Shown here piece after piece: positions 1 to 64,000 of a stretch of DNA of 64,000 nt. Numbering within the stretch: position 1 is the stretch's first letter; each line of letters starts with the position of its first letter. The stretch is from an uncultured Actinomycetes bacterium (GTDB taxonomy: Bacteria > Actinomycetota > UBA4738 > HRBIN12). Made by a program: the position numbers and the translations under genes. A model generated the notes under the pieces. The model was not told the DNA's origin. It saw only the letters and a program-made list of their open reading frames with translations, and ran no database searches. The DNA lies in contig CAVSXK010000024.1 of the NCBI GenBank assembly GCA_963731925.1, forward strand, positions 236,624 through 300,623. The letters run 5' to 3'.

Positions 1-494
1 AGAACGTGGATCGCGTCCTAGCGACCGTCCTGTTCACCGACATCGTGGATTCCACCGGGCAAGCCGCGGCCCTGGGCGACCGCGAATGGCGGAAGCTCCT
101 GGACCGTCACGACCGGGCGGTCAGGACGGAGGTGGAGCGGTTCCACGGCCGCGTGGTGAAGACGACGGGCGACGGAATCCTGGCGACGTTCGACGCCCCG
201 ACGCGCGCGCTCCGATGTGCGTTCGGTCTCATCGATGCGATCGGCCAGCTCGGGCTGCGGATCCGCGCAGCCGTCCACACAGGTGAGATCGAGATCCTGG
301 AGGAGGACGTCGGCGGGATCGGCGTGCACATCGCCGCGCGAGTGCTGGGCGAGGCGTCCGATGACCAGATCGTCGTGACGCGGACGGTTCGCGAGCTCGC
401 GACGGGGACGGATCTGGTCTACGACCCGCTCGGGACGGTCCACCTCCGGGGCGTCCCCGGCGATTGGGAGCTGTTCGCGGCGTCCACCCCCTGA
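1..494 (+). CDS. Class III adenylate/guanylate cyclase domain protein (C-terminal part; gene starts before the window)
   Basis: Cyclase motifs VLATVLFTDIVDST, VKTTGDGILATF, IRAAVHTGE and GIGVHIAARV; reading frame is open to the window edge. Confidence 0.9.
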   Translation, partial: NVDRVLATVLFTDIVDSTGQAAALGDREWRKLLDRHDRAVRTEVERFHGRVVKTTGDGILATFDAPTRALRCAFGLIDAIGQLGLRIRAAVHTGEIEILEEDVGGIGVHIAARVLGEASDDQIVVTRTVRELATGTDLVYDPLGTVHLRGVPGDWELFAASTP

Positions 495-589
495 GTCGCC
501 GACGACCGCGGCCGACGCCTCGGCGTCGGCGCCCACGAGGATCCGACCCGGTGCCGAGAGCGGCCCGCGAACCCTCGGTAGGCGCCCTG

Positions 590-1354
590 TCACTCGCCGT
601 TGTACTCGTCGTGCCGGCGGATCCAGAGCTGCCACGCCTTACCTTCGTCGCGCCCCTTCGGGGCGTGGTCGAGGATCGGGTAGTAGGTCATGACGAACTC
701 CAATCCGCGCCACGTCGTCGAGTACGCGTGGTAGACGTCGTCGCCGTCCCGGACGAACGTGCTGAACCCCGGGCTCTCGGTGAGGTAGCCGGCGATGTCG
801 GTGCCCGACGCGCGGGCGTTCTGACTCGACGATCGGCGGGTACGGCCCGTCCAGCTCCTGGCCGGGAGCTCGATCTGCGCCACGGCCTCGCGGGATTGCT
901 CCTCCGTCTGCGAGAAGCCGAGGTCGAAGTTGAAGTCGCTGGACGAGGACGGAGACCCACGGGAGGATCCAGCCCATGCGGCGCTTGTACCCCTGAGCTT
1001 CTCGAGCGGTGCCTGTGAGACGAGGAGCAACGTCGCGTCACGGGCGTGCAGGTGCGGGACGACGCCGTCGATCGAGTCGGCGATCGAAGAGTTGACCGGG
1101 CAACCGGCCTGGTAGCTCGGGCCGAACATGAAGTGGTAGACGAGAAGCTGGGACCGCCCGTCGAACAGCTCCGCGAGCGACTTCTCACCGTCGTCCGTCT
1201 CGAAGCGGTAGTCCTTCTCCACCCGCACCCAGGGCAGACCCCGCCGCAGCTGCGCGATCTCGTCGCCCAGCCTGGTGTGCTCCTTCTCCCGTTTGAGCAG
1301 TTCCTCTCGTGCCGCGAGCCACTCCTCGCGCGTTCCGATCTTGTGATCGGCCAT
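590..1354 (-). CDS. DUF899 family thioredoxin-like protein (short compensated frameshift near 950-1000)
   Basis: REEWLAAREELLKREKEHTR, LPWVRVEKDYRF, LFDGRSQLLVYHFMFGP and W.RRHDEY are typical; the conserved MGWILPWVS segment lies in another frame (ORF 639..977). Confidence 0.85.
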   Translation of the reverse strand: MADHKIGTREEWLAAREELLKREKEHTRLGDEIAQLRRGLPWVRVEKDYRFETDDGEKSLAELFDGRSQLLVYHFMFGPSYQAGCPVNSSIADSIDGVVPHLHARDATLLLVSQAPLEKLRGTSAAWAGSSRGSPSSSSDFNFDLGFSQTEEQSREAVAQIELPARSWTGRTRRSSSQNARASGTDIAGYLTESPGFSTFVRDGDDVYHAYSTTWRGLEFVMTYYPILDHAPKGRDEGKAWQLWIRRHDEYNGE

Positions 1355-1538
1355 GGCTTCCCTCCTTGACGTGACGACACCTCGGGCCCCCGGCGACCCC
1401 CGCCTCAGCGGGCGATGCGCGGGTCCTGCTCTTTCGACACCGCCTCGACGGCAGACTGGGCGGTCTCGCGTCGCCCATTTCTCCGCTGCGCGCTGTCCAG
1501 AGGTCGACCGGCGCGACGCTCGAGACGCTCGAAGCCGC

Positions 1539-2952
1539 CTATCGCAGCGAGCCCAAGGACTGGTCGGAGCGGAAGACGTTCTTCGGGTCGTAGCGCTCCT
1601 TGACCTGCATCAGGCGCTCGAGGTTCGGTCCGTAGTAGGCCGCGGGCCAATCCTCGAGGTCCGGGTCGGCGAAGTTCTGGAACACGCGGCCGGATCCCCA
1701 CGGATGCACGGTTCCCCACGATCGGGCCACGTGCATGTGGGCCGCCCGCTGTTCTTCGGGTGAGGCGCCGGTCTGGACGGTGACGGCATGCTTGAGCTGG
1801 AACCGCTCCTGTCGATGGACGAACGCCGTTGCATCGGGGCGGATGCGGTTGTACGCGCCGCCCCATGGCATGAAGTCGAGCTCGCGCGACTCCCCGTCGG
1901 CTCGGTCGCGGGCGAACACATCCAGGAGCGCTACGACGGCCTCGGCTGGGAGCGGTCGCCGGAAGAAGGCCGACTTCGAGAACATGAAGACCGGTTCGGG
2001 CGGGGTTGCGGCATCCTCGGGTGCCAAGTTGGCCTCGCCGAGGTTCGCCCAGAAGCGCCGCGTCCCCTCGAAGGACAGGCGTTCGGCGGATGAGGAGCTC
2101 GGATCGGAGCCGGCCCTCGACACGAGCTCGCCGAGGAGGTCGTCGGCTCCCATGCCCGGTCCGAGGACCGCCGCGTACACGTCGACCGAGGGTGGCCGCT
2201 CGATCTCATCCGAGGCCGTCACTTTCAGGCTCGCGGCGAGCTCGTCGGGTCCGTTCGGCGCCCACGCCTGCCAGGCATCGATCACGGCCGCGGCATCCGA
2301 GAAACGGCCACGAGAGGTGGAGGTTGGTCGCCTCGGGCGCAGGGACGGGGCGGAAGACGAGGGACGTCACGACGCCGAAGTTGCCGCAGCCTGCGCCTCG
2401 GAGCGCCCAGAACAGGTCCTCCTCGTGGTGCTCGTCACACGTGACGACACGGCCGTCGGCCAGGACGATCTCTGCCCCGACCAGCGAGTCCGAGGTGACC
2501 CCGTACGTCCGACCGAGGATGCCCAGTCCGCCGCCGAGCGTCAGGCCCGACACGCCGACCGACGGGCAGGTCCCCCCGGGGATGGTGACTCCCTGCTCCT
2601 GCAGCGCCCCGTACACCTCGCCGAGGCTCGCGCCGGCCCCGACCGTGGCGAGGTCGTCCGAGACCGTGACCGTCCGCATGGGCGTGACGTCGACGAGCAC
2701 GCCTCGGGTCGAGGAATGCCCCCCGAAGCTGTGTCCGCCGGCGCGAACGGCGAGGTCCTCGCCGTGACGGAGGACGAACCCGATCACCTCGGTCACGTCC
2801 TGCGGGATCGCGCAGGAGACGACGGCCTTGGGCTCGACGCCGTGGAACCGGGCATTGAACGGCGGGCGAAGAGCATGGTAGGTCGGGGATCCGGGAAGGC
2901 CGACCTCCCCCTCGATCGCGCCCTCGAGCGATCCCCATTCGGGTGCGAGCAT
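1539..2952 (-). CDS. FAD-binding oxidoreductase, berberine-bridge-enzyme (BBE) type, split by a frameshift near 2290
   Basis: ORF 2206..2952 has VRAGGHSFGG, GTCPSVGVSGLTLGGG and DLFWALRGAG; ORF 1539..2285 has the BBE C-terminus FQNFADPDL..YYGPNLERLMQVKERYDPKNVF. Confidence 0.85.
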
Positions 2953-3118
2953 GTCGATCGGAAGCCTAGTCCTCAGCCCTCCCCGGCAGGATCGCTGTCA
3001 CTGCCTCTATGGGGGCAGTCGGGGCGCAAGTGCTCGGCAGACTCGACGGCTCTTGCGTGAGCGGAGAACGGCGCGATATAGGTGGTTTCGAGGCAAGGTC
3101 CTGCCGAGGGAGGCGACG

Positions 3119-3436
3119 ATGAAGGAGCCCTTGATCTCTATGGCGGACATCCCACCGGAGGGGACCGTGACCGCCGACCTCCTCGGCCGCGAGGTCCTCG
3201 TGATGATGCAGAACGGGAAGCCGCGCGCCTTCCTCAACGTCTGCATGCACCACGGCGGCTCTCTGAAGCTCGATGGCGACACCTTCACGTGCGAGTGGCA
3301 TGGATCAACGTTCGACGCCCGGACGGGCAAGGCCCTCTCGGGACCCGTCCGACCCGACGCGAGGTTGATCATGCTGCCGACCCGCGTCGAGGACGGCGTC
3401 CTGACGTACGTCTACGAGGAGCGATCCGAGACGTGA
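3119..3436 (+). CDS. Rieske [2Fe-2S] ferredoxin
   Basis: NVCMHHGG and CEWHGSTFD motifs; GGAGG RBS before ATG 3119. Confidence 0.88.
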   Translation: MKEPLISMADIPPEGTVTADLLGREVLVMMQNGKPRAFLNVCMHHGGSLKLDGDTFTCEWHGSTFDARTGKALSGPVRPDARLIMLPTRVEDGVLTYVYEERSET

Positions 3437-3457
3437 GGTGATGGCGGCCGAGAGCGG

Positions 3458-4663
3458 TCAGCCGAGCCGGCGCACCGAAAGCAGGCTCAGCGGCTGTGAG
3501 ACGCCCTTCAGCTCGACCGGACCGATGGTGGTAAGGCCGACTCCGTCGAGGTCGGCCGCATCCACGACCTCCTGGGTCACCAGCACCTCGCCGGGTCTGG
3601 CGTACTCGGCGATCCGCGCCGCGATGTTGACGGTCCGGCCGAAGTAGTCACCCTCCTGGAAGACGACCGGCCCGGCGTGGATCCCGACCCTGGCAGGCGG
3701 AAGGTCGTGCGCTGCCACGCCCTCCACCATGTCGAGCGAGGCCAACACGCCATCACCCGGGTTCGGGAAGTAGAACATCACGCCGTCCCCCAGCCACTTG
3801 ACCGGTTGCCCTCCGTGCTCCCGCGAGGACCCGCGGACCAGGGCGGCCAGCGTCGTTGCCAGCTCCGCGGCGGCCTCGTCTCCCCGCTCCTCGGTCAGCC
3901 GCGTGTACCCGGAGATGTCGAGGAAGCACACGGCGGGCGGGCGGTGTACCCGACGGTACAGACCTGCCCGTTCCAGGGCGGCTTCCACGTCCTCCACCGC
4001 GCTCTTGCTCCACGCGTGCTCCTGCTGTCCGTGGTAGATGGACAGCAAGGCCTGTTCCATGAGCGGGGCCATCCGGGACCCCACGTCGGCCTGGGCGGTG
4101 AGCATCTCGGCCTCCGACATCCCTCCCTCGAGGAGCGGCTGCTGGACCTCGGTCCTGTACCAATCCGTCTCGGTCTCGACGATCCTGCCAAGGCCGTCCC
4201 CGTAGGCGCGGAGCAGTCGCTCGATCATCTCCGGCCGGATCCCGGAGGAGAGCTGGAGCTCGATCGCGGGCAGGGCCGCCAACTCGTCTTCGCGGACGTG
4301 ATCCTCGGGCCGTGGTTCGGCGAAGCCGTGAGCCTCCCGGACGACCAGGAGGAGGTCCAAGGGCACGCCCGTCCGTTCGCTCAGCTCACGGAACGTCGTC
4401 TTGCTCACCCCCGCGAACCGATCGAAGGCGCTCGCGTCCAAGTACGAGAACGAGAGTGTTCCGTCCCGGACGGCAGCGGCCATCCCCTCGAGTGGCACCC
4501 CGGCCCGCTCGAAGCTCTGCACCCACCGGGCCCGACGGACGTCTCCGGCCGAGAACGTGGTACCGCTGCCGGGTCTCACGATCCCGAGCTCCACCAACCG
4601 GTCGACGTAATCCGGGTCGACCCCAGCGCGATCGGCGACGTCCTGTTTCGAGAGTCCGGTCAC
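3458..4663 (-). CDS. Class III adenylate/guanylate cyclase with N-terminal regulatory (HTH-like) region
   Basis: CFLDISGYTRLTEERGD, VKWLGDGVMF and GDYFGRTVNIAARI; likely GTG start at 4663. Confidence 0.88.
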   Translation of the reverse strand: MTGLSKQDVADRAGVDPDYVDRLVELGIVRPGSGTTFSAGDVRRARWVQSFERAGVPLEGMAAAVRDGTLSFSYLDASAFDRFAGVSKTTFRELSERTGVPLDLLLVVREAHGFAEPRPEDHVREDELAALPAIELQLSSGIRPEMIERLLRAYGDGLGRIVETETDWYRTEVQQPLLEGGMSEAEMLTAQADVGSRMAPLMEQALLSIYHGQQEHAWSKSAVEDVEAALERAGLYRRVHRPPAVCFLDISGYTRLTEERGDEAAAELATTLAALVRGSSREHGGQPVKWLGDGVMFYFPNPGDGVLASLDMVEGVAAHDLPPARVGIHAGPVVFQEGDYFGRTVNIAARIAEYARPGEVLVTQEVVDAADLDGVGLTTIGPVELKGVSQPLSLLSVRRLG

Positions 4664-4804
4664 GATCGGGCTCCGTGCGGAGCGGCCGCCGGCACCGCAG
4701 GATCGAGCAGGATCTCGCCCTCGTTCGCTGTCACGGTGGACGCATGATATGGAATCATGGCTTCGGCAGGTGGGCATCGTGCGCTTGATTCTCGCGGGGT
4801 CGAG

Positions 4805-5425
4805 ATGACTTCAGATATCGATACGCGCATCGAGGGATTGCTTCGGGAGGAAGGGGAGATCCGTCAGCTGAACGACGGACACGGGCATGAGCAGCCAACC
4901 TTTCTCGCCTGGCGAGAGCGCAGCGAGGCGGCTCTCGCGGAGAAGCTCGGAGCTGAGTCCGAACCCGCAAAGGAACTTCGAAGCCTGACCTTCTTCTATT
5001 CCCCCTTGATCTGGACCGACAGCACCGTCGTACTCGCCTCGGATCATCAGAGGTCGTTCGAGCGATCCCTCAACACCTCGCTCGGGATCCTCACCGCAGC
5101 GCTGGGATCCGGCGAAGTCGAGGAGGCGGACAACTCAGGATCACCCCCCGTGCTCATCGACCAGACAGATGCCACGGCGAGCCTCGGACGCCCACGCTTC
5201 CGTGACGTCGAAGTCAACACCGCCCAACTTCGACAACTGATCGCGGGTTCCGAGGAACTGACACCTTCGGAACGCGGAAACGCGATCGCCGCGATACCGG
5301 ATGACGACGAAGAGTTGGATCTTGAGCGAGTGGATCGGCTGCTCTCGGTCGCGATCAAGTCCGAGGAGCTGTTGGCCGGGATCTTAGGGTGGGTCTTGGC
5401 GAACGCTCATCGCCTCAACTTCTGA
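4805..5425 (+). CDS. Hypothetical protein
   Basis: 206-aa ORF from ATG 4805, more AT-rich codon use than neighbours; no confident family. Confidence 0.55.
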   Translation: MTSDIDTRIEGLLREEGEIRQLNDGHGHEQPTFLAWRERSEAALAEKLGAESEPAKELRSLTFFYSPLIWTDSTVVLASDHQRSFERSLNTSLGILTAALGSGEVEEADNSGSPPVLIDQTDATASLGRPRFRDVEVNTAQLRQLIAGSEELTPSERGNAIAAIPDDDEELDLERVDRLLSVAIKSEELLAGILGWVLANAHRLNF

Positions 5426-6031
5426 AGACGTTGGTTGAAGCGCACTTCGCACGAACGCGTTCACCTCGCGTTCGCGGCGGCGGAGCGACGCCCGGCTCTT
5501 GTCCTTTCCGACCACGGCGTTCAGCACGCTCGCCTCCGTGAGCGAACCGACCACCGCCGTGTACAGCATGAACAGCAGGAGCGCGGGGTCCTGCTCGCGG
5601 ATCTCGCCGCTGTCCATCCCCGACTGGAGGAAGTCCACCGCGCGCTTCCGGAGCGGGTCGATCACGCTCGCGAAGCGCTCGAACCCCTCCGCGCCGAGCC
5701 GCCCGGCCTCACGGAGGAACATCGGGAACTCTGGCCACTCCTCGGCGAGCGCGAACACGGCGTGGATCACGGCCTCGGCTCGGTCCCAGTACGTCTCCTT
5801 CCCCTCGAGCGCGGACGCGATCTCCTCGGCGACCCGCGTGCCTGCCGCCTGGAGGCACGCCTCCAACAGCGCGTCCTTGGTCGGGAAGTAATAGAGGAGC
5901 GTCTGCTTGCGGATCCCGACGGCGGTGGCGATCTGGTCCAGGCTCGCGCCCGAGTAGCCCTCGCGACCGAACGCCCGGATCGCCTCCTCGATCAGCGCGT
6001 GCCGGCGGACCTCGCCGCCCTGTCGCGTCAA
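5384..6031 (-). CDS. TetR/AcrR family transcriptional regulator
   Basis: HTH FGREGYSGASLDQIATAVGIRKQTLLYYFPTKDALL; last gene of the co-directional run 12336->5384. Confidence 0.92.
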   Translation of the reverse strand: MTRQGGEVRRHALIEEAIRAFGREGYSGASLDQIATAVGIRKQTLLYYFPTKDALLEACLQAAGTRVAEEIASALEGKETYWDRAEAVIHAVFALAEEWPEFPMFLREAGRLGAEGFERFASVIDPLRKRAVDFLQSGMDSGEIREQDPALLLFMLYTAVVGSLTEASVLNAVVGKDKSRASLRRREREVNAFVRSALQPTSSEVEAMSVRQDPP

Positions 6032-6044
6032 CGGGTCACCGCCG

Positions 6045-6959
6045 TCACTTCCACGTCGGGGGCTTGCCGCTGCGCCGGATCGGGCGCGAGCCCTCCCACG
6101 TGCGGAGCCATCCGGGGCCGACCGGACCGGCCAGGCTCGGCGTCTCGTCCTTCGCTGCTCGCCGAGCGGCCTCCCACCAGGACGTCCGGTCCTCGTCGAA
6201 CAGCTCGGCCACGCCCTGCTGCATCCGGAGCGAGAGCTGCTGGTGGGTCTCGCCCTCCCGCGGCTCGATCGGCCGCCCGTACCGAACGCGGATCGGCGGC
6301 CGACCCCGCCGGGGCCACGAGCGGCCCTTCGGCATCGCCGCGTACGCGCCGACGATCGCGATCGGGACGACGGGCATCTTCATGTCGAGCGCCAGACGCG
6401 ACGTCCCGTGGCGGAACCGCTGGAGCCATCCGTCGGTCGAACGCGTCCCCTCGGGGAACACGATGATGTTCCACCCCTCGCCGATCAGCTCCTTGGCCTT
6501 GCTCGTCGCCTTCTCCCCCGCGCCGCGTTCCACCGGGAACCCCGCGTACACGAGCGCCGTGAACGCCGAGCGCCACCACACGTCGAAGAAGTAGTCCTTG
6601 GCGGCGGCGGTCGCGGTCTTCTCGCGCCACGAGTGCGGGAGCGTCGTCAGGATGATCGAGGCGTCGAGGTGGCTGGAGTGGTTCGAGATGAACATCACGG
6701 GGCCCTTGACGCCCTCGAGGTTGTCCAGGCCGAACACCTCGGGCGTGGTCTCGTTCCAGATGATCGGCTTGAGCGCTGCGTCCAAGATCACGTCCCGAGC
6801 CAGTCGGCCGGCCCCGGTCCGAGCCCAGTCGGTCGGGTAGCTCCAGATCTTCGGCGGCGGCGTCGAATCCAGCGCCGAGCGCGGTGTCATCGTTCGGCGT
6901 CCCCAGCGCCAGCCCTTGGCGACGTCCCGGATCTCGCTCGTGAAGCGCTTGCGAGCCAT
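6045..6959 (-). CDS. Lysophospholipid/glycerol-3-phosphate acyltransferase (PlsC family)
   Basis: NHSSHLD (HxxxxD) and FPEGTRS motifs; ATG 6959 after GAGG RBS (C-terminal part of ORF 6045..7835). Confidence 0.9.
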   Translation of the reverse strand: MARKRFTSEIRDVAKGWRWGRRTMTPRSALDSTPPPKIWSYPTDWARTGAGRLARDVILDAALKPIIWNETTPEVFGLDNLEGVKGPVMFISNHSSHLDASIILTTLPHSWREKTATAAAKDYFFDVWWRSAFTALVYAGFPVERGAGEKATSKAKELIGEGWNIIVFPEGTRSTDGWLQRFRHGTSRLALDMKMPVVPIAIVGAYAAMPKGRSWPRRGRPPIRVRYGRPIEPREGETHQQLSLRMQQGVAELFDEDRTSWWEAARRAAKDETPSLAGPVGPGWLRTWEGSRPIRRSGKPPTWK

Positions 6960-6964
6960 CGCCG

Positions 6965-8551
6965 CTACCTCACGTCCGCGATCGCGAGCGGTGGCACGTG
7001 GAAGTACGAGATCGAGGGTGAGCGCCCGACGGTCTCGCCCGCCATCTCCAGGGCGTCCCGGAAGCTCGACGCCGCGCGGTAGCCGAGCCGCTCGCACGTC
7101 TTCGGGTCCCCGCCCACCACGATCACGTCGCCCAGGTAGTCGAGCGCGTGCGCTCCCCAGTACCACATGTAGAACGGATGCACGCCGTGATACGCGTAGC
7201 TCTTGCGGTACAGGTGGATGTACCAGGGGTCGGTCGCGTAGCGCTCCTCGTACTTGGACTCGATCGTGGAAGGATCGGTGGTCTCGGTGAGGACCTCCTC
7301 GAAGAAGTCCACGTAGGACGGGTGGTGCACCTGGTGGAACTCGTTCGGCACGGGGTGGAACATGATCATCGCGCCGCCGGGCCGGACGACCGGCTTGTTC
7401 CGGTACAGGTTGAACAGGTACCCGAGCCCGAGGCAGTGGACCAGGATCGGGTTCATGATCGAGTTCACGTTGTACGGGCAGATGTACGGCAGGCCGACGA
7501 CCATGATGTCCGACTGCCCGTCGACCTCGACCAGCTGCTGCCGGTGCAGCGTGGCGAGCGTCTGCTCGTGCACGGCGTCGGTGTCGCCCGCGACGATGCC
7601 GGTCACGCCGGCGGGCGACTTGATGCGCGTCCAGATCTGGTGCTTCATCGCCGACGGACCCATCTCGTTGGCCTTCTTGGCCGCCAGGTAGGTCCCCTGC
7701 TCGACCAGCGACCACTCCCACTCCCGCTTGTTCATGAACCCGAACGGATCGGGGAACGTGTTGTTGTTCATCGTGGTCTCGATCGTGAAGACCTTCAGGC
7801 CGTTCGCCTTCAGGACGTCGCCCATCCGCCTGCACGAGTCGTGGATCGCGCTCCTGCCCGGCCGCGGGTCCATGTACGACTTCGAATGCAGCATCGTGTG
7901 GACGTTGTGGTGGTGCTTGACGCTCCGGTAGCTCGCGAGCCCGACGGGCACCGACTTGTGACCGCCGTCCATGGCGACCAGGTTGATGTTCACGTAGATC
8001 AGGAGGTCGGACTCCATCGCTCGCTTGTTGATCTCGACCTCCTCGCCCTGGTCGGTCTTGCCGACGTAGGCGAGGTTCTCCGGGTCCTCGGCGTCGTGGT
8101 TCTTGAGGTCCTTCGGGTAGAACGAGCGGAAGACGCGTTCGCCGACCGCGTGCTTGATCTCGTCCGCGGTCATCCTCCGGTGCAACGAGTTCGCCATGTA
8201 CAGCTTGACGTCCTCGACGCCCCGGCGGGCCGCGAGCTCGATCACCTCCTCGAGCACGAGCTGGCGGATGTCGGGGCTCTGCATCGGCGGGAGCGGGATC
8301 GAGATGTCGTCGATCGCGATCGTGAGCTTCATGCCCGGCGTGAGGAGCTCCCGGAGCGGTTCGGAACCGTGGGGATGGTCGAGCGCATGCCGGATGTGGT
8401 TGCGGAGCCCGCGGAGCTTGGGCAGGGAGTCCGGCGGGTAGATCACCCGCGATCCGAGCGGGAACTTCTGCAGACGGAACCCCTCGCCCTGGTGGACCAG
8501 GAGCGGCGGTGTCCGTTCGTCGACTTCGAGGACGAAACCCGGTCGTGCCAT
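6965..8551 (-). CDS. Lactate racemase (LarA/DUF2088) domain protein, ElbC-like
   Basis: IAIDDISIPLPPM, ANSLHRRMT, NHDAED, GEEVEINK and MDGGHKS match the LarA N-terminal fold. Confidence 0.8.
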   Translation of the reverse strand: MARPGFVLEVDERTPPLLVHQGEGFRLQKFPLGSRVIYPPDSLPKLRGLRNHIRHALDHPHGSEPLRELLTPGMKLTIAIDDISIPLPPMQSPDIRQLVLEEVIELAARRGVEDVKLYMANSLHRRMTADEIKHAVGERVFRSFYPKDLKNHDAEDPENLAYVGKTDQGEEVEINKRAMESDLLIYVNINLVAMDGGHKSVPVGLASYRSVKHHHNVHTMLHSKSYMDPRPGRSAIHDSCRRMGDVLKANGLKVFTIETTMNNNTFPDPFGFMNKREWEWSLVEQGTYLAAKKANEMGPSAMKHQIWTRIKSPAGVTGIVAGDTDAVHEQTLATLHRQQLVEVDGQSDIMVVGLPYICPYNVNSIMNPILVHCLGLGYLFNLYRNKPVVRPGGAMIMFHPVPNEFHQVHHPSYVDFFEEVLTETTDPSTIESKYEERYATDPWYIHLYRKSYAYHGVHPFYMWYWGAHALDYLGDVIVVGGDPKTCERLGYRAASSFRDALEMAGETVGRSPSISYFHVPPLAIADVR

Positions 8552-8586
8552 GTCGTGTCGTCTCCTCTTGTTGTCTTTGGCTTTGG

Positions 8587-9804
8587 TCAGTCGAGCCGTG
8601 GGTCGAATGCGACCTTCAGCGTTCCGAGCTTGCCGGCGCCGAGCGCATGATCGATCGCCTCGCGCCAGCGGCGGAGCGGGTACGTGGCGCCCACGATCTG
8701 GTCGATCGGGTTCTCCTGGGCGAGCTGCGTGGCGATCTCGAAGCTGTGACGCTTGGTCTTCGAGGTGCCCGTGCCGACGGTCTCGTACCCGCCGGTGTAG
8801 GCGCCCACGAGCTCGAGCTCACGGAACCAGAGCGGTGTGAGGTCGGCGCCCTCGGTGGGGATACCGGAGACCACGACGCGGCCGCCGGCCCTCGTGATCC
8901 TGAGGGCGAGATTCAGGCTCGAGCGCGAGCCCACGCAGTCGATCGCGACGTCGGCGCCGCCGAGCAGGAACGGCGCGCCGCGTTCGGGCTTCAGCTTCAT
9001 CGCGCCGGTGGCGCGCCGGACGGCGTTGGTCGCCTCCTTCGGATCCACGATCTCGCTCGCACCGAACGCGCCCGCCCACTCCCGCTGCTTGGCGTGCTTG
9101 GCAACGACGGCGATGTGGCCGGCCTTCGTGAGCTCCTTCAGCGCGAGGAGCGTGAGGATGCCGACGGTGCCGGCGCCGATCACGACGACGTTGGCGTTCG
9201 GCTCGATCCGCGCGCGGAGCGCCGTGTGGACCGCGCAGGAGAGCGGTTCGAGCAGGACCGCTCTACGTTCGGAGAGCTCGTCGGGCACCGGGTGGAGCTG
9301 CGAGCGATGGGCGACGAACATCTTGCTCCAGCCGCCGCCGGTGTCGGCGCAGTAGCCGGTCTGCAGGCCCGCGCTCACGTGGCCGGTGGTGACCCGGTCG
9401 CAGCGGCCGGTGAGACCGGCGGCGCAGTTGGGGCACGGGTCGAGGCCCCGAGCAAGACAGCTCAGGACCGGCTCGAGGGCGATGCGGGTCCCCTGCGGGA
9501 GGTCGTCGACGTCGTCGAGGAGCTCGCCGACCACCTCGTGACCCGGGACGAACGGGAGCGAGACCAGCGGTGAGAAGTAGAAGGAGGACTTGCCTCCGAT
9601 CGTGGCAAGGTCCGAGCCGCAGATGCCGGAGAGCAGAGGCCGGACACGACCCCAGCCGGGCCCGAGCGGCACGACGTCCTTCCGGTTGACGAACCGCATC
9701 GGCGCGAGCGGCCCCGAGAGCAGGCCGGGCAGGCGGTCGCCGACCGCACGAGCGGTGAGGTAGCGCGGGACCGAGCGGAAGAGCTCCACGGCCTGGGTGG
9801 TCAA
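8587..9804 (-). CDS. Zinc-binding (MDR) alcohol dehydrogenase
   Basis: SGICGSD, GHEVVG, structural Cys cluster C..CPNC..C and Rossmann GAGTVG. Confidence 0.9.
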   Translation of the reverse strand: MTTQAVELFRSVPRYLTARAVGDRLPGLLSGPLAPMRFVNRKDVVPLGPGWGRVRPLLSGICGSDLATIGGKSSFYFSPLVSLPFVPGHEVVGELLDDVDDLPQGTRIALEPVLSCLARGLDPCPNCAAGLTGRCDRVTTGHVSAGLQTGYCADTGGGWSKMFVAHRSQLHPVPDELSERRAVLLEPLSCAVHTALRARIEPNANVVVIGAGTVGILTLLALKELTKAGHIAVVAKHAKQREWAGAFGASEIVDPKEATNAVRRATGAMKLKPERGAPFLLGGADVAIDCVGSRSSLNLALRITRAGGRVVVSGIPTEGADLTPLWFRELELVGAYTGGYETVGTGTSKTKRHSFEIATQLAQENPIDQIVGATYPLRRWREAIDHALGAGKLGTLKVAFDPRLD

Positions 9805-9906
9805 CGGTGGCTTCCTCCGGTGCGGAGGCGGGAGGAGCAGTCTCGCTCCCGGGGAGCCTCGGTGGGCGAGGCCTCCGCGAGGGGGGCGTCACTCTCCGGA
9901 AGGTGC

Positions 9907-9939
9907 TCCACATCGTGGAAACGAGTTCCACATCGTGGA
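9907..9939. repeat. Two copies of palindrome TCCACatcGTGGA at 20-bp spacing inside the lipid operon
   Basis: tccacatcgtgga at 9907-9919 and 9927-9939, bracketed by ggtgctcc (9902) / ggagcacc (9950). Confidence 0.75.
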
Positions 9940-10020
9940 CCACCCTCCAGGAGCACCCCTGTGCCGGGGTCAGGAGGCTGGACGAGGAGGTTCGACCACG
10001 CTCACCCATCACGACCACCA

Positions 10021-12336
10021 TCACCGCACCGCCGGCTTCGGGAACCGCACCCGGGGCATGCCGCCCGACATCTGCCACTCCTCGATCGGCCAGCGGCGCC
10101 GCTTCGCCACGCGCAGCAGCGCCGCGTCGGGCGACACCGCGACCGGGTTCCCCACAGCCCGCAGCAGCGCGAGGTCCGAGTGCGAGTCCGCGTACGCGTA
10201 GGACGCCTTGAGGTCGGCGCCCTCGAGCTCGGCGTACCGGCGGACCCACGCCCCGCGCGCCTCGCCCACCAGCGGCGGTTCGGCCAGGTAGCCCGTGTAC
10301 GCGCCGTCGCGGACCTCCAGGCGCGCCGCGATCACCTCGTCGAACAGCGGCGCGAGCGGCTGCACGAACGGTTCGGCCGCGGCCGTGATCATCATCGTGC
10401 GGTGCCCGGCCGCCCGGTGCTCCCGGATCCGGCGGATCGCCGCCGCCGAGACCTTCTGCAGCATGAACTCGGACACGATCTCCTCGACCAACCGCTCGAT
10501 CCCCTCGACCGTCGCGCCCTCGTACCGGCGGAAGAACGTCCGAAGGAACTCGCCGCGGTCGCGCCGGTCGGCCATCAGGTACGACGGCACACGAGAGAAC
10601 ACGCTCGCGAGCTCGTCCGGCCACTGGTCCCACGGCAGGTCGGCCATGCGCGACCACACGTAGGACTCGACGACGTTGGACGGCAGGATCGTCCCCTCCA
10701 TGTCGAACAGCGCGAGCACCAGCTGTTCGCGCTCGCGGATCCGGACCTGCGGCTTGACGCGCTTGCCCGAGAGCGCACGCAGACCCGCCGTGACCGCGGG
10801 GCAGTGCACGTCCTGGAGGTAGTACCGCCAGTCGACGGCCGCCGAGTCGAACGGGAACCGCTTGCGGTCCGCCGGCGTCAGCGAGCCGAACAGCTCGAGC
10901 GTCCGGTCGTCCGTGTAGATCACCTCGGCCTCGGTGTACGCGCCGTACAGGTCGGAGTACCGGCGAACGAAGTCCACCCGCCCCTTGTCCCGGTCGACCC
11001 GCGCGACGAGGTCGCGCATCTTCTTCGACTTCGGCAGGTGCGTGACGACTCGGTCGGCCACGTCGACCGCCCGTTCGGCCGTCCGCAGGAGCCGTTCGAC
11101 GCGGAGGTTGCCGGGGAAGGTCCACTCGGGCACCTTGACCGCGCCACGCCCCTGCTGCGGGAGCGGATCGCGCTCGAAGTACTCCTTCACGTTCTCGTAC
11201 AGGCCTTTGTACTGCAACGGATTCCGAGACCCGGACGACACGTGGTAGTAGGCGGGTGACCCGGGCTCCGGCGGCCGAGCCGCGGCGGCCAGCATCGCGT
11301 TCACGACGAAGTCGGCCGGGATGATGTCGATGATGCCCTCGGGGATCCCGGGGAAGTCCGGGATCGTCCCCCGGCCGTACGCGAGGATGATCGGCTCGGC
11401 CATCTTGAAGCCCTCGATCCACCCGGGGAACGGATGGGCGTACGACGACTCGATGATCGAGGGCCGCACGATCGACAACGGCGCGCCGTGCGAGGCCGCG
11501 AGCTCCTCGACCGCGCGCTCGCCCATCGCCTTGGTGAACGTGTAGTTGTCGGGCCAGCCGAGCGTCTGCGCTCGCGCTCGCCCGTACTGGACCAGTCGCT
11601 TGGTCACCCAGGTCTTGCGCCGCTCCTCGGCGTCGTCTGCGACGGACTGGGGGCCTGCGCGTCCGTGCTCGGAGCGGGCCTTGCGCAGGAACGCGTCGAG
11701 GATCTCGGGCTTGCGGCTCGCGGCCTCGACGTCGGCCCGCGCCCCGATCGCGAGGTCGGACTCCGCCTGCCAGTCCACGCGGTGGTCGAGCGTGGCCTCG
11801 GGGATCACGCCCTTGCGCACCCCCGCCACGTAGGCGGTCGAGACGTGGAGCAGGTGCGGGGAGGGGTTGTTCGCGAGCGCCGCCTCGTACAGACGGACGG
11901 CGCCGACCAGGTTGGTGAGGAAACCCTCGTCGATGGGCGGGTCGAACGCCACCGTGGCGGCGCAGTGGATCACGACGTCGAGGCCCCCCGGGATCTCGAG
12001 CTCGGCGGCCGAGAAGTCCCCGTCGACGACGTCCACGCGTTCGGCCAGGATCGCCGCGATCCCCTCGGTGCCCACCTTGTCCCGAAGGGCGTTGAACGTG
12101 GGACGGCCCATCAGCGACTCGACCCGCTGACGGCCGCTCGAACCGAGCTGCGGCCGCACCAGCAGCGTGATCCGCGTCTCGGGGAAGTCGAGCAGGAGGC
12201 GTTCGAACACGGCCTGCCCGAGGAAGCCGGTCACGCCCGTGACGAAGACGTTCTTGCCGGCGAGCCTGCGCACGATCGAGGTCGCGCGCGTGCCCGGGCT
12301 CCGAGGCTTCCGCGGGGCCGCGGCTTCGTCTACCAC
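10021..12336 (-). CDS. Fatty acyl-CoA reductase (extended SDR) fused to HAD-IB hydrolase
   Basis: TGVTGFLG, HVSTAYV, YTFTK and IVRPSII (FAR), then LFDMEGT and AYADSHSD..VGNPVAVSPD (HAD-IB). Confidence 0.88.
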   Translation of the reverse strand: MVDEAAAPRKPRSPGTRATSIVRRLAGKNVFVTGVTGFLGQAVFERLLLDFPETRITLLVRPQLGSSGRQRVESLMGRPTFNALRDKVGTEGIAAILAERVDVVDGDFSAAELEIPGGLDVVIHCAATVAFDPPIDEGFLTNLVGAVRLYEAALANNPSPHLLHVSTAYVAGVRKGVIPEATLDHRVDWQAESDLAIGARADVEAASRKPEILDAFLRKARSEHGRAGPQSVADDAEERRKTWVTKRLVQYGRARAQTLGWPDNYTFTKAMGERAVEELAASHGAPLSIVRPSIIESSYAHPFPGWIEGFKMAEPIILAYGRGTIPDFPGIPEGIIDIIPADFVVNAMLAAAARPPEPGSPAYYHVSSGSRNPLQYKGLYENVKEYFERDPLPQQGRGAVKVPEWTFPGNLRVERLLRTAERAVDVADRVVTHLPKSKKMRDLVARVDRDKGRVDFVRRYSDLYGAYTEAEVIYTDDRTLELFGSLTPADRKRFPFDSAAVDWRYYLQDVHCPAVTAGLRALSGKRVKPQVRIREREQLVLALFDMEGTILPSNVVESYVWSRMADLPWDQWPDELASVFSRVPSYLMADRRDRGEFLRTFFRRYEGATVEGIERLVEEIVSEFMLQKVSAAAIRRIREHRAAGHRTMMITAAAEPFVQPLAPLFDEVIAARLEVRDGAYTGYLAEPPLVGEARGAWVRRYAELEGADLKASYAYADSHSDLALLRAVGNPVAVSPDAALLRVAKRRRWPIEEWQMSGGMPRVRFPKPAVR

Positions 12337-12373
12337 GTGGCAGATTATGCCCTATCTACCGAGTGGTAGACAA
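12329..12373 (-). promoter_or_regulatory. Leaderless sigmaA-type promoter overlapped by two TetR-like operators
   Basis: Minus strand -35 TTGTCT (12373-12368), 18-bp spacer, -10 CATAAT (12349-12344), GTG start at 12336; palindromes TCTACC-ACGT-GGCAGA (12329-12344) and TCTACC-GAGT-GGTAGA (12355-12370). Confidence 0.7.
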
Positions 12374-12412
12374 GGGTTCCAGCGGCGGCGTGACGGTCGG
12401 GTAGCGCCGGGG

Positions 12413-13600
12413 CTATGGAGGCGCTCTCTCGACGAGGGCCGAGCCATCGTGTCTCCGGAACACGGGACGGCCGTTCGAGAGCTCCAGGAGGAAGCGTCCC
12501 CAGTGCACCATGCGGTGGTGGCGGCGGCAGAGCAACAACAGGTTCGCCAACGCGGTCGGCCCGCCGTCGGCCCAATGCACCACGTGATGAGCGTCGCACC
12601 AGGTATGCGGACGGTCGCAGCCGGGGAACCGGCACCGGCGATCTCGAACGATCACGGCCCGGCGCATCGAGGGTGGGACGACCGGTGTCCGACGACCGAC
12701 GTCGAGCGGCTCGGCACGCCCGGACATCACGACCCGCATGACGGACGCTTCGCAGGCGAGCGCCCTCACAGCATCGACATCGACGGGTCCGGCGTGATCC
12801 AGCTCCCCGGCTCCGCGGCGGGATGCGAGCGTATCCGCATCCACCGTCACCGTGACGTGTGGACGTTCGCCGGCCACGGCCGGCCGCTCGGCCAGGTCGA
12901 GCCACTGACGGCAGATCTCGCCGAGCGCATCGGCCCTGCGTTGCGCGGGCGTCCGGTCGTCCGCCGCGCCCGAACGCGCCTCGGCGTCGAGCACCGCTCG
13001 GAGCGCCGTCAGCAACGACTCACCCGTCTCGGGATCGAGGTCGCCGTCCACCCGCACCATCCCGAGCAGCGAGACCGACGCATGCAACCGCCGACGAGCT
13101 CGGAGCCGGTCCTCGCCGTCGAGCGCCTGTTCACGTTCGACCGCCTCGCGCCAGAACGCCGCAACGCGCTGGAGATCGCTCACCGAATGGATCCGCGCGG
13201 CCTCGACGAGCTGCGGCTCGCAACGTTCGAAGGCATCGGCCGAGGCATCCCGAACCGCGACCAACACCCGGATCGCCGACATCGAGACCTCGCCCTCCTC
13301 GAGCGCGCGTCGCGTCCTGGGCATGTGGTCCAGCGCGCGGGCGATCCGAACGTGCTCGCGCGCGGCGCCCCACGCGACCTTGAACCGGCTGACGAGCCAC
13401 GCCGCTGCCGACAGGAACCCGTCCCGCTCGTGCAGGCCTCGGCGCTCGATCTCGGCCAACCGACGCAACCGTTCGACCTCGAGCTGCTCGACCGCGCGGT
13501 GCAGCTCGGCGAAGTCCTCCTCGACCCGCGCATCCGGCAGCTCCGCCAGCGTCTCGGACCGAAGCGCATCCACGGTCGAACGTAGCTCGCTCAAACCCAT
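12413..13600 (-). CDS. DUF222 (13E12 repeat family) HNH endonuclease
   Basis: RTPAQRRADAL, PHVTVTVD, RDRRCRFPGC, CDAHHVVHWADGGPT and LLCRRHHRMVH. Confidence 0.92.
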   Translation of the reverse strand: MGLSELRSTVDALRSETLAELPDARVEEDFAELHRAVEQLEVERLRRLAEIERRGLHERDGFLSAAAWLVSRFKVAWGAAREHVRIARALDHMPRTRRALEEGEVSMSAIRVLVAVRDASADAFERCEPQLVEAARIHSVSDLQRVAAFWREAVEREQALDGEDRLRARRRLHASVSLLGMVRVDGDLDPETGESLLTALRAVLDAEARSGAADDRTPAQRRADALGEICRQWLDLAERPAVAGERPHVTVTVDADTLASRRGAGELDHAGPVDVDAVRALACEASVMRVVMSGRAEPLDVGRRTPVVPPSMRRAVIVRDRRCRFPGCDRPHTWCDAHHVVHWADGGPTALANLLLLCRRHHRMVHWGRFLLELSNGRPVFRRHDGSALVERAPP

Positions 13601-13606
13601 CCCTCC

Positions 13607-13620
13607 CGAACAGGTGTTCG
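13607..13620. promoter_or_regulatory. LexA (SOS) box upstream of the DUF222/HNH gene
   Basis: CGAAC-AGGT-GTTCG matches the Gram-positive/actinobacterial LexA consensus; lies between a TAGGTT -10 (13629-13624) and the GGGAGGG RBS. Confidence 0.8.
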
Positions 13621-13663
13621 TGAAACCTACAATGACCCACCGACATCCCTAGGCTCTCGGTCG

Positions 13664-15088
13664 ATGGCAACGAGCGCGCAGCAAGCACCTCCCTGGCGAG
13701 CGGTCTTCGCCGGCGCGCGCGGGCGGCTCACGATCGGGCTGCTGATCCTCGAGGCGCTCGTCGCGATCGAGATCATGGTGGTGGCGACGATCCTTCCCGC
13801 CGTCCAGGCGGACCTGCACGGGCTGAAGCTCTACGGGTGGATCTACGCCGCGCTCACGCTCGCGTCGCTCGGCACCGTGCCGATCGCGGGCCACCTGACC
13901 GACCGGCTGGGCCCGCGCCCGATCCTCGGCATCTCGATCGCCTTCTACGTCGGGGGGCTCATCCTGGCCGCCACGGCGCCCACGATGTTCATCCTGGTCG
14001 TCGCGCGATTCGTGCAGGGGATCGGCGGGGGCGGGATGTACACGGTCTCGCTCGGCACGGTCGCGAAGACCTACCCGCAGGACATCCGGCCGCGCGTGAT
14101 GGCCCTGCTCGCCTCGATGTGGATCCTGCCGGGTCTGGTCGGACCGCCGATCGGCGCGCTGATCAACGCCGCCGTGGGCTGGCGGTGGGTGTTCGTGGCT
14201 CCCCTGCCGCTGATCGTGCTCGCGGCGGCGCTCGTGATGCCGGCGCTACGGAACGTGCAGGCGAGCGAGGAGCGCTCGAGCCTCCCGATCGCCGCCTCGC
14301 TCGTGCTCATGGTCGGCGCAGGAGCGCTCCTCGCCGGGCTGACCGAGCCATCGATCTGGAGCGGCCCGCTCGTCGTGCTCGGTCTCGCCATCACGATCCC
14401 GGCGCTCCGCAGGATCACGCCGCGTGGAACCCTCGTCGCCCGCCGAGGACTGCCGGCGGCGTCCGCGGGGGCGTTCCTCGCCTCGGCGGCGTTCTTCAGC
14501 ATCGACGGCTTCATCACGCTCATGCTGACGCAGGTCCGCGGGCTCTCGGTCGGCGTCGCCGGGATCGTGCTGACCTGCTCGGCGCTCGCGTGGGCGGCAG
14601 GCTCCTGGTGGCAGTCCCGGGTGGCGGGACGTCTCGGCACGCGGTGGCTGACCACGTTCGGCTCGCTGCTGATCGCCTCGGGAGGAGCCGTCCTCGCGGT
14701 CGGGCTCCTGGACGTCCCGCTCGTGGTGCCGTACGTGGGCTGGGCGATCGGGAGCGTCGGCATGGGGATCGTGTGGCCGACGATCCCCCTCTCGGTCATG
14801 GGCGAGGCCACCGAGGGCCGCGAGGCCGCCGAGCTCTCCTCGACCATCCTGATGGACTACCTCGGCGTCGGCATCGGCGCCGGCCTCGGCGGCGTCTTCA
14901 TCGCCCTCGCCGACGCCGGCACCATCTCGCTCGAGGCAGGCCTGGCGGGCGCGTTCGGGCTCGGTGTCACGTTCGCGCTGGTCCTCGCCCTCGTCGGCCG
15001 GCGCCTGCCCGACGCGCGCCAGTGCCTGAGGCCGTTGCGCCGCAAGACGAACATGAGAAGGAATCTCCCGCCCGCCCGACAGGCTTGA
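13664..15088 (+). CDS. MFS transporter (drug:H+ antiporter-like)
   Basis: Many hydrophobic helices; motif A GHLTDRLGPRP; ARFVQGIGGG. Confidence 0.9.
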   Translation: MATSAQQAPPWRAVFAGARGRLTIGLLILEALVAIEIMVVATILPAVQADLHGLKLYGWIYAALTLASLGTVPIAGHLTDRLGPRPILGISIAFYVGGLILAATAPTMFILVVARFVQGIGGGGMYTVSLGTVAKTYPQDIRPRVMALLASMWILPGLVGPPIGALINAAVGWRWVFVAPLPLIVLAAALVMPALRNVQASEERSSLPIAASLVLMVGAGALLAGLTEPSIWSGPLVVLGLAITIPALRRITPRGTLVARRGLPAASAGAFLASAAFFSIDGFITLMLTQVRGLSVGVAGIVLTCSALAWAAGSWWQSRVAGRLGTRWLTTFGSLLIASGGAVLAVGLLDVPLVVPYVGWAIGSVGMGIVWPTIPLSVMGEATEGREAAELSSTILMDYLGVGIGAGLGGVFIALADAGTISLEAGLAGAFGLGVTFALVLALVGRRLPDARQCLRPLRRKTNMRRNLPPARQA

Positions 15089-15269
15089 CATCAAGTTCCT
15101 AGTCACCAACCTGCGATTCGCTTCAGTTGGGTCCCGGCTTCCTACGCCTGCGATCGGGCCCACCGGGACGGCCATGGAGGGATCGGGAATAGGAAGCTCT
15201 TCGCTCCTCGGGCGCCGTGGGCCGGGCGACGGTAGTAAATACGGCCCGACATGGATAGGAAAGAGGGCG

Positions 15270-15600
15270 GGGCTGACCACCCGAGGACACCGTGTCCGTC
15301 ACGTCCGCCACGTTGTCCCGACGGGGTGGGTTCGTCACGTAGACGTTGGTCGTCACCGACACCACGTCGTCCGGAACGGACCCGAGGGTTTCCCAGTTGA
15401 TCGTAAACTCGACGGTCGCAGACAGTTCCTCATCGCCGGTGTTGCAGACATTGTCGAAGTTTAGCGATGCGGGTGTGGAATCCTTGGGTGATGTTCCAGT
15501 TCGTCGCCGAGTCCTGGACTGCAGACAGGTCCTTGGTCAGTTCCCGCGGCTGAATCCCATTCACCGGGATCGAACGGTCCTGACCAACCTGATCGAGGTT
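15270..15600 (-). pseudogene. Start-less, frameshifted divergent copy of an internal domain of the adjacent 1056-aa secreted protein
   Basis: Manual translation VGQDRSIPVNGIQPRELTKDLSAVQDSATNWNIT/KDSTPASLNFDNVCNTGDEELSATVEFTINWETLGSVPDDVVSVTTNVYVTNPPRRDNVADVTDTVSSG aligns by eye with residues encoded at ~18260-17940. Confidence 0.7.
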
Positions 15601-15622
15601 CTAGGTACGGCCCCAGACAGGA

Positions 15623-15651
15623 AGAGGCGGGGCCTTTTGGGCCCCGCCTCT
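15623..15651 (-). terminator. Hairpin terminator of the large secreted protein gene
   Basis: Perfect 12-bp stem agaggcggggcc / ggccccgcctct just downstream of the stop codon. Confidence 0.75.
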
Positions 15652-15668
15652 GCCCGCACGGTTTCTCC

Positions 15669-18600
15669 CTAGCAGAGGTTGCCGTTGTTGTACTGGTCGA
15701 TCGTCGCGGCGAGGCTATTCGCCAGGGTCTTCTGCGCGGCCGTCAGCGGGGTCGCCGCTGCGCCGTCGAAGCCCGTCTGCTCGAACAGCGTCTTGGCCGA
15801 GGCCATCGCCGTGTTGATCGCGGCGCAAGTGCCAGCACCGCCCTGGATGTTCAACTTCGCGGCCACGTACTGAGCCGCCAGGTTGATCAGAGCGTCGTTC
15901 GCTGCCTTCTTGCCCTTGCCGACCGTACCTGCTGGCTTCTTGTCCAACAGGTTCCGAGCCTCGGCACAAGTGTCCACGTAGAGAGTGCCCACGTAGAAGC
16001 CTGGCTTGGTCTGGCCCGATTCGATCGGGAACGTGGCGAGGACCTGGTCGAGGACCGGAGCCTGGTTGCCTCCGCTGGTCTTGCAGGAGGCGTGGTTCTT
16101 CCAGAACCCGATCGTCAACTGGCCACCACCAGGCGGAGGCGTGTTCTCCACCGCCACCTCGATGTCCTGGTTCGCAACCGTCACCTCGACGTCAACGCAC
16201 TGGCGGTCGTTACTCAGTGCGATCACCAGCGTGTAGCCCTCGCTGCCGTCGAACTTGACGATCCAACCGGGACCTGGCACGACCTCACAGACCGTGTAGG
16301 TCCCTGGCTCGAGGTCGCCGTCCAGTTGCACGGCCCCGCCGCCAGCAGTGACCTGCTGTGAGTCGAGCACGGTACCCGCGACGTCATCGAGCGGGTTCAG
16401 CGGGTCGTTGATGTCAACGCCCTCCCGAAGCTCGATGGTGAACGGGCCGTTGCTCCCGCTAGTGACGGTCTTCGTCACCTTGATCGTGCCACGAGCGGTG
16501 TTCGTGAAGGTGCACTCGTAGGTGGTCCCGTCACTGCCCGGGAACTCCACCGTGAACGTGCAGTCCGCACTCCCACCGTCACTCTCCCAACCGGCCTGCG
16601 GGGTCTCCACGATGTAGTAGTCGCCCTCGTCGAGCTCGATCGGGTTGTTGCTGGCATCCAGGAACTGCGTCTGCCCGGAGCCGCTGGTGACCGCGGTGGA
16701 GATCAGCGTGTCCTCGGCACCCGCACCAGCGGGGTCGTTGTCGAGGAAGAGCTTGAACTCCCACCCAGGCTCGTTGCCCGCCGGGTCAGTCACCTTTGCG
16801 ACCGAGGCACTTGCAGTCTGCTTCGTGTTGGTGAACGTGCAGGAGAACAGCCCATCGGCGTCCACTGGGTAGTCCACCGTGAACGTGCAGCCAGCGTCGC
16901 CGCCGTCACTCGTCCAGCCGTGCTGCTCCTCTTCGAGGACGTAGTAGTCGCCCTCGTCAACCAGCGCGTCTGGGAACGAGATGAAGTCGGCGTCGGTAGT
17001 GGTCACCGTTGACTTCAGCAGGTCGTCGCCCGCAGGCGCCGGATCCTGGATTCCGTCACCGTCGTCGAGGTACAGGTTGAACGTCCAACCTGCCTCACTA
17101 CCTTCGGGAACGGTGATCTTCTTCACCCGGGCCGTTGCCGGACCGAAGGTGTTGTCAACGGTGATCTCGGCCGCGCAGTCACCTGCACCGATGACCACGT
17201 CGTCGATCGCCGCAGGCGGGTAGTCGTTCGTTCCCGTTTCGGTGATCTGGTACGTGCCATCATCCAGGTTGATCGTTCCTGGGACCACACTCGCCGTCGT
17301 CCCATCAGGAACCACCACGTTGACGGTCCCGACACTGATGCCGTTCTGGGACACGTCGAACGAGAAGGTCAAGTCGCCGTCGGCCGGAACCGACGTTGTC
17401 TTGTTGATGGTCAGAGTCGCGAGCGAGGTGCTGGTGATGTGGGTCGAAGCCGTGACCGCGTCGACGATGGGGGTTCCACCGACCGACAGGTTGGCCTCAT
17501 CCGACAGGGTTGCATCGACGTCCCCAGAACCGGTACCGCGCACCGTCTTGGTGAACGTCACCGAACCCGAGTCAGTCGCACCAGTCAGCTCCCAGTCAAC
17601 AGGCCCCGTGGTGAAGGTGCCGGGGGTGTAGCCGACAAATGACCCCACGCCCGGGTCAGCCACCGAGAACTCGGCGTTGCCGGTCATGGACTCGGTGTCG
17701 GTGATGTCCACCGTCCCGTTGATGATGGTCCCGCTCGACACCACCGTGGCGTTGGCTGTGGCCTCCGTGGTCCCCGGGATGTCAACGTCCGGGAACACGG
17801 GGTCCGTGTACTCGGCCGTGGCGATGTCGTTCAGGTTCACCGCGTCCGCCTCGTCGATCAGGATGTCGTGGGTCAGGACAACCTGGGACGTCCCCGCCGG
17901 CACAAGCGCACCATCGGTGACAGGCCCGTCGAGAAGCGTGGTTCCCGAGAAGATGTTGTCCGTCACGTCCACCTGAATCGGTCGGTTGGACGGGTTGATC
18001 GCCGTGACCTCCGTGTGAACGGCCACCTGACCCGCGGGCACGGTGTCGCCCTTGGTCCACGTGATCGTCACCTCGACGCTGCCCTCCCCGGTGTTGCCGG
18101 GGTCGCAGCTGTCGCCCAGGTTCAGGTCAGTCGGTGTGGCCTCCTTGGACAGGAGCCACTCCTGCTGCTGGTCCTGGGTGGCGGTCATGGTCTTGGTGAT
18201 GTCTTGTGCCTCGAACGACTCAGGGACCGGGATGGAGTTGTCCTTGTTCCCGACGCCCTGCGTCCCGTTGTTCTCGTTTCGGGTGTGCGTGTGCAGCGCA
18301 GAGCCTGGGTACAGGTGCGACCCCAGAGCTAGCCGTGCGTCCCAGTCGAAGACACAGGTTGTGCCCTTGTCCTGGGTGATATGCACGGTGATGAACCTCT
18401 CTGCCTGATTCGCCGTGGTCTGCATCGCCCCCGACGTGATGGTGCAGCTGTCGTCCGACAGCGCCTCGTTGACACTGGGCGGGCTGATGAAGTCGTAGCC
18501 GATCGCTGCACCGTTCTTGTAGTCGACGGTGAAGTTCAGGTCATACGACGTGGTCGCGTTGTTCTGGGTCCCCAGCGATGTCGTGACCCGCTGCGGAACC

Positions 18601-18839
18601 AGGTCCAACTCGGCCCAGCCTTTCCCGAGGTTCCCGTTCGTGTACAGCGCATCCGTACAGATGAAGCCTTCGCCGTACGGATTCGCGATGTAGTCCGACG
18701 ATGTCACCGACCCGCGGCAACCGCCCATTCCGACGGTTACCTGGACCGGCTCCGTCGCCGACGCTGCTGTCGCGGCAAGGACTTGGAACAACCCCGCTAC
18801 GAGTAGCAGCGACATGATGCTTGCGATCCTCTTACTCAA
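15669..18839 (-). CDS. Large secreted protein with tandem SpaA/CnaB-like (prealbumin-fold) domains; putative adhesin/surface protein
   Basis: Signal peptide MSKRIASIMSLLLVAGLFQVLAATAASA; repeats with K...EGDYY.E...CTFTNT; C-terminal TIGFWKNH...LAAQYVAAKLN...YNNG domain; no LPxTG. Confidence 0.8.
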   Translation of the reverse strand: MSKRIASIMSLLLVAGLFQVLAATAASATEPVQVTVGMGGCRGSVTSSDYIANPYGEGFICTDALYTNGNLGKGWAELDLVPQRVTTSLGTQNNATTSYDLNFTVDYKNGAAIGYDFISPPSVNEALSDDSCTITSGAMQTTANQAERFITVHITQDKGTTCVFDWDARLALGSHLYPGSALHTHTRNENNGTQGVGNKDNSIPVPESFEAQDITKTMTATQDQQQEWLLSKEATPTDLNLGDSCDPGNTGEGSVEVTITWTKGDTVPAGQVAVHTEVTAINPSNRPIQVDVTDNIFSGTTLLDGPVTDGALVPAGTSQVVLTHDILIDEADAVNLNDIATAEYTDPVFPDVDIPGTTEATANATVVSSGTIINGTVDITDTESMTGNAEFSVADPGVGSFVGYTPGTFTTGPVDWELTGATDSGSVTFTKTVRGTGSGDVDATLSDEANLSVGGTPIVDAVTASTHITSTSLATLTINKTTSVPADGDLTFSFDVSQNGISVGTVNVVVPDGTTASVVPGTINLDDGTYQITETGTNDYPPAAIDDVVIGAGDCAAEITVDNTFGPATARVKKITVPEGSEAGWTFNLYLDDGDGIQDPAPAGDDLLKSTVTTTDADFISFPDALVDEGDYYVLEEEQHGWTSDGGDAGCTFTVDYPVDADGLFSCTFTNTKQTASASVAKVTDPAGNEPGWEFKLFLDNDPAGAGAEDTLISTAVTSGSGQTQFLDASNNPIELDEGDYYIVETPQAGWESDGGSADCTFTVEFPGSDGTTYECTFTNTARGTIKVTKTVTSGSNGPFTIELREGVDINDPLNPLDDVAGTVLDSQQVTAGGGAVQLDGDLEPGTYTVCEVVPGPGWIVKFDGSEGYTLVIALSNDRQCVDVEVTVANQDIEVAVENTPPPGGGQLTIGFWKNHASCKTSGGNQAPVLDQVLATFPIESGQTKPGFYVGTLYVDTCAEARNLLDKKPAGTVGKGKKAANDALINLAAQYVAAKLNIQGGAGTCAAINTAMASAKTLFEQTGFDGAAATPLTAAQKTLANSLAATIDQYNNGNLC

Positions 18840-19132
18840 TGTCTCCCCCTTTCAGGGTTCGATAGCAGCAGACGGCACCATGCCGCCTACCGTCCTCCCC
18901 ATGCCGCCATCCAATCGACCAACCCCCTTCACGGATCGTGGGTCTGGAATGTCGCGGTTCATGTGCGTGTTCCGCTGAGAGATCGCTTTCTCGGAGCCGA
19001 ACAAGAGCGGGTGTCGTCCGCTGCGATTTCCTGCGGCGACCACGCACTGCGTTCCCCGTTCAACCTAGGACAGAAGCCAACTGAACCGTAGGTGGTTTGG
19101 GGGATGCCCTCGATATCGGTGGACACACTGGG

Positions 19133-19152
19133 AGTGTCGTCTTGACGACACT
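19133..19152. promoter_or_regulatory. Perfect palindrome AGTGTCGTC-TT-GACGACACT (Crp/Fnr-like operator geometry, or short terminator)
   Basis: TGTCG-N6-CGACA between the crp stop codon and the secreted-protein upstream region. Confidence 0.45.
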
Positions 19153-19200
19153 GATCAAGTCACCTGGCTGGCTCGGCCAGTTGTGATCTCGTCTGGCGAC

Positions 19201-19905
19201 CTAGGGATCGACCCCTGCCCGCTCGGCCAGGCGTGCTCGGTCGAGCACCATCACCTGACCGCGTGAAAGCGCGACCGTGCCCCGCTCTTCCTCCTGGCGC
19301 AACACGTGGTTGGCGGTCGGTCGGGTCGTTGCGGCGAAGCTCGCGAGTTCGTCCTGGGTGAGCCGGACCGGCGACGGGGCGTCTTCCAGGGTCGCCATCG
19401 ACAGCAGAGCCCGGAGTACCCGGAGTTCCGCCGGCACGTAGAGCATCTCGACCAACCTCTGCGTGGTGCTCTCGGCCTTCCCGATGATGGTGGCGATGAG
19501 CTCCTCGGCCAGCTCCGGCCGAACGCCGATGGCTGTGCGCAGCTGTTCCCGTTCCACGGTCAGCGTCGCACCGGGGGACAGTGCCGTGACCTCCGTCGTC
19601 CGACGCCGCTGGTTCGAGAAGACCGCGAACTCACCGAACACATCGCCGGGCGCGAGGATGTCGACGATCAGGATCGCTCCCGACGGCGTGGACGACCGGA
19701 TCGCGAATATCCCTTGTCGAACGAGGTGAAGCGAGTCCCCGGGATCGCCTTCGTGAAAGACGATGTCCCCCTTATCGAACGTTCGCTGGTTGGCGACGAC
19801 GCGGCCGGCGTCCACGGCCGCCAGGATGCGCTGGAACAAGTGTTCGCCGCTCGTGTGTGGTCTCCGAGTCTCGGCCTCCGAAGACATGACAGCCAGTTGC
19901 GTCAA
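19201..19905 (-). CDS. Crp/Fnr family transcriptional regulator
   Basis: VFHEGDPGDSLHLVRQG, PGDVFGE and HTH LTQDELASFAATTRPTANHVL. Confidence 0.9.
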   Translation of the reverse strand: MTQLAVMSSEAETRRPHTSGEHLFQRILAAVDAGRVVANQRTFDKGDIVFHEGDPGDSLHLVRQGIFAIRSSTPSGAILIVDILAPGDVFGEFAVFSNQRRRTTEVTALSPGATLTVEREQLRTAIGVRPELAEELIATIIGKAESTTQRLVEMLYVPAELRVLRALLSMATLEDAPSPVRLTQDELASFAATTRPTANHVLRQEEERGTVALSRGQVMVLDRARLAERAGVDP

Positions 19906-20012
19906 TGCTCAACTCCTTCACTCGAACTCGGCAGGACCTCCTGCTACGGACCAGGCAGTCGGCCATTCGGACTACCTGGCAAGACGGCGAACCCTACGCC
20001 GGATGCAACCCC

Positions 20013-20033
20013 CGTGTCAACGCCGTTGACACG
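20013..20033. promoter_or_regulatory. Palindrome CGTGTCAACG-C-CGTTGACACG in the divergent crp/HTH intergenic region
   Basis: Perfect 10-bp inverted repeat (TGTCAA-N5-TTGACA). Confidence 0.55.
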
Positions 20034-20254
20034 TCAAGAGGACCCATCTTGTGCCTGGCATCCTGGGGATTGGTGATTTCTCACCATGTCAAATGTCGGT
20101 TGCGCTTCTGTCCATCTCATTGACATAAGGCTTGCAAGGGAACAGAATGCGGCCCTTCGGAGCCCTTTGGCAGACGGCCTAGCTGCGGCAAGGGAGAAGC
20201 ATTCAACCTTTTCGGCTATACCCTCAGTTCTCCAAAGCCGGGTACGGTGTGTAG

Positions 20255-20581
20255 ATGCGGGTCCTGAAGTTCCCTCGTCGGCTCATCCGGCATCTCGAGA
20301 CGCCGGATCTTCCCCTCGAGGCGCTCCAGTCGATCCGCCGTCTCCGGCGTTACCTCGATGAGCTGGAGGCAGCGTGCATCCTGAAGGCGCGCCAGCTGGG
20401 GGCCTCATCCGCGGACATCGGCGAGGCGCTCGGCATCACGCGACAGGCCGTGTACAACCGGCTGCACGCGCTCGAGCAGCGAGCCGAGACCGACCCGGAG
20501 TTCGCCATCCCCGATCTCGACACCGAGGAGATCCCGGATCTCGAGACGACCGACACCGAGACCCAGCTCGACGCTCGATAG
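20255..20581 (+). CDS. Small HTH DNA-binding protein
   Basis: ARQLGASSADIGEALGITRQAVYNRL. Confidence 0.75.
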   Translation: MRVLKFPRRLIRHLETPDLPLEALQSIRRLRRYLDELEAACILKARQLGASSADIGEALGITRQAVYNRLHALEQRAETDPEFAIPDLDTEEIPDLETTDTETQLDAR

Positions 20582-20593
20582 ACTCGCCCCTTG

Positions 20594-20878
20594 ATGGAGA
20601 TCGCAGCGTTCCAAGACGTCTTGCGACGTACCTACCTCGAGCGCGATTCGGAGCGGGGCGTCGACGGCACGTTCCGGTGGTTGACGGAGGAGGTCGGCGA
20701 GGTCGCGCGCGCGTTGCGCGGCGACGGCGACCTGGTGCACGAGTTCGGCGACGTGCTCGCGTGGTTGGGCTCGCTCGCGAACCTCTCGGGTGTCGACCTC
20801 GAGGAGGCGGCCGCGCGGTACGCGAACGGTTGCCCGAAGTGCGGCGCGATCCCGTGCGGGTGCGCGTTCGTTCGATGA
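20594..20878 (+). CDS. MazG-like nucleotide pyrophosphohydrolase
   Basis: WLTEEVGEVARAL, EFGDVLAWL and C-terminal CPKC..PCGC. Confidence 0.85.
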   Translation: MEIAAFQDVLRRTYLERDSERGVDGTFRWLTEEVGEVARALRGDGDLVHEFGDVLAWLGSLANLSGVDLEEAAARYANGCPKCGAIPCGCAFVR

Positions 20879-22071
20879 CCTCCGAGCTCGTCACGCCGAG
20901 CGACGAGCACCGCGAGGAGATCGTCGGGCTGATGCGCGTCGCGTTCAACCTCGGCTCGGCGGCGTTGGCCGAACGCGCCGCGTGGCTGCCGGTGGAGAAG
21001 ATGCGGTGCGTGCTCGAGGGCGACCGCATCGTCGCGGCGGCCGCGGCGCGCGACTTCCGTCAGTGGTTCGGCGGGCGGGAGCTCGGGATGAGCGGGATCT
21101 GGGGTGTGGTCACGGCTCCCGAACATCGAGGCGGCGGCCTCGCGACGCGCGCGGTCACGGAGCTGCTCGAGGCGGCTCGCGCGAAGGGCCAGCAGCTGAG
21201 CGTCCTGTACCCGGCGACGCAGCGCCCATATAGAGGAATGGGGTACGAGCTCGCCGGGACGATGACGCGGCACGCGGTAGCGCTCGACGACCTGCCGCGG
21301 GGTCCCGCGGGGCCGTTGACGGTCGAGGAGTACGACCCTACGCGAGATCTGGATGGCATTCGCGCGTGCTACCGGGCATCGGTGTCGGGACACCAGGGGC
21401 CGATCGACTCGGACGATCCGGATTGGTGGCCGCAGAAGATCCTCGGGCGATGGTTCAGCGACGACGTGCAGCGGGCGGTGGTGGCGCGAGGCGCTTCGGG
21501 CATCGAGGGGTACGCGTCGTTCACGTTCGGCTCGGATCAGGGTCCGCTCGATTTCGAGTACTCGATCAACTGCCGGCACCTGGTGGCGACGTCGGTGGAG
21601 GGTTGGGCGTCGTTGCTGACGTACCTGCGCGGGTTCCGAGGTCTCGGGCGAACGCTGAAGTTCACGGGCCCTCCGGCGCACCCTGTCGCGTTGCTGGTCG
21701 AGGAGCAGCGCGTTCGGCCTGCGTGGTCGTTCCAATGGATGTTGCGGCTGCTCGACGTTGTCGGGGCCCTCGAGGGACGCGGGTACCCGCCGGTGTCGGG
21801 CGAGATGGTGCTCGCGGTCGAGGACGCGCTGTTCCCCGAGAACCGAGGGCCGTGGCGGGTGGTCGCGGAAGGTGGGGTGGTGTCGGTGTCGCCGGCGGGG
21901 GCTGGTGCCGATCGGGTGCGGCCGATCTCGATCGGAACGCTGTCCTGCCTGTACAGCGGGTTCCTGTCGGCGTACGACGCGGTGGGGCTCGGGTTGGTGG
22001 ACGAGGCGGAAGCGCCTGGGTTGGCTCGGCTGTTCGGCGGGCCGGCGCCGTGGATGCACGATTTCTTCTAG
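20875..22071 (+). CDS. Eis-like GNAT acetyltransferase with SCP2 C-terminus
   Basis: VVTAPEHRGGGLA, LYPATQRPYRGMGYE, WMLRLLDV and terminal HDFF; ATGA overlap with mazG. Confidence 0.88.
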   Translation: MTSELVTPSDEHREEIVGLMRVAFNLGSAALAERAAWLPVEKMRCVLEGDRIVAAAAARDFRQWFGGRELGMSGIWGVVTAPEHRGGGLATRAVTELLEAARAKGQQLSVLYPATQRPYRGMGYELAGTMTRHAVALDDLPRGPAGPLTVEEYDPTRDLDGIRACYRASVSGHQGPIDSDDPDWWPQKILGRWFSDDVQRAVVARGASGIEGYASFTFGSDQGPLDFEYSINCRHLVATSVEGWASLLTYLRGFRGLGRTLKFTGPPAHPVALLVEEQRVRPAWSFQWMLRLLDVVGALEGRGYPPVSGEMVLAVEDALFPENRGPWRVVAEGGVVSVSPAGAGADRVRPISIGTLSCLYSGFLSAYDAVGLGLVDEAEAPGLARLFGGPAPWMHDFF

Positions 22072-22203
22072 GGCTGCCGAGCGGTCGGGACCTGCGAAGC
22101 CGTCCGATACCGAGATCGATATCGCACCGCCTTGCGAGATCGGGCTGCCCTGCCGCTTCCGATGTCGGAAGCCGTAAGCACCGCCGGTCGAACGAGCCGG
22201 TTC

Positions 22204-23233
22204 TCAGCCCGCGAACACGCGCTCGGCGATCTGCACGGCGTTGAGCGCCGCGCCCTTGCGGAGGTTGTCGCCGCAGGCGAACAGCAACAGCTCGTCCTCG
22301 TGCCCCTCCGGCTGGCGGATCCTTCCGACCAACACGTCGTCGATCCCGGCGGCCTCGAGCGGGCTCGGGTAGACATCGTTGGCGGGGTCGTCTCGGAGCT
22401 GGACGCCCTCGGCGCGCGAGAGCAGCTCACGTGCCTCGATCACGGACAGCGGCTGCTGGAACGTCGCGTGCAGGCTCACGCTGTGACCGACCGGGACCGG
22501 CACCCGGACGCAGGTCGCCGAGATGTCGAGCGACGGCAACGACAGGATCCTGCGCCCCTCGCGCTGGACCTTGATCTCCTCGAACGTGAACCCGGTCTCC
22601 TCGTCGAACACGTCGATCTTGGCGACCACGTTGTACGCGATCGTCTTGCCGAACACCTCGCCCACCGGCAGCGCCGCGGGATCGGGGTTCGCGAGGTCGT
22701 CCTCCATGCCGTGGAGCTTCTCGACCTGCTCGGCGAGCTCCCGGACGCCCTTCGCGCCGGCGCCGGAGACCGATTGGTACGAGGACAGGCTCACGCGCCT
22801 TCAGGCCCGCGGCCCGGTGCAGCGGGGCGAGCGCCATCAGGGCGGTGATGATCGTGCAGTTCGGCACGGCGTAGACCTTCGCGCCGCGTTCGAGGGCCTC
22901 GGGGTTCACCTCGGGGATCACGAGCTCGGCCCACGGCTCCATCCGGAACGCGCTCGAGTTGTCCACGCAGATCGTGCCGGCCTCGGCGGCCTGCGGCACC
23001 CACGTCTGAGCGATGGCGCTCCCGCAGCTCGCCAGCGCGAGGTCCGCACCCTCGAGGGCCTCGGGCGAGAGCACGCCGACCGTGTGCTCCCGGTCTCGGA
23101 ACCGCAGCCGCGTGCCCGCCGTTCGCTCCGAGGCGAGCAGCGTCAGCTCGTCGACCGGGAAGTCGCGCTCCTCGAGGATCCCGAGCATCGTCCGACCGAC
23201 CGCTCCGGTGGCACCCACGATCGCGACGCGCAT
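22204..23233 (-). CDS. asd: Aspartate-semialdehyde dehydrogenase (frameshift near 22795)
   Basis: MRVAIVGATGAVG, DNSSAFRM, PEVNP and PNCT in one frame; SYQSVSGAG, TCVRVPV and DNLRKGAALNAVQIAE in another. Confidence 0.92.
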
Positions 23234-23322
23234 GGCGTTCATGGTACCGAGCGCGGCTGGCGTGACCCGCCCCGGCGGGGGTACGTTCGAGGGGTCGCGT
23301 CCCGACGCGCGAGGAGGCTGCG

Positions 23323-23577
23323 ATGGAGGACATGGAGGCGATGGAGGAGCTCGACAAGCGGGCGAGTCACCATCACGAGGCCGCGGAGCACGGTCACAAG
23401 CACTTCCACGTGACGCACTACCTGCATCGCGGCGAGAACTGGGGTCACCTGCTGGCCACCCACGTGCACGAGCACAACCATCCCGAGGTCGAGCACGTGC
23501 ACATGCCGCACGACGACGTCGAGAAGGAGCACCGGCGCGAGGCGCACATCCACGACCACGGCCATCCCACGGGATAG
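23323..23577 (+). CDS. Small histidine-rich protein
   Basis: 84 aa with about 22 His; GAGGAGG RBS. Confidence 0.7.
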   Translation: MEDMEAMEELDKRASHHHEAAEHGHKHFHVTHYLHRGENWGHLLATHVHEHNHPEVEHVHMPHDDVEKEHRREAHIHDHGHPTG

Positions 23578-23622
23578 ATCTGCCTGAGCCGGAGCTCGTC
23601 CGAACCCGTAGCATGCGGAGCC

Positions 23623-24213
23623 GTGACGGACGAGCAGCAGGACGAGCCGCAGGCCCCATCGCCCGAAACCACCCTGCGCTACCGGGGTGAGCTCGTTCGG
23701 CTCGCCGCGATCGAGCCGGAGGCCGATGCCGAGGTCTTCGCGGCCTGGTTCGACGACCCGGTGAGCACGCGGCTCGCGGGGTTCCGGCCGGTCTGGCCCA
23801 TGAACCGGGCGAGCGCCAAGGAGCGGCTCGAGCAGTGGGCGAAGGCGACGCCCGGGACCATCAACTTCGCGGCGCGCACGATCGCCGACGACCGCCTGGT
23901 CGGCGGCATCGGGATCATGGACATCAACCACGCCGACGGGAACGCGCAGCTCGGCCTGTCGATCTACCGGCAGGACGACTGGGGTCATGGCTACGGCCGG
24001 GAGATGATCGTGCTCGCGCTGCGCTACGCGTTCAACGAGCTCAACCTCCATCGCGTGTGGCTCACGACGAGCGCTTTCAACGAGCGCGCGTTGAAGCTGT
24101 ACGAGAAGCTCGGGTTCCGCCACGAGGGGCGCGGCCGCGAGCACCTCCTGCTGGACGGCCGGCGGTGGGACATCGTCTACATGGGGATGCTGCGGGACGA
24201 GTTCGAGGGCTGA
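23623..24213 (+). CDS. RimJ/RimL-type GNAT acetyltransferase
   Basis: WGHGYGRE, FNELNLHRV, NERALKLYEKLGFRHEG. Confidence 0.88.
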   Translation: MTDEQQDEPQAPSPETTLRYRGELVRLAAIEPEADAEVFAAWFDDPVSTRLAGFRPVWPMNRASAKERLEQWAKATPGTINFAARTIADDRLVGGIGIMDINHADGNAQLGLSIYRQDDWGHGYGREMIVLALRYAFNELNLHRVWLTTSAFNERALKLYEKLGFRHEGRGREHLLLDGRRWDIVYMGMLRDEFEG

Positions 24214-24241
24214 GGCCCTTCAGGGGCAGGGCGTCAGTGGC

Positions 24242-24928
24242 TCAGGCGAACTGCCACGAGTCGAGCATGTCGCGGAACACGACGGCGCTCGTGTCGAACC
24301 CGTCCTGCAGGTCGTTCAGCGTGACCCGCCAGCCGACGTTCCCGCTCACGGTGACGACCTCGCGCATCAGGAAGCTGTCCCCGCCCTCGGCGGCGACCGA
24401 GACGTCCCATTGGAGCGCGTCGGCGCCGTCGAGCCTCGCCTCGCTCGCCGGTCCTGGCGTGAGCCCGGCACTCTCGTCGCGCTGCCGGACGAACTCGGAC
24501 CATTGGTCGAGCCCGACCCCCGTTTCGAGATCCACCGCCTCGACGACCACGGTCGCCGAACCCGTCGGCGGGGCGAACTGATCGAGGGTCACGTCGGCCC
24601 CGAACTGCGCGGGTCCGGCCTCCCAGCCCTCGGGCACGACGATGCAGTAGCCGAAGTTCTCCGACTCGAAGTTGGTTCCCCCGCAGGGATCGGGGCGGAG
24701 CAGGACGAAGGCTCCCACCACGACGCCGACGCCGACGATCACGCCGAGCATGACCAGTGGCCGCCACTTCGACGGCTGGGGTGGCTTGCGGATCTCGATC
24801 GGCGGGCGCTCGCCGTGCTCTCGACGCGGCAGGAGCGCGACCGTGCTCGGCTCCAGCGACGAGCCGCACTTCTGGCACAGCGCGCGGCCCTCCTCGTTCA
24901 CCTCCCGGCAGGTCGGGCAGACGACCAC
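24242..24928 (-). CDS. Zinc-ribbon, single-TM membrane protein with PsbP-like external domain
   Basis: CPTC..N...CQKCG, one hydrophobic helix, then YCIVVPEGW. Confidence 0.65.
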   Translation of the reverse strand: MVVCPTCREVNEEGRALCQKCGSSLEPSTVALLPRREHGERPPIEIRKPPQPSKWRPLVMLGVIVGVGVVVGAFVLLRPDPCGGTNFESENFGYCIVVPEGWEAGPAQFGADVTLDQFAPPTGSATVVVEAVDLETGVGLDQWSEFVRQRDESAGLTPGPASEARLDGADALQWDVSVAAEGGDSFLMREVVTVSGNVGWRVTLNDLQDGFDTSAVVFRDMLDSWQFA

Positions 24929-24931
24929 GGC

Positions 24932-26194
<1,263 letters not shown>

Positions 26195-26287
26195 GCGAGG
26201 AGGGTAGCAGTGGGGGTTGGGGCGGCCGGGAGGGTGGGTTGTGCGTGGGCTGGACGGAGGATGGTGCCCCGTCGCTCGAGCGTGGGT

Positions 26288-26337
26288 GTCAGGGTTCTGT
26301 CGATCAACGCCCTGGCCGAATATGACAGAACCCTGAC
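26288..26337. repeat. 14-bp perfect inverted repeat (REP-like or operator)
   Basis: gtcagggttctgtc (26288-26301) ... gacagaaccctgac (26324-26337) in the ask/MarR divergent region. Confidence 0.7.
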
Positions 26338-26394
26338 GGGCACGCTCGGACGAGGCAGCACCACCCGCCGCCCGACATGTCACCAGCTCACGGT

Positions 26395-26877
26395 ATGAAC
26401 ACGTCCGTGGACCGCAACCTCTCGACGGAACCGATCCCCTCGGCTCGTCGGATCATCGACGCTGAGCGCCGGGTGCATCGGATCCTCCGATCACGTTTCG
26501 CAGAGGAGCTCCTCGAGCTCGGCGTCTCCTTCGCGCAGCTCGAGGTCATGGAACTGCTGCACGGCGTCGACAAGCTCCACCCCGGCGAGATCGGACGTCG
26601 ACTCCTCATCACACGTCAGTCGGCCGCTCACCTCGTGCATCAGCTGGAGCGCGGGGGACTCGCCGACACCTGGCCGCTCGAAGGCGGCCAGGTAGGCGTT
26701 CGCCTCACACCCGACGGACGCCGCCGAGCGCGCCTGTGTCATTGGGCACTCGGGCCCACGTTCGACTGCCTCGAGGCCCTCGAACCGGACCTCCGCACGC
26801 GGCTGGTCGACGATCTCGAAGCCTGCGAGCACCTTCTGAGGCCGAGACCCCGACCGTGGTGGCTCGAACCCTTCTGA
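26395..26877 (+). CDS. MarR family winged-helix regulator
   Basis: GVSFAQLEVM, EIGRRLLITRQSAAHLVHQLERGGL, VRLTPDG. Confidence 0.8.
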   Translation: MNTSVDRNLSTEPIPSARRIIDAERRVHRILRSRFAEELLELGVSFAQLEVMELLHGVDKLHPGEIGRRLLITRQSAAHLVHQLERGGLADTWPLEGGQVGVRLTPDGRRRARLCHWALGPTFDCLEALEPDLRTRLVDDLEACEHLLRPRPRPWWLEPF

Positions 26878-26931
26878 GTCGCCGGCGGAGGGTATCGTTT
26901 CGTCGAGCCGAAGCCCGGGAAAGGGGCACCT

Positions 26932-27261
26932 ATGGCCTACGTCATCGCGGAACCGTGCATCGACATCAAGGACAAGGCGTGCGTCGACGAATGCCCCGTG
27001 GACTGCATCTACGAGGGTCCACGGATGCTCTACATCCAGCCGGACGAGTGCGTGGACTGCGACGCCTGCGTGCCGGTCTGCCCCGTCACCGCGATCTTCT
27101 CGGACGAGGACCTCCCCGGCGAGTGGAAGCAGTTCGCGGCCGTCAACGCCGAGTGGTTCTCCGAGGCCGTGACGGGGCTGGTGTCACCCGGCGGAGCGGC
27201 CCAGGTGGGTCCGCAGGCCAAGGACCACCCGGTCGTCGCCGAGTGGCCGGCCGTCGCCTGA
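26932..27261 (+). CDS. fdxA: 7Fe ferredoxin ([3Fe-4S]/[4Fe-4S])
   Basis: MAYVIAEPCIDIKDKACVDECPVDCIYEG...ECVDCDACVPVCP. Confidence 0.92.
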   Translation: MAYVIAEPCIDIKDKACVDECPVDCIYEGPRMLYIQPDECVDCDACVPVCPVTAIFSDEDLPGEWKQFAAVNAEWFSEAVTGLVSPGGAAQVGPQAKDHPVVAEWPAVA

Positions 27262-27288
27262 GACCCGTCGCGGAACCGTAGCTCCGGT

Positions 27289-29383
27289 TCAGGCACCCAG
27301 CGTCCGCCTGAGGAAGTCGAGCTGCACCCGCAGGATGTTCTCGGTCACCGCCGTCGAACGGGTGAGGTGCGTGGCGTTCGGGATCAGCACGAGCTCGTGC
27401 CACTTGCCGGCCTCGAACAGCGCCGCCGACAGGCGGAGCGAGTTCGCGACGAAGACGTTGTCGTCGGCGAGCCCGTGGATCAGCAGCATCGGCCGCGACA
27501 GCGAGGCCGCGTCGAACAGCGGTGAGCTCCGCCGGTAGGCCTCGGGCTCTTGGTCCGGCAGCCCCAGGAACCGCTCCGTATAGAAGGTGTCGTACAGGTG
27601 CTGCTCGGTCACCGGCGCGCCGACCACACCCGCGTGGAACACGTCCGGCCGCCGGAGCAACGCCATCGCCGCGAGCTCCCCGCCGAACGACCACCCGCGG
27701 ATCCCGACGCGACCCAGATCCAGGAACCCGAACCGTTCGGCGGCCGCGTGCAGCCCGTCCACCTGGTCCTCGAGCGTCACCGTGAAGTCGCGATACACCT
27801 CCCGGTCCCACGCCGGGCCCCGCCCGTCGACCCCGCGGCCGTCGACGACGAGCACGGCGAACCCGTTGTCCGCGAACCATTGGGACGTGAGGTGGGCTCC
27901 GGCGGCCTTCAGCACCCGTGCCCCGCTCGGACCCCCGTAGGGGTCCATCAGCACCGGGAGCGGCCCATCGGGCTCGCGCCCGCCGGGGAGCAACAGCGCC
28001 GCGGGCAGCTGGCGCTCGCCGAGCGTGAGGAACCGCGGTCGCGGCTCGACCACGGACACCTCCGACACGTTCTCGATCTCGCCGACCACCTGGCCGCTCC
28101 GCGTCACCGTCGCGACCGACCTCGCCGAGTGCACCGTGGCCGAGGTCCGCACCAGGGCCTGCCCGCCCTCGGCCCCCGAATGCACCCCGGGGTCCTCTGA
28201 TAGCCGCACGGCGCCGCCTTCCGGGGTCCAGCGCCACAGGTGGATCTCGGTCGGGTCCCCGTCGGAGGCTCGGAACAGGACGCCGTCGCCGGCCGAGACC
28301 ACGGCGCGAACCTGCAACCCCGGCGCCGTCACGGACTCGCCCCCGACCGTCAGCCGATAGGTGTCCGTGTCGCGGTCCGCCACCACGTCGACCACACGAG
28401 CGTCCGACAGGCGGACCGGCGCGTCCTCCGGGAGGTCGATCCACTGCGGGTCGGAGCGCTCGACGACGAGCGACGTCCCGCCGGTCGCGGCGTCGGCCTC
28501 GAGCAGCCGGACCGTCCGCTGGTCGCGCGTCTGGACGAGCAGCAGGAACGGCGCCCCCTCGCCCCAATGCACGCGGCTCAGGTACGGGAATGCCTCGTGG
28601 TCCCACGCGACCTCCACGCGCTCGCCGGTCGCGACGTCGAACACCCAGAGCGTGACCACCGCGTTGCTCGAGCCCGCCTGCGGGTAGCGGACAGCTCGCG
28701 GCTCGGCGGCGGGATCCGTCGGGTCGCTGATGTGCCAGACCAGCACGTCGCGTTCGTCGACGTGCGCGGCGGCGAGCTTCGATCCGTCCGGCGACCACCA
28801 GTGGCCGCGGAAACGGTGCATCTCCTCGGCCGCCACGAACTCGGCCAGACCCCAGGACGTGTCGGGGGCTTCGGGCGAGGCCAGCTCGCGCACGCCGCCC
28901 TCGATGTCGCGGACGTACAGGGCACCGTCGACCACGAACGCGATGCGCTCTCCCAGCGGTGTCCAGCCGAGGGTCGTCGACCGGGCCGGGCGCGCTCAGC
29001 TCGCGCGCCGAACCCTCGACGAGGTCCGCGAGGAACATCCGCCCGCCGACCGTGAACACGGCGCGCCGGACGGCGTCGTCGGTCGCGTACGACGTGACGC
29101 CCGACGAGCGCTCGCGGGCGCGTTCGCGCCGGACGCGTTCGGCGTCGGTGAGGTCACGCTCGGCCTCCTCCGCGCCGGGGTCGAACACCAGCCGCTCCTT
29201 CGCCCCCGACACGTCGAACGCCCACAGGCAGCTGACCGGGTCGTCGCCGGTCTTCGTGCGCAGGTAGACGACGCGTTCGCCGTCGGGCGAGACCGTGAAG
29301 GCACGAGGCACGCCCAGCGAAAAGCCGCGGGTTCGGGCGACCTGGCGCGGGAACTCGTCGAGCGGATCGGGCGTCTCGGGCAT
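27289..29383 (-). CDS. S9 family (dipeptidyl-peptidase IV-like) peptidase, frameshift near 28950
   Basis: N-terminal FPRQVARTRGFSLG; AEFVAAEEM, GWSFGG nucleophile, HGLADDNV. Confidence 0.88.
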
Positions 29384-29423
29384 GAGGCGCGAGCCTACCA
29401 ACCGCGTGTCACACATGGACCCG

Positions 29424-29691
29424 TCCAGAGGACAGCTCCAGACTCCTCGACGACCGACACCTCGCTCGCGACACGATCAGAGGCCTCCGCCTGCGCGAAC
29501 AGGGCGTCGAGCCGGAGTCCGAGGTCGAGAAGGCGAGCATCCCGAACGCCTTCGAGCGGGCAGCCGCCGGGTTCGTCGGCGTGATCGCCGCGATCGTGAT
29601 CGGACTCGGCTACCTGCTACCGCTGATCGCGCTCGGGCTCGTCGGGTGGTTGGTGGTGACCCGTGTCCAACGCCGCCGAACGGCCCGCTAG
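29424..29691 (+). pseudogene. Degenerate C-terminal fragment resembling a DUF4349 protein
   Basis: Start-less frame LRLREQG...NAFERAAAGFVGVIAAIVIGLGYLLPLIALGLVGWLVVTRVQRRRTAR*, preceded by frameshifted RGQL..LDD..TSLA..TI remnants. Confidence 0.5.
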
Positions 29692-30332
29692 AACCCCACG
29701 TTCTGCGGGAGCGTCACCACGATGACCGTCCCCACCAGGAGCATGACCCCGCCGAGGATCAACAGGAACAGCTGCGCGCGCAGGGAATCGAACGTCCCCG
29801 CGAGGCCCGAGAAGAACAGGACCGAGGCGAACAGCACCGCCGCGAGGACGAAGTCGTCGCCTACCTCGTTGGACTCGTTCCCGTCCTCGAACAGCGCGGC
29901 GGCCTTGGCCTCGAGCCGCTTCGCCCGCTCCTCGGCTGCGAGGCGGTACTCGGGGAGCTCGAACGGCGTGCCGTCCGGGATCGAGCCCGCGGGCGCCGTG
30001 GCGAGCCACGCGTCGAACGCCGGGAGGAACTCCTTCCGCATCCGGGCGTGGATGTCGTCGGCGAGGGCGTGGTCGCCCGACTGCTCGGCATCCAGCCAGT
30101 TCAGGAACGTGGCCACGTCGATCAGGATCTGGCGGTTCGCCTCGGTCGACGCGCGGACCGATTCGGTGCGGGTCGCCGACGCCGACGTGTAGTCCTCGGC
30201 CTGGTCGCCGCTCCATCGCGTGGCCTGGTACGCGCTCCACGCGGTCACGACCGTCGCGATCGACAGCATGATGGCCGCGATGAGCTCGACGCGGCGGTCG
30301 CGCCGGCGGGTCTCCTGCGTCTGCTCGCTCAC
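29688..30332 (-). CDS. Membrane protein (DUF4337-like)
   Basis: ELIAAIMLSIATVVTAWSAYQATRWSG and two C-terminal TM helices. Confidence 0.7.
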   Translation of the reverse strand: MSEQTQETRRRDRRVELIAAIMLSIATVVTAWSAYQATRWSGDQAEDYTSASATRTESVRASTEANRQILIDVATFLNWLDAEQSGDHALADDIHARMRKEFLPAFDAWLATAPAGSIPDGTPFELPEYRLAAEERAKRLEAKAAALFEDGNESNEVGDDFVLAAVLFASVLFFSGLAGTFDSLRAQLFLLILGGVMLLVGTVIVVTLPQNVGF

Positions 30333-30333
30333 G

Positions 30334-30927
30334 CTACATGTCGCGGCGGCCTTCGAGGGCCTGCGACAGGGTCACCTCGTCCGCGTACTCGAGATCCCCG
30401 CCCACCGGGAGACCGCTCGCCAGCCGCGTGACCTTCACCCCGAACGGTTTCAGCATCGCCGCGACGTACATCGCGGTGGCGTTGCCTTCGAGGTTGGGGT
30501 TGGTCGCGATGATCACCTCGGTGACGCCGTCACGTTCGACGCGCTCGAGCAGCTCCTGCACGCGGAGGTCGTCGGGCCCGATGCCGTCGAGCGGGCTGAT
30601 CGCGCCGCCGAGCACGTGGTAGCGGCCCTTGATCACGCCCGCCTTCTCGATCGTCGAGACGTCCTTGGGCTCCTCGACGACGCAGAGCACCGTGCGTTCG
30701 CGCCCCTCGTCGCGGCAGATGCGGCAGAGCTCGCCCTCGGCGACGTTGCCGCACTCCTTGCAGAAGGAGATCCGCTCCTTCGCCTGCACGATCGACCCGG
30801 CGAGGCGCTTCGCGTCGTCGGCCGGCGCCTTCACCAGGTAGTACGCGAGGCGTTGCGCCGACTTCGGTCCGATCCCCGGAAGACGGGAGAGCTCGTCGAT
30901 CAGGTCCTGGATCGGGCCCTCGTACAC
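30334..30927 (-). CDS. recR: Recombination mediator RecR
   Basis: [14 protein letters not shown]4 zinc finger, [28 protein letters not shown]. Confidence 0.97.
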
Positions 30928-32811
30928 CTACGACCCGTCCTCGCTCGCGGGCGTGGCGCCGAGCTCGGACGCGAGGCGCGCGAGCGCCTCGTCCTCCGAC
31001 AGCGGCTCGTCCTCGACCGGTTCGGCGGGACCGGCCACGGGCTCGCGGATCACGCACGTGATCGCGGGGGTGATGCCGAACAGGTCCTGCAGCGCCTGGC
31101 GGAGCTCCGCCTCGCGCTCGATCACCTTCTGCACGCCGTAGGGTCGCTCGGGCGGGAACACCAGCTCGAGCGTCGTCCCGTCGAACGAGGCGGGCGTCGC
31201 GATCTCGAGGAACGAGGGCAGCACCGCCTTGCCCGAGCTTCGCAGGTGCGAGATCACCGTCGGCCAGTTGCTCCGCAGCATCGTCACGTCCACGGCAGAC
31301 GTCCCCGCCCCCAAGACCGGCACCGCCGTGGGCTCGGGCGCCGTACCGGCCTCGGCCGGACCGGGCGCGGCCTCGGCGGCGCTGCTCGCTTCGGCACCCT
31401 TCGCCGATCGCGTCCGCCTCGTCTCGACCGCCGGTGGCGCCGAGTCGGCCGCGTCCTCGGCCCCGGCCGAGGCCGGCCCCCCAGGTGCAGCGGCGTCGGT
31501 GGGCGGGGTCGCAGGCGCCGGCGGCGCAGGGGTGTCGGCGGAAGGCGACTGGGAGCCGCCGCCCTTGGAGGCCTGAGCGGCCGCTTCGCGCGACGGCGGC
31601 GGCGAGTCGGAGCCTGGAGCCGGCGCCCCGGAGCCGCCACCACCGCCGGTGATGCCGGCCACGCGCTCGAGGCGTTCGAGGCGGGAGACGAGCGCCTCGG
31701 GGGCGGCGTCGGTCTCGGGGATCGTCGCCCGGATCAGGGCGAGCTCGAGGGAGAGGCGCGGCGAGGTGGTCCAGCGCATGTCGGTCTGCGCCGCGATCAG
31801 CAGCGCGATCACGCGGCCGAGCTCGGGCGTCGAGTACTTCGTGGCCTGCGCGGCCAGGCGCTCGGCCTCCTGGTCGGTCACGTCGAGCAGGTCGTGCTGA
31901 CCCGGCGCCGTCTTCACGAGCAAGAGATTGCGGAAGTGCGCCAGCACCTCGTTGGTCACGAAGCGGAGATCCTGACCCTCCTGCACGAGCCGGCTCACGA
32001 GCTCGAACACACCCTTGGCGTCCCCGACCGCGACCGCGTCGCCGAGCGCGTACTGCACGTCCGAGCGCCCGCTCCCGATCAGCGACGTGACGACGTCCTC
32101 GCCGATCTCGCCGGCACCCAGCACCGAGGCCTGGTCGAGGAGTGACAACGCGTCCCGAACCGACCCCTCGGTCTGGCGCGCGATCGCGTGCGCCGCCTCG
32201 GCGGTGAGCGACATGCCTTCGTCCTTCGCGATCCGCTCGAGGTGCTCGGCGACGGCCTCGACGGGAACCCGGCGGAAGTCGAATCGCTGGCACCGTCCGA
32301 CGATCGTCGCCGGCATCTTGTGGGGCTCGGTCGTCGCCAGGACGAACCGAACGCCCACCGGAGGCTCCTCGAACACCTTCAGCAGCGCGTCGAACGCCTC
32401 CCGCGACAGCCGCTGCGCCTCGTCGATGATGTAGACCTTCTCGCGGCCCTGGACCGGGGCGGTGGGCGCCTTCTCGCGGAGGTCACGCGCGTCGTCGACG
32501 CCGCCGTGCGACGCCGCGTCGATCTCGACGACGTCCAGGTGCTGGCCGTCGCGAACGGCGACGCACTGGTCGCACGAGCCGCAGGGTTCGGGGGTGGGGC
32601 CGGACTCGCAGTTGACCATCTTGGCGAGGATCCGCGCCGTCGAGGTCTTCCCGGTCCCCCGCGGTCCGCAGAGCAGGAACGCGTGCGCGAGACGACCTTC
32701 CCGAACCGCTCCGGACAGGGCCCGGATCACGTGATCCTGCCCGAGGACCTCTGAGGGACCCTGCGGGCGGTACTTGCGGTAGAGCGACTGGTAGGGCTTG
32801 TCGTCGGCCAC
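30928..32811 (-). CDS. dnaX: DNA polymerase III subunit gamma/tau
   Basis: LYRKYRP, GPRGTGKTSTARI, EIDAASHGGVDDAR, LLKVFEEPP; Ala/Pro-rich linker; GTG 32811 after GGAGG. Confidence 0.96.
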   Translation of the reverse strand: MADDKPYQSLYRKYRPQGPSEVLGQDHVIRALSGAVREGRLAHAFLLCGPRGTGKTSTARILAKMVNCESGPTPEPCGSCDQCVAVRDGQHLDVVEIDAASHGGVDDARDLREKAPTAPVQGREKVYIIDEAQRLSREAFDALLKVFEEPPVGVRFVLATTEPHKMPATIVGRCQRFDFRRVPVEAVAEHLERIAKDEGMSLTAEAAHAIARQTEGSVRDALSLLDQASVLGAGEIGEDVVTSLIGSGRSDVQYALGDAVAVGDAKGVFELVSRLVQEGQDLRFVTNEVLAHFRNLLLVKTAPGQHDLLDVTDQEAERLAAQATKYSTPELGRVIALLIAAQTDMRWTTSPRLSLELALIRATIPETDAAPEALVSRLERLERVAGITGGGGGSGAPAPGSDSPPPSREAAAQASKGGGSQSPSADTPAPPAPATPPTDAAAPGGPASAGAEDAADSAPPAVETRRTRSAKGAEASSAAEAAPGPAEAGTAPEPTAVPVLGAGTSAVDVTMLRSNWPTVISHLRSSGKAVLPSFLEIATPASFDGTTLELVFPPERPYGVQKVIEREAELRQALQDLFGITPAITCVIREPVAGPAEPVEDEPLSEDEALARLASELGATPASEDGS

Positions 32812-32882
32812 ATCCACCTCCGGGCGCCGCGCGCCCTCCTCGACCCGCGAGGGAAGTGCGCGGGAGGTTCGGCAAGTCTAGT

Positions 32883-33158
32883 GGTGGCCGCGCACCCGCC
32901 GTCGACCGCAACGGACTCGAGCGCATCACCGGCCGGTAGCTCCGGTCAGGTTTCCCCGCGGCACCCGCCAGGGCCCGCTTACGGCTGCTTCCTTCCGGAT
33001 CTGACCGGGTTCGCAGGTTGGCGTCGCGCGGGACCCGACCTTCGACGCCCCGTGCCGGGAGCGACTGCGGACCCGCCGGGCCTCGGACGGGGATTCAGCC
33101 CCGCTGAAGCGGATTGCGGGTTCAGGGCACCGCTGGCTCCCCGCCTAGCACGGCCACC
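32883..33158 (-). ncRNA. ffs: Signal recognition particle RNA, large (Alu-domain) bacterial type
   Basis: 5' GGUGGCCGUGCUAGGCGGGGAG..AGCGGUGCCCUG.ACCCGCAAUCCGCU; helix 8 UCAGAUCCGGAAGGAAGCAGC; complementary 5'/3' ends; TATACT -10 at 33170-33165; directly upstream of dnaX. Confidence 0.93.
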
Positions 33159-33317
33159 TCGGCGAGTATACGCGCGCCTCCGACAGCACTCGGCGCTTGG
33201 TCGCGACCCGCGTCTCAGAGCCGCTCGAGAGGGAGACCCAGAACTCGGAGCGAGACTCCTGAGAACGGCCTAGTACGATTCCTTGGCCCGCGATCGGGGC
33301 TTTGAGCGAGGAGGCAG

Positions 33318-34562
33318 ATGCCCCCGCGATCCGGTTCCACGGCCCTCGAGACCCTGCGGCCCGGGGGTCGAGTGCACGTCCTCGGCGCGGGACCGGTCGG
33401 GCTCCTGATCACGGCCCTGCTCCAATCGATGGACGGCATGTCCGTGCACCTGTACGAGAAGCGGCCAGCGTACACGCGAACCCGCATGGTCACCCTGGCG
33501 CAGTACCTCGTAGCGGACTCCGTCGCCGGCTATCGCACCGATGACATCGACGGCGAGAGCGTCGACGCGATCTTCGACCCCGCGGAGCTGGTTGCAGGCC
33601 TCGCGGGCAGACGGGCGATCCCTTCGGACCTGATGGCGCTGCTGCGGGCCTGGGCGCTCGGGTTCTGCCCACTCAACACCATCGAGCGCACCCTCAGCGA
33701 TCTGATCGACGGGCGCGGATCGGATGCGGTGGTGCGCGACGAGGCGGTCGTCACGGTGGAGGAGGCGATCGGGATGCTCGAGCCGGGTGACGTCCTGATC
33801 GACTGCACCGGTAGCAGGTCGCTGCTGCGTGATCAGCTGATGCCCGGCTCCGAGGACGTGGATGGGGTCACGAACACGCTCAACGTCCGGCTCGAGTACG
33901 CGCTCGTCATCACCTTCCTGTACGGCCAGCTCTACGACTGCAATGAGAGCTGCAAGTACTTCAAGAACGCCGAGAACGAGCACTACAAGTTCATCCCGGC
34001 AGTCCACCGCACGTACTACGACGGTGCCACCACCCACGTCACCGGCATCGTGAACATCAGCGCCGAGGAATTCGCGGCGATGCCGTCCACGTTCGACGGC
34101 GAGTGGCTCCGCGGCAACTTCCCAAGCGTCGCGCGGTCGATGGACCGGTTCATCGACAAGATCAAGGAAGAGACCCACGGCGAGGTCCTCGGGGACCTCG
34201 AGATCGTCCGGATCCCCCTGGATCTGTATCGGGCTCGAAACGCGACGAGCCGCTCGTGGCGCGACTCGGGGCCCGCCGACCATCCGTTCGCCAGAACGCC
34301 GGTGTTCCTACTCGGCGATGCTGCGATCGGTTCTCCCTACTTCCAGTCGATCTCGCTGGGGCTCGAGTGCGCGATGTTCCTGGCGGGACTCCTCGAGCAA
34401 CGGAACCTCCCGATCGACGACATGCTCGATCGGTACGAGCTGTACATCTACAAGCAGTGGCTCCGCGTCTACATGCGGAGCAAGATGATCAAGCACAACA
34501 AGGATCTGCTCGAGTCCATCGACGACAGGACCGCGCTCCTGAGGCAGCTGCACATCTACTAG
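33318..34562 (+). CDS. Putative FAD-dependent monooxygenase/oxidoreductase
   Basis: VLGAGPVG, YEKR, IDCTG, VFLLGDAA..SISLGLE; GAGGAGG RBS. Confidence 0.7.
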   Translation: MPPRSGSTALETLRPGGRVHVLGAGPVGLLITALLQSMDGMSVHLYEKRPAYTRTRMVTLAQYLVADSVAGYRTDDIDGESVDAIFDPAELVAGLAGRRAIPSDLMALLRAWALGFCPLNTIERTLSDLIDGRGSDAVVRDEAVVTVEEAIGMLEPGDVLIDCTGSRSLLRDQLMPGSEDVDGVTNTLNVRLEYALVITFLYGQLYDCNESCKYFKNAENEHYKFIPAVHRTYYDGATTHVTGIVNISAEEFAAMPSTFDGEWLRGNFPSVARSMDRFIDKIKEETHGEVLGDLEIVRIPLDLYRARNATSRSWRDSGPADHPFARTPVFLLGDAAIGSPYFQSISLGLECAMFLAGLLEQRNLPIDDMLDRYELYIYKQWLRVYMRSKMIKHNKDLLESIDDRTALLRQLHIY

Positions 34563-34580
34563 CGGACACGAGGAGGGACA

Positions 34581-35012
34581 GTGGACATCATCGAGCGGCA
34601 CTTCGCCGCCGAGAACGCTCGCGACGTTCCGGCCACGCTCGCGACCTACACCGACGATCTCGTCTGGGACGACGTGGGCAACCCCGACTGTCCCGTCTAC
34701 GGTAAGAGTGCCGCGGCGGAGATCTACCAGGGGATCATGGACGCGATCCCCGATATCCACCTGGAGTCCATCGGCCGGTTCTCGTGCGGTGACCATGTCG
34801 TCGACGAGTCGATCGTCACCGGTCATATCCGCGGCTCGTTCATCGGCATCGACGGGGGCGGAGCGCCGGTTCGCTTCCGGATGCTGCACGTCTTCGACAT
34901 CCGCGACGGCCTCATCAGCCGCGAGCAGGCCTGGTTCGACACGGCGGGAGTCATCCGCCAGGTGGAGTCTCACCGGCAAGGAGCGACGCCGCCGAGCGTT
35001 GTGAACGGCTGA
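34581..35012 (+). CDS. SnoaL/NTF2-like protein (ester cyclase family)
   Basis: HFAAENARDV..TYTDD, AIPDIH, MLHVFDIRDGLISRE. Confidence 0.82.
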   Translation: MDIIERHFAAENARDVPATLATYTDDLVWDDVGNPDCPVYGKSAAAEIYQGIMDAIPDIHLESIGRFSCGDHVVDESIVTGHIRGSFIGIDGGGAPVRFRMLHVFDIRDGLISREQAWFDTAGVIRQVESHRQGATPPSVVNG

Positions 35013-35030
35013 CGGTGCGCTAGGTTCCGT

Positions 35031-35756
35031 TCACGACCACACCGCGCCGAGCAGCGCCACCAGGCCGGAGACGAACAGCAGGCCGAGGACGACCGTGCGG
35101 AACGTCGACGCGTCCAGGCGCCGGAAGCCGCGTTCGCCGACGATCGATCCCAGCACCAGACCCGGGAGACCGGCAAGCGCGACCGCGAGCGCGTCCATGG
35201 TGACCTGACCCCCCAGCGCGAACGCGACCAGGGCAGCCGAACCCTGCACGAGGAAGATCGCCGAGATCGTCGCTCGGAACACCGTCGGCTGCATGTCCTT
35301 GGCCGAGAGGGCGATCACGATCGGCGGGCCGCTCGTGCCGGTGCTGGTGGACAGGATCCCGGCCGCGAACCCGGCGACCGCGTCGGTCCCCCGATGGCGC
35401 GGCAGCCGGAGCCCTCGCCACAACAGGACCGCGAACGTGATGACCGCGGCGGCGATCAACAGCGTGAGGACCCGTTCCTCGACCTGCGTGAGGACGAGCA
35501 GGCCGAGCGGCATGCCGAGGATCGCCGCAACGGTCATCACGAGAACGGTCGGCCGGTCGACGTGACCTCGACCACGCAGGGAGAGCTGCGCCACGAGCAG
35601 CAGACCGACCATCGTCAGCCCGACGATCGCCTCACGAGGTCCCGCGAGCACCGCCACGACCGGTGTGGCGATCAGCGCGAACCCGAAACCGGACAACGCC
35701 TGCGCGGCGGACGCGATCGCGACCACGGCGAACACGCCGACCCACACCCAGACCAT
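35031..35756 (-). CDS. Sulfite exporter TauE/SafE family protein
   Basis: AQALSGFGFALIA, GILSTSTGTSGPP, multiple TM helices. Confidence 0.85.
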   Translation of the reverse strand: MVWVWVGVFAVVAIASAAQALSGFGFALIATPVVAVLAGPREAIVGLTMVGLLLVAQLSLRGRGHVDRPTVLVMTVAAILGMPLGLLVLTQVEERVLTLLIAAAVITFAVLLWRGLRLPRHRGTDAVAGFAAGILSTSTGTSGPPIVIALSAKDMQPTVFRATISAIFLVQGSAALVAFALGGQVTMDALAVALAGLPGLVLGSIVGERGFRRLDASTFRTVVLGLLFVSGLVALLGAVWS

Positions 35757-35800
35757 CCACGCATCATCACAGGCGGGTGAGGCGCGGGTAGTCTCCCCCG

Positions 35801-36499
35801 ATGCTCGCCGTGAGGGCCCTGTTGGTGGATTTCGACGGCACCGCCTGCGTGCAGGACGTGTCCGAGATGCTCCTGGACACGTTCGGCGAGCCGGGGTGGG
35901 AGCGCTTCGACGAGGCCGTGGATCGCGGTGAGATGGGGCTCCGGGAAGCCGGCGCGCACCAGGTCGCGATGCTGCGCGGGTCGCGCGAGGAGATGCTCGT
36001 GTTCGCGCTCCCGCGAGCGCAGCTCGCGCCGAGCTTTCCGACGTTCGTCGCATGGGCGGAGGAGAAAGACCTGCCGCTGGTGCTCGCGTCCGACGGGTTC
36101 GCGTTCTACATCCGTCCGATCCTGGAGGAGGCGGGCCTCGGTCACCTGGAGGTGGTGACCAACGAGCTGGTGTTCGAGGGCCCGGCACCCTCCCAACTCC
36201 ACCCGAACGGTCACCCCGTGTGCACCGGCTGCGGAACGTGCAAGATGCTCGCCGCGCAGCGGCTGCGTGAGCGCCACGGCGCCGTCGCGTTCGTCGGCGA
36301 TGGTCAGTCCGACCGCTACGGTGCGCTGTACTCGGACATCGTCTTCGCGAAGGGTGCACTCGTCGCGATCTGCGAGCTCGATGGTGTGCCGTTCCATCGG
36401 TGGGAGACGTTCGACGACGTGCGCGAAGGCCTCGAAACCATCGAGCCCCTCGCGGGACCCGTCGGGGGCGAACGCTGTCCTGGCTGGAGGTCTCCGTGA
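35801..36499 (+). CDS. MtnX-like HAD-IB phosphatase
   Basis: DFDGT, SDGF, CGTCK, FVGDGQSD, IVFAK. Confidence 0.85.
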   Translation: MLAVRALLVDFDGTACVQDVSEMLLDTFGEPGWERFDEAVDRGEMGLREAGAHQVAMLRGSREEMLVFALPRAQLAPSFPTFVAWAEEKDLPLVLASDGFAFYIRPILEEAGLGHLEVVTNELVFEGPAPSQLHPNGHPVCTGCGTCKMLAAQRLRERHGAVAFVGDGQSDRYGALYSDIVFAKGALVAICELDGVPFHRWETFDDVREGLETIEPLAGPVGGERCPGWRSP

Positions 36500-37398
36500 A
36501 CGTGCGGCTTCCCGAGGGGCTCAGCTCCAGGCCGGCGAACGCGGCGGACGCGGAAGCCATCTACGAGCTGGTCGCGGCGTGCGAGCTCGAGGACGACGGT
36601 GTCGTGGAGGTCGACCGGGACGAGGTCACCGTCGGCTTCGAGCGCCACGGGCTCGAACCGGATCTCGACACGCTCCTGGTGTTCGAGGGCGGGGACCTGG
36701 CGGCCTGGGCCGAGCTCTATCGGGGGCGCGCCGAGGCCGACGTGCGCCCCACGCACCGAGGGCGAGGCATCGGGGCCGCGCTCCTCTCGTGGATCGAAGC
36801 GCGGGCCGGGGCTCTCGGCGAGCCCCGTGTCGGCCAGACGAAGACGGACGCGAACACCGGTGCGCGTGAGCTCCTCATCACGAGCGGCTACGAGCCGTCG
36901 TGGACGTCGTGGATCATCCGCATGGAGCTCGGCCGGCCGCCGGAACCTCCTGTCGTGCCCGCGGGGATCTCGATCCGGCCTTACGAGCGCTCCGACGCGC
37001 GGCTGGTACACGAGGTGATCGACGACGCGTTCTCCGAGTGGCCCGGGCGCGATCCCGAGCCCTACGAGGTCTGGGCTGCCCAGGCGATCACGCATCCGGC
37101 GTTCGAGCCGGCCCTGTCCCCGCTCGCGTTCGACGGCGAGGAGCTCGTCGGTGTGGTGCTCTCGACGGACTTCCCGGAGGAGGGGTGGATCGATCAGCTG
37201 GCGACCAAGGCGACGCATCGACGGCGGGGCATCGCGCAGGCGCTGCTTCGGACCGCGCTGGGGGGCTTCTACGAACGTGGTCGCCCGATGGCGGGCGTCT
37301 CGACCGACTCTCGAACCGGCGCGCTCGGCCTGTACGAGAAGGTCGGCATGCGGGTCGTCCGCCAGTACACCCGCTACACCAAGCACCTCACCGGCTGA
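36496..37398 (+). CDS. Tandem-GNAT acetyltransferase
   Basis: VRPTHRGRGIG and HRRRGIAQALL..GALGLYEKVGM; GTGA overlap with previous gene. Confidence 0.85.
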   Translation: MNVRLPEGLSSRPANAADAEAIYELVAACELEDDGVVEVDRDEVTVGFERHGLEPDLDTLLVFEGGDLAAWAELYRGRAEADVRPTHRGRGIGAALLSWIEARAGALGEPRVGQTKTDANTGARELLITSGYEPSWTSWIIRMELGRPPEPPVVPAGISIRPYERSDARLVHEVIDDAFSEWPGRDPEPYEVWAAQAITHPAFEPALSPLAFDGEELVGVVLSTDFPEEGWIDQLATKATHRRRGIAQALLRTALGGFYERGRPMAGVSTDSRTGALGLYEKVGMRVVRQYTRYTKHLTG

Positions 37399-37570
37399 GC
37401 GGCTGGATCCGCCGCCGACTTGGAGTCGATGGCTTGGGAGTTGGACCTCCTGACCCTTCCTAGACCGGAGCACGATCCATAGAGGCTTCACACAAAACCG
37501 TTCGCTTCTTTCGCGGGATAATCGTCAGGACCACGGCGTCAGGTGCGGCGGGATGATCGGGGGGATCGCG

Positions 37571-38050
37571 ATGGAACAGGGCACGCGTGCCCAGTTGGTC
37601 GAGCAGTACAAGGAAGGGACTCGCGTCTTTGCGGAGGCGCTCGAAGGGATCACCGATGGTGAGCTCGACGCTCGTCCGGGGCCGGAGGAGTGGACTGCTC
37701 GGGAGGTGGTCCATCACATGGCCGACAGCGAGATGACGTCGGCGATCCGGCTGCGTCGGCTGATCGCCGAGGACACGCCGACGATCCAGGGCTATGACCA
37801 GGAGGAGTACGCCCAGCGCCTCTTCTACGGGGACCGCCCGATCGAGGCGTCACTGGAGGCGGTTTCCGCTGCCCGGCGGACGACGGGCGACATCCTCGAC
37901 CGGCTCAGCGAGGAGCAGTGGGCGCGAGGTGGGACGCACACCGAGAGCGGTCCCTATCGCGTGGACACCTGGCTCGAGATCTACGCGGACCACGCCCATG
38001 ACCACGCCGATCAGATCCGCCGGGCTCGGGAGTCCGCTCACCTCCGTTGA
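37571..38050 (+). CDS. DinB/YfiT family protein
   Basis: WTAREVVHHMADSE, YDQE, HAHDHADQI. Confidence 0.85.
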   Translation: MEQGTRAQLVEQYKEGTRVFAEALEGITDGELDARPGPEEWTAREVVHHMADSEMTSAIRLRRLIAEDTPTIQGYDQEEYAQRLFYGDRPIEASLEAVSAARRTTGDILDRLSEEQWARGGTHTESGPYRVDTWLEIYADHAHDHADQIRRARESAHLR

Positions 38051-38088
38051 TGGCACGCAGGGACAGGTGATGGCACGCAGGGACAGGT
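38048..38088. repeat. Exact 20-bp tandem duplication next to the tRNA-Ser 3' end
   Basis: tgatggcacgcagggacagg twice (38048-38067, 38068-38087). Confidence 0.85.
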
Positions 38089-38099
38089 CGTCCGCTGAG

Positions 38100-38186
38100 C
38101 GGAGGCCGCGGGATTCGAACCCGCGAGGCGGTTGCCCGCCTACACGCTCTCCAGGCGTGCCCCTTCGTCCGCTCGGGCAGGCCTCC
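38100..38186 (-). tRNA. tRNA-Ser (GGA)
   Basis: GGAGGCC acceptor, anticodon arm CACGC-CT-GGA-GA-GCGTG, long variable arm, GGTTCGAATCCC; CCA not encoded. Confidence 0.93.
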
Positions 38187-38250
38187 GCGTCGAGTGTAAC
38201 GAGGCCCGGAAGGCGGAACGGCCGCCCCTACCGAGGCGGCCGGCCATACG

Positions 38251-38340
38251 CGGAGGCGACAGGATTCGAACCTGTGAGGGGCGGATTAGGCCCCTAACCG
38301 CTTTCGAGGCGGTCCCGTTCGTCCGCTCCGGCACGCCTCC
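38251..38340 (-). tRNA. tRNA-Ser (CGA)
   Basis: GGAGGCG acceptor, ACCGC-CT-CGA-AA-GCGGT, long variable arm, GGTTCGAATCCT; TAGACT -10 upstream. Confidence 0.93.
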
Positions 38341-38419
38341 GGGGCGAGTCTAGCAAGCAGCTTCGGGCCGGCCTGTGCGAGGATTCGGCGCGGAGCGCGA
38401 GGAACGGAGGGATGCCCCG

Positions 38420-38833
38420 ATGAAGGCCGAACGGCTGCGGAAGGTCCCCTTGTTCGAGGGCCTGACCGACCACCAGTACGAGCGTCTGGAGCGGTGGACG
38501 GACGAGATCGACGTCCCGACGAACAAGCACCTCGTGAACCAGGGGGCCTATCCCCACGAGTTCATGGTGATCGAATCCGGCACCGCCGAGGTGACCCATG
38601 ACGGGACGCACCTGGCGGATCTCGGGCCGGGTGATTTCTTCGGCGAGATGGCGCTGCTGCTGAACGTGCCTCGGACCGCCACCGTCGCGGCGACCTCGGA
38701 CGTCACGCTCGTCGTCATGCACGATCGGAACTTCCGGGCCATGGAGGAGGAGATCCCCGTGATCGCCGAACGCGTGAACGCGATCATGGAAGAGCGCCGA
38801 GCCAAGTCCGCCGACCAAGGGATCGAGACGTAG
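38420..38833 (+). CDS. Stand-alone cyclic nucleotide-binding domain protein
   Basis: LRKVPLFEGL, LGPGDFFGEMALL..PRTATV. Confidence 0.9.
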   Translation: MKAERLRKVPLFEGLTDHQYERLERWTDEIDVPTNKHLVNQGAYPHEFMVIESGTAEVTHDGTHLADLGPGDFFGEMALLLNVPRTATVAATSDVTLVVMHDRNFRAMEEEIPVIAERVNAIMEERRAKSADQGIET

Positions 38834-38922
38834 GGGATCGCGTTTCGGCGAGCGACCGATCCCCAACGACGGGCGATACCGTCTTCGGTATCGCCGAGCG
38901 GCCACCCATCGGGCGGCCCGGA

Positions 38923-39399
38923 CTAGCGCCGCTCGGCGAAGAACGCCCGCAACACCTCGCCGCACTCCTCGGCGAGCACGCCCACCGTCACCTCGACCTC
39001 GTGGTTGAGACGCCCGTCGCGCACGATGTCCCCCAGCGATCCGGCGAACCCGGCCTTCGGGTCCGGCGCGCCGAACACCAGCCGGTCGATCCGAGCCAGC
39101 ACGAGCGCGCCGGCGCACATCGCGCACGGCTCGAGCGTGACGTACAACGTGCAGCCCTCGAGGTGCCAGCTCCCGACGGCCCGCGCCGCCTGCCGGAGCG
39201 CCAGGATCTCGGCGTGGGCGGTGGGGTCCTGTTCGCGCTCGCGAGCGTTGCCCGCCCGCGCCACCACCTCGTCGCTGCGAGCGACGACGGCTCCGACCGG
39301 TACGTCGCCCTCGGCGCCCGCCGCTCGAGCCTCCTCGAGCGCCACCCGCATCAACCGGTCGTCCGGATCCCCCGAAGCGCCCACGGCCGAGGCGTCCAC
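38923..39399 (-). CDS. tadA: tRNA adenosine(34) deaminase
   Basis: VPVGAVV, DPTAHAE, TLEPCAMCAGA, DPKAG. Confidence 0.93.
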   Translation of the reverse strand: MDASAVGASGDPDDRLMRVALEEARAAGAEGDVPVGAVVARSDEVVARAGNAREREQDPTAHAEILALRQAARAVGSWHLEGCTLYVTLEPCAMCAGALVLARIDRLVFGAPDPKAGFAGSLGDIVRDGRLNHEVEVTVGVLAEECGEVLRAFFAERR

Positions 39400-39402
39400 C
39401 GG

Positions 39403-39750
39403 TCAGTACCGGTCGATCTCGCGCAGGCGGTCGTCGCTGATCCCGAAGAAGTGCGCCACCTCGTGCTCGACCGTGTGCGCGATCACCTGTCGCAGGTGCT
39501 CGTCGTCGCGCGCCACCCGCTCGATCGTCCGCTTGTACAGCGTGATCGTGTCGGGGAACGTCGGCCCGGAGTGGAACTGACCTCGCTTGGTCAGCGGGAC
39601 CCCGTGGTAGCGCCCGAGCAGGTTCGGATCGTCCCGAGGCGGGCGGTCCTCGACGATCAGCTCGATGTTCTCGAGGCGTTCGTGCACCCACGCGGGCAGC
39701 GAGTCGAGCGCCTCCATCACCAGCTCCTCGAAGTGTTCGCGGTCCACCAT
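39403..39750 (-). CDS. Zincin-like metallopeptidase (DUF1025 type)
   Basis: LLGRYHGVPLT, PDTITLY, HEVAHFFGISD. Confidence 0.88.
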   Translation of the reverse strand: MVDREHFEELVMEALDSLPAWVHERLENIELIVEDRPPRDDPNLLGRYHGVPLTKRGQFHSGPTFPDTITLYKRTIERVARDDEHLRQVIAHTVEHEVAHFFGISDDRLREIDRY

Positions 39751-39752
39751 CG

Positions 39753-40781
39753 TCAACCTCGCCGGGCGGCCAACGCCGAGAGCGCCTCCATGACCACACG
39801 ATAGGCGAGCAGCGCCGTGACCTCGCTCTGGTCGTACGGCGGCGACACCTCGACCACGTCCATCCCGGCGAGATCGACGGCACCCGCGACCCTGCGGATC
39901 GCCCTCAGCAGCTCGCGGGCCGACATGCCGCCCGGTTCGGGCGTCCCCGTTCCGGGAGCCATCCCAGGGTCGACGACGTCGATGTCCACCGAGAGGTAGA
40001 CGAGATCGGGGCCGTCGAGCGCCTCGGCGATCGCGTCGTCGATGACCGCGTCGACCCCGCGCTCCTCCACGTCGACGATCGTGTGCCAGCGGAACCCCTG
40101 CTCCGCCATCCAGTCGAACGTGGCCTTCTCGGGCCAGTACCCGCGCAGGCCGACCTGGACGAAGTTCCGGCCTTCGACCCATCCCTCCTCGATCAGCCGC
40201 CGCATCGGCGTCCCATGCGAGATCAACGACCCGCCGACCGAACTCGCCGCGTCCGCGTGCGCGTCGAAGTGGACCACGCCGACCTTCCGAGGCCACACGT
40301 GTCGCGCGACGGCGGCCGCGGACGGGTACGTGATCGAGTGGTCACCGCCCAACACGAACGGCAACGCTCCCGACGAAGCGACCCGCAGCACCTTCTCGTG
40401 GATCACCCGCAGGCCTCGGGCGTGGCGCGACGCGACGACGGGCGCGTCCCCCGCGTCCACGATTTTCAGCCGCGCGTACGGCTCGACCTGGAGCTGGATC
40501 GACCAGGCATCGCTCCCCCAGGTCGTCGGCGCCGAACGGATCGCTCGCGGGCCGAACCGGGCCCCGGGTCTCCCCGACGTCCCGTCGTCGAGCGGCGCGC
40601 CCACGATGGCCACGTCGGCGCCGCTCGCCGCGAGGCTCTCGTCGTCCGGGCAAAGCGGGAGCTTGTCGAACGTGCCTCGGAAGTCGACGTAGTACTCGAG
40701 GTCCTCGTACCCGAACTCGTCGAACTCGTCCTCACTGCGCAGCTCGCTCTGCTCGAGACGGAAGTCGGGGGGCTCGCTCAT
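39753..40781 (-). CDS. speB: Agmatinase / ureohydrolase
   Basis: RPGARFGP, GGDHSIT, HFDAHAD, SVDIDVVDP..PGTGTPEPGG. Confidence 0.85.
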   Translation of the reverse strand: MSEPPDFRLEQSELRSEDEFDEFGYEDLEYYVDFRGTFDKLPLCPDDESLAASGADVAIVGAPLDDGTSGRPGARFGPRAIRSAPTTWGSDAWSIQLQVEPYARLKIVDAGDAPVVASRHARGLRVIHEKVLRVASSGALPFVLGGDHSITYPSAAAVARHVWPRKVGVVHFDAHADAASSVGGSLISHGTPMRRLIEEGWVEGRNFVQVGLRGYWPEKATFDWMAEQGFRWHTIVDVEERGVDAVIDDAIAEALDGPDLVYLSVDIDVVDPGMAPGTGTPEPGGMSARELLRAIRRVAGAVDLAGMDVVEVSPPYDQSEVTALLAYRVVMEALSALAARRG

Positions 40782-40833
40782 CGCTACGGCGGACGCTACC
40801 CGAGCCGGCCTCGGAGCGTCAGTGTTCCCTCAA

Positions 40834-41546
40834 TCAGGTGGACGGCACGACGAAGTCTCGGTCGGCCACGACCTCCGATACGTCGGTAGCCTCGACCGTC
40901 GTCACGCGACCTTCTTCGACCCCATCGAAGAGATAGAGCAAGAGTCCGCTCCGGGAGAAGCACCACTCCAATCGGTGAGACGTCTCCGCCGAACCTCCGA
41001 TCGCACTGAAGCACTCGGCAGGGATACCCGCGATCGTCCGCCTTGGTCCTGCGGACACCACCGATCCGCCGGAAGCGCCGAGCTCGGCGAGGATGCGTTC
41101 GGGGGCTTCGACCACCGACGCGAACGGTCCGCTCGTCTCGGTGGCGAAACAGGTGGACGCTGCAACCTCGGTCCCACGACAACGAACGTCGCCATCTGGG
41201 GTAGAGAGCAGTGTGAAGCCTCCGTCCGGGGAGACCTCGTCCATCCGCCATCGGTCGGGCGGGTCCCACGCGAGTCGCATCTCGCCGACGCCGGAGCAGA
41301 TCCTCAAGCCGGTCTGGACATCGACCTCGACGAGCTGGCGCAGACACTGATGCGGAGATGTTGCCTCTCCAGGCTTGCGCTGGGTCGTGCGGTAGGTGAT
41401 CGTCGCCGGGGTTGTCGAACCACGCTCCCCCAGAGCGTCAGGAGTCGCGCGCGCGGCTCGAAGCGATCGGCGTGTCCGAACCGCTCCCGTTCGTGCAGGC
41501 CGAAGCGACCGTCGCCAGCGACGAGGACCGCCACGATGACGCGCAT
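40834..41546 (-). CDS. Putative lipoprotein (frameshifted N-terminus)
   Basis: MRVIVAVLVA then, in another frame, ATVASAC (lipobox); C-terminal RTIAGIPAECF..WCFSRSGLLL. Confidence 0.5.
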
Positions 41547-41627
41547 CGCGCGGCCAGACATGCGCCGTCATGGCCGAGACCTCGCGGGATTCCATGCCCA
41601 GGTCACGCGCTCGGGTAGCCTTCGGCC

Positions 41628-42972
41628 ATGGCGCCGAGCGGGCTGCTGACCGACCTCTACGAGCTCAACATGGCCGCCAGCTACCTCCAGCGCGGGATGG
41701 GCGGCGAGGCGACGTTCAGCCTGTTCATCCGGCAGCTGCCGCCGACCCGTGGCTTCCTGGTGGCCGCCGGCCTCGAGCCGTGCCTGGAATTCCTCGAGGG
41801 GTTCGGCCTGTCCGAGGAGGAGCTCGACTACCTGGGCCGGGAGCTGGGGTTCGAGGACCCGGTGCTCGACGCGCTCGGGGCGCTGCGGTTCCACGGGGAC
41901 GTCTGGGCCGTTCCGGAGGGTCGCGTCGTGTACGCGAACGAGCCGTTGCTCGAGATCACCGCGCCGATCGCCGTCGCCCAGCTCGTCGAGCCGTACCTGC
42001 TCAACCAGATCACGTTCCAGACGACGATCGCGTCCAAGGCCGCCCGGTGCGTGGTCGCCGCGGCGGGGCCGAGACGTCGTGGACTTCGCGCTCCGACGGA
42101 CGCAGGGTCTCGACGCGGCGCTCGCGGTCGCCCGTTGCTCCTCGATCGTCGGGTTCGTGGCGACCAGCAACGTCGAGGCAGCCCGCCGGTACGAGCTCAC
42201 GCCGGCGGGCACCATGGCGCATTCGTACATCGAGTCGTTCGCGAGCGAGAAGGAGGCGTTCCGAACGTTCGCGCGCGACTTCCCCGGCCGCACGACCTTC
42301 CTCGTCGACACGTTCGACACCCTGAACGGCGTTCGGACCGCGATCGAGGTGATCGAGGAGCTCGGCCTCTCGGACAACCTCGCCGATCCGGCTCGACAGC
42401 GGCGACCTCGACGAGCTGTCGCGATGGCGCGCGCACGCTGCTTGACGACGCCGGCCATGCGGCACGTGCGGATCTTCGCGAGCGGCGGGCTCGACGAGGT
42501 CGAGATCCACCGCCTGGTCCGCGGCGGCGCGCCGATCGACGCGTTCGGCGTCGGGACCCGGATGGGGGTCTCGGCCGACGCGCCGTCGCTGGACTCGGCG
42601 TACAAGCTCGTCGAGTACGACGGACGCCCGATGCTGAAGCTCTCCGAGCACAAGGCGACCGAGCCCGGACGCAAGCAGGTGTTCCGCGGGCGGCGGCGAG
42701 CGACGTGGTGGGGCTGCAGCGACGAGCACGCTGCCCGACGGACCGCGAGCCGCTGCTCGTCCCGGTGATGCGCGGCGGTCGCAGGACCGGCCCGCCCGAA
42801 CGCTGGAGACGGCGAGGACCGCTGTTCCGAGCCGGATCTCGAGACGTGTCCCGACGGAGGCGCAGGAGGATCGAGGACCCGGTCGCGCCGACCGCCGAGG
42901 AACTCGGACGCGCTCGAGGACCTCTCGGAGCGGGCGAAGGCCGACGCCCTCAAACGCGCGGGGCTCCCGTAG
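41628..42972 (+). CDS. pncB: Nicotinate phosphoribosyltransferase (several frameshifts)
   Basis: LLTDLYELNMAASY, DFALRRTQG, GTMAHSYI, LVDTFDT, IFASGGLDE, SAYKLVEYDG. Confidence 0.9.
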
Positions 42973-42984
42973 CTCCCCGGCGTT

Positions 42985-43593
42985 CTAGCCGTCACGTCCG
43001 ACGACGAACCAGATCCCGTGGACCGCCTCGTCGCCGAGGTTCCAGAGGCGATGGGGCGTGGTCGAGTCGAACGCGATCGAGTCGCCGGGTCCCAGCTCGT
43101 GCCGCTCGAACCCGAGCTGGACGCCGAGCCGCCCCGAGAGCACGTAGCCGTACTCGCGACCGGGATGCCGCATGAGTCGCTCGTCGGACGCCGACGATCC
43201 GCCGACGTCGTAGATCACGTGGAGGAAGTCGACGTCCTCGTGCTCGTGGCTCGTCAGTCGCTCCCAGATGACGCCGGAGTCGAGCTCGACCACGTGGCGC
43301 TCGGTCGGGTGGACCACCGGCCTCGCGACGACCGCGCTGTCGGACTCGGCTCCCACGGCGGTGGCGATCGACAGCTCGTCGTCGTGAACCCGGAAGACGT
43401 CGTCGAGCGAGACGTCCAGCTCGGTCACGATGGCGTACAGCGTGCTCACGGAGGGCTTGGACTGACCCGACTCGATCTGCGAGATCAGGCTGGCCGACAC
43501 GCCGAGCCGGCGCGCCAGCTCGCGCTGGCTGATCCGCGCTCGTTCTCGCTCTTCGCGCAGGCGCGAGCCGAGGTCACCGAGCTCACCTGCCAT
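42985..43593 (-). CDS. XRE-HTH + cupin transcriptional regulator (copy 1)
   Basis: ISQRELARRLGVSASLISQIESGQSKPSV; cupin HPGREYGYVLSG..GDSIAFDSTTPH. Confidence 0.9.
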   Translation of the reverse strand: MAGELGDLGSRLREERERARISQRELARRLGVSASLISQIESGQSKPSVSTLYAIVTELDVSLDDVFRVHDDELSIATAVGAESDSAVVARPVVHPTERHVVELDSGVIWERLTSHEHEDVDFLHVIYDVGGSSASDERLMRHPGREYGYVLSGRLGVQLGFERHELGPGDSIAFDSTTPHRLWNLGDEAVHGIWFVVGRDG

Positions 43594-43639
43594 GTCGCTC
43601 CTCACCGCGGCGCCAACATCAGATCGTGGTCGCTCATCA

Positions 43640-46069
43640 TCAGATGCCCGGGAGCTTGAAGCCAGACTTGGCGACGACGTAGTCCCTGGACTCGGCGGCC
43701 ATCCGCCTCACGGCCGGCCAGTCGACGTGGAGCAGTCGACCGTGGCGTTTCATCACCCGTCCGGCGATGAGGACCGTGTCGACGTTGCCCGTGTCCATCC
43801 CCGTGACGACGGCGGTCGCCGGGTCGTTGAGCGGCGTGACATTGATCCGGTCGGTTCTCAGCATGATCAGGTCCGCCTGCTTGCCAGGGGCGAGCGTGCC
43901 GACCTTGGCGTCGAGACCGTTGGCCCTGGCACCTTCCACCGTTGCGTACTCGAGGACCTCGCGGGCCGCGACGGGCGTCTTGCCCTGGGCGGAGGCGATC
44001 GCGCGCTGCAGGCCCAGTACCGAACGCATCTGGTTGAACATGTCGCCCGGCACGTTGGTCTCGACGTCCACGCTGAGGCTCGGTCGGAGGCCGCGATCGA
44101 GGAACTTCTGGATGGGAGGCATGCCGTGCCCCATCATCATCTCGACCGGCGACGCCAGCGAGACCGTGCCGCCCGTGTCGACGATCATCTGGATCTCGGT
44201 GTCGTTGAGCGTGGTGCAGTGGATGTACGTGGTGTCCGGCCCGAGCAGACCACCCTCGCCGAACTCCTGGACCTTCCCGTCCTGCCCGTAGCTCCCCACC
44301 CCGACGTGCGTCGTGATGCGAGCGTCGGTCTCCCGCGCGAGTTTCCAATGGTCCCGCGTCACCTCGAAGTCGGTGAACTCCGGACCCGGTGCCGCCAGGG
44401 CGAGGGTGAGCTTCTGGTCCTTCGTCGAGAAGTGCTCGGTGGCGGCTCGGACGAACCAGCTCGGTTGGCGCTCCTCCCACTTCCCCCACCACGGGAACCC
44501 GTAGGCGAAGACCGCACGGAGCCCGGAGTCGTTCAGCGCCTGGATCACCGCGTCGGTGTGGGCGGGCGAGCCCTGGATGTGCGACCAGTCGAGCAGGGTC
44601 GTGATACCCGCATCGATCGCCCCGAGCGCCGAGACCAGGTTGCCGACGTACGCGTCCTCGGGTCGGAACGCCGGTGCGAGCTTGTGCAGGACGAACGAGA
44701 TGTAGCTGGTCCTTCCTTCCAGCGGGACGTCGGTCCCGATGTTGCGGAGCAGGCCCTCCCAGATGTGCCGGTGGGAGTCGACGAACCCGGGCATGACGAT
44801 CATGTCCGTCGCGTCGATGACCTCCACCTCCCCGTTCGACAACGCCGGGCCCACGGCGACGATCCGGTCGCCTTCGACGAGCACGTCGCCTCGGGTGAGA
44901 TCGCCGATCGTCGGGTCGAGGCTGAGCACGGTCCCGCCCCGGATCAGCGTCCGTCCCGTCGGCGCGACGCGGAAGTCGGTTCCGCTCGGATAGAAGGCGG
45001 GCAGGTCGGCGGCCTTCGGCGGGCGGCTGCCGACGACCAGCCGCCGGGCCCGCTTGTAGTTCCGCTTCGCGAGCTCCTTGATGTCGCCGAGCTGGAACAG
45101 GACGATCCCGATCAGGACCAGGATGCCGATGATCATCGGTCCGTCGTCCGGTGACAGACCGAGGTACGGCAGGACGGTGATGATGAGCGCGAGGAGGACC
45201 GCTGCGACGGTGCTCCCGAGGAACGTGGCCCGGCCCCCTGCGAGTGACGCGCCTCCCAGGACGGCGGCGGTGATGCTGTTCAGCGCGAAGGTCGAGCCGA
45301 TCGTTGCGTTGCCGATCGGGGATCGGGCCATGACGAAGAACGAGGCCACCGCCGCCAGCACGGCCGCCAGGAGGAGGGCCCGTACCCGGAGCCAGCTCGT
45401 GCTGACCCCGCCGCGTTTCGCCGACCGTTCGTCGAAACCCACCGCCCTCAGCTCGAGACCGGACCCGGAGGCATGGAGCCACAGATCTGCCAGACCCGCC
45501 CCGACGACGACGACGATGAAGGCCACGGGGATCGGTCCGATGCTCGTCGTGAGCACCGACACCAGGTCGGGGCTGATGACGCCCTGGGCCGTCGGTCGCA
45601 TGGTCAGCGAGATCCCGTCCAGGATGCTCAACGTGGCCAGGGTGGCGATGATCGAAGGGATCTTGAGTCCTCGGATCAGGCCGGCGTTGACGAGGCCGAG
45701 GGCGACGCCGCACAGGAGGATGACACCGACCCCGATCAGGATCTGGGGGACCGAAGCCTCGGCGCCGATCAGGAACGAGGCGACGACCACCCCGAGACCG
45801 ATCATGCCACCGACGGAGAGATCGAGATACCCGACGAGGAGCGCATGCGTCTGAGCCATCGCGGCGACGATCAGGGGGAGCGCCAGGATGAGGATCTGTG
45901 AGACGTTGGTGGCGTTGACGAAGCCGGGGAACCGCGCGTTGGTGTACCACAGCAACGCTGCGACCAGCAGGATCTGCAGTGCCACCGGCATCCACAGGCG
46001 GAACCTGACGATCTTCCGCCACTTGTTCTTGTCGCGAGCGTCGCGGATGACCTTCCGAACGGCGCGCAT
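43640..46069 (-). CDS. Sugar-type ABC permease fused to metal-dependent amidohydrolase (copy 1, uninterrupted 809 aa)
   Basis: N-half GYLDLSVG, IPSIIATL, AAVLGGASLAGGR (RbsC-like); C-half LIRGGTV, PGFVDSHRH, ITTHVG, YIHC, LSVDVE, GKQADL. Confidence 0.85.
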   Translation of the reverse strand: MRAVRKVIRDARDKNKWRKIVRFRLWMPVALQILLVAALLWYTNARFPGFVNATNVSQILILALPLIVAAMAQTHALLVGYLDLSVGGMIGLGVVVASFLIGAEASVPQILIGVGVILLCGVALGLVNAGLIRGLKIPSIIATLATLSILDGISLTMRPTAQGVISPDLVSVLTTSIGPIPVAFIVVVVGAGLADLWLHASGSGLELRAVGFDERSAKRGGVSTSWLRVRALLLAAVLAAVASFFVMARSPIGNATIGSTFALNSITAAVLGGASLAGGRATFLGSTVAAVLLALIITVLPYLGLSPDDGPMIIGILVLIGIVLFQLGDIKELAKRNYKRARRLVVGSRPPKAADLPAFYPSGTDFRVAPTGRTLIRGGTVLSLDPTIGDLTRGDVLVEGDRIVAVGPALSNGEVEVIDATDMIVMPGFVDSHRHIWEGLLRNIGTDVPLEGRTSYISFVLHKLAPAFRPEDAYVGNLVSALGAIDAGITTLLDWSHIQGSPAHTDAVIQALNDSGLRAVFAYGFPWWGKWEERQPSWFVRAATEHFSTKDQKLTLALAAPGPEFTDFEVTRDHWKLARETDARITTHVGVGSYGQDGKVQEFGEGGLLGPDTTYIHCTTLNDTEIQMIVDTGGTVSLASPVEMMMGHGMPPIQKFLDRGLRPSLSVDVETNVPGDMFNQMRSVLGLQRAIASAQGKTPVAAREVLEYATVEGARANGLDAKVGTLAPGKQADLIMLRTDRINVTPLNDPATAVVTGMDTGNVDTVLIAGRVMKRHGRLLHVDWPAVRRMAAESRDYVVAKSGFKLPGI

Positions 46070-46160
46070 CGCCCGAGATCTCGCAGGCGCTCGAGGACCT
46101 CTCGGAGCGGGCGAAGGCCGACGCCCTCAAACGCGCGGGGCTCCCGTAGCTCGCCGGTGT

Positions 46161-46768
46161 CTAGCCGTCACGTCCGACGACGAACCAGACCCCGTGCACG
46201 GCCTCGTCGCCGAGGTTCCAGAGTCGGTGCGGGGTGGTCGAGTCGAACGCGATCGAGTCGCCGGGCCCGAGCTCGTGCCGCTCGAACCCGAGCTGGACGC
46301 CCAGCCGCCCCGAGAGCACGTAGCCGTACTCGCGCCGGGGTGACGCATGAGTCGCTCGTCGGGCGAGGAGGAGCCGCCGACGTCGTAGATCACGTGGAGG
46401 AAGTCGACGTCCTCGTGCTCGTGGCTCGTCAGCCGCTCCCAGATGACGCCGGAGGCGAGCTCGACCACGTGGCGCTCGGTCGGGTGCACGACCGGCCCCT
46501 CGACGTCCGCGCTGTCGGTCTCGGCGCCGACGGCGGTCGCGACCGAGAGCTCGTCCTCGTGGACCCGGAAGACGTAGTCGAGCGAGACGCCGAGCTCGGT
46601 CACGATCGCGTAGAGCGTGCTCACGGAGGGCTTGGACTGACCGGACTCGATCTGCGAGATCAGGCTCGCCGACACGCCGAGCCGGCGCGCCAGCTCGCGC
46701 TGGCTGATCCGCGCTCGTTCCCGCTCCTCGCGGAGCCGCGCGCCGAGGTCACCGAGCTCACCTGCCAT
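46161..46768 (-). CDS. XRE-HTH + cupin regulator (copy 2, frameshift near 46340)
   Basis: Near-identical to 42985..43593; one base shorter. Confidence 0.8.
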
Positions 46769-46814
46769 GTCGCTCCTCACCGCGGCGCCAACATCAGATC
46801 GTTGTCCCTCATCA

Positions 46815-49273
46815 TCAGATGCCCGGGAGCTTGAAGCCCGACTTGTCGACGACGAAGTCCCTGGACTCGGCGGCCTTCCGCCTCACCGCCGGCCAGTCGA
46901 CGTGGAGCAGCTCGACCGTGGCGTTTCATCACCCGACCGGCGATGAGGACCGTGTCGACGTTGCCCGTGTCCATCCCGGCGACGACCGCGGTCGCCGGGT
47001 CGTTGAGCGGCGTGACGTTCATCCGGTCGGTGCTCAGCATGATCAGGTCCGCCTGCTTGCCCGGCGTCGAGCGTGCCCACCTTGGCCTCGAGCCCGTTGG
47101 CCCTGGCTCCTTCCACCGTGGCGTAGGCGAGGACCTCGCGGGCCGCGACGGGCGTCTTGCCCTCGGCGGAGGCGATCGCCCGCTGCAGGCCCAGCACCGA
47201 GCGCATCTGGTTGAACATGTCGCCCGGGACGTTGGTCTCGACGTCCACGCTGAGGCTCGGTCGGAGCCCGCGGTCGAGGAACTTCTGGATGGGGGGCATC
47301 CCGTGCCCCATCATCATCTCGACCGGCGACGCGAGCGAGACCGTGCCGCCGGTGTCGACGATCATCTGGATCTCGGTGTCGTTGAGCGTGGTGCAGTGGA
47401 TGTAGGTGGTGTCCGGCCCGAGGAGACCACGCCTCGCCGAACTCCTGGACCTTCCCGTCCTGCCCGTAGCTCCCCACCCCGACGTGCGTCGTGATGCGAG
47501 CGTCGGTCTCCCGCGCGAGTTTCCAATGGTCCCGCGTCACCTCGAAGTCGGTGAACTCCGGACCCGGTGCCGCCAGGGCGAGGGTGAGCTTCTGGTCCTT
47601 CGTCGAGAAGTGCTCGGTGGCGGCTCGGACGAACCAGCTCGGTTGCCGCTCCTCCCACTTCCCCCACCACGGGAACCCGTACGCGAAGACCGCACGGAGC
47701 CCGGAGTCGTTCAGCGCCTGGATCACCGCGTCGGTGTGGGCGGGCGAGCCCTGGATGTGCGACCAGTCGAGCAGGGTCGTGATACCCGCATCGATCGCGC
47801 CCGAGCGCCGAGACCAGGTTGCCGACGTACGCGTCCTCGGGTCGGAACGCCGGTGCGAGCTTGTGCAGGACGAACGAGATGTAGCTGGTCCTTCCTTCCA
47901 GCGGGACGTCGGTCCCGATGTTGCGGAGCAGGCCCTCCCAGATGTGCCGGTGGGAGTCGACGAACCCGGGCATGACGATCATGCCCCTCCGCGTCGATCA
48001 CCTCGACCTCGCCGTTCGACAGGTCCGGCCCGACCGCCAGGATCTTCTCCCCCTCGATCAGCACGTCGCTCGATGGGAGGTCCCCGAGCGCGGGATCCAT
48101 GCTGAGCACCGTCCCGCCGCGGATCAGCGTCTTGCCCGACGGCGCCACGCGGAAGTCGGGGCCGCTCGGGTAGAAGGCCGGGAGCGCGGGGGCCTTGGGT
48201 GGCCGGTTCTTCGTGACCAGACGACGGGCACGCTTGTAGTTGCCCTTGGCGAGCTCCTTCAGGTCGCCGAGCTGGAACAGGACGATCCCGAGCAGCAATA
48301 GGACGCCGATGATCAGCGGCCCATCGTCGGGTGACAGACCGAGGAAGGGCAGGACGGTGATGATGAGCGCGAGAAGGAGCGCCGCCACCGTGCTCCCCAG
48401 GAACGTGGCCCGGCCGCCGGCGAGGGAGGCGCCGCCCAGGACGGCGGCGGTGATGCTGCTCAGGGCGAAAGTGGATCCGATGGTCGCGTTCCCGATCGGG
48501 GACCGGGCCATGACGAAGAACGCGGCCACGGCCGCCAGCACGGCCGACAGGATGAGGGCCCGGACCCGGAGCCGGTTGGTTCTGACCCCTCCCCGTTTGG
48601 CCGACCGCTCGTCGAAGCCCACGGCCCTCAGCGCCAGACCCGATCCGGAAGCATGGAGCCAGAGATCGGCGAGACCCGCCCCGACGACGATGACGATGAA
48701 CGCCACGGGGATCGGTCCGATGCTCGCCGTGAGCACGGATATCAGTCCGGGATCGATGACGCCCTGCGCGGTAGGTCGCATCGTCAGTGAGATCCCGTCC
48801 AGGATGCTCAGCGTGGCCAGGGTGGCGATGATCGAGGGGATCTTGAGTCCCCGGATCAGGCCCGCGTTGACGAGACCGAGGGCGACGCCGCAGACGAGGA
48901 TGACGCCGATCCCGAACAGGATCTGGGGGAGGGAAGCCTCGTCGCCGATCAGGAACGAGGCGATGACCACCCCGAGGCCGATCATGCCGCCGACCGACAG
49001 ATCGAGATACCCGACCAGGAGCGCGTGGGTCTGGGCCATCGCGGCCACGATCAGGGGGAGCGCCAGGATGAGGATCTGTTCGATGTTGTAGGCGTTGACG
49101 AAGCCCGGGAACCGTGAGGTGGTATAGAAGAGCAGCGCTGCGACCAGCAGGACCTGCAGCGCCACGGGCATCCACAGGCGGAACTTGACGATCTTCCGCC
49201 ACTTGTTCTTGTCGCGTGCGTCGCGGAGGACCTTGCGGACGGCGCGGCGCGCTGCGTCGACGCGGCCGCTCAC
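46815..49273 (-). CDS. ABC permease-amidohydrolase fusion (copy 2, several frameshifts)
   Basis: GTG 49273 overlaps the ATPase stop; permease and linker run in frame into TLIRGGTVLSMDP; the rest is in ORFs 47362..47982, 47043..47726, 46883..47365, 46777..47040. Confidence 0.8.
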
Positions 49274-50869
49274 GTCGCCCCGTTCGACGAGGGGCCCCTC
49301 GGCATCGCGACGCCGAGGGGCGATCGCCCCGCCTTGGACAGACCTGGCCCCCGCACCATCGCCTCGACGATGCGCAGCTCGTCGAGCTCGTCGCCGGGGA
49401 TCTCCTCGATGATCTGCCCCCGGGACATGACGAGCACCCGATCGCACAGTCCCGCGAGCTCGATGGGGTCGCTCGACTTCACGAGCATCGCCGTACCCTT
49501 GTTCGGTGCGCGTGCGAAGGGCCTCTGTAGATGTCGAAGCGGGAGCCGACGTCGACACCCTGCGTCGGCTCGTAGGCGAGGATCACCGACGGCTCCTTGA
49601 AGAAGCTGCGGGCAACCGAGACCTTCTGCTGGTTGCCCCCGGAGAGGAACTCGACCGGTTGCTCGATGGATGGCGTTCGGATCTCCAGCTGTTCGACGAG
49701 GTCGGTGACGGCACGCCGCTCCTTGCGTCGCCTCAGGAAGCCGAGCACGGAGAAGCGGCGCAACGATTGGATCGTGGTGTTCACCTTGACGCCGAGCACG
49801 GGCATCAGAGCCTCGTGCTTGCGATCACCGGGCAGCAGCATGACTCCCGCCCCGACCGCTTCATGGGTCGAGATCAGCGACAGCTCCTTGCCGTCGCAGA
49901 CCACCCGTCCCGCTTTCGGCGGCTGGCGGCCGGCCAGGCAGTCGAAGAGCTGAGGCTGCCCGTTGCCTTCGGCGCCGGCGATGCCCACGATCTCGCCGGC
50001 GTCCAGGGTGAAACTGACCGGCCCGAACGACTGGCCCTGGAGGCCGTCGACCACGAGCACCTCGCGGCCCTGGTCCACCTCTGGGGCGGGCGGGGGGAAC
50101 GCGGCCTCGAACGGGCGGCCAACGATCAGCTCGACGAGCTCCGCCTCGGTCGTGGCCCTCGCGTCGAACGTCCCCTGGTTCCTGCCGTCGCGAAGGACCG
50201 TGATCCGGTCGGCGACCTCGAGGACCTCCGGCAGACGATGGCTCACGTACACCACACCGACGCCACGACCGGCTGCAGGCGGCGACGGTCCGGTGCAGAG
50301 CGTCCACCTCGTCCGGTCCCGAGGGCCGTGGTCGGTTCGTCGAGCAGCAGCACCTTCGGATCAGCGACGAGCGCCTTGGCGACCTCGAAGAGCTGGCGGT
50401 CGGCCAGGGTGAGGAAACCCGCCGGGGCGTCCGGGAACAACTCGAGGTCGAGATCGAACTCGGCCAGCAGCTTCCTCGCCCACCGCTTCCTCCTCCAGAA
50501 CGGCGGTCGCCGATCCTCGGGCGCCGCCAGGAAGAGGTTGTTCTTCACGGGTTCGGGCAGGATCAGCGAGGTGTCCTGGTACGCCATGGCCAGGCCCAGC
50601 TTCCTCGCCAGCGCCGGGGAATCCCGGCGAAGGGGTTCGCCCCCGATCCGGACCGTGCCCAGATCGGGGTCGACGAACCCGCTGGCGATCCCGAGGAGGG
50701 TCGACTTCCCCGACCCGTTCTCGCCGACGACGGCGTGAACCTCGCCGGCGCGGCAATCGAAGCTGACATCCGTCAGCGCTCGAACCGCCCCGAACTGTCG
50801 CGAGACCCCGCTCAGCTCGAGGACCAGGTCGCCGCTGGTCGACCCTCCTCCGGGATCACCCTTGCCCAT
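49270..50869 (-). CDS. Sugar ABC transporter ATP-binding protein, RbsA-like double NBD (frameshifted)
   Basis: GENGSGKST, LLLDEPT, GAEGNGQ, LSGGNQQKV, EPTQGVDVG, SSDPIELAGLCDRVLV. Confidence 0.88.
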
Positions 50870-52198
50870 CAGCTGGCGAACATCGCCTGCAGGACCGGGT
50901 CCGGCACCAGCGAGGTCCCGGAAACCGCCTCGTTCACACGGTTGGGATCGCAGTCCGCCGCCGTCACCTGCCGCATGACGTGTGGCACGACGACCTCAGC
51001 CGGGATCTCGGCGCCCTGGAGCGACATCATCGCCGCCGTGACGCCGACCCGTGACTGGAAGTTGCCACCGGCCGAGTACCAGATGTTGTAGGTCGGCTCG
51101 CCGCGCTCGGCCCAGTCGCAGAACAGGTTCTGCTCGTCGGTGCGCAACGCGAGGGTCAGGTTCTTCACCGGTATGCCCAGATCCTCGTACGTCTGCAATC
51201 CGATGTACATGCCGTCGGCGTACTCGTACGCCCAACCCTTGATGTCCGGGTCGGTCGTCAGCAACCCCTGGAAGACGCCGGGGATCGCCGGGGGATACCA
51301 ACTGGTGTCACCGGTCGTGCTGTTCCGAGTTGGCCGGCGGGTTGACCAGATTGATCCCGTCCGCGAGCCCGGAGATGGCACACTGCTGCCAGCCCAGGGA
51401 CAGGGCGTTGCCCGGGGTTCCGCCGAGGAGCGCCACCTCCCCGGTGCCGACGCCGTCGTCCAGGACCTCCGCGAAGCTGTTGCCCGAGGGCACACAGGTC
51501 CTCGCCGACGACGGTCAGATAGTCCTCACCGGGAACGAGGGCCCCTTCCTGACCGGGCAGACCGACCCAGCCTGCCGAGAACGGGACGTACGGGATGCCC
51601 GCGTCGTCGGCTTCCTTGATGGCATCGGCGATGGCCACACCCATGTCGGGATAGCCGACGATGAAGTCGACTCCGCGCTGGATCAGGAACCGGATGTCGT
51701 TGGCGTGGACGGCCGGATCGGGGTTGAAATCGGCCTCGGTGGAGACGATGGTCCCGATCTCCGGGTAGGTGAGTGCCTGGAGGATCGCCTCCATGTGGCT
51801 CACCGCACGCCAGACGTTCACCGTGTCTCCGCCGCCGTCGGCGTAGCCCATCACCACTTCGCCACCGGTTCCCGTGTCACACTCCTTGCTGCTCCAACAC
51901 TCCATCGCCTTGTCGATGGTGGCTTGATCGAGATCCTGGTCGGCCCGCGCGACGGAAGCCAGGATGATGTTCCAGCTCGCCTCATCCGACGGCTCCACGG
52001 GGCCCAGGGCCTTCTCCACCAGCGCCGGGTCGGCATCGGTGCTCTCCCCGAACTCCGCGAGCGCCCCGGTGGCGCCGGTGGCGGTGCTCACCTGTCGGTG
52101 GCTCCGGTGGCCGTCGTCTCGTCGTCGTCGTCACCGCCACACGCCGCTGCCACCAACGCGAGCGCCGCGATGACTGCGGCGATCCTGATCCGTTGCAT
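50869..52198 (-). CDS. ABC substrate-binding lipoprotein (periplasmic binding protein type I, frameshifted)
   Basis: MQRIRIAAVIAALALVAAAC lipobox, GGAGGA RBS; DIRFLIQRGVDFIVGYPD, AIKEADDAGIPYV. Confidence 0.78.
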
Positions 52199-52276
52199 GT
52201 TCCTCCTCCCTGAGTCGATCTCCTCTTGTCACGGATCGGTGTCTACGTCACATAGGCGCCTCCTTCGTCACATCGA

Positions 52277-53320
52277 TCACCTCGGACCGGGGACGGGTTG
52301 CGTCTGCGAGTCGTCCGGGCGTCTCCGCTCTCGAAGGAGCTGCTCGACGCCGCGGATGATCCGATCGCCCGAAACGAGCATCCCTCCGATGATGACGAGA
52401 CCGAACACCACGAACTGGAGCGAGGTGGGGAGCCCCATCACCCGCAGCATCTGGTTGAGACCGGTGAGGAACAGAGCGGCCACGAACGTGGACAACGGGC
52501 TGGCCAGGCCCCCGGTGAGGGAAGCGCCACCGATCACCACGGCCGCGATCGGGCCCAGGAGATACGTCGTGCCGACGGCGACTCCCGGGTTGCGGAGAAG
52601 CCCCGCCAGCGCCATTCCGGCGATGGCGTAGAAGATCGCGGCCACCACGTAGACCAGGATCTGGTTCAGGTTCACCCGGACACCCACGACATGGGACGCG
52701 ACCGGGTTGGCCCCCACCGCCTGGAACCTGCGACCGACCGCCGTGTAGCGAAGGCCGACGATCAGGACGATCGTGAGCCCGACGCCGATCCAGAAGACGG
52801 GGCTGACACCGAAGATGCGGGTGGAGGTCCAGTCGGACAGACCCGGTCGGCACCCGGCTCTGGACCGGGAACGTGCTTCCATAGCGATTCACGACGCCGA
52901 TCACGATCAGACCCACCGCAAGGGTGGTGATGAGTGCGTTCAGTTTGAGCCCGCCGATCAGGATGCCGTTGACGAGTCCGATGACCGCGGCGACGGCGAT
53001 CGCGATGGCGATGGCGATCCAGATGTTCTCGTTCGATCCGTCCCCGACACCGACCATGATCACCGCCGCCAGGCTCATGGTGCCGGGGACGCTGAGGTCG
53101 ATCCCGCCGGTCATGATCACCAACATCTGGCCAAGAGCGGTGATGCCCAGGACCGCCCCGTAGGGAGCGATGGCGCGCACGGCGACACCGCTCAGGGTCG
53201 CGGGGGCCCAGATGGACGCCACGATGAGGAGGAGGAGCAGGGCGATGTACACGGGCATGTAGCGGGAAGCCACGACGAACGACGTGAGCGCGGGGGAGCG
53301 GGTCCGCGATCGCTGCTCAC
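52277..53320 (-). CDS. Sugar ABC transporter permease (frameshifted)
   Basis: GQMLVIMTGGIDLSV, GRRFQAVGANP, IAAVVIGGASLTGG. Confidence 0.85.
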
Positions 53321-54630
53321 CCGGTCACCTCCCGGTGCCGCGCCGACGATCGAGACCGGAGCCATCGGCCACGCGCTGTCGGGCCTCGGTAGCCAGGCTC
53401 CGCGCGCGCTGCACGTCCGCTTCGAGGACGCCCTCGCGCATGAGCGACACGTCCCCCGACGAACACCCAGTCGACGTTGGATGTGTCCATGCCCCAGACG
53501 ACCGCGCCGATCGGGTCGTTGATCGGGAAGACGTTCGGGCGGTCGGCCCGAAGCACGAGGACGTCGGCCTGCATCCCCAGCTCGAGTGAACCGGTCACGC
53601 CACCCAACCCCGCCACTCGGGCGCCGTCGGCCGTGGCGAAGCGGATCACGTTGCGCGTGCTCATCAGCTCGGGAAGGCCGCCCTTGCCCGGCCAGCTTGC
53701 GATCGAAGACCGTGGCGTGCTGCATCGAGATCGCCGCCCGCATCTGCGCGAACAGGTCGCCGGGCGCGACCCGCTCGTCGTCGACCGCGAGGCCCGGCCG
53801 CACGTCGTTGTCGATCAGGCTGCTGGATCGGCGGCGGTCCGAGAGCCGCCCGCCATCTCGCTCGACCGGCGCGATCGAGATCGCGGCGCCGGAGGCCGCG
53901 ATGGCATCGACGTCCGTCGTCGTCGAGCTGGGAGCCGTGGACGACGCGTGACGTCGTCACCGAGGAGCCCGCGCTCGGCCAGCTCGGAGATGGTGCCCGT
54001 TCGCAGCTTCGGCGTGGGCGTGGATGCGCAGGCCGAGCTCCCGGGCACGCGCCCATCGCCGGCGCGCGGCTCCGTCCCAGGCGACGGACCCGATGGGCGG
54101 TCGCTGCCGAACGCGATCGTCGTGGACGGGCCGGCCCGATGCCCGCAGGCGGACGGCCCGCGCGCTCGTCGCGCCCGGAGGCCGCGTCGACGAACACGGT
54201 GCGAAGGCCGGCGTCGGCGTGCGCCTGCAGCGCGGCGTCGGCGAGGTCGTCGTCCGGCCCCCGTTGAGGACCAGTCGACGACGGTGGTGATGCCGGCTTC
54301 GGCGGCGCCGAGCAACCCGATGAGGGTGGCGGCGTAGACGTCGTCGGCCGTAGAGCCGTTCGGGCCGCCGTCGGCCGGGTTGGCGTGCGCGTCCCGGCTC
54401 GCCCGCGTTGCGGAACAAGGACGTCCAGGCGTGTCGGTGGGTGTCGACGAAGCCCGGCATGACGATCGTGTCGGTGGCGTCCACCTGCTCGGCGTCGCGG
54501 GCGCGCAGGCCGGTGACCGACCTCGGCGACCACGTCTCCGTCGATGAGGACGTCGGCCTGCTTGTGATTGGGGGTCCGCTGCGCCGAGCGTGAGGACGCA
54601 CCCGCCGGCGAGCAGGACCTTGGAGGTCAC
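53317..54630 (-). CDS. Amidohydrolase family protein (heavily frameshifted; possibly pseudogene)
   Basis: KVLLAGGCVLTLG, MPGFVDTHRHAW, AAEAGITTVVDW, GDLFAQMR, DPIGAVVWGMDTSNVDWV; paralog of the fused amidohydrolase. Confidence 0.75.
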
Positions 54631-54885
54631 GTGCGGTCCTCGCGCATCGTCCACGCTCCGGGCGGAGCCGCGGCCGACGACGGGGTCCGCGAGATCTCTC
54701 CCCCGGCCGCTCTCGAACACACGCCTGATCCGAGCGCCCCTCCACCGTTCAGGGACACTACACATGTTGTCTCGGAAGCGCTAGGGGCACGGCACGGCGT
54801 CCGGCAGAGATGCAGCCGCCACTGGTGTGTGCATATCATTCACCCTTAACGACTCACCGCGACGCGGACCGAACGGAGGCCAGGG

Positions 54886-56142
54886 ATGACGGACGAGTTC
54901 CCGGTCGCGACCACGCCCTCACCGGGGCTGCACGGTGTCGACTGGGAGAACCGTGTCGACTTCGCCCGGCTCCGCGACTACCGCTTGGCCCGGGTCAGGG
55001 AGCAGCTGGATGCCTCGGACCTGGGTGCGATCCTCCTGTTCGAGACCAGCAACATCCGCTACGCCACCTCGACCCACATCGGGTACTGGGCGTTCAACAA
55101 GGGCGAGCGGTACGCGCTGGTCACGAGGTCGGGTCCGCCGCGCATCTGGGACTTCGGATCGGCCGCGAAGGCGCACCGACTGCAGCTCCCGCAGTGGTAC
55201 GACGAGACCAACTCGGTCGGAGGCAACACCGGCCTGCAGGGGGCGATCTCGCCGGCCGTCGGGCTCCAGCGCCGCGCCGCCGAAGAGCTCCGCTCGGTGC
55301 TGAAGGAGGACGGGGTCGGCGACATGCCACTCGGCGTCGACCTCGCCGAGACCTCGGTGTTCCTCGAGCTCCAGCGCGCCGGCATCGACGTCCGCGACGG
55401 ACAGCAGGTCATGATGCTCGCCCGCGAGATCAAGAGCCAGGACGAGATCACGCTCCTCACCCAGGCGTGCGCGATGGTCGACGGCGTCTACCAAGACATC
55501 TTCGAGTTCCTGAAGCCCGGCGTTCGCGAGAGCCAGGTCGTGGCGCTCGCGCACGCGCGACTGTTCGAGATGGGCTCCGAGTTCGTCGAGGCGATCAACT
55601 CGATCGCGGGCGAGCGCTGCAGCCCGCACCCGCACGTGTTCTCGGACCGGCTGATCCGTCCGGGCGATCAGGCGTACTTCGACATCATCCACGTGAACAA
55701 CGGCTACCGGACCTGCTACTACCGCACGTTCGTGGTCGGGCGAGCGACCCAGGCGCAACGGGACGCGTTCGCGCGGTCGCGCGAATGGATGGACGCCGCG
55801 ATCGACCTCGTGAAGCCCGGCAACACCACCGATCAGCTCGCGGCGGTGTGGCCCAAGGCCGAGGAGTTCGGGTTCCAAGACGAGTTCGACGCGTTCGGGC
55901 TGCAGTTCGGGCACGGGGTCGGCGTCGGCCTGCACGAACGGCCGATCATCAGCCGCCTGAACTCGTTCGACGAGCCGATCGAGCTCAAGGAGGGGATGCT
56001 CTTCGCCCTCGAGACCTACTGCCCGGCGACGGACGGACGATCGGCCGCCCGGATCGAGGAGGAGATCGTCGTCACGGCCGCGGGCCCGCAGATCATCACG
56101 CTCTTCCCGTGCGAAGAGCTCATGGTCGCCAACGAGTACTGA
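54886..56142 (+). CDS. M24 (Xaa-Pro peptidase/creatinase fold) enzyme
   Basis: NIRYATS, REIKSQDEI, FGHGVG, FALETY, ARIEEE. Confidence 0.88.
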   Translation: MTDEFPVATTPSPGLHGVDWENRVDFARLRDYRLARVREQLDASDLGAILLFETSNIRYATSTHIGYWAFNKGERYALVTRSGPPRIWDFGSAAKAHRLQLPQWYDETNSVGGNTGLQGAISPAVGLQRRAAEELRSVLKEDGVGDMPLGVDLAETSVFLELQRAGIDVRDGQQVMMLAREIKSQDEITLLTQACAMVDGVYQDIFEFLKPGVRESQVVALAHARLFEMGSEFVEAINSIAGERCSPHPHVFSDRLIRPGDQAYFDIIHVNNGYRTCYYRTFVVGRATQAQRDAFARSREWMDAAIDLVKPGNTTDQLAAVWPKAEEFGFQDEFDAFGLQFGHGVGVGLHERPIISRLNSFDEPIELKEGMLFALETYCPATDGRSAARIEEEIVVTAAGPQIITLFPCEELMVANEY

Positions 56143-56155
56143 TCGAGGATCTCGA

Positions 56156-57157
56156 GTGACCAAGGCGTCTCCACCGATAGCCGACGAGACGGTTCGCCTC
56201 GGGATGTACCGGATGATGCAGGAGGCCCGCCTGTTCGAGAAGCGGGCGCAGGACCTGTTCCTCGAGGGGCTCATCAAGGGCACGTCGCATCTGGCGCTCG
56301 GGCAGGAGGCGGTCGCGGCGGGGTTCGCCGCGGCGCTCCGGCCCGAGGATCTCGTCTTCTGTACCTACCGCGGCCACGTGCACACGCTGCTCCGCGGCGC
56401 GCCGATGAGCGCCCTCATGGCGGAGCTGATGGGCAGGGCGAGCGGGATCTGCGGCGGCAAGGGCGGATCGATGCACCTCACCGACGTCTCGCACGGCGCG
56501 ATGGGCTCCTACGCGATCGTCGGGGCGCACATGCCGATCGCGGCCGGGGCGGCGTGGGCGGCGATGGAGCGGGGCACCGGGCAGGTCGTCGTGTGCTTCT
56601 TCGGGGACGGGACCACGAACATCGGCGCGTTCCACGAAGCGCTGAACATGGCCGTCGTCTGGCGGCTCCCCGTCGTGTACGTCTGCGAGAACAACCTCTA
56701 CATGGAGTACACGCCGATCGGGGAGGTGACGGCGGTCGCCAACCCCGCCGCCGACCGGGCGTCGGCCTACGGGCTCGAGTCCATCCTCGTGGACGGGAAC
56801 GACGTGGACGAGGTGTACGAGACGGCCACACGCCTCGTCGATCGGGCGCGAGAGGGCGGCGGCCCCGCCCTGGTGGAGGCGAAGACCTATCGACACGGAG
56901 GGCATTCGCGGGCCGACCCCGCCAAGTACCGCCCCGACGACGAGGTGAAGGCGTGGCTGGATCGAGACCCGATCCCCACCTATCGCGAGCGCCTGCTCGC
57001 CTCCGGGGTCGAGGCCGCCGACATCGACCGGGTCGAACGCGATGCACTCGAGCTGGTCGACCGGGCGACCGAGGAAGCGAAGGCGGGACCCTTCCCGAGT
57101 CCCGACGCGCTGGAGACCGAGCTCTGGGCCGACGGGGGGTCCTCGTGGCGGAGCTGA
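56156..57157 (+). CDS. TPP-dependent dehydrogenase E1 alpha subunit
   Basis: HLALGQEA, YRGH, GKGGSMH, GDGTTNIGAFHE..ENN, YRHGGHS. Confidence 0.92.
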   Translation: MTKASPPIADETVRLGMYRMMQEARLFEKRAQDLFLEGLIKGTSHLALGQEAVAAGFAAALRPEDLVFCTYRGHVHTLLRGAPMSALMAELMGRASGICGGKGGSMHLTDVSHGAMGSYAIVGAHMPIAAGAAWAAMERGTGQVVVCFFGDGTTNIGAFHEALNMAVVWRLPVVYVCENNLYMEYTPIGEVTAVANPAADRASAYGLESILVDGNDVDEVYETATRLVDRAREGGGPALVEAKTYRHGGHSRADPAKYRPDDEVKAWLDRDPIPTYRERLLASGVEAADIDRVERDALELVDRATEEAKAGPFPSPDALETELWADGGSSWRS

Positions 57158-58119
57158 CGTACCGGGAGGCCGTGAGCCGGGCGATCGCCCAGGAGATGGA
57201 GCGCGATCCGAGCGTGTACTTCATCGGGGAGGACGTCGCGGCCGCCGGTGGTGTCTTCAAGACGACCGAGGGCCTGCTCGAGCGCTTCGGCCCGAGCCGC
57301 GTCCGGGATACGCCGATCTCCGAGCAGGCGATCATCGGTGCCGTCATGGGCGCGGCCATGAACGGGCTGCGACCCGTGGCCGAGCTGATGTTCAGCGACT
57401 TCTTCGCCGTCTGTTGGGACCTCATCGCGAACCAGATCGCGAAGACCCGGTACATGACCAACGGGCAGGTGGCGTTGCCGCTCGTCATCCGCACGGCGAA
57501 CGGGGGCGGGGTCCGCTTCGGGGCGCAGCACTCGCAGAGCGTCGAGGGCTGGGCCATGGCGATCCCCGGGCTCAAGGTCGTGGTGCCGTCGACGCCGGTG
57601 GACATGATCGGGCTCTTCGCGGCCGCCGTCCGCGATCCCGACCCGGTCATCGTGGTCGAACCCAAGGTGCTGTACGCGAGCAAGGGCGAGGTCCCCGACG
57701 GCGAGATCGTCGACCGCCTCGGCTCGGCCAACGTGGTGCGGACGGGCGATGACGTCACGATCTGCGCGCTCGGCGCGATGGTGCCCAAGGCGTTCGAGGC
57801 CGCCGAGCGGCTGGCGACGGACGGCATCGACGCCGAGGTGATCGACGTGCGGTCGCTGGTACCGCTGGACGTCACGACGATCCTGGACTCGGTGGCGAAG
57901 ACCGGACGCTTCGTCACCGTCGAGGAAAGCCCTCGCCTGTGCGGGTGGGGCGCGGAGGTCGCCTCGATCGTGGCCGAGGAGCGGTTCTTCGACCTGGACG
58001 GCCCGCTGGTGAGGATCACGACGCCGCACCTCCCGCTGCCCGCGGCCGACGCGCTCGAGGACCTCGCCATCCCGTCGGTGGACGCCATCGCCGAGCGGGT
58101 GCGAGGGACGATGGGCTGA
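57145..58119 (+). CDS. TPP-dependent dehydrogenase E1 beta subunit
   Basis: IGEDV..GGVF, RDTPISE, GAQHSQS, IPGLKVV. Confidence 0.92.
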   Translation: MAELTYREAVSRAIAQEMERDPSVYFIGEDVAAAGGVFKTTEGLLERFGPSRVRDTPISEQAIIGAVMGAAMNGLRPVAELMFSDFFAVCWDLIANQIAKTRYMTNGQVALPLVIRTANGGGVRFGAQHSQSVEGWAMAIPGLKVVVPSTPVDMIGLFAAAVRDPDPVIVVEPKVLYASKGEVPDGEIVDRLGSANVVRTGDDVTICALGAMVPKAFEAAERLATDGIDAEVIDVRSLVPLDVTTILDSVAKTGRFVTVEESPRLCGWGAEVASIVAEERFFDLDGPLVRITTPHLPLPAADALEDLAIPSVDAIAERVRGTMG

Positions 58120-59030
58120 TGGCGCGTCACGCCGTTCGACCGCGGAGTGAGGCGACGTGGGGTGTGCCGACGAGCCTCGAGGGGCACACGGAGGGGTTCC
58201 GTCGCTGGACGGCGGTGGACGAGAGCGCCGGCGCCGTCCACACGGGGTTCGGGATCGCCGAGTTCGACCCGGGAGGTCGGCTCGACTGGCACGTCCATTC
58301 GTACGAGGAGAGCCTGTACGTCATCGAGGGTGAGATCACGCTCTTCACGTCGGAGACCGCCGTCCTCCTGCGGACCGGCGACTACGGGTTGCTCCCCGTC
58401 GGACAAGCGCACGCGCTCGCGAACAACGGCTCGGACGTCGCTCGAGTGGCGGCGCTGTCGGCGCCCCAGCCGCGGCCCGCCCACGGCGGCGACACGTACT
58501 TCGTCGCAGGGCTGCCCGAGCTCGAGCCCGTCATCGTGGACGCCAGGGACCCGCGGACGCGGGCGTTCGGGCACATCGACCCCGGGCACATGGACCCGGC
58601 CAAGCAGAGCCAGGAGCTCCTTGCCGCGTCGGCGAGCATGCGGACGGCTTTGCTCGTCTACAGCGGGATCACCGTGAAGATGATGATCGACTCGGACCTC
58701 GGCGCGCAGCTGTCGACGATGTTCATGGTGCAGTACGAGGGGCTGAAGGGCGTCATCGGCGGGCACGACCACCCGCTGGAGGAGACGTACCTCATCCTCG
58801 ACGGCGTGGTCGATGCCACGTTCGACGGCGAGCGGTACCGGCTCGAGCCGGGCGACGTCGCGTGGGCGGGCGTCGGATGCGTCCACGCCTTCGCGAACCC
58901 GGCCGAGGCGCCGGTCCGATGGCTCGAGACGCAGGCGCCGGCGCCGCCGGCCCGGCACTCGTACCGGTTCGAGCGCGACTGGCACTACCTGCGGGACGCG
59001 ATCGGGGCAGAGACGAAGGAGGTTCGATGA
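58119..59030 (+). CDS. Bicupin protein
   Basis: WHVHSYEESLYVIEG..QAH and GHDHPLEETYLILDG..CVH. Confidence 0.85.
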   Translation: MARHAVRPRSEATWGVPTSLEGHTEGFRRWTAVDESAGAVHTGFGIAEFDPGGRLDWHVHSYEESLYVIEGEITLFTSETAVLLRTGDYGLLPVGQAHALANNGSDVARVAALSAPQPRPAHGGDTYFVAGLPELEPVIVDARDPRTRAFGHIDPGHMDPAKQSQELLAASASMRTALLVYSGITVKMMIDSDLGAQLSTMFMVQYEGLKGVIGGHDHPLEETYLILDGVVDATFDGERYRLEPGDVAWAGVGCVHAFANPAEAPVRWLETQAPAPPARHSYRFERDWHYLRDAIGAETKEVR

Positions 59031-59728
59031 CGGACGGTGCGGTGGTGGTGGTCGGCGGGACGTCCGGTCTGGGCAAGGAGGTGGCGCGCCATTACGTCCA
59101 GGCCGACCGCGAAGTGGTGATCACCGGGCGCGACCCGACCCGAGGGAGCTCGGTCGCCGCGGAGCTCGGCGGGAAGACCACGGAGCTCGCGTTCGACCTG
59201 TCGGTGCCGAAGGAGATCGCACCCGCGCTCGAAGGGGTGGGCGATGTGAGCCGCCTGGTCCTGGCCGGGGTCCACCGCGACCTCAACACGATGCGCGAAT
59301 ACGACGTCGACGCGGCGGTCGCCCTGGTGACCCTGAAGCTCGTCGGCTACACCGAGGTCGTGCACGCACTGCTCGATCGCCTGCACGACGACTCGTCGAT
59401 CCTGATCTTCGGCGGTCTCGCCAAGGAGCGTCCGTACCCCGGCTCCATGACCGTGACGACCATCAACCACGGCGTGGACGGCCTCGTCCGCTCGCTCACG
59501 TCCGAGCTCAAGCCGATCCGGGTGAACGCGCTCCACCCAGGGATCGTCGAGGACTCGCCGTTCTGGGCGGGCAAGACCGAGGCCCTCGACGCCCACCGGG
59601 CCAGGACGACGACCGGACGCCTGGTGCAGATGCAGGACGTCGTAGACGTGGCGATCCTGATGCTCGAGAACCCCTCGATCGCCGGCGCCGAGTTCCGGGT
59701 TGATTCCGGTTGGTCGATCCCGTTCTGA
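59027..59728 (+). CDS. SDR family oxidoreductase (atypical active site)
   Basis: VVGGTSGLG, IRVNALHPG; no YxxxK. Confidence 0.85.
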   Translation: MTDGAVVVVGGTSGLGKEVARHYVQADREVVITGRDPTRGSSVAAELGGKTTELAFDLSVPKEIAPALEGVGDVSRLVLAGVHRDLNTMREYDVDAAVALVTLKLVGYTEVVHALLDRLHDDSSILIFGGLAKERPYPGSMTVTTINHGVDGLVRSLTSELKPIRVNALHPGIVEDSPFWAGKTEALDAHRARTTTGRLVQMQDVVDVAILMLENPSIAGAEFRVDSGWSIPF

Positions 59729-59732
59729 GGCC

Positions 59733-60632
59733 GTGAGCCGATCGGACCCCGTCCCGACGGTCGCCGTCCTCGGTACCGGGCGGATGGGCGGCGCCATGGT
59801 CGGCACGCTCCGCCGGGCCGGCTTCGACGTCGTCGCCTGGAACCGCGACCGTGGGAAGTGCCACGCGGTCGCCCACACGTCGGGTGCCGAGGTCGCCGAG
59901 GGCGCCGCCGAGGCCGCGTCCGCGGCGGACGTGGCGATCACGAGCCTCGCCGACGATGCGGCCGTCGAGGCCGTCTACGCGGACGCGGTCGAGGGATTCC
60001 ACGCCGGGCAGGTCGTCCTCGAGATGAGCACGATCGCGCCGGAGACCGTTCGCAAGGTCGCACGGTCCGTGCAGGGACGCGGCGCCACCATGCTCGACGC
60101 TCCCGTTTCGGGCAGCGTCCCCGTCGTCGAGCGAGGTGAGCTCCTGATCATGGTCGGCGGTGACCCCGACGCGCTCGAGCGCGCCCGCCCGGTGCTCGAG
60201 GCGCTGTCCTCCACGATCATCCATGTCGGCGAGCTCGGGACCGGCGCGACGATGAAGCTCGCGGTCAACGCGCTCGTCCACGGGCTCGCCGTGGCGCTCT
60301 CGGAATCGCTCGTGCTGGCCGAGCGCGCAGGCGTAGAACGGACGACCGCATACGAGGTCTTCGCGTCGGGCGCCGCGGCGGCGCCGTTCGTCCTGTACAA
60401 GCGGGCGGCGTTCGAGCGGCCGGATGAGACGCCCGTCGCGTTCAGTCTCGAGCTCGTCGCCAAGGATCTGGACCTGATCCTCGCGCTCGCCCAGAGGGTG
60501 GGTGCGCCGATGCCGCAGGCGGACACCAACCGGGATGAGGTGCGCTCGGCGCTTGCCGCCGGGATGGGCAAGCGCGACATGAGCGCCCTGGCCGGATACC
60601 TCCGAGGGATCGAACGATCTGACCGAAGCTGA
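59733..60632 (+). CDS. NAD(P)-dependent beta-hydroxyacid dehydrogenase (3-hydroxyisobutyrate dehydrogenase family)
   Basis: LGTGRMG, WNR, MSTIAP, DAPVSGS, MKLAVN, KDL. Confidence 0.88.
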   Translation: MSRSDPVPTVAVLGTGRMGGAMVGTLRRAGFDVVAWNRDRGKCHAVAHTSGAEVAEGAAEAASAADVAITSLADDAAVEAVYADAVEGFHAGQVVLEMSTIAPETVRKVARSVQGRGATMLDAPVSGSVPVVERGELLIMVGGDPDALERARPVLEALSSTIIHVGELGTGATMKLAVNALVHGLAVALSESLVLAERAGVERTTAYEVFASGAAAAPFVLYKRAAFERPDETPVAFSLELVAKDLDLILALAQRVGAPMPQADTNRDEVRSALAAGMGKRDMSALAGYLRGIERSDRS

Positions 60633-60667
60633 CGGGCCCGACGGCGAGCATCGGAGGTTCGTAGGGG

Positions 60668-61450
60668 CTACGCGGGGACCAGCGACCCTCGCTTGCCGCG
60701 GATGCGCCGATCCACGACGGAGAACCCGTAGTCGATCGCCAGGCCGATCACCACGATCACGCCCATCACCGCGATGATCAGCGAGATGTCCTGCGCCGAG
60801 GCCTCCAGGAGGTGGCCGAGCCCGCGAGCGGCGCCGACCCGGATGATCTCGGCCGCCAGCAGGGCGCGCCAGGCGACCGCCCAGGCCTGCTGCAGGCCGG
60901 TCCAGTAGCCGGGCACGCAGGCGGGGAGCACGACCGTCCGCTGCAACGTCCATCCCTTGGCCCCCATCGTTCGCGCCGCTCGCGTGAGCGTGGGCGGCAC
61001 CTGCCGGATCGAGATGGCCGTCGCGATCGCGACCGCGGGCACCCCTCCGATGAACACGACGAACATGACCGCGCGCTCGGAGAAGTCGAACCACACGATC
61101 GCGAGCGGCAGCCAGGCGATGGAGGGCAGGGCCTGGAGCGCCGTCATCAGCGTGCCGATGCTCCGCTGCACGGCTACCGACGCGACCATCGCGAACCCGA
61201 TCAGCGTCCCCACGACCACGGCCACGCTCAGGCCGAACGCGAGCCGGATGAGGCTCCCTCGGGCCGCGGGCAGCAGGCCGTCTTCCCCCGTCAGGTTCGA
61301 GGTGAACGCGTTCCACACGTCGGCGGGCGACGGGAGCTTGCCCGGGTCGATCAGGCCGGTCTCGTAGACGGCCCACCACACCAGGAGGATCGCGCCGACC
61401 AGCGCGGCCCTAGGCCAGACCTGGTCGAAGACCCTCTTCGCGCGCGGCAC
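60668..61450 (-). CDS. NitT/TauT/SsuC-type ABC permease
   Basis: LPSIAWLPLAIVWF, AARTMGA, WRALLAAE. Confidence 0.88.
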   Translation of the reverse strand: MPRAKRVFDQVWPRAALVGAILLVWWAVYETGLIDPGKLPSPADVWNAFTSNLTGEDGLLPAARGSLIRLAFGLSVAVVVGTLIGFAMVASVAVQRSIGTLMTALQALPSIAWLPLAIVWFDFSERAVMFVVFIGGVPAVAIATAISIRQVPPTLTRAARTMGAKGWTLQRTVVLPACVPGYWTGLQQAWAVAWRALLAAEIIRVGAARGLGHLLEASAQDISLIIAVMGVIVVIGLAIDYGFSVVDRRIRGKRGSLVPA

Positions 61451-62255
61451 GCTCCACCTCCTTCGCCAGGTGTTCGTGGATGTCGAGCACGACCTTGGCC
61501 ACCAGCACGTCCTCGAAGCTGCGCGGGCGCGGCGTCGAGATGCGGTACTCCTCGAGCGGGGTCCCCGGACGCGCCGACAGGACGATCACACGATCGGCGA
61601 GGAAGACCGCCTCTCGAACGTTGTGCGTGACGAACACGAACGTGTTGCCGAGCTCGGTCCACACGAGCTGCAGCTCCTTCTGCAGGATCTCGCGCATCTG
61701 GGCGTCGAGAGCGCCGAACGGCTCGTCCGCAAGGAGCACGTCGGGCTGGCAGGCGAGGGCCCGCGCGAGGGCGGCCCGATGGCGCATGCCACCCGAGAGC
61801 TCGTGCGGTTGCAGGTCGGCGAACGCCGAGAGGTGGACCTTCGCGAGCCAGCCGTCGGCCGTGTCGTGGGTCTCCCCGGGTCCGAGCCCCGTCAGCCGGA
61901 GCGCGTACTCGACGTTCTGGCGAACGCTGAGCCACGGGAAGAGCGCAGGGTCCTGGAACAGGAGCGCGCGATCGGGCCCGGGCTCGACGATCGGGCGGCC
62001 GTCGATCAGGACCTGCCCCTCGTCGGGCAGCTCGAGCCCCGCCAGCAGGCTCAGGATCGTCGACTTGCCGCACCCGGACGGGCCGATCAGGCAGACGAAC
62101 TCTCCCGTGGCCACGTCGAACGAGACGTCCTCGAGCGCGGCGATCCTCGCTCCCGAGCCGGTCGTGTAGGACTTGCGGACACCGCGCACCGAGAGCTTGA
62201 CCGGCCGGTCGGCCGGCTCGGGAACGATCGACAGGGCGGCGCGGGACGAGGTCAT
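61410..62255 (-). CDS. NitT/TauB/SsuB-type ABC ATP-binding protein
   Basis: GPSGCGKST, FQDPALFPWL, LSGGM, DEPFGALD. Confidence 0.9.
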   Translation of the reverse strand: MTSSRAALSIVPEPADRPVKLSVRGVRKSYTTGSGARIAALEDVSFDVATGEFVCLIGPSGCGKSTILSLLAGLELPDEGQVLIDGRPIVEPGPDRALLFQDPALFPWLSVRQNVEYALRLTGLGPGETHDTADGWLAKVHLSAFADLQPHELSGGMRHRAALARALACQPDVLLADEPFGALDAQMREILQKELQLVWTELGNTFVFVTHNVREAVFLADRVIVLSARPGTPLEEYRISTPRPRSFEDVLVAKVVLDIHEHLAKEVERAAREEGLRPGLA

Positions 62256-62470
62256 CGGAGCCTGATCTTCTCGGCGGTCTCGATCTGCACGACCTTCCCG
62301 TCCTGCACGACGATCAACACGGTGCCGAACCTGATCGAGCGGAGGCTGCCGCGCACGCGCCGGATGACCTCGAGCTCGTCATCGGTGAGCTCGAGCCGGC
62401 CCGGGGGCGGCGCCTCCTCGCTCGATCCGGACGGCTCGGGGATCTCGGCGGCGTGGCGGGACGCGCTCAC
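62252..62470 (-). CDS. YezD (DUF2292) family small protein
   Basis: LRSIRFGTVLIVVQDGKVVQIETAEKIRL; GTGA overlap with cysA. Confidence 0.8.
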   Translation of the reverse strand: MSASRHAAEIPEPSGSSEEAPPPGRLELTDDELEVIRRVRGSLRSIRFGTVLIVVQDGKVVQIETAEKIRLR

Positions 62471-63585
62471 GGCCCGGAGACGACCCCGGTCACGTCCACC
62501 ATCTCGGACCCCGACGCCTCCCCATCGGCCGAGCGGAACGCCTTCGCCCGCCGGAGGTCGACGTGGACGGTCGAGCCGAGCTCCACGCCACCCAACTCGT
62601 CGTTGGGAAGCTCGGCGATCAACACCTGGTCGTCGGGCAGCCGCAGGACGACCCGAGAGAGCCACCCGAGGTTGACCACGCGTTCCACCGTGGCGGGCAA
62701 GGACCCGTTCTGCGGCGTGGTCTTGACGCGAACGTCGTGCGGTCTGATGAACGCCCTTGCCGACTCACCTTCCACGAGGTGACCGGCGCCGGCGACGCGG
62801 TGGTCGCCGAACTGCACATGGCCTTCGACGACGTGCCCGTGCAGGACGCTCGATGAGCCGACGAAGCCCGCGACGAACGGCGTGGCCGGCTCGTCGTAGA
62901 CCTCGTCGGGCGAACCGACCTGCTCGACCCGGCCCTCGTGCATCACGACGATCCGGTTCGCGAGCTCGAGCGCCTCGTCCTGGTCGTGGGTCACCAACAG
63001 GCTGGTGACGCCGAGCTCCTGGTGGAGGTCGTCGAGCCATCGCCGAAGCTCTTGCCGGACCCTGGCGTCCAGCGCGCCGAACGGCTCGTCCAAGAGCAGG
63101 ACCTTCGGCTGGGGCGCGAGGGCGCGAGCGAGCGCGACGCGCTGGCGCTGACCGCCGGACAGCTGGTCGGGGTAGCGGTCGCGGAACCCCGTGAGCTGCA
63201 CCAGCTCGAGGAGATCCTGGACGCGTTCGCGCTGCTGGCTCTTGGGCTGCTTGCGCACCGACAGACCGAACGCGACGTTCTGCGACACCGTCATGTGGCG
63301 GAACAGCGCGAAGTGCTGGAAGACGAACCCGACCCGCCGCTCCTGCACGGTCTTGAAGGTGTGCTCCTCGCCCTCCATCCAGATCCGCCCCGACGTGGGT
63401 TCCTCGAGCCCGGCGATCATCCGGAGCACGGTGCTCTTGCCCGAACCGCTCGGGCCGAGGAGCGCGGTGATGCTTCCCGCCTCGGCCGTGAACGTCACGT
63501 CCTTCACCGCCTCGAACGCGCCGAATCGCTTCCAAAGGTTCTCGACCCGGATCGGCGTGCCCGGCATCTCGTGAGTGCCCGTCAT
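62467..63585 (-). CDS. cysA: Sulfate/thiosulfate ABC ATP-binding protein
   Basis: GPSGSGKST, FVFQHFALFRHMTV, LSGGQRQRVALARALA, TOBE C-terminus; follows cysW. Confidence 0.88.
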   Translation of the reverse strand: MTGTHEMPGTPIRVENLWKRFGAFEAVKDVTFTAEAGSITALLGPSGSGKSTVLRMIAGLEEPTSGRIWMEGEEHTFKTVQERRVGFVFQHFALFRHMTVSQNVAFGLSVRKQPKSQQRERVQDLLELVQLTGFRDRYPDQLSGGQRQRVALARALAPQPKVLLLDEPFGALDARVRQELRRWLDDLHQELGVTSLLVTHDQDEALELANRIVVMHEGRVEQVGSPDEVYDEPATPFVAGFVGSSSVLHGHVVEGHVQFGDHRVAGAGHLVEGESARAFIRPHDVRVKTTPQNGSLPATVERVVNLGWLSRVVLRLPDDQVLIAELPNDELGGVELGSTVHVDLRRAKAFRSADGEASGSEMVDVTGVVSGP

Positions 63586-64000
63586 GTCCGCTGCATCCTC
63601 TCCTGCCGCCGCTTGAACGTCTCGATCAAGACTAGAAGGACGACGGAGACGAGCGCCAGGGTGAGCGCGACGACGAACCCCGGATCGTCCTGGAACTGGT
63701 CGAAGGCACGGAGCACGTAGAGCGTCGCCGTCTCGGTCTGGCCGGTGATCTGCCCGCTCACGATCAGGACCGCGCCGATCTCCCCGATCGACCGGGCGGT
63801 GGTGAGCGCGATCCCGTACAGGAGCCCCCAGCGGATGTTCTTCAGCGTCACGCGGAAGAACGTCTGCAGCGACGACGCGCCCAGCGTGCGGGCCGCCTCC
63901 TCCTCGGTGATGCCAACTTCCTGGAGCACGGGGACGACCTCGCGGATCACGAACGGGATGCAGATGAAGATCGTGACGAGCACCATCGACGGCAGCGCGA
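63582..64000 (-). CDS. cysW: Sulfate ABC permease CysW (partial, starts beyond the window)
   Basis: PFVIREVVPVL, EEAARTLGAS, NIRWGLLYG, ARSIGEIGAV. Confidence 0.88.
   Translation of the reverse strand, partial: ALPSMVLVTIFICIPFVIREVVPVLQEVGITEEEAARTLGASSLQTFFRVTLKNIRWGLLYGIALTTARSIGEIGAVLIVSGQITGQTETATLYVLRAFDQFQDDPGFVVALTLALVSVVLLVLIETFKRRQERMQRT

Follow-up and report, generated by a model that had tools for sequence, protein, structure and literature searches.

The 64,000-nucleotide window, i.e., the whole stretch of DNA that was analysed, raises the question of whether the permease of an ABC importer is genuinely joined in one polypeptide to a metal-dependent amidohydrolase and, if so, what such a protein does. 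The ORF singled out by the sequence-only reading (fusion ORF copy 1, Table 1) encodes 809 aa from an ATG start and combines, as claimed, a permease, a linker, and an amidohydrolase: Pfam BPD_transp_2 (PF02653) matches residues 56–320 with 63.8 bits (gathering cut-off 26.8), and Amidohydro_1 (PF01979) matches residues 424–772 with 109.9 bits (cut-off 25). The linker sequence and the metal-ligand motifs quoted in that reading are all located in the ORF, namely KELAKRNYKRARRL at residues 331–344, DSHRH at 431–435, TTHVG at 586–590, YIHC at 615–618, and SVDVE at 666–670. The permease, which had been called complete, does contain the BPD_transp_2 domain but not the native N-terminus. In orthologues and in copy 2, the gene starts with GTG and encodes 817 aa, with MS(E/G)RVDAARRAVRK as the N-terminal sequence; the ATG of the flagged copy is a chance start codon at the junction of a duplication. 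One protein found elsewhere, P0002, is nearly identical and retains the native start.

Table 1. Features of the fusion locus and its surroundings, in window positions
Feature	Positions	Strand	Basis or remark
HTH_XRE + cupin regulator (PuuR-like), copy 1	42985..43605	-	Intact; Pfam, NCBIfam, tblastn
Fusion ORF copy 1, permease–amidohydrolase	43640..46069	-	Without the native first 8 codons
Amidohydrolase domain, residues 373–809	43643..44953	-	NCBIfam NF006056, invariant columns, Foldseek
Linker, residues 331–372	44954..45079	-	AF2, alignment, dN/dS
Transmembrane domain, residues 27–330, ~10 predicted TM helices (BPD_transp_2)	45080..45991	-	Pfam, hydropathy, AF2 helices
Junction of tandem duplication	46067..46100		Unit 42924–46066 recurs as 46101–49246
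HTH_XRE + cupin regulator, copy 2	46127..46780	-	Frame break near 46334; cupin part outside ORF
Fusion gene copy 2	46818..49270	-	Native operon position, native GTG start
Tandem-NBD ABC ATPase (RbsA/AraG-like)	49273..50869	-	Four frame pieces (three frame changes) here
Substrate-binding lipoprotein (Peripla_BP_4)	50872..52198	-	Three frame pieces here
Permease 1 (second, unfused permease)	52280..53318	-	One frame break here; orthologue intact, 346 aa
Amidohydrolase 2 (stand-alone paralogue)	53317..54643	-	At least 3 frame pieces here
M24 enzyme, divergent (DddP/creatinase/ectoine-hydrolase-like)	54886..56142	+	Intact
Catabolic genes: E1 alpha, E1 beta, bicupin, SDR, HIBADH-like reductase	56156..60632	+	

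The locus contains a 3.18-kb tandem duplication, of which the flagged ORF is the downstream member, truncated at its 5' end; the two units are 91.4% identical over 3149 columns with 9 one-base gaps (blastn). The second copy had been described as keeping the in-frame linker, and residues 2–420 (permease, linker, and the first amidohydrolase residues) indeed lie in a single frame with 87% identity; however, the rest of its amidohydrolase is distributed over five more frame pieces, with 5 one-base insertions. One-base indels found in this assembly alone break the native fusion copy and every other transporter gene (46101–54700); their sequence is therefore no guide to function in this very genome. 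A BBE/FAD oxidase gene at 1539–2952 is also split by scattered indels in this assembly.

For the window only, it is marginally probable that the duplication and the frameshift cluster at 46101–54700 are assembly artefacts: two strain variants would have been placed in series within a poorly polished stretch, and the organism itself would possess a single, unbroken gene of 817 codons within an unbroken operon. The second copy is present in 0 of 80 related loci, and a contig from soil run X1 links position 46063 to 49267 with 23 other letters between them, i.e., the single-copy form, and has a native-length 5' end. Contigs from runs X1–X4 omit single letters at 49504, 49525, 50272, 51483, 53668, 53686, 53690, and others, close to the frame changes, and 11 of the 12 indels listed (of 106) are extra bases in the window. 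P0002 and the split oxidase gene point the same way. However, the X1–X4 contigs represent related strains in other samples and are thus silent on this genome's own reads, the best share of sampled words in any read run being 0.39. The two copies also differ by 9%, in a mosaic with 72–100% identity per 100 columns that would also arise from an old, real duplication with gene conversion, and a second copy also occurs in one related genome (G173), where it lies on a different contig.

The fusion itself is genuine and conserved. Among the 120 best database clusters, 118 are 817 aa long and all 120 contain both PF02653 and PF01979, which rules out chance. In all 80 fetched loci (soil Acidimicrobiia MAGs, produced by several different assemblers, judging by the contig names), the fusion lies in one frame with a single HSP spanning the junction, and no split revertant was found among them; neither these loci nor the 120 best clusters have a stop codon in the linker. 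At least 74 of the 294 genomes of the class Acidimicrobiia carry the fusion, including three genomes flagged as unpublished (G038, G117, and G171; 71/291 without them). The earlier view that a read error is unlikely is borne out by these counts.

Every part of the fusion protein, the linker included, is under purifying selection. Estimated over 200 random pairs drawn from 39 genes with 817 codons each, dN/dS amounts to 0.11 both in the helix extending TM10 and in the enzyme domain, the best-conserved part of the protein, against 0.23 in the transmembrane domain (TMD) and 0.31 in the coil linker. The length of the linker is fixed in 78 of 79 sequences, the other one having a 2-aa gap. Production of a separate enzyme from a conserved internal start was considered and rejected: positions 376 and 377 are start-type codons in only 20/39 and 17/39 genes, respectively, and an SD-like word precedes them in 16/39 genes only.

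AF2 models show ten long helices in the permease part, with a pLDDT of 87.2 and a pTM of 0.82 when the TMD is modelled by itself. Its nearest solved folds are the TMDs of the type II importers HmuU and BtuC, which are weak matches (E 5e-3, TM 0.48–0.57), and no solved structure matches the permease by sequence at E 0.01 or better. The named sugar permease equivalogs of NCBIfam are missed by a wide margin (AraH, 86.6 vs 378; LsrC, 79.8 vs 388; YjfF, 78.3 vs 363; RbsC, 70.1 vs 398). The hydropathy analysis counts 11 Lys/Arg in residues 1–27 and another 11 in residues 330–375. At the start of the linker, a basic helix prolongs TM10 to about residue 345–348 (H307–348 and H309–345 in the AF2 models), and the remainder is a coil of ~24 residues. 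With ~10 predicted TM helices and two K/R-rich ends, the positive-inside rule and the models suggest that the enzyme end is cytoplasmic, as anticipated. The full-length AF2 model has a pTM of 0.57, and its inter-domain geometry is unreliable.

The C-terminal domain belongs to NF006056 (PRK08204), with 522.1 bits over residues 373–803 against a curated cut-off of 391 (524 bits in a genome-wide search); no member above the cut-off occurs in 14 control genomes. The family bears the name "hypothetical protein", and the subfamily is uncharacterised. The HxH, His, and Asp ligands noted from the ORF alone are in place: H433 and H435 after strand 1, H588 and H617 after strands 5 and 6, and D668 after strand 8, accompanied by E643, D494, and H497. 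The five metal-ligand positions are invariant in 78/78 fused sequences, together with these last three, which are E651, D502, and H505 in the numbering of the 817-aa form. The tethered domain is a complete and apparently active mononuclear metallo-amidohydrolase.

Foldseek places the domain closest to the TRZ/ATZ-type enzyme AtzA (PDB 4v1x, E 1e-24), and the relatives AtzA, TrzN (3ls9), 4f0r (an MTA/SAH deaminase homologue), 7ww2 (an 8-oxoguanine/isocytosine deaminase), and 3hpa share the fold with E values of 1e-24 to 1e-20 and TM-scores to target of 0.80–0.84. They also have the HxH/His/His/Asp ligands in common with the fusion, but sequence identity is only 20–26%. A further difference concerns the HxxE motif, whose catalytic Glu belongs to TRZ/ATZ-type deaminases and chlorohydrolases. 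At this position after strand 5, taken from the alignment to 3hpa, a Val is found in 78/78 fused sequences, and the chemistry may therefore differ from deamination. As the stand-alone PRK08204 representatives also lack the residue (Glu in 1/59), its absence is a subfamily trait and not a sign of decay. The domain reaches 70.6 bits for 5-methylthioadenosine/S-adenosylhomocysteine deaminase (NF012037; cut-off 779), and other equivalogs of NCBIfam are also far under their cut-offs (e.g., 173 vs 609). The source names "MTA/SAH deaminase" and "cytosine/adenosine deaminase-related" are not supported.

The fusion gene is always the last of a five-gene operon, where it follows, in this order, the stand-alone amidohydrolase 2, permease 1, the lipoprotein binding protein, and the tandem ATPase. 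In loci with enough flank, the ATPase is present in 71/71, the binding protein in 67/67, permease 1 in 61/61, and amidohydrolase 2 in 54/54. The intact ATPase orthologue has 531 aa with two ABC_tran stretches, and its best NCBIfam rows are AraG, XylG, and RbsA (AraG, 382 vs a cut-off of 689). The binding-protein orthologue, of ~440 aa, has a signal peptide with a Cys lipobox, and no solved relative was found for it by sequence. Amidohydrolase 2 orthologues are intact in 52 of 54 extracted ORFs; of the other two, one has an internal stop and one is read through into the permease gene. The stop of amidohydrolase 2 and the start of permease 1 overlap by 4 nt in 50/52 loci, and this translational coupling points to selection for a one-to-one assembly of enzyme and permease. 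The β8 Asp is absent from amidohydrolase 2 in 14/52 orthologues, so that this paralogue may serve as a partner without catalysis or may be in the process of being lost.

On the other strand, beyond amidohydrolase 2, lie an M24 enzyme, whose closest structures are of the DddP type (1e-19), and a set of catabolic genes. As clues to the substrate, these neighbours were unproductive: no equivalog was found in NCBIfam or the PDB for the M24 enzyme, bicupin, SDR, reductase, or binding protein, the matches of the bicupin being weak.

The stand-alone amidohydrolase had been proposed as a partner subunit of the fused one. It is frame-broken in this assembly but accompanies the fusion wherever the flank permits the count, and a complex prediction for the tethered domain with amidohydrolase 2 gives an ipSAE of 0.95 against 0.38 for the best control, with at least 89% of contacts agreeing between runs and a partner pLDDT of at least 84. 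The mark applied is reached by 58/80 solved complexes and 2/110 mismatched pairs. This result supports pairing of the two enzymes, although the pass may reflect memory of solved homodimers of the superfamily. The prediction leaves heterodimer and homodimer unseparated. In an alignment of the fused enzymes, the stand-alone enzymes, and permease 1, MAFFT placed the permease 1 rows on the enzyme domain, and this alignment was dropped.

The CUT2 importers (TC 3.A.1.2; RbsABC, AraFGH, LsrACDB, and YtfQRT-YjfF) are among the closest known systems. They are alike in a BPD_transp_2 permease with ~10 TM helices (predicted for the fusion), in a single ATPase with two ABC_tran domains, and in a Peripla_BP_4 binding protein, and Lsr and Ytf have two different permeases, as in the fusion operon. 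Yet one permease here carries a 437-residue C-terminal enzyme domain, and no equivalog cut-off is reached, those of AraH and AraG included. CUT2-family permeases in databases are also fused to ATPases, second permeases, and binding proteins, in line with the earlier statement that sugar-type permeases fuse with ATPases or other permeases. Among 120 listed long relatives of permease 1, enzyme fusions number five: P0358, a 706-aa CUT2 permease with a C-terminal strictosidine-synthase/SMP-30-lactonase-like domain, and four singleton read-throughs. Unlike the present fusion, none of these forms a conserved family. In the literature searched, no paper matched PRK08204 or BPD_transp_2 combined with Amidohydro_1; at the level of titles and abstract openings, the papers best matching a permease–amidohydrolase fusion, and likewise those best matching transport metabolons and ABC importers, contained nothing relevant. 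The fusion gene is apparently undescribed so far.

The explanation that we consider probable as a whole is that of a CUT2-type importer subunit with a tethered hydrolase acting on the cargo at the inner face of the membrane. The fusion would contribute one membrane subunit, out of two, to a binding-protein-dependent importer. The binding protein would hand over a putative small nitrogen-containing compound, whose ATPase-powered passage inward would run through a heterodimer of permease 1 and the fused permease (permease 2). The tethered hydrolase, probably forming a heterodimer with its soluble paralogue, would then perform the first hydrolytic C–N step on the imported substrate. The tether may set the enzyme:transporter stoichiometry and the location and hold free substrate low, and transport and catalysis could be coupled, possibly kinetically.

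A simpler account, which seems rather unlikely, is that the tether does no more than keep an ordinary soluble catabolic enzyme at the same place or dose as its transporter, without channelling, gain in trapping, or effect on transport, and that the fusion was fixed once through a lost stop codon and kept because it is harmless. In favour of this account, the fusion forms a single cluster at 50% identity, P0121 being the only full-length match in the top 150 from 1.84 billion representatives, and sequence matches in the ESM Atlas are confined to the fusion's own cluster. In a close relative (G024), a catabolic cluster of this kind includes a separate, 50% identical PRK08204 enzyme and lacks such a transporter next to it, and the coil linker is the least constrained segment. 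However, the linker has a fixed length, the constraint on its helical part equals that on the enzyme, split revertants are lacking in all 80 loci, and the translational coupling of permease 1 to amidohydrolase 2 also speaks against a harmless accident.

It is still less probable that the amidohydrolase fold serves as a ligand-sensing or regulatory module, e.g., for trans-inhibition, rather than as a cargo enzyme. Regulatory domains are known on ABC importers, e.g., at the C-terminus of some ABC ATPases, where they mediate trans-inhibition, and both the missing HxxE Glu and the loss of the β8 Asp in the soluble paralogue would agree with a non-catalytic role. Yet the full ligand set of the tethered domain is invariant, the Glu is equally lacking in the stand-alone enzymes, and the enzyme domain is conserved more strongly than the rest of the protein. 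Finally, an artefact of sequencing or gene calling that merged two neighbouring genes can be dismissed, since, despite the indel errors in this assembly and the singleton read-throughs of amidohydrolase 2 into permease 1 in databases (P0272, P0273, P0274, and P0282), it is refuted by the cluster, locus, and class-genome counts and by selection on a linker without a stop.

Physical coupling of uptake to the first metabolic step is an old question, usually argued from weak, transient complexes. In PTS group translocation and in vectorial fatty-acid acylation, the cargo undergoes chemical modification on arrival inside; these systems are of a different kind from ABC importers, and none of their enzymes is a hydrolase that forms one chain with an ABC permease. 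Here, both functions are joined in one polypeptide that has been retained by many species within a soil lineage that is abundant and uncultured, and the paralogous, unfused enzyme–permease pair in the same operon provides a built-in comparison. A stronger form of the tethered-hydrolase importer, in which the enzyme heterodimer is docked under the permease pair as an obligatory transport–hydrolysis machine and the cargo is never free in the cytoplasm, is doubtful. If true, each permease would have its own enzyme, the translocation path would lead the cargo straight into an active site, and the system would represent an ABC-driven analogue of group translocation. The fusion also offers access to the PRK08204 enzyme subfamily and to a putative pathway for nitrogen compounds in soil Acidimicrobiia.

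The flagged ORF lies in a window of ~69% G+C, and its Pfam domains are listed in the table below. The C-terminal part is assigned to NF006056/PRK08204 (NCBIfam, 522 bits vs a cut-off of 391), a model titled 'hypothetical protein'. For the N-terminal part, the closest NCBIfam models are AraH, LsrC, YjfF, and RbsC, all far under cut-off. Every motif quoted in the sequence-only reading was found in the ORF.

Features of the window and of the flagged ORF
Feature	Position	Strand	Basis or detail
BBE-type FAD oxidase, two overlapping ORFs	1539-2952	-	FAD_binding_4 in 2206-2952, BBE in 1539-2285
TadA-like deaminase and ureohydrolase	38923-40781	-	
Duplicated unit, downstream	42924-46066		
Flagged ORF (fusion copy 1)	43640-46069	-	ORF reading; ATG start, 809 codons
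Duplicated unit, upstream	46101-49246		
Second fusion gene (copy 2)	46818-49270	-	
BPD_transp_2	residues 56-320 of flagged ORF		Pfam
Amidohydro_1	residues 424-772 of flagged ORF		Pfam
Conserved enzyme residues	H433, H435, H588, H617, D668, E643, D494, H497		Window protein numbering

The same reading held that the fusion is unlikely to be a read error, and this is borne out by its recurrence. Among 5.8 billion clusters searched, the 120 best matches (89–100% identity) all contain both domains, and 118 are 817 residues long. Species-representative genomes contain 387 stretches encoding a relative; in each of the best 80 (77–93% identity), a single HSP crosses the permease/enzyme junction. These 80 loci belong to soil MAGs tagged Acidimicrobiia or Actinomycetota, with a few otherwise tagged, and their contig names indicate several different assemblers. 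Of the 294 genomes of the class, counting that of the window, 68 gave an uninterrupted match spanning at least residues 107–779, and a further 6 gave partial matches spanning the junction; leaving out three carriers flagged as unpublished (G038, G117, and G171), 71 of 291 genomes are carriers. The fusion is present in four of eight families, and in family f7 the fusion query found unfused enzymes only (~48–50% identity). The best 150 of 1.84 billion 50%-identity representatives include one full-length fused protein (P0121, 822 residues, 79% identity), the rest being fragments or stand-alone amidohydrolases of ~420–540 residues at no more than 57% identity. In the ESM Atlas, the two-domain set is confined to the fusion's own cluster of 63 members. 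Given this distribution, the join appears to have formed within one lineage, which then retained it.

In the window itself, a 3.18-kb unit containing the fusion gene and an HTH-cupin regulator is duplicated in tandem, the copies sharing 91.4% identity with nine one-base gaps. The copies are mosaic (72–100% identity per 100 columns, with ~500 bp nearly identical), a pattern due either to gene conversion or to two strains having been assembled into a chimera. Copy 2, in the upstream unit, comes after the ATPase gene, which is the arrangement in all other genomes; it starts at the native GTG and has five one-base insertions within the enzyme part. The flagged ORF belongs to the downstream unit, where homology starts at native codon 9 and the ATG lies at the duplication junction; this copy may not be the working gene. 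All six genes in 46101-54700 have at least one one-base frame break, and the genes on either side are intact. At several places near the frame changes, contigs from four soil metagenome runs do not have single bases present in the window, and a contig of one such run (X1) shows the single-copy arrangement. No second fusion copy was found in the 80 related loci; genome G173 has one on a different contig (C7:2564-4986), and its frame changes near residue 395. Elsewhere in the window, a BBE-type FAD oxidase is split, likely by another one-base assembly indel, so scattered indels are present in other parts of the assembly. An assembly artefact is slightly favored for the duplication and the frame-breaking indels.

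Hydropathy and two AlphaFold2 models (full-length with alignment A6, pLDDT 76.5, pTM 0.57; transmembrane domain (TMD) only with alignment A7, pLDDT 87.2, pTM 0.82) give ten long helices in residues 23–345. Residues 1–27 and 330–375 each contain 11 Lys/Arg, so by the positive-inside rule both TMD ends would be cytoplasmic. Among solved structures, the type II importer subunits HmuU and BtuC come closest in fold to the TMD model, a weak match (E 5e-3, TM 0.41–0.57), and a sequence search for solved relatives of the permease found none. The last helix extends beyond the membrane to about residue 345–348 (motif GD[IL]KELVKRNY[KR]RARR) and is followed by a coil of ~24 residues, the enzyme's first strand beginning at residue 373. 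Since the unfused permease 1 of the operon likewise terminates in a basic helix, the permease part extends to about residue 350, leaving only a short true joint. The linker has the same length in 78 of 79 sequences. For 200 random pairs from 39 genes of 817 codons, dN/dS was 0.21 in the N-terminus, 0.23 in the TMD, 0.11 in the TM10 extension helix, 0.31 in the coil, and 0.11 in the enzyme.

The solved proteins closest to the enzyme domain, both in sequence and in fold, are AtzA, TrzN, an MTA/SAH-deaminase homologue, an 8-oxoguanine/isocytosine deaminase, and 3hpa (20–26% identity). The HxH pair, two further His, and the Asp are invariant in all 78 fused sequences, as are E651, D502, and H505 (817-residue numbering). 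The HxxE Glu used by these solved relatives is Val in all 78, and this position varies among 59 stand-alone PRK08204 representatives; a deaminase or chlorohydrolase label was therefore not given. No PRK08204 member above cut-off occurs in any of 14 control genomes, and a literature search found the model name in no paper. A third, unfused PRK08204 paralogue (608–624 bits, 47–50% identity to the fused domain) occurs within or close to the same catabolic cluster at L011:17150-18745 (genome G009) and L094:7544-8914 (G024), the called ORF of the former having a long, Arg-rich extension at its N-terminus.

Where flanking sequence suffices, the fusion is always the final operon gene, after amidohydrolase 2 (54/54), permease 1 (61/61), a binding protein with a lipoprotein signal (67/67), and a tandem ATPase (71/71). 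In 50 of 52 loci, there is a 4-nt overlap between the amidohydrolase 2 stop and the permease 1 start. As judged from gene arrangement, each permease would thus have a single amidohydrolase linked to it, through translational coupling in one pair and through fusion in the other. Amidohydrolase 2 is faster-evolving (48–68% identity to the G005 protein). Its orthologues (alignment A4) keep HxH in 52/52 and the strand-8 Asp in 38/52, with Gly in 12 and another residue in 2, and 4 of the 52 lack the strand-6 His; it may be drifting to a non-catalytic partner. Nearby, in varying order, are genes for a PuuR-like HTH-cupin regulator, a DddP/creatinase-like M24 enzyme, E1 alpha, E1 beta, a bicupin, an SDR, and an HIBADH-like reductase, none of which named a substrate. 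G024 shares this neighbor set, its PRK08204 enzyme being unfused and no such transporter lying alongside. Beside the window's regulator, 40800-42985 gave no Pfam match. A TadA-like tRNA adenosine deaminase (167 bits vs a cut-off of 150) adjoins an agmatinase-family ureohydrolase (TIGR01230, 198 bits vs 174).

The stand-alone amidohydrolase had also been proposed as a partner subunit. Because the window's amidohydrolase 2 is frame-broken, the G005 pair was folded: residues 368–817 of the L033 protein (alignment A3) with the amidohydrolase 2 encoded in that genome (A4). The predicted complex scored 0.95 vs 0.38 for the best control, with contact agreement between runs of at least 89% and partner pLDDT of at least 84. 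Of 80 solved complexes, 58 pass the mark, as do 2 of 110 mismatched pairs; these counts are only rough with our own alignments. The modelled pairing agrees with the proposal. Since the deposited structures of family relatives contain two or more chains, the pass may stem from likeness to them, and the score does not separate a heterodimer from a homodimer.

Known fusions among long permease 1 relatives involve ATPases, second permeases, or binding proteins, and the listings from a literature search gave no description of a permease-amidohydrolase fusion. Among the long relatives listed, only five enzyme fusions occur: P0358 and four singletons in which amidohydrolase 2 reads through into permease 1. 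Such singletons, all enzyme first, are P0272, P0273, P0274, P0282, and L053:3664-6126; because of the 4-nt overlap, a one-base indel fuses the two genes, and they may be errors or real. P0358 (706 residues; cluster of 3 member sequences) is a second, unrelated permease-enzyme fusion, in which a CUT2 permease (BPD_transp_2, residues 60–328) carries a C-terminal lactonase-like propeller (residues 367–602, strictosidine-synthase/SMP-30-gluconolactonase-like). The flagged gene type, for its part, is real and conserved: a CUT2 ABC importer variant with a tethered hydrolase, confined to one lineage.
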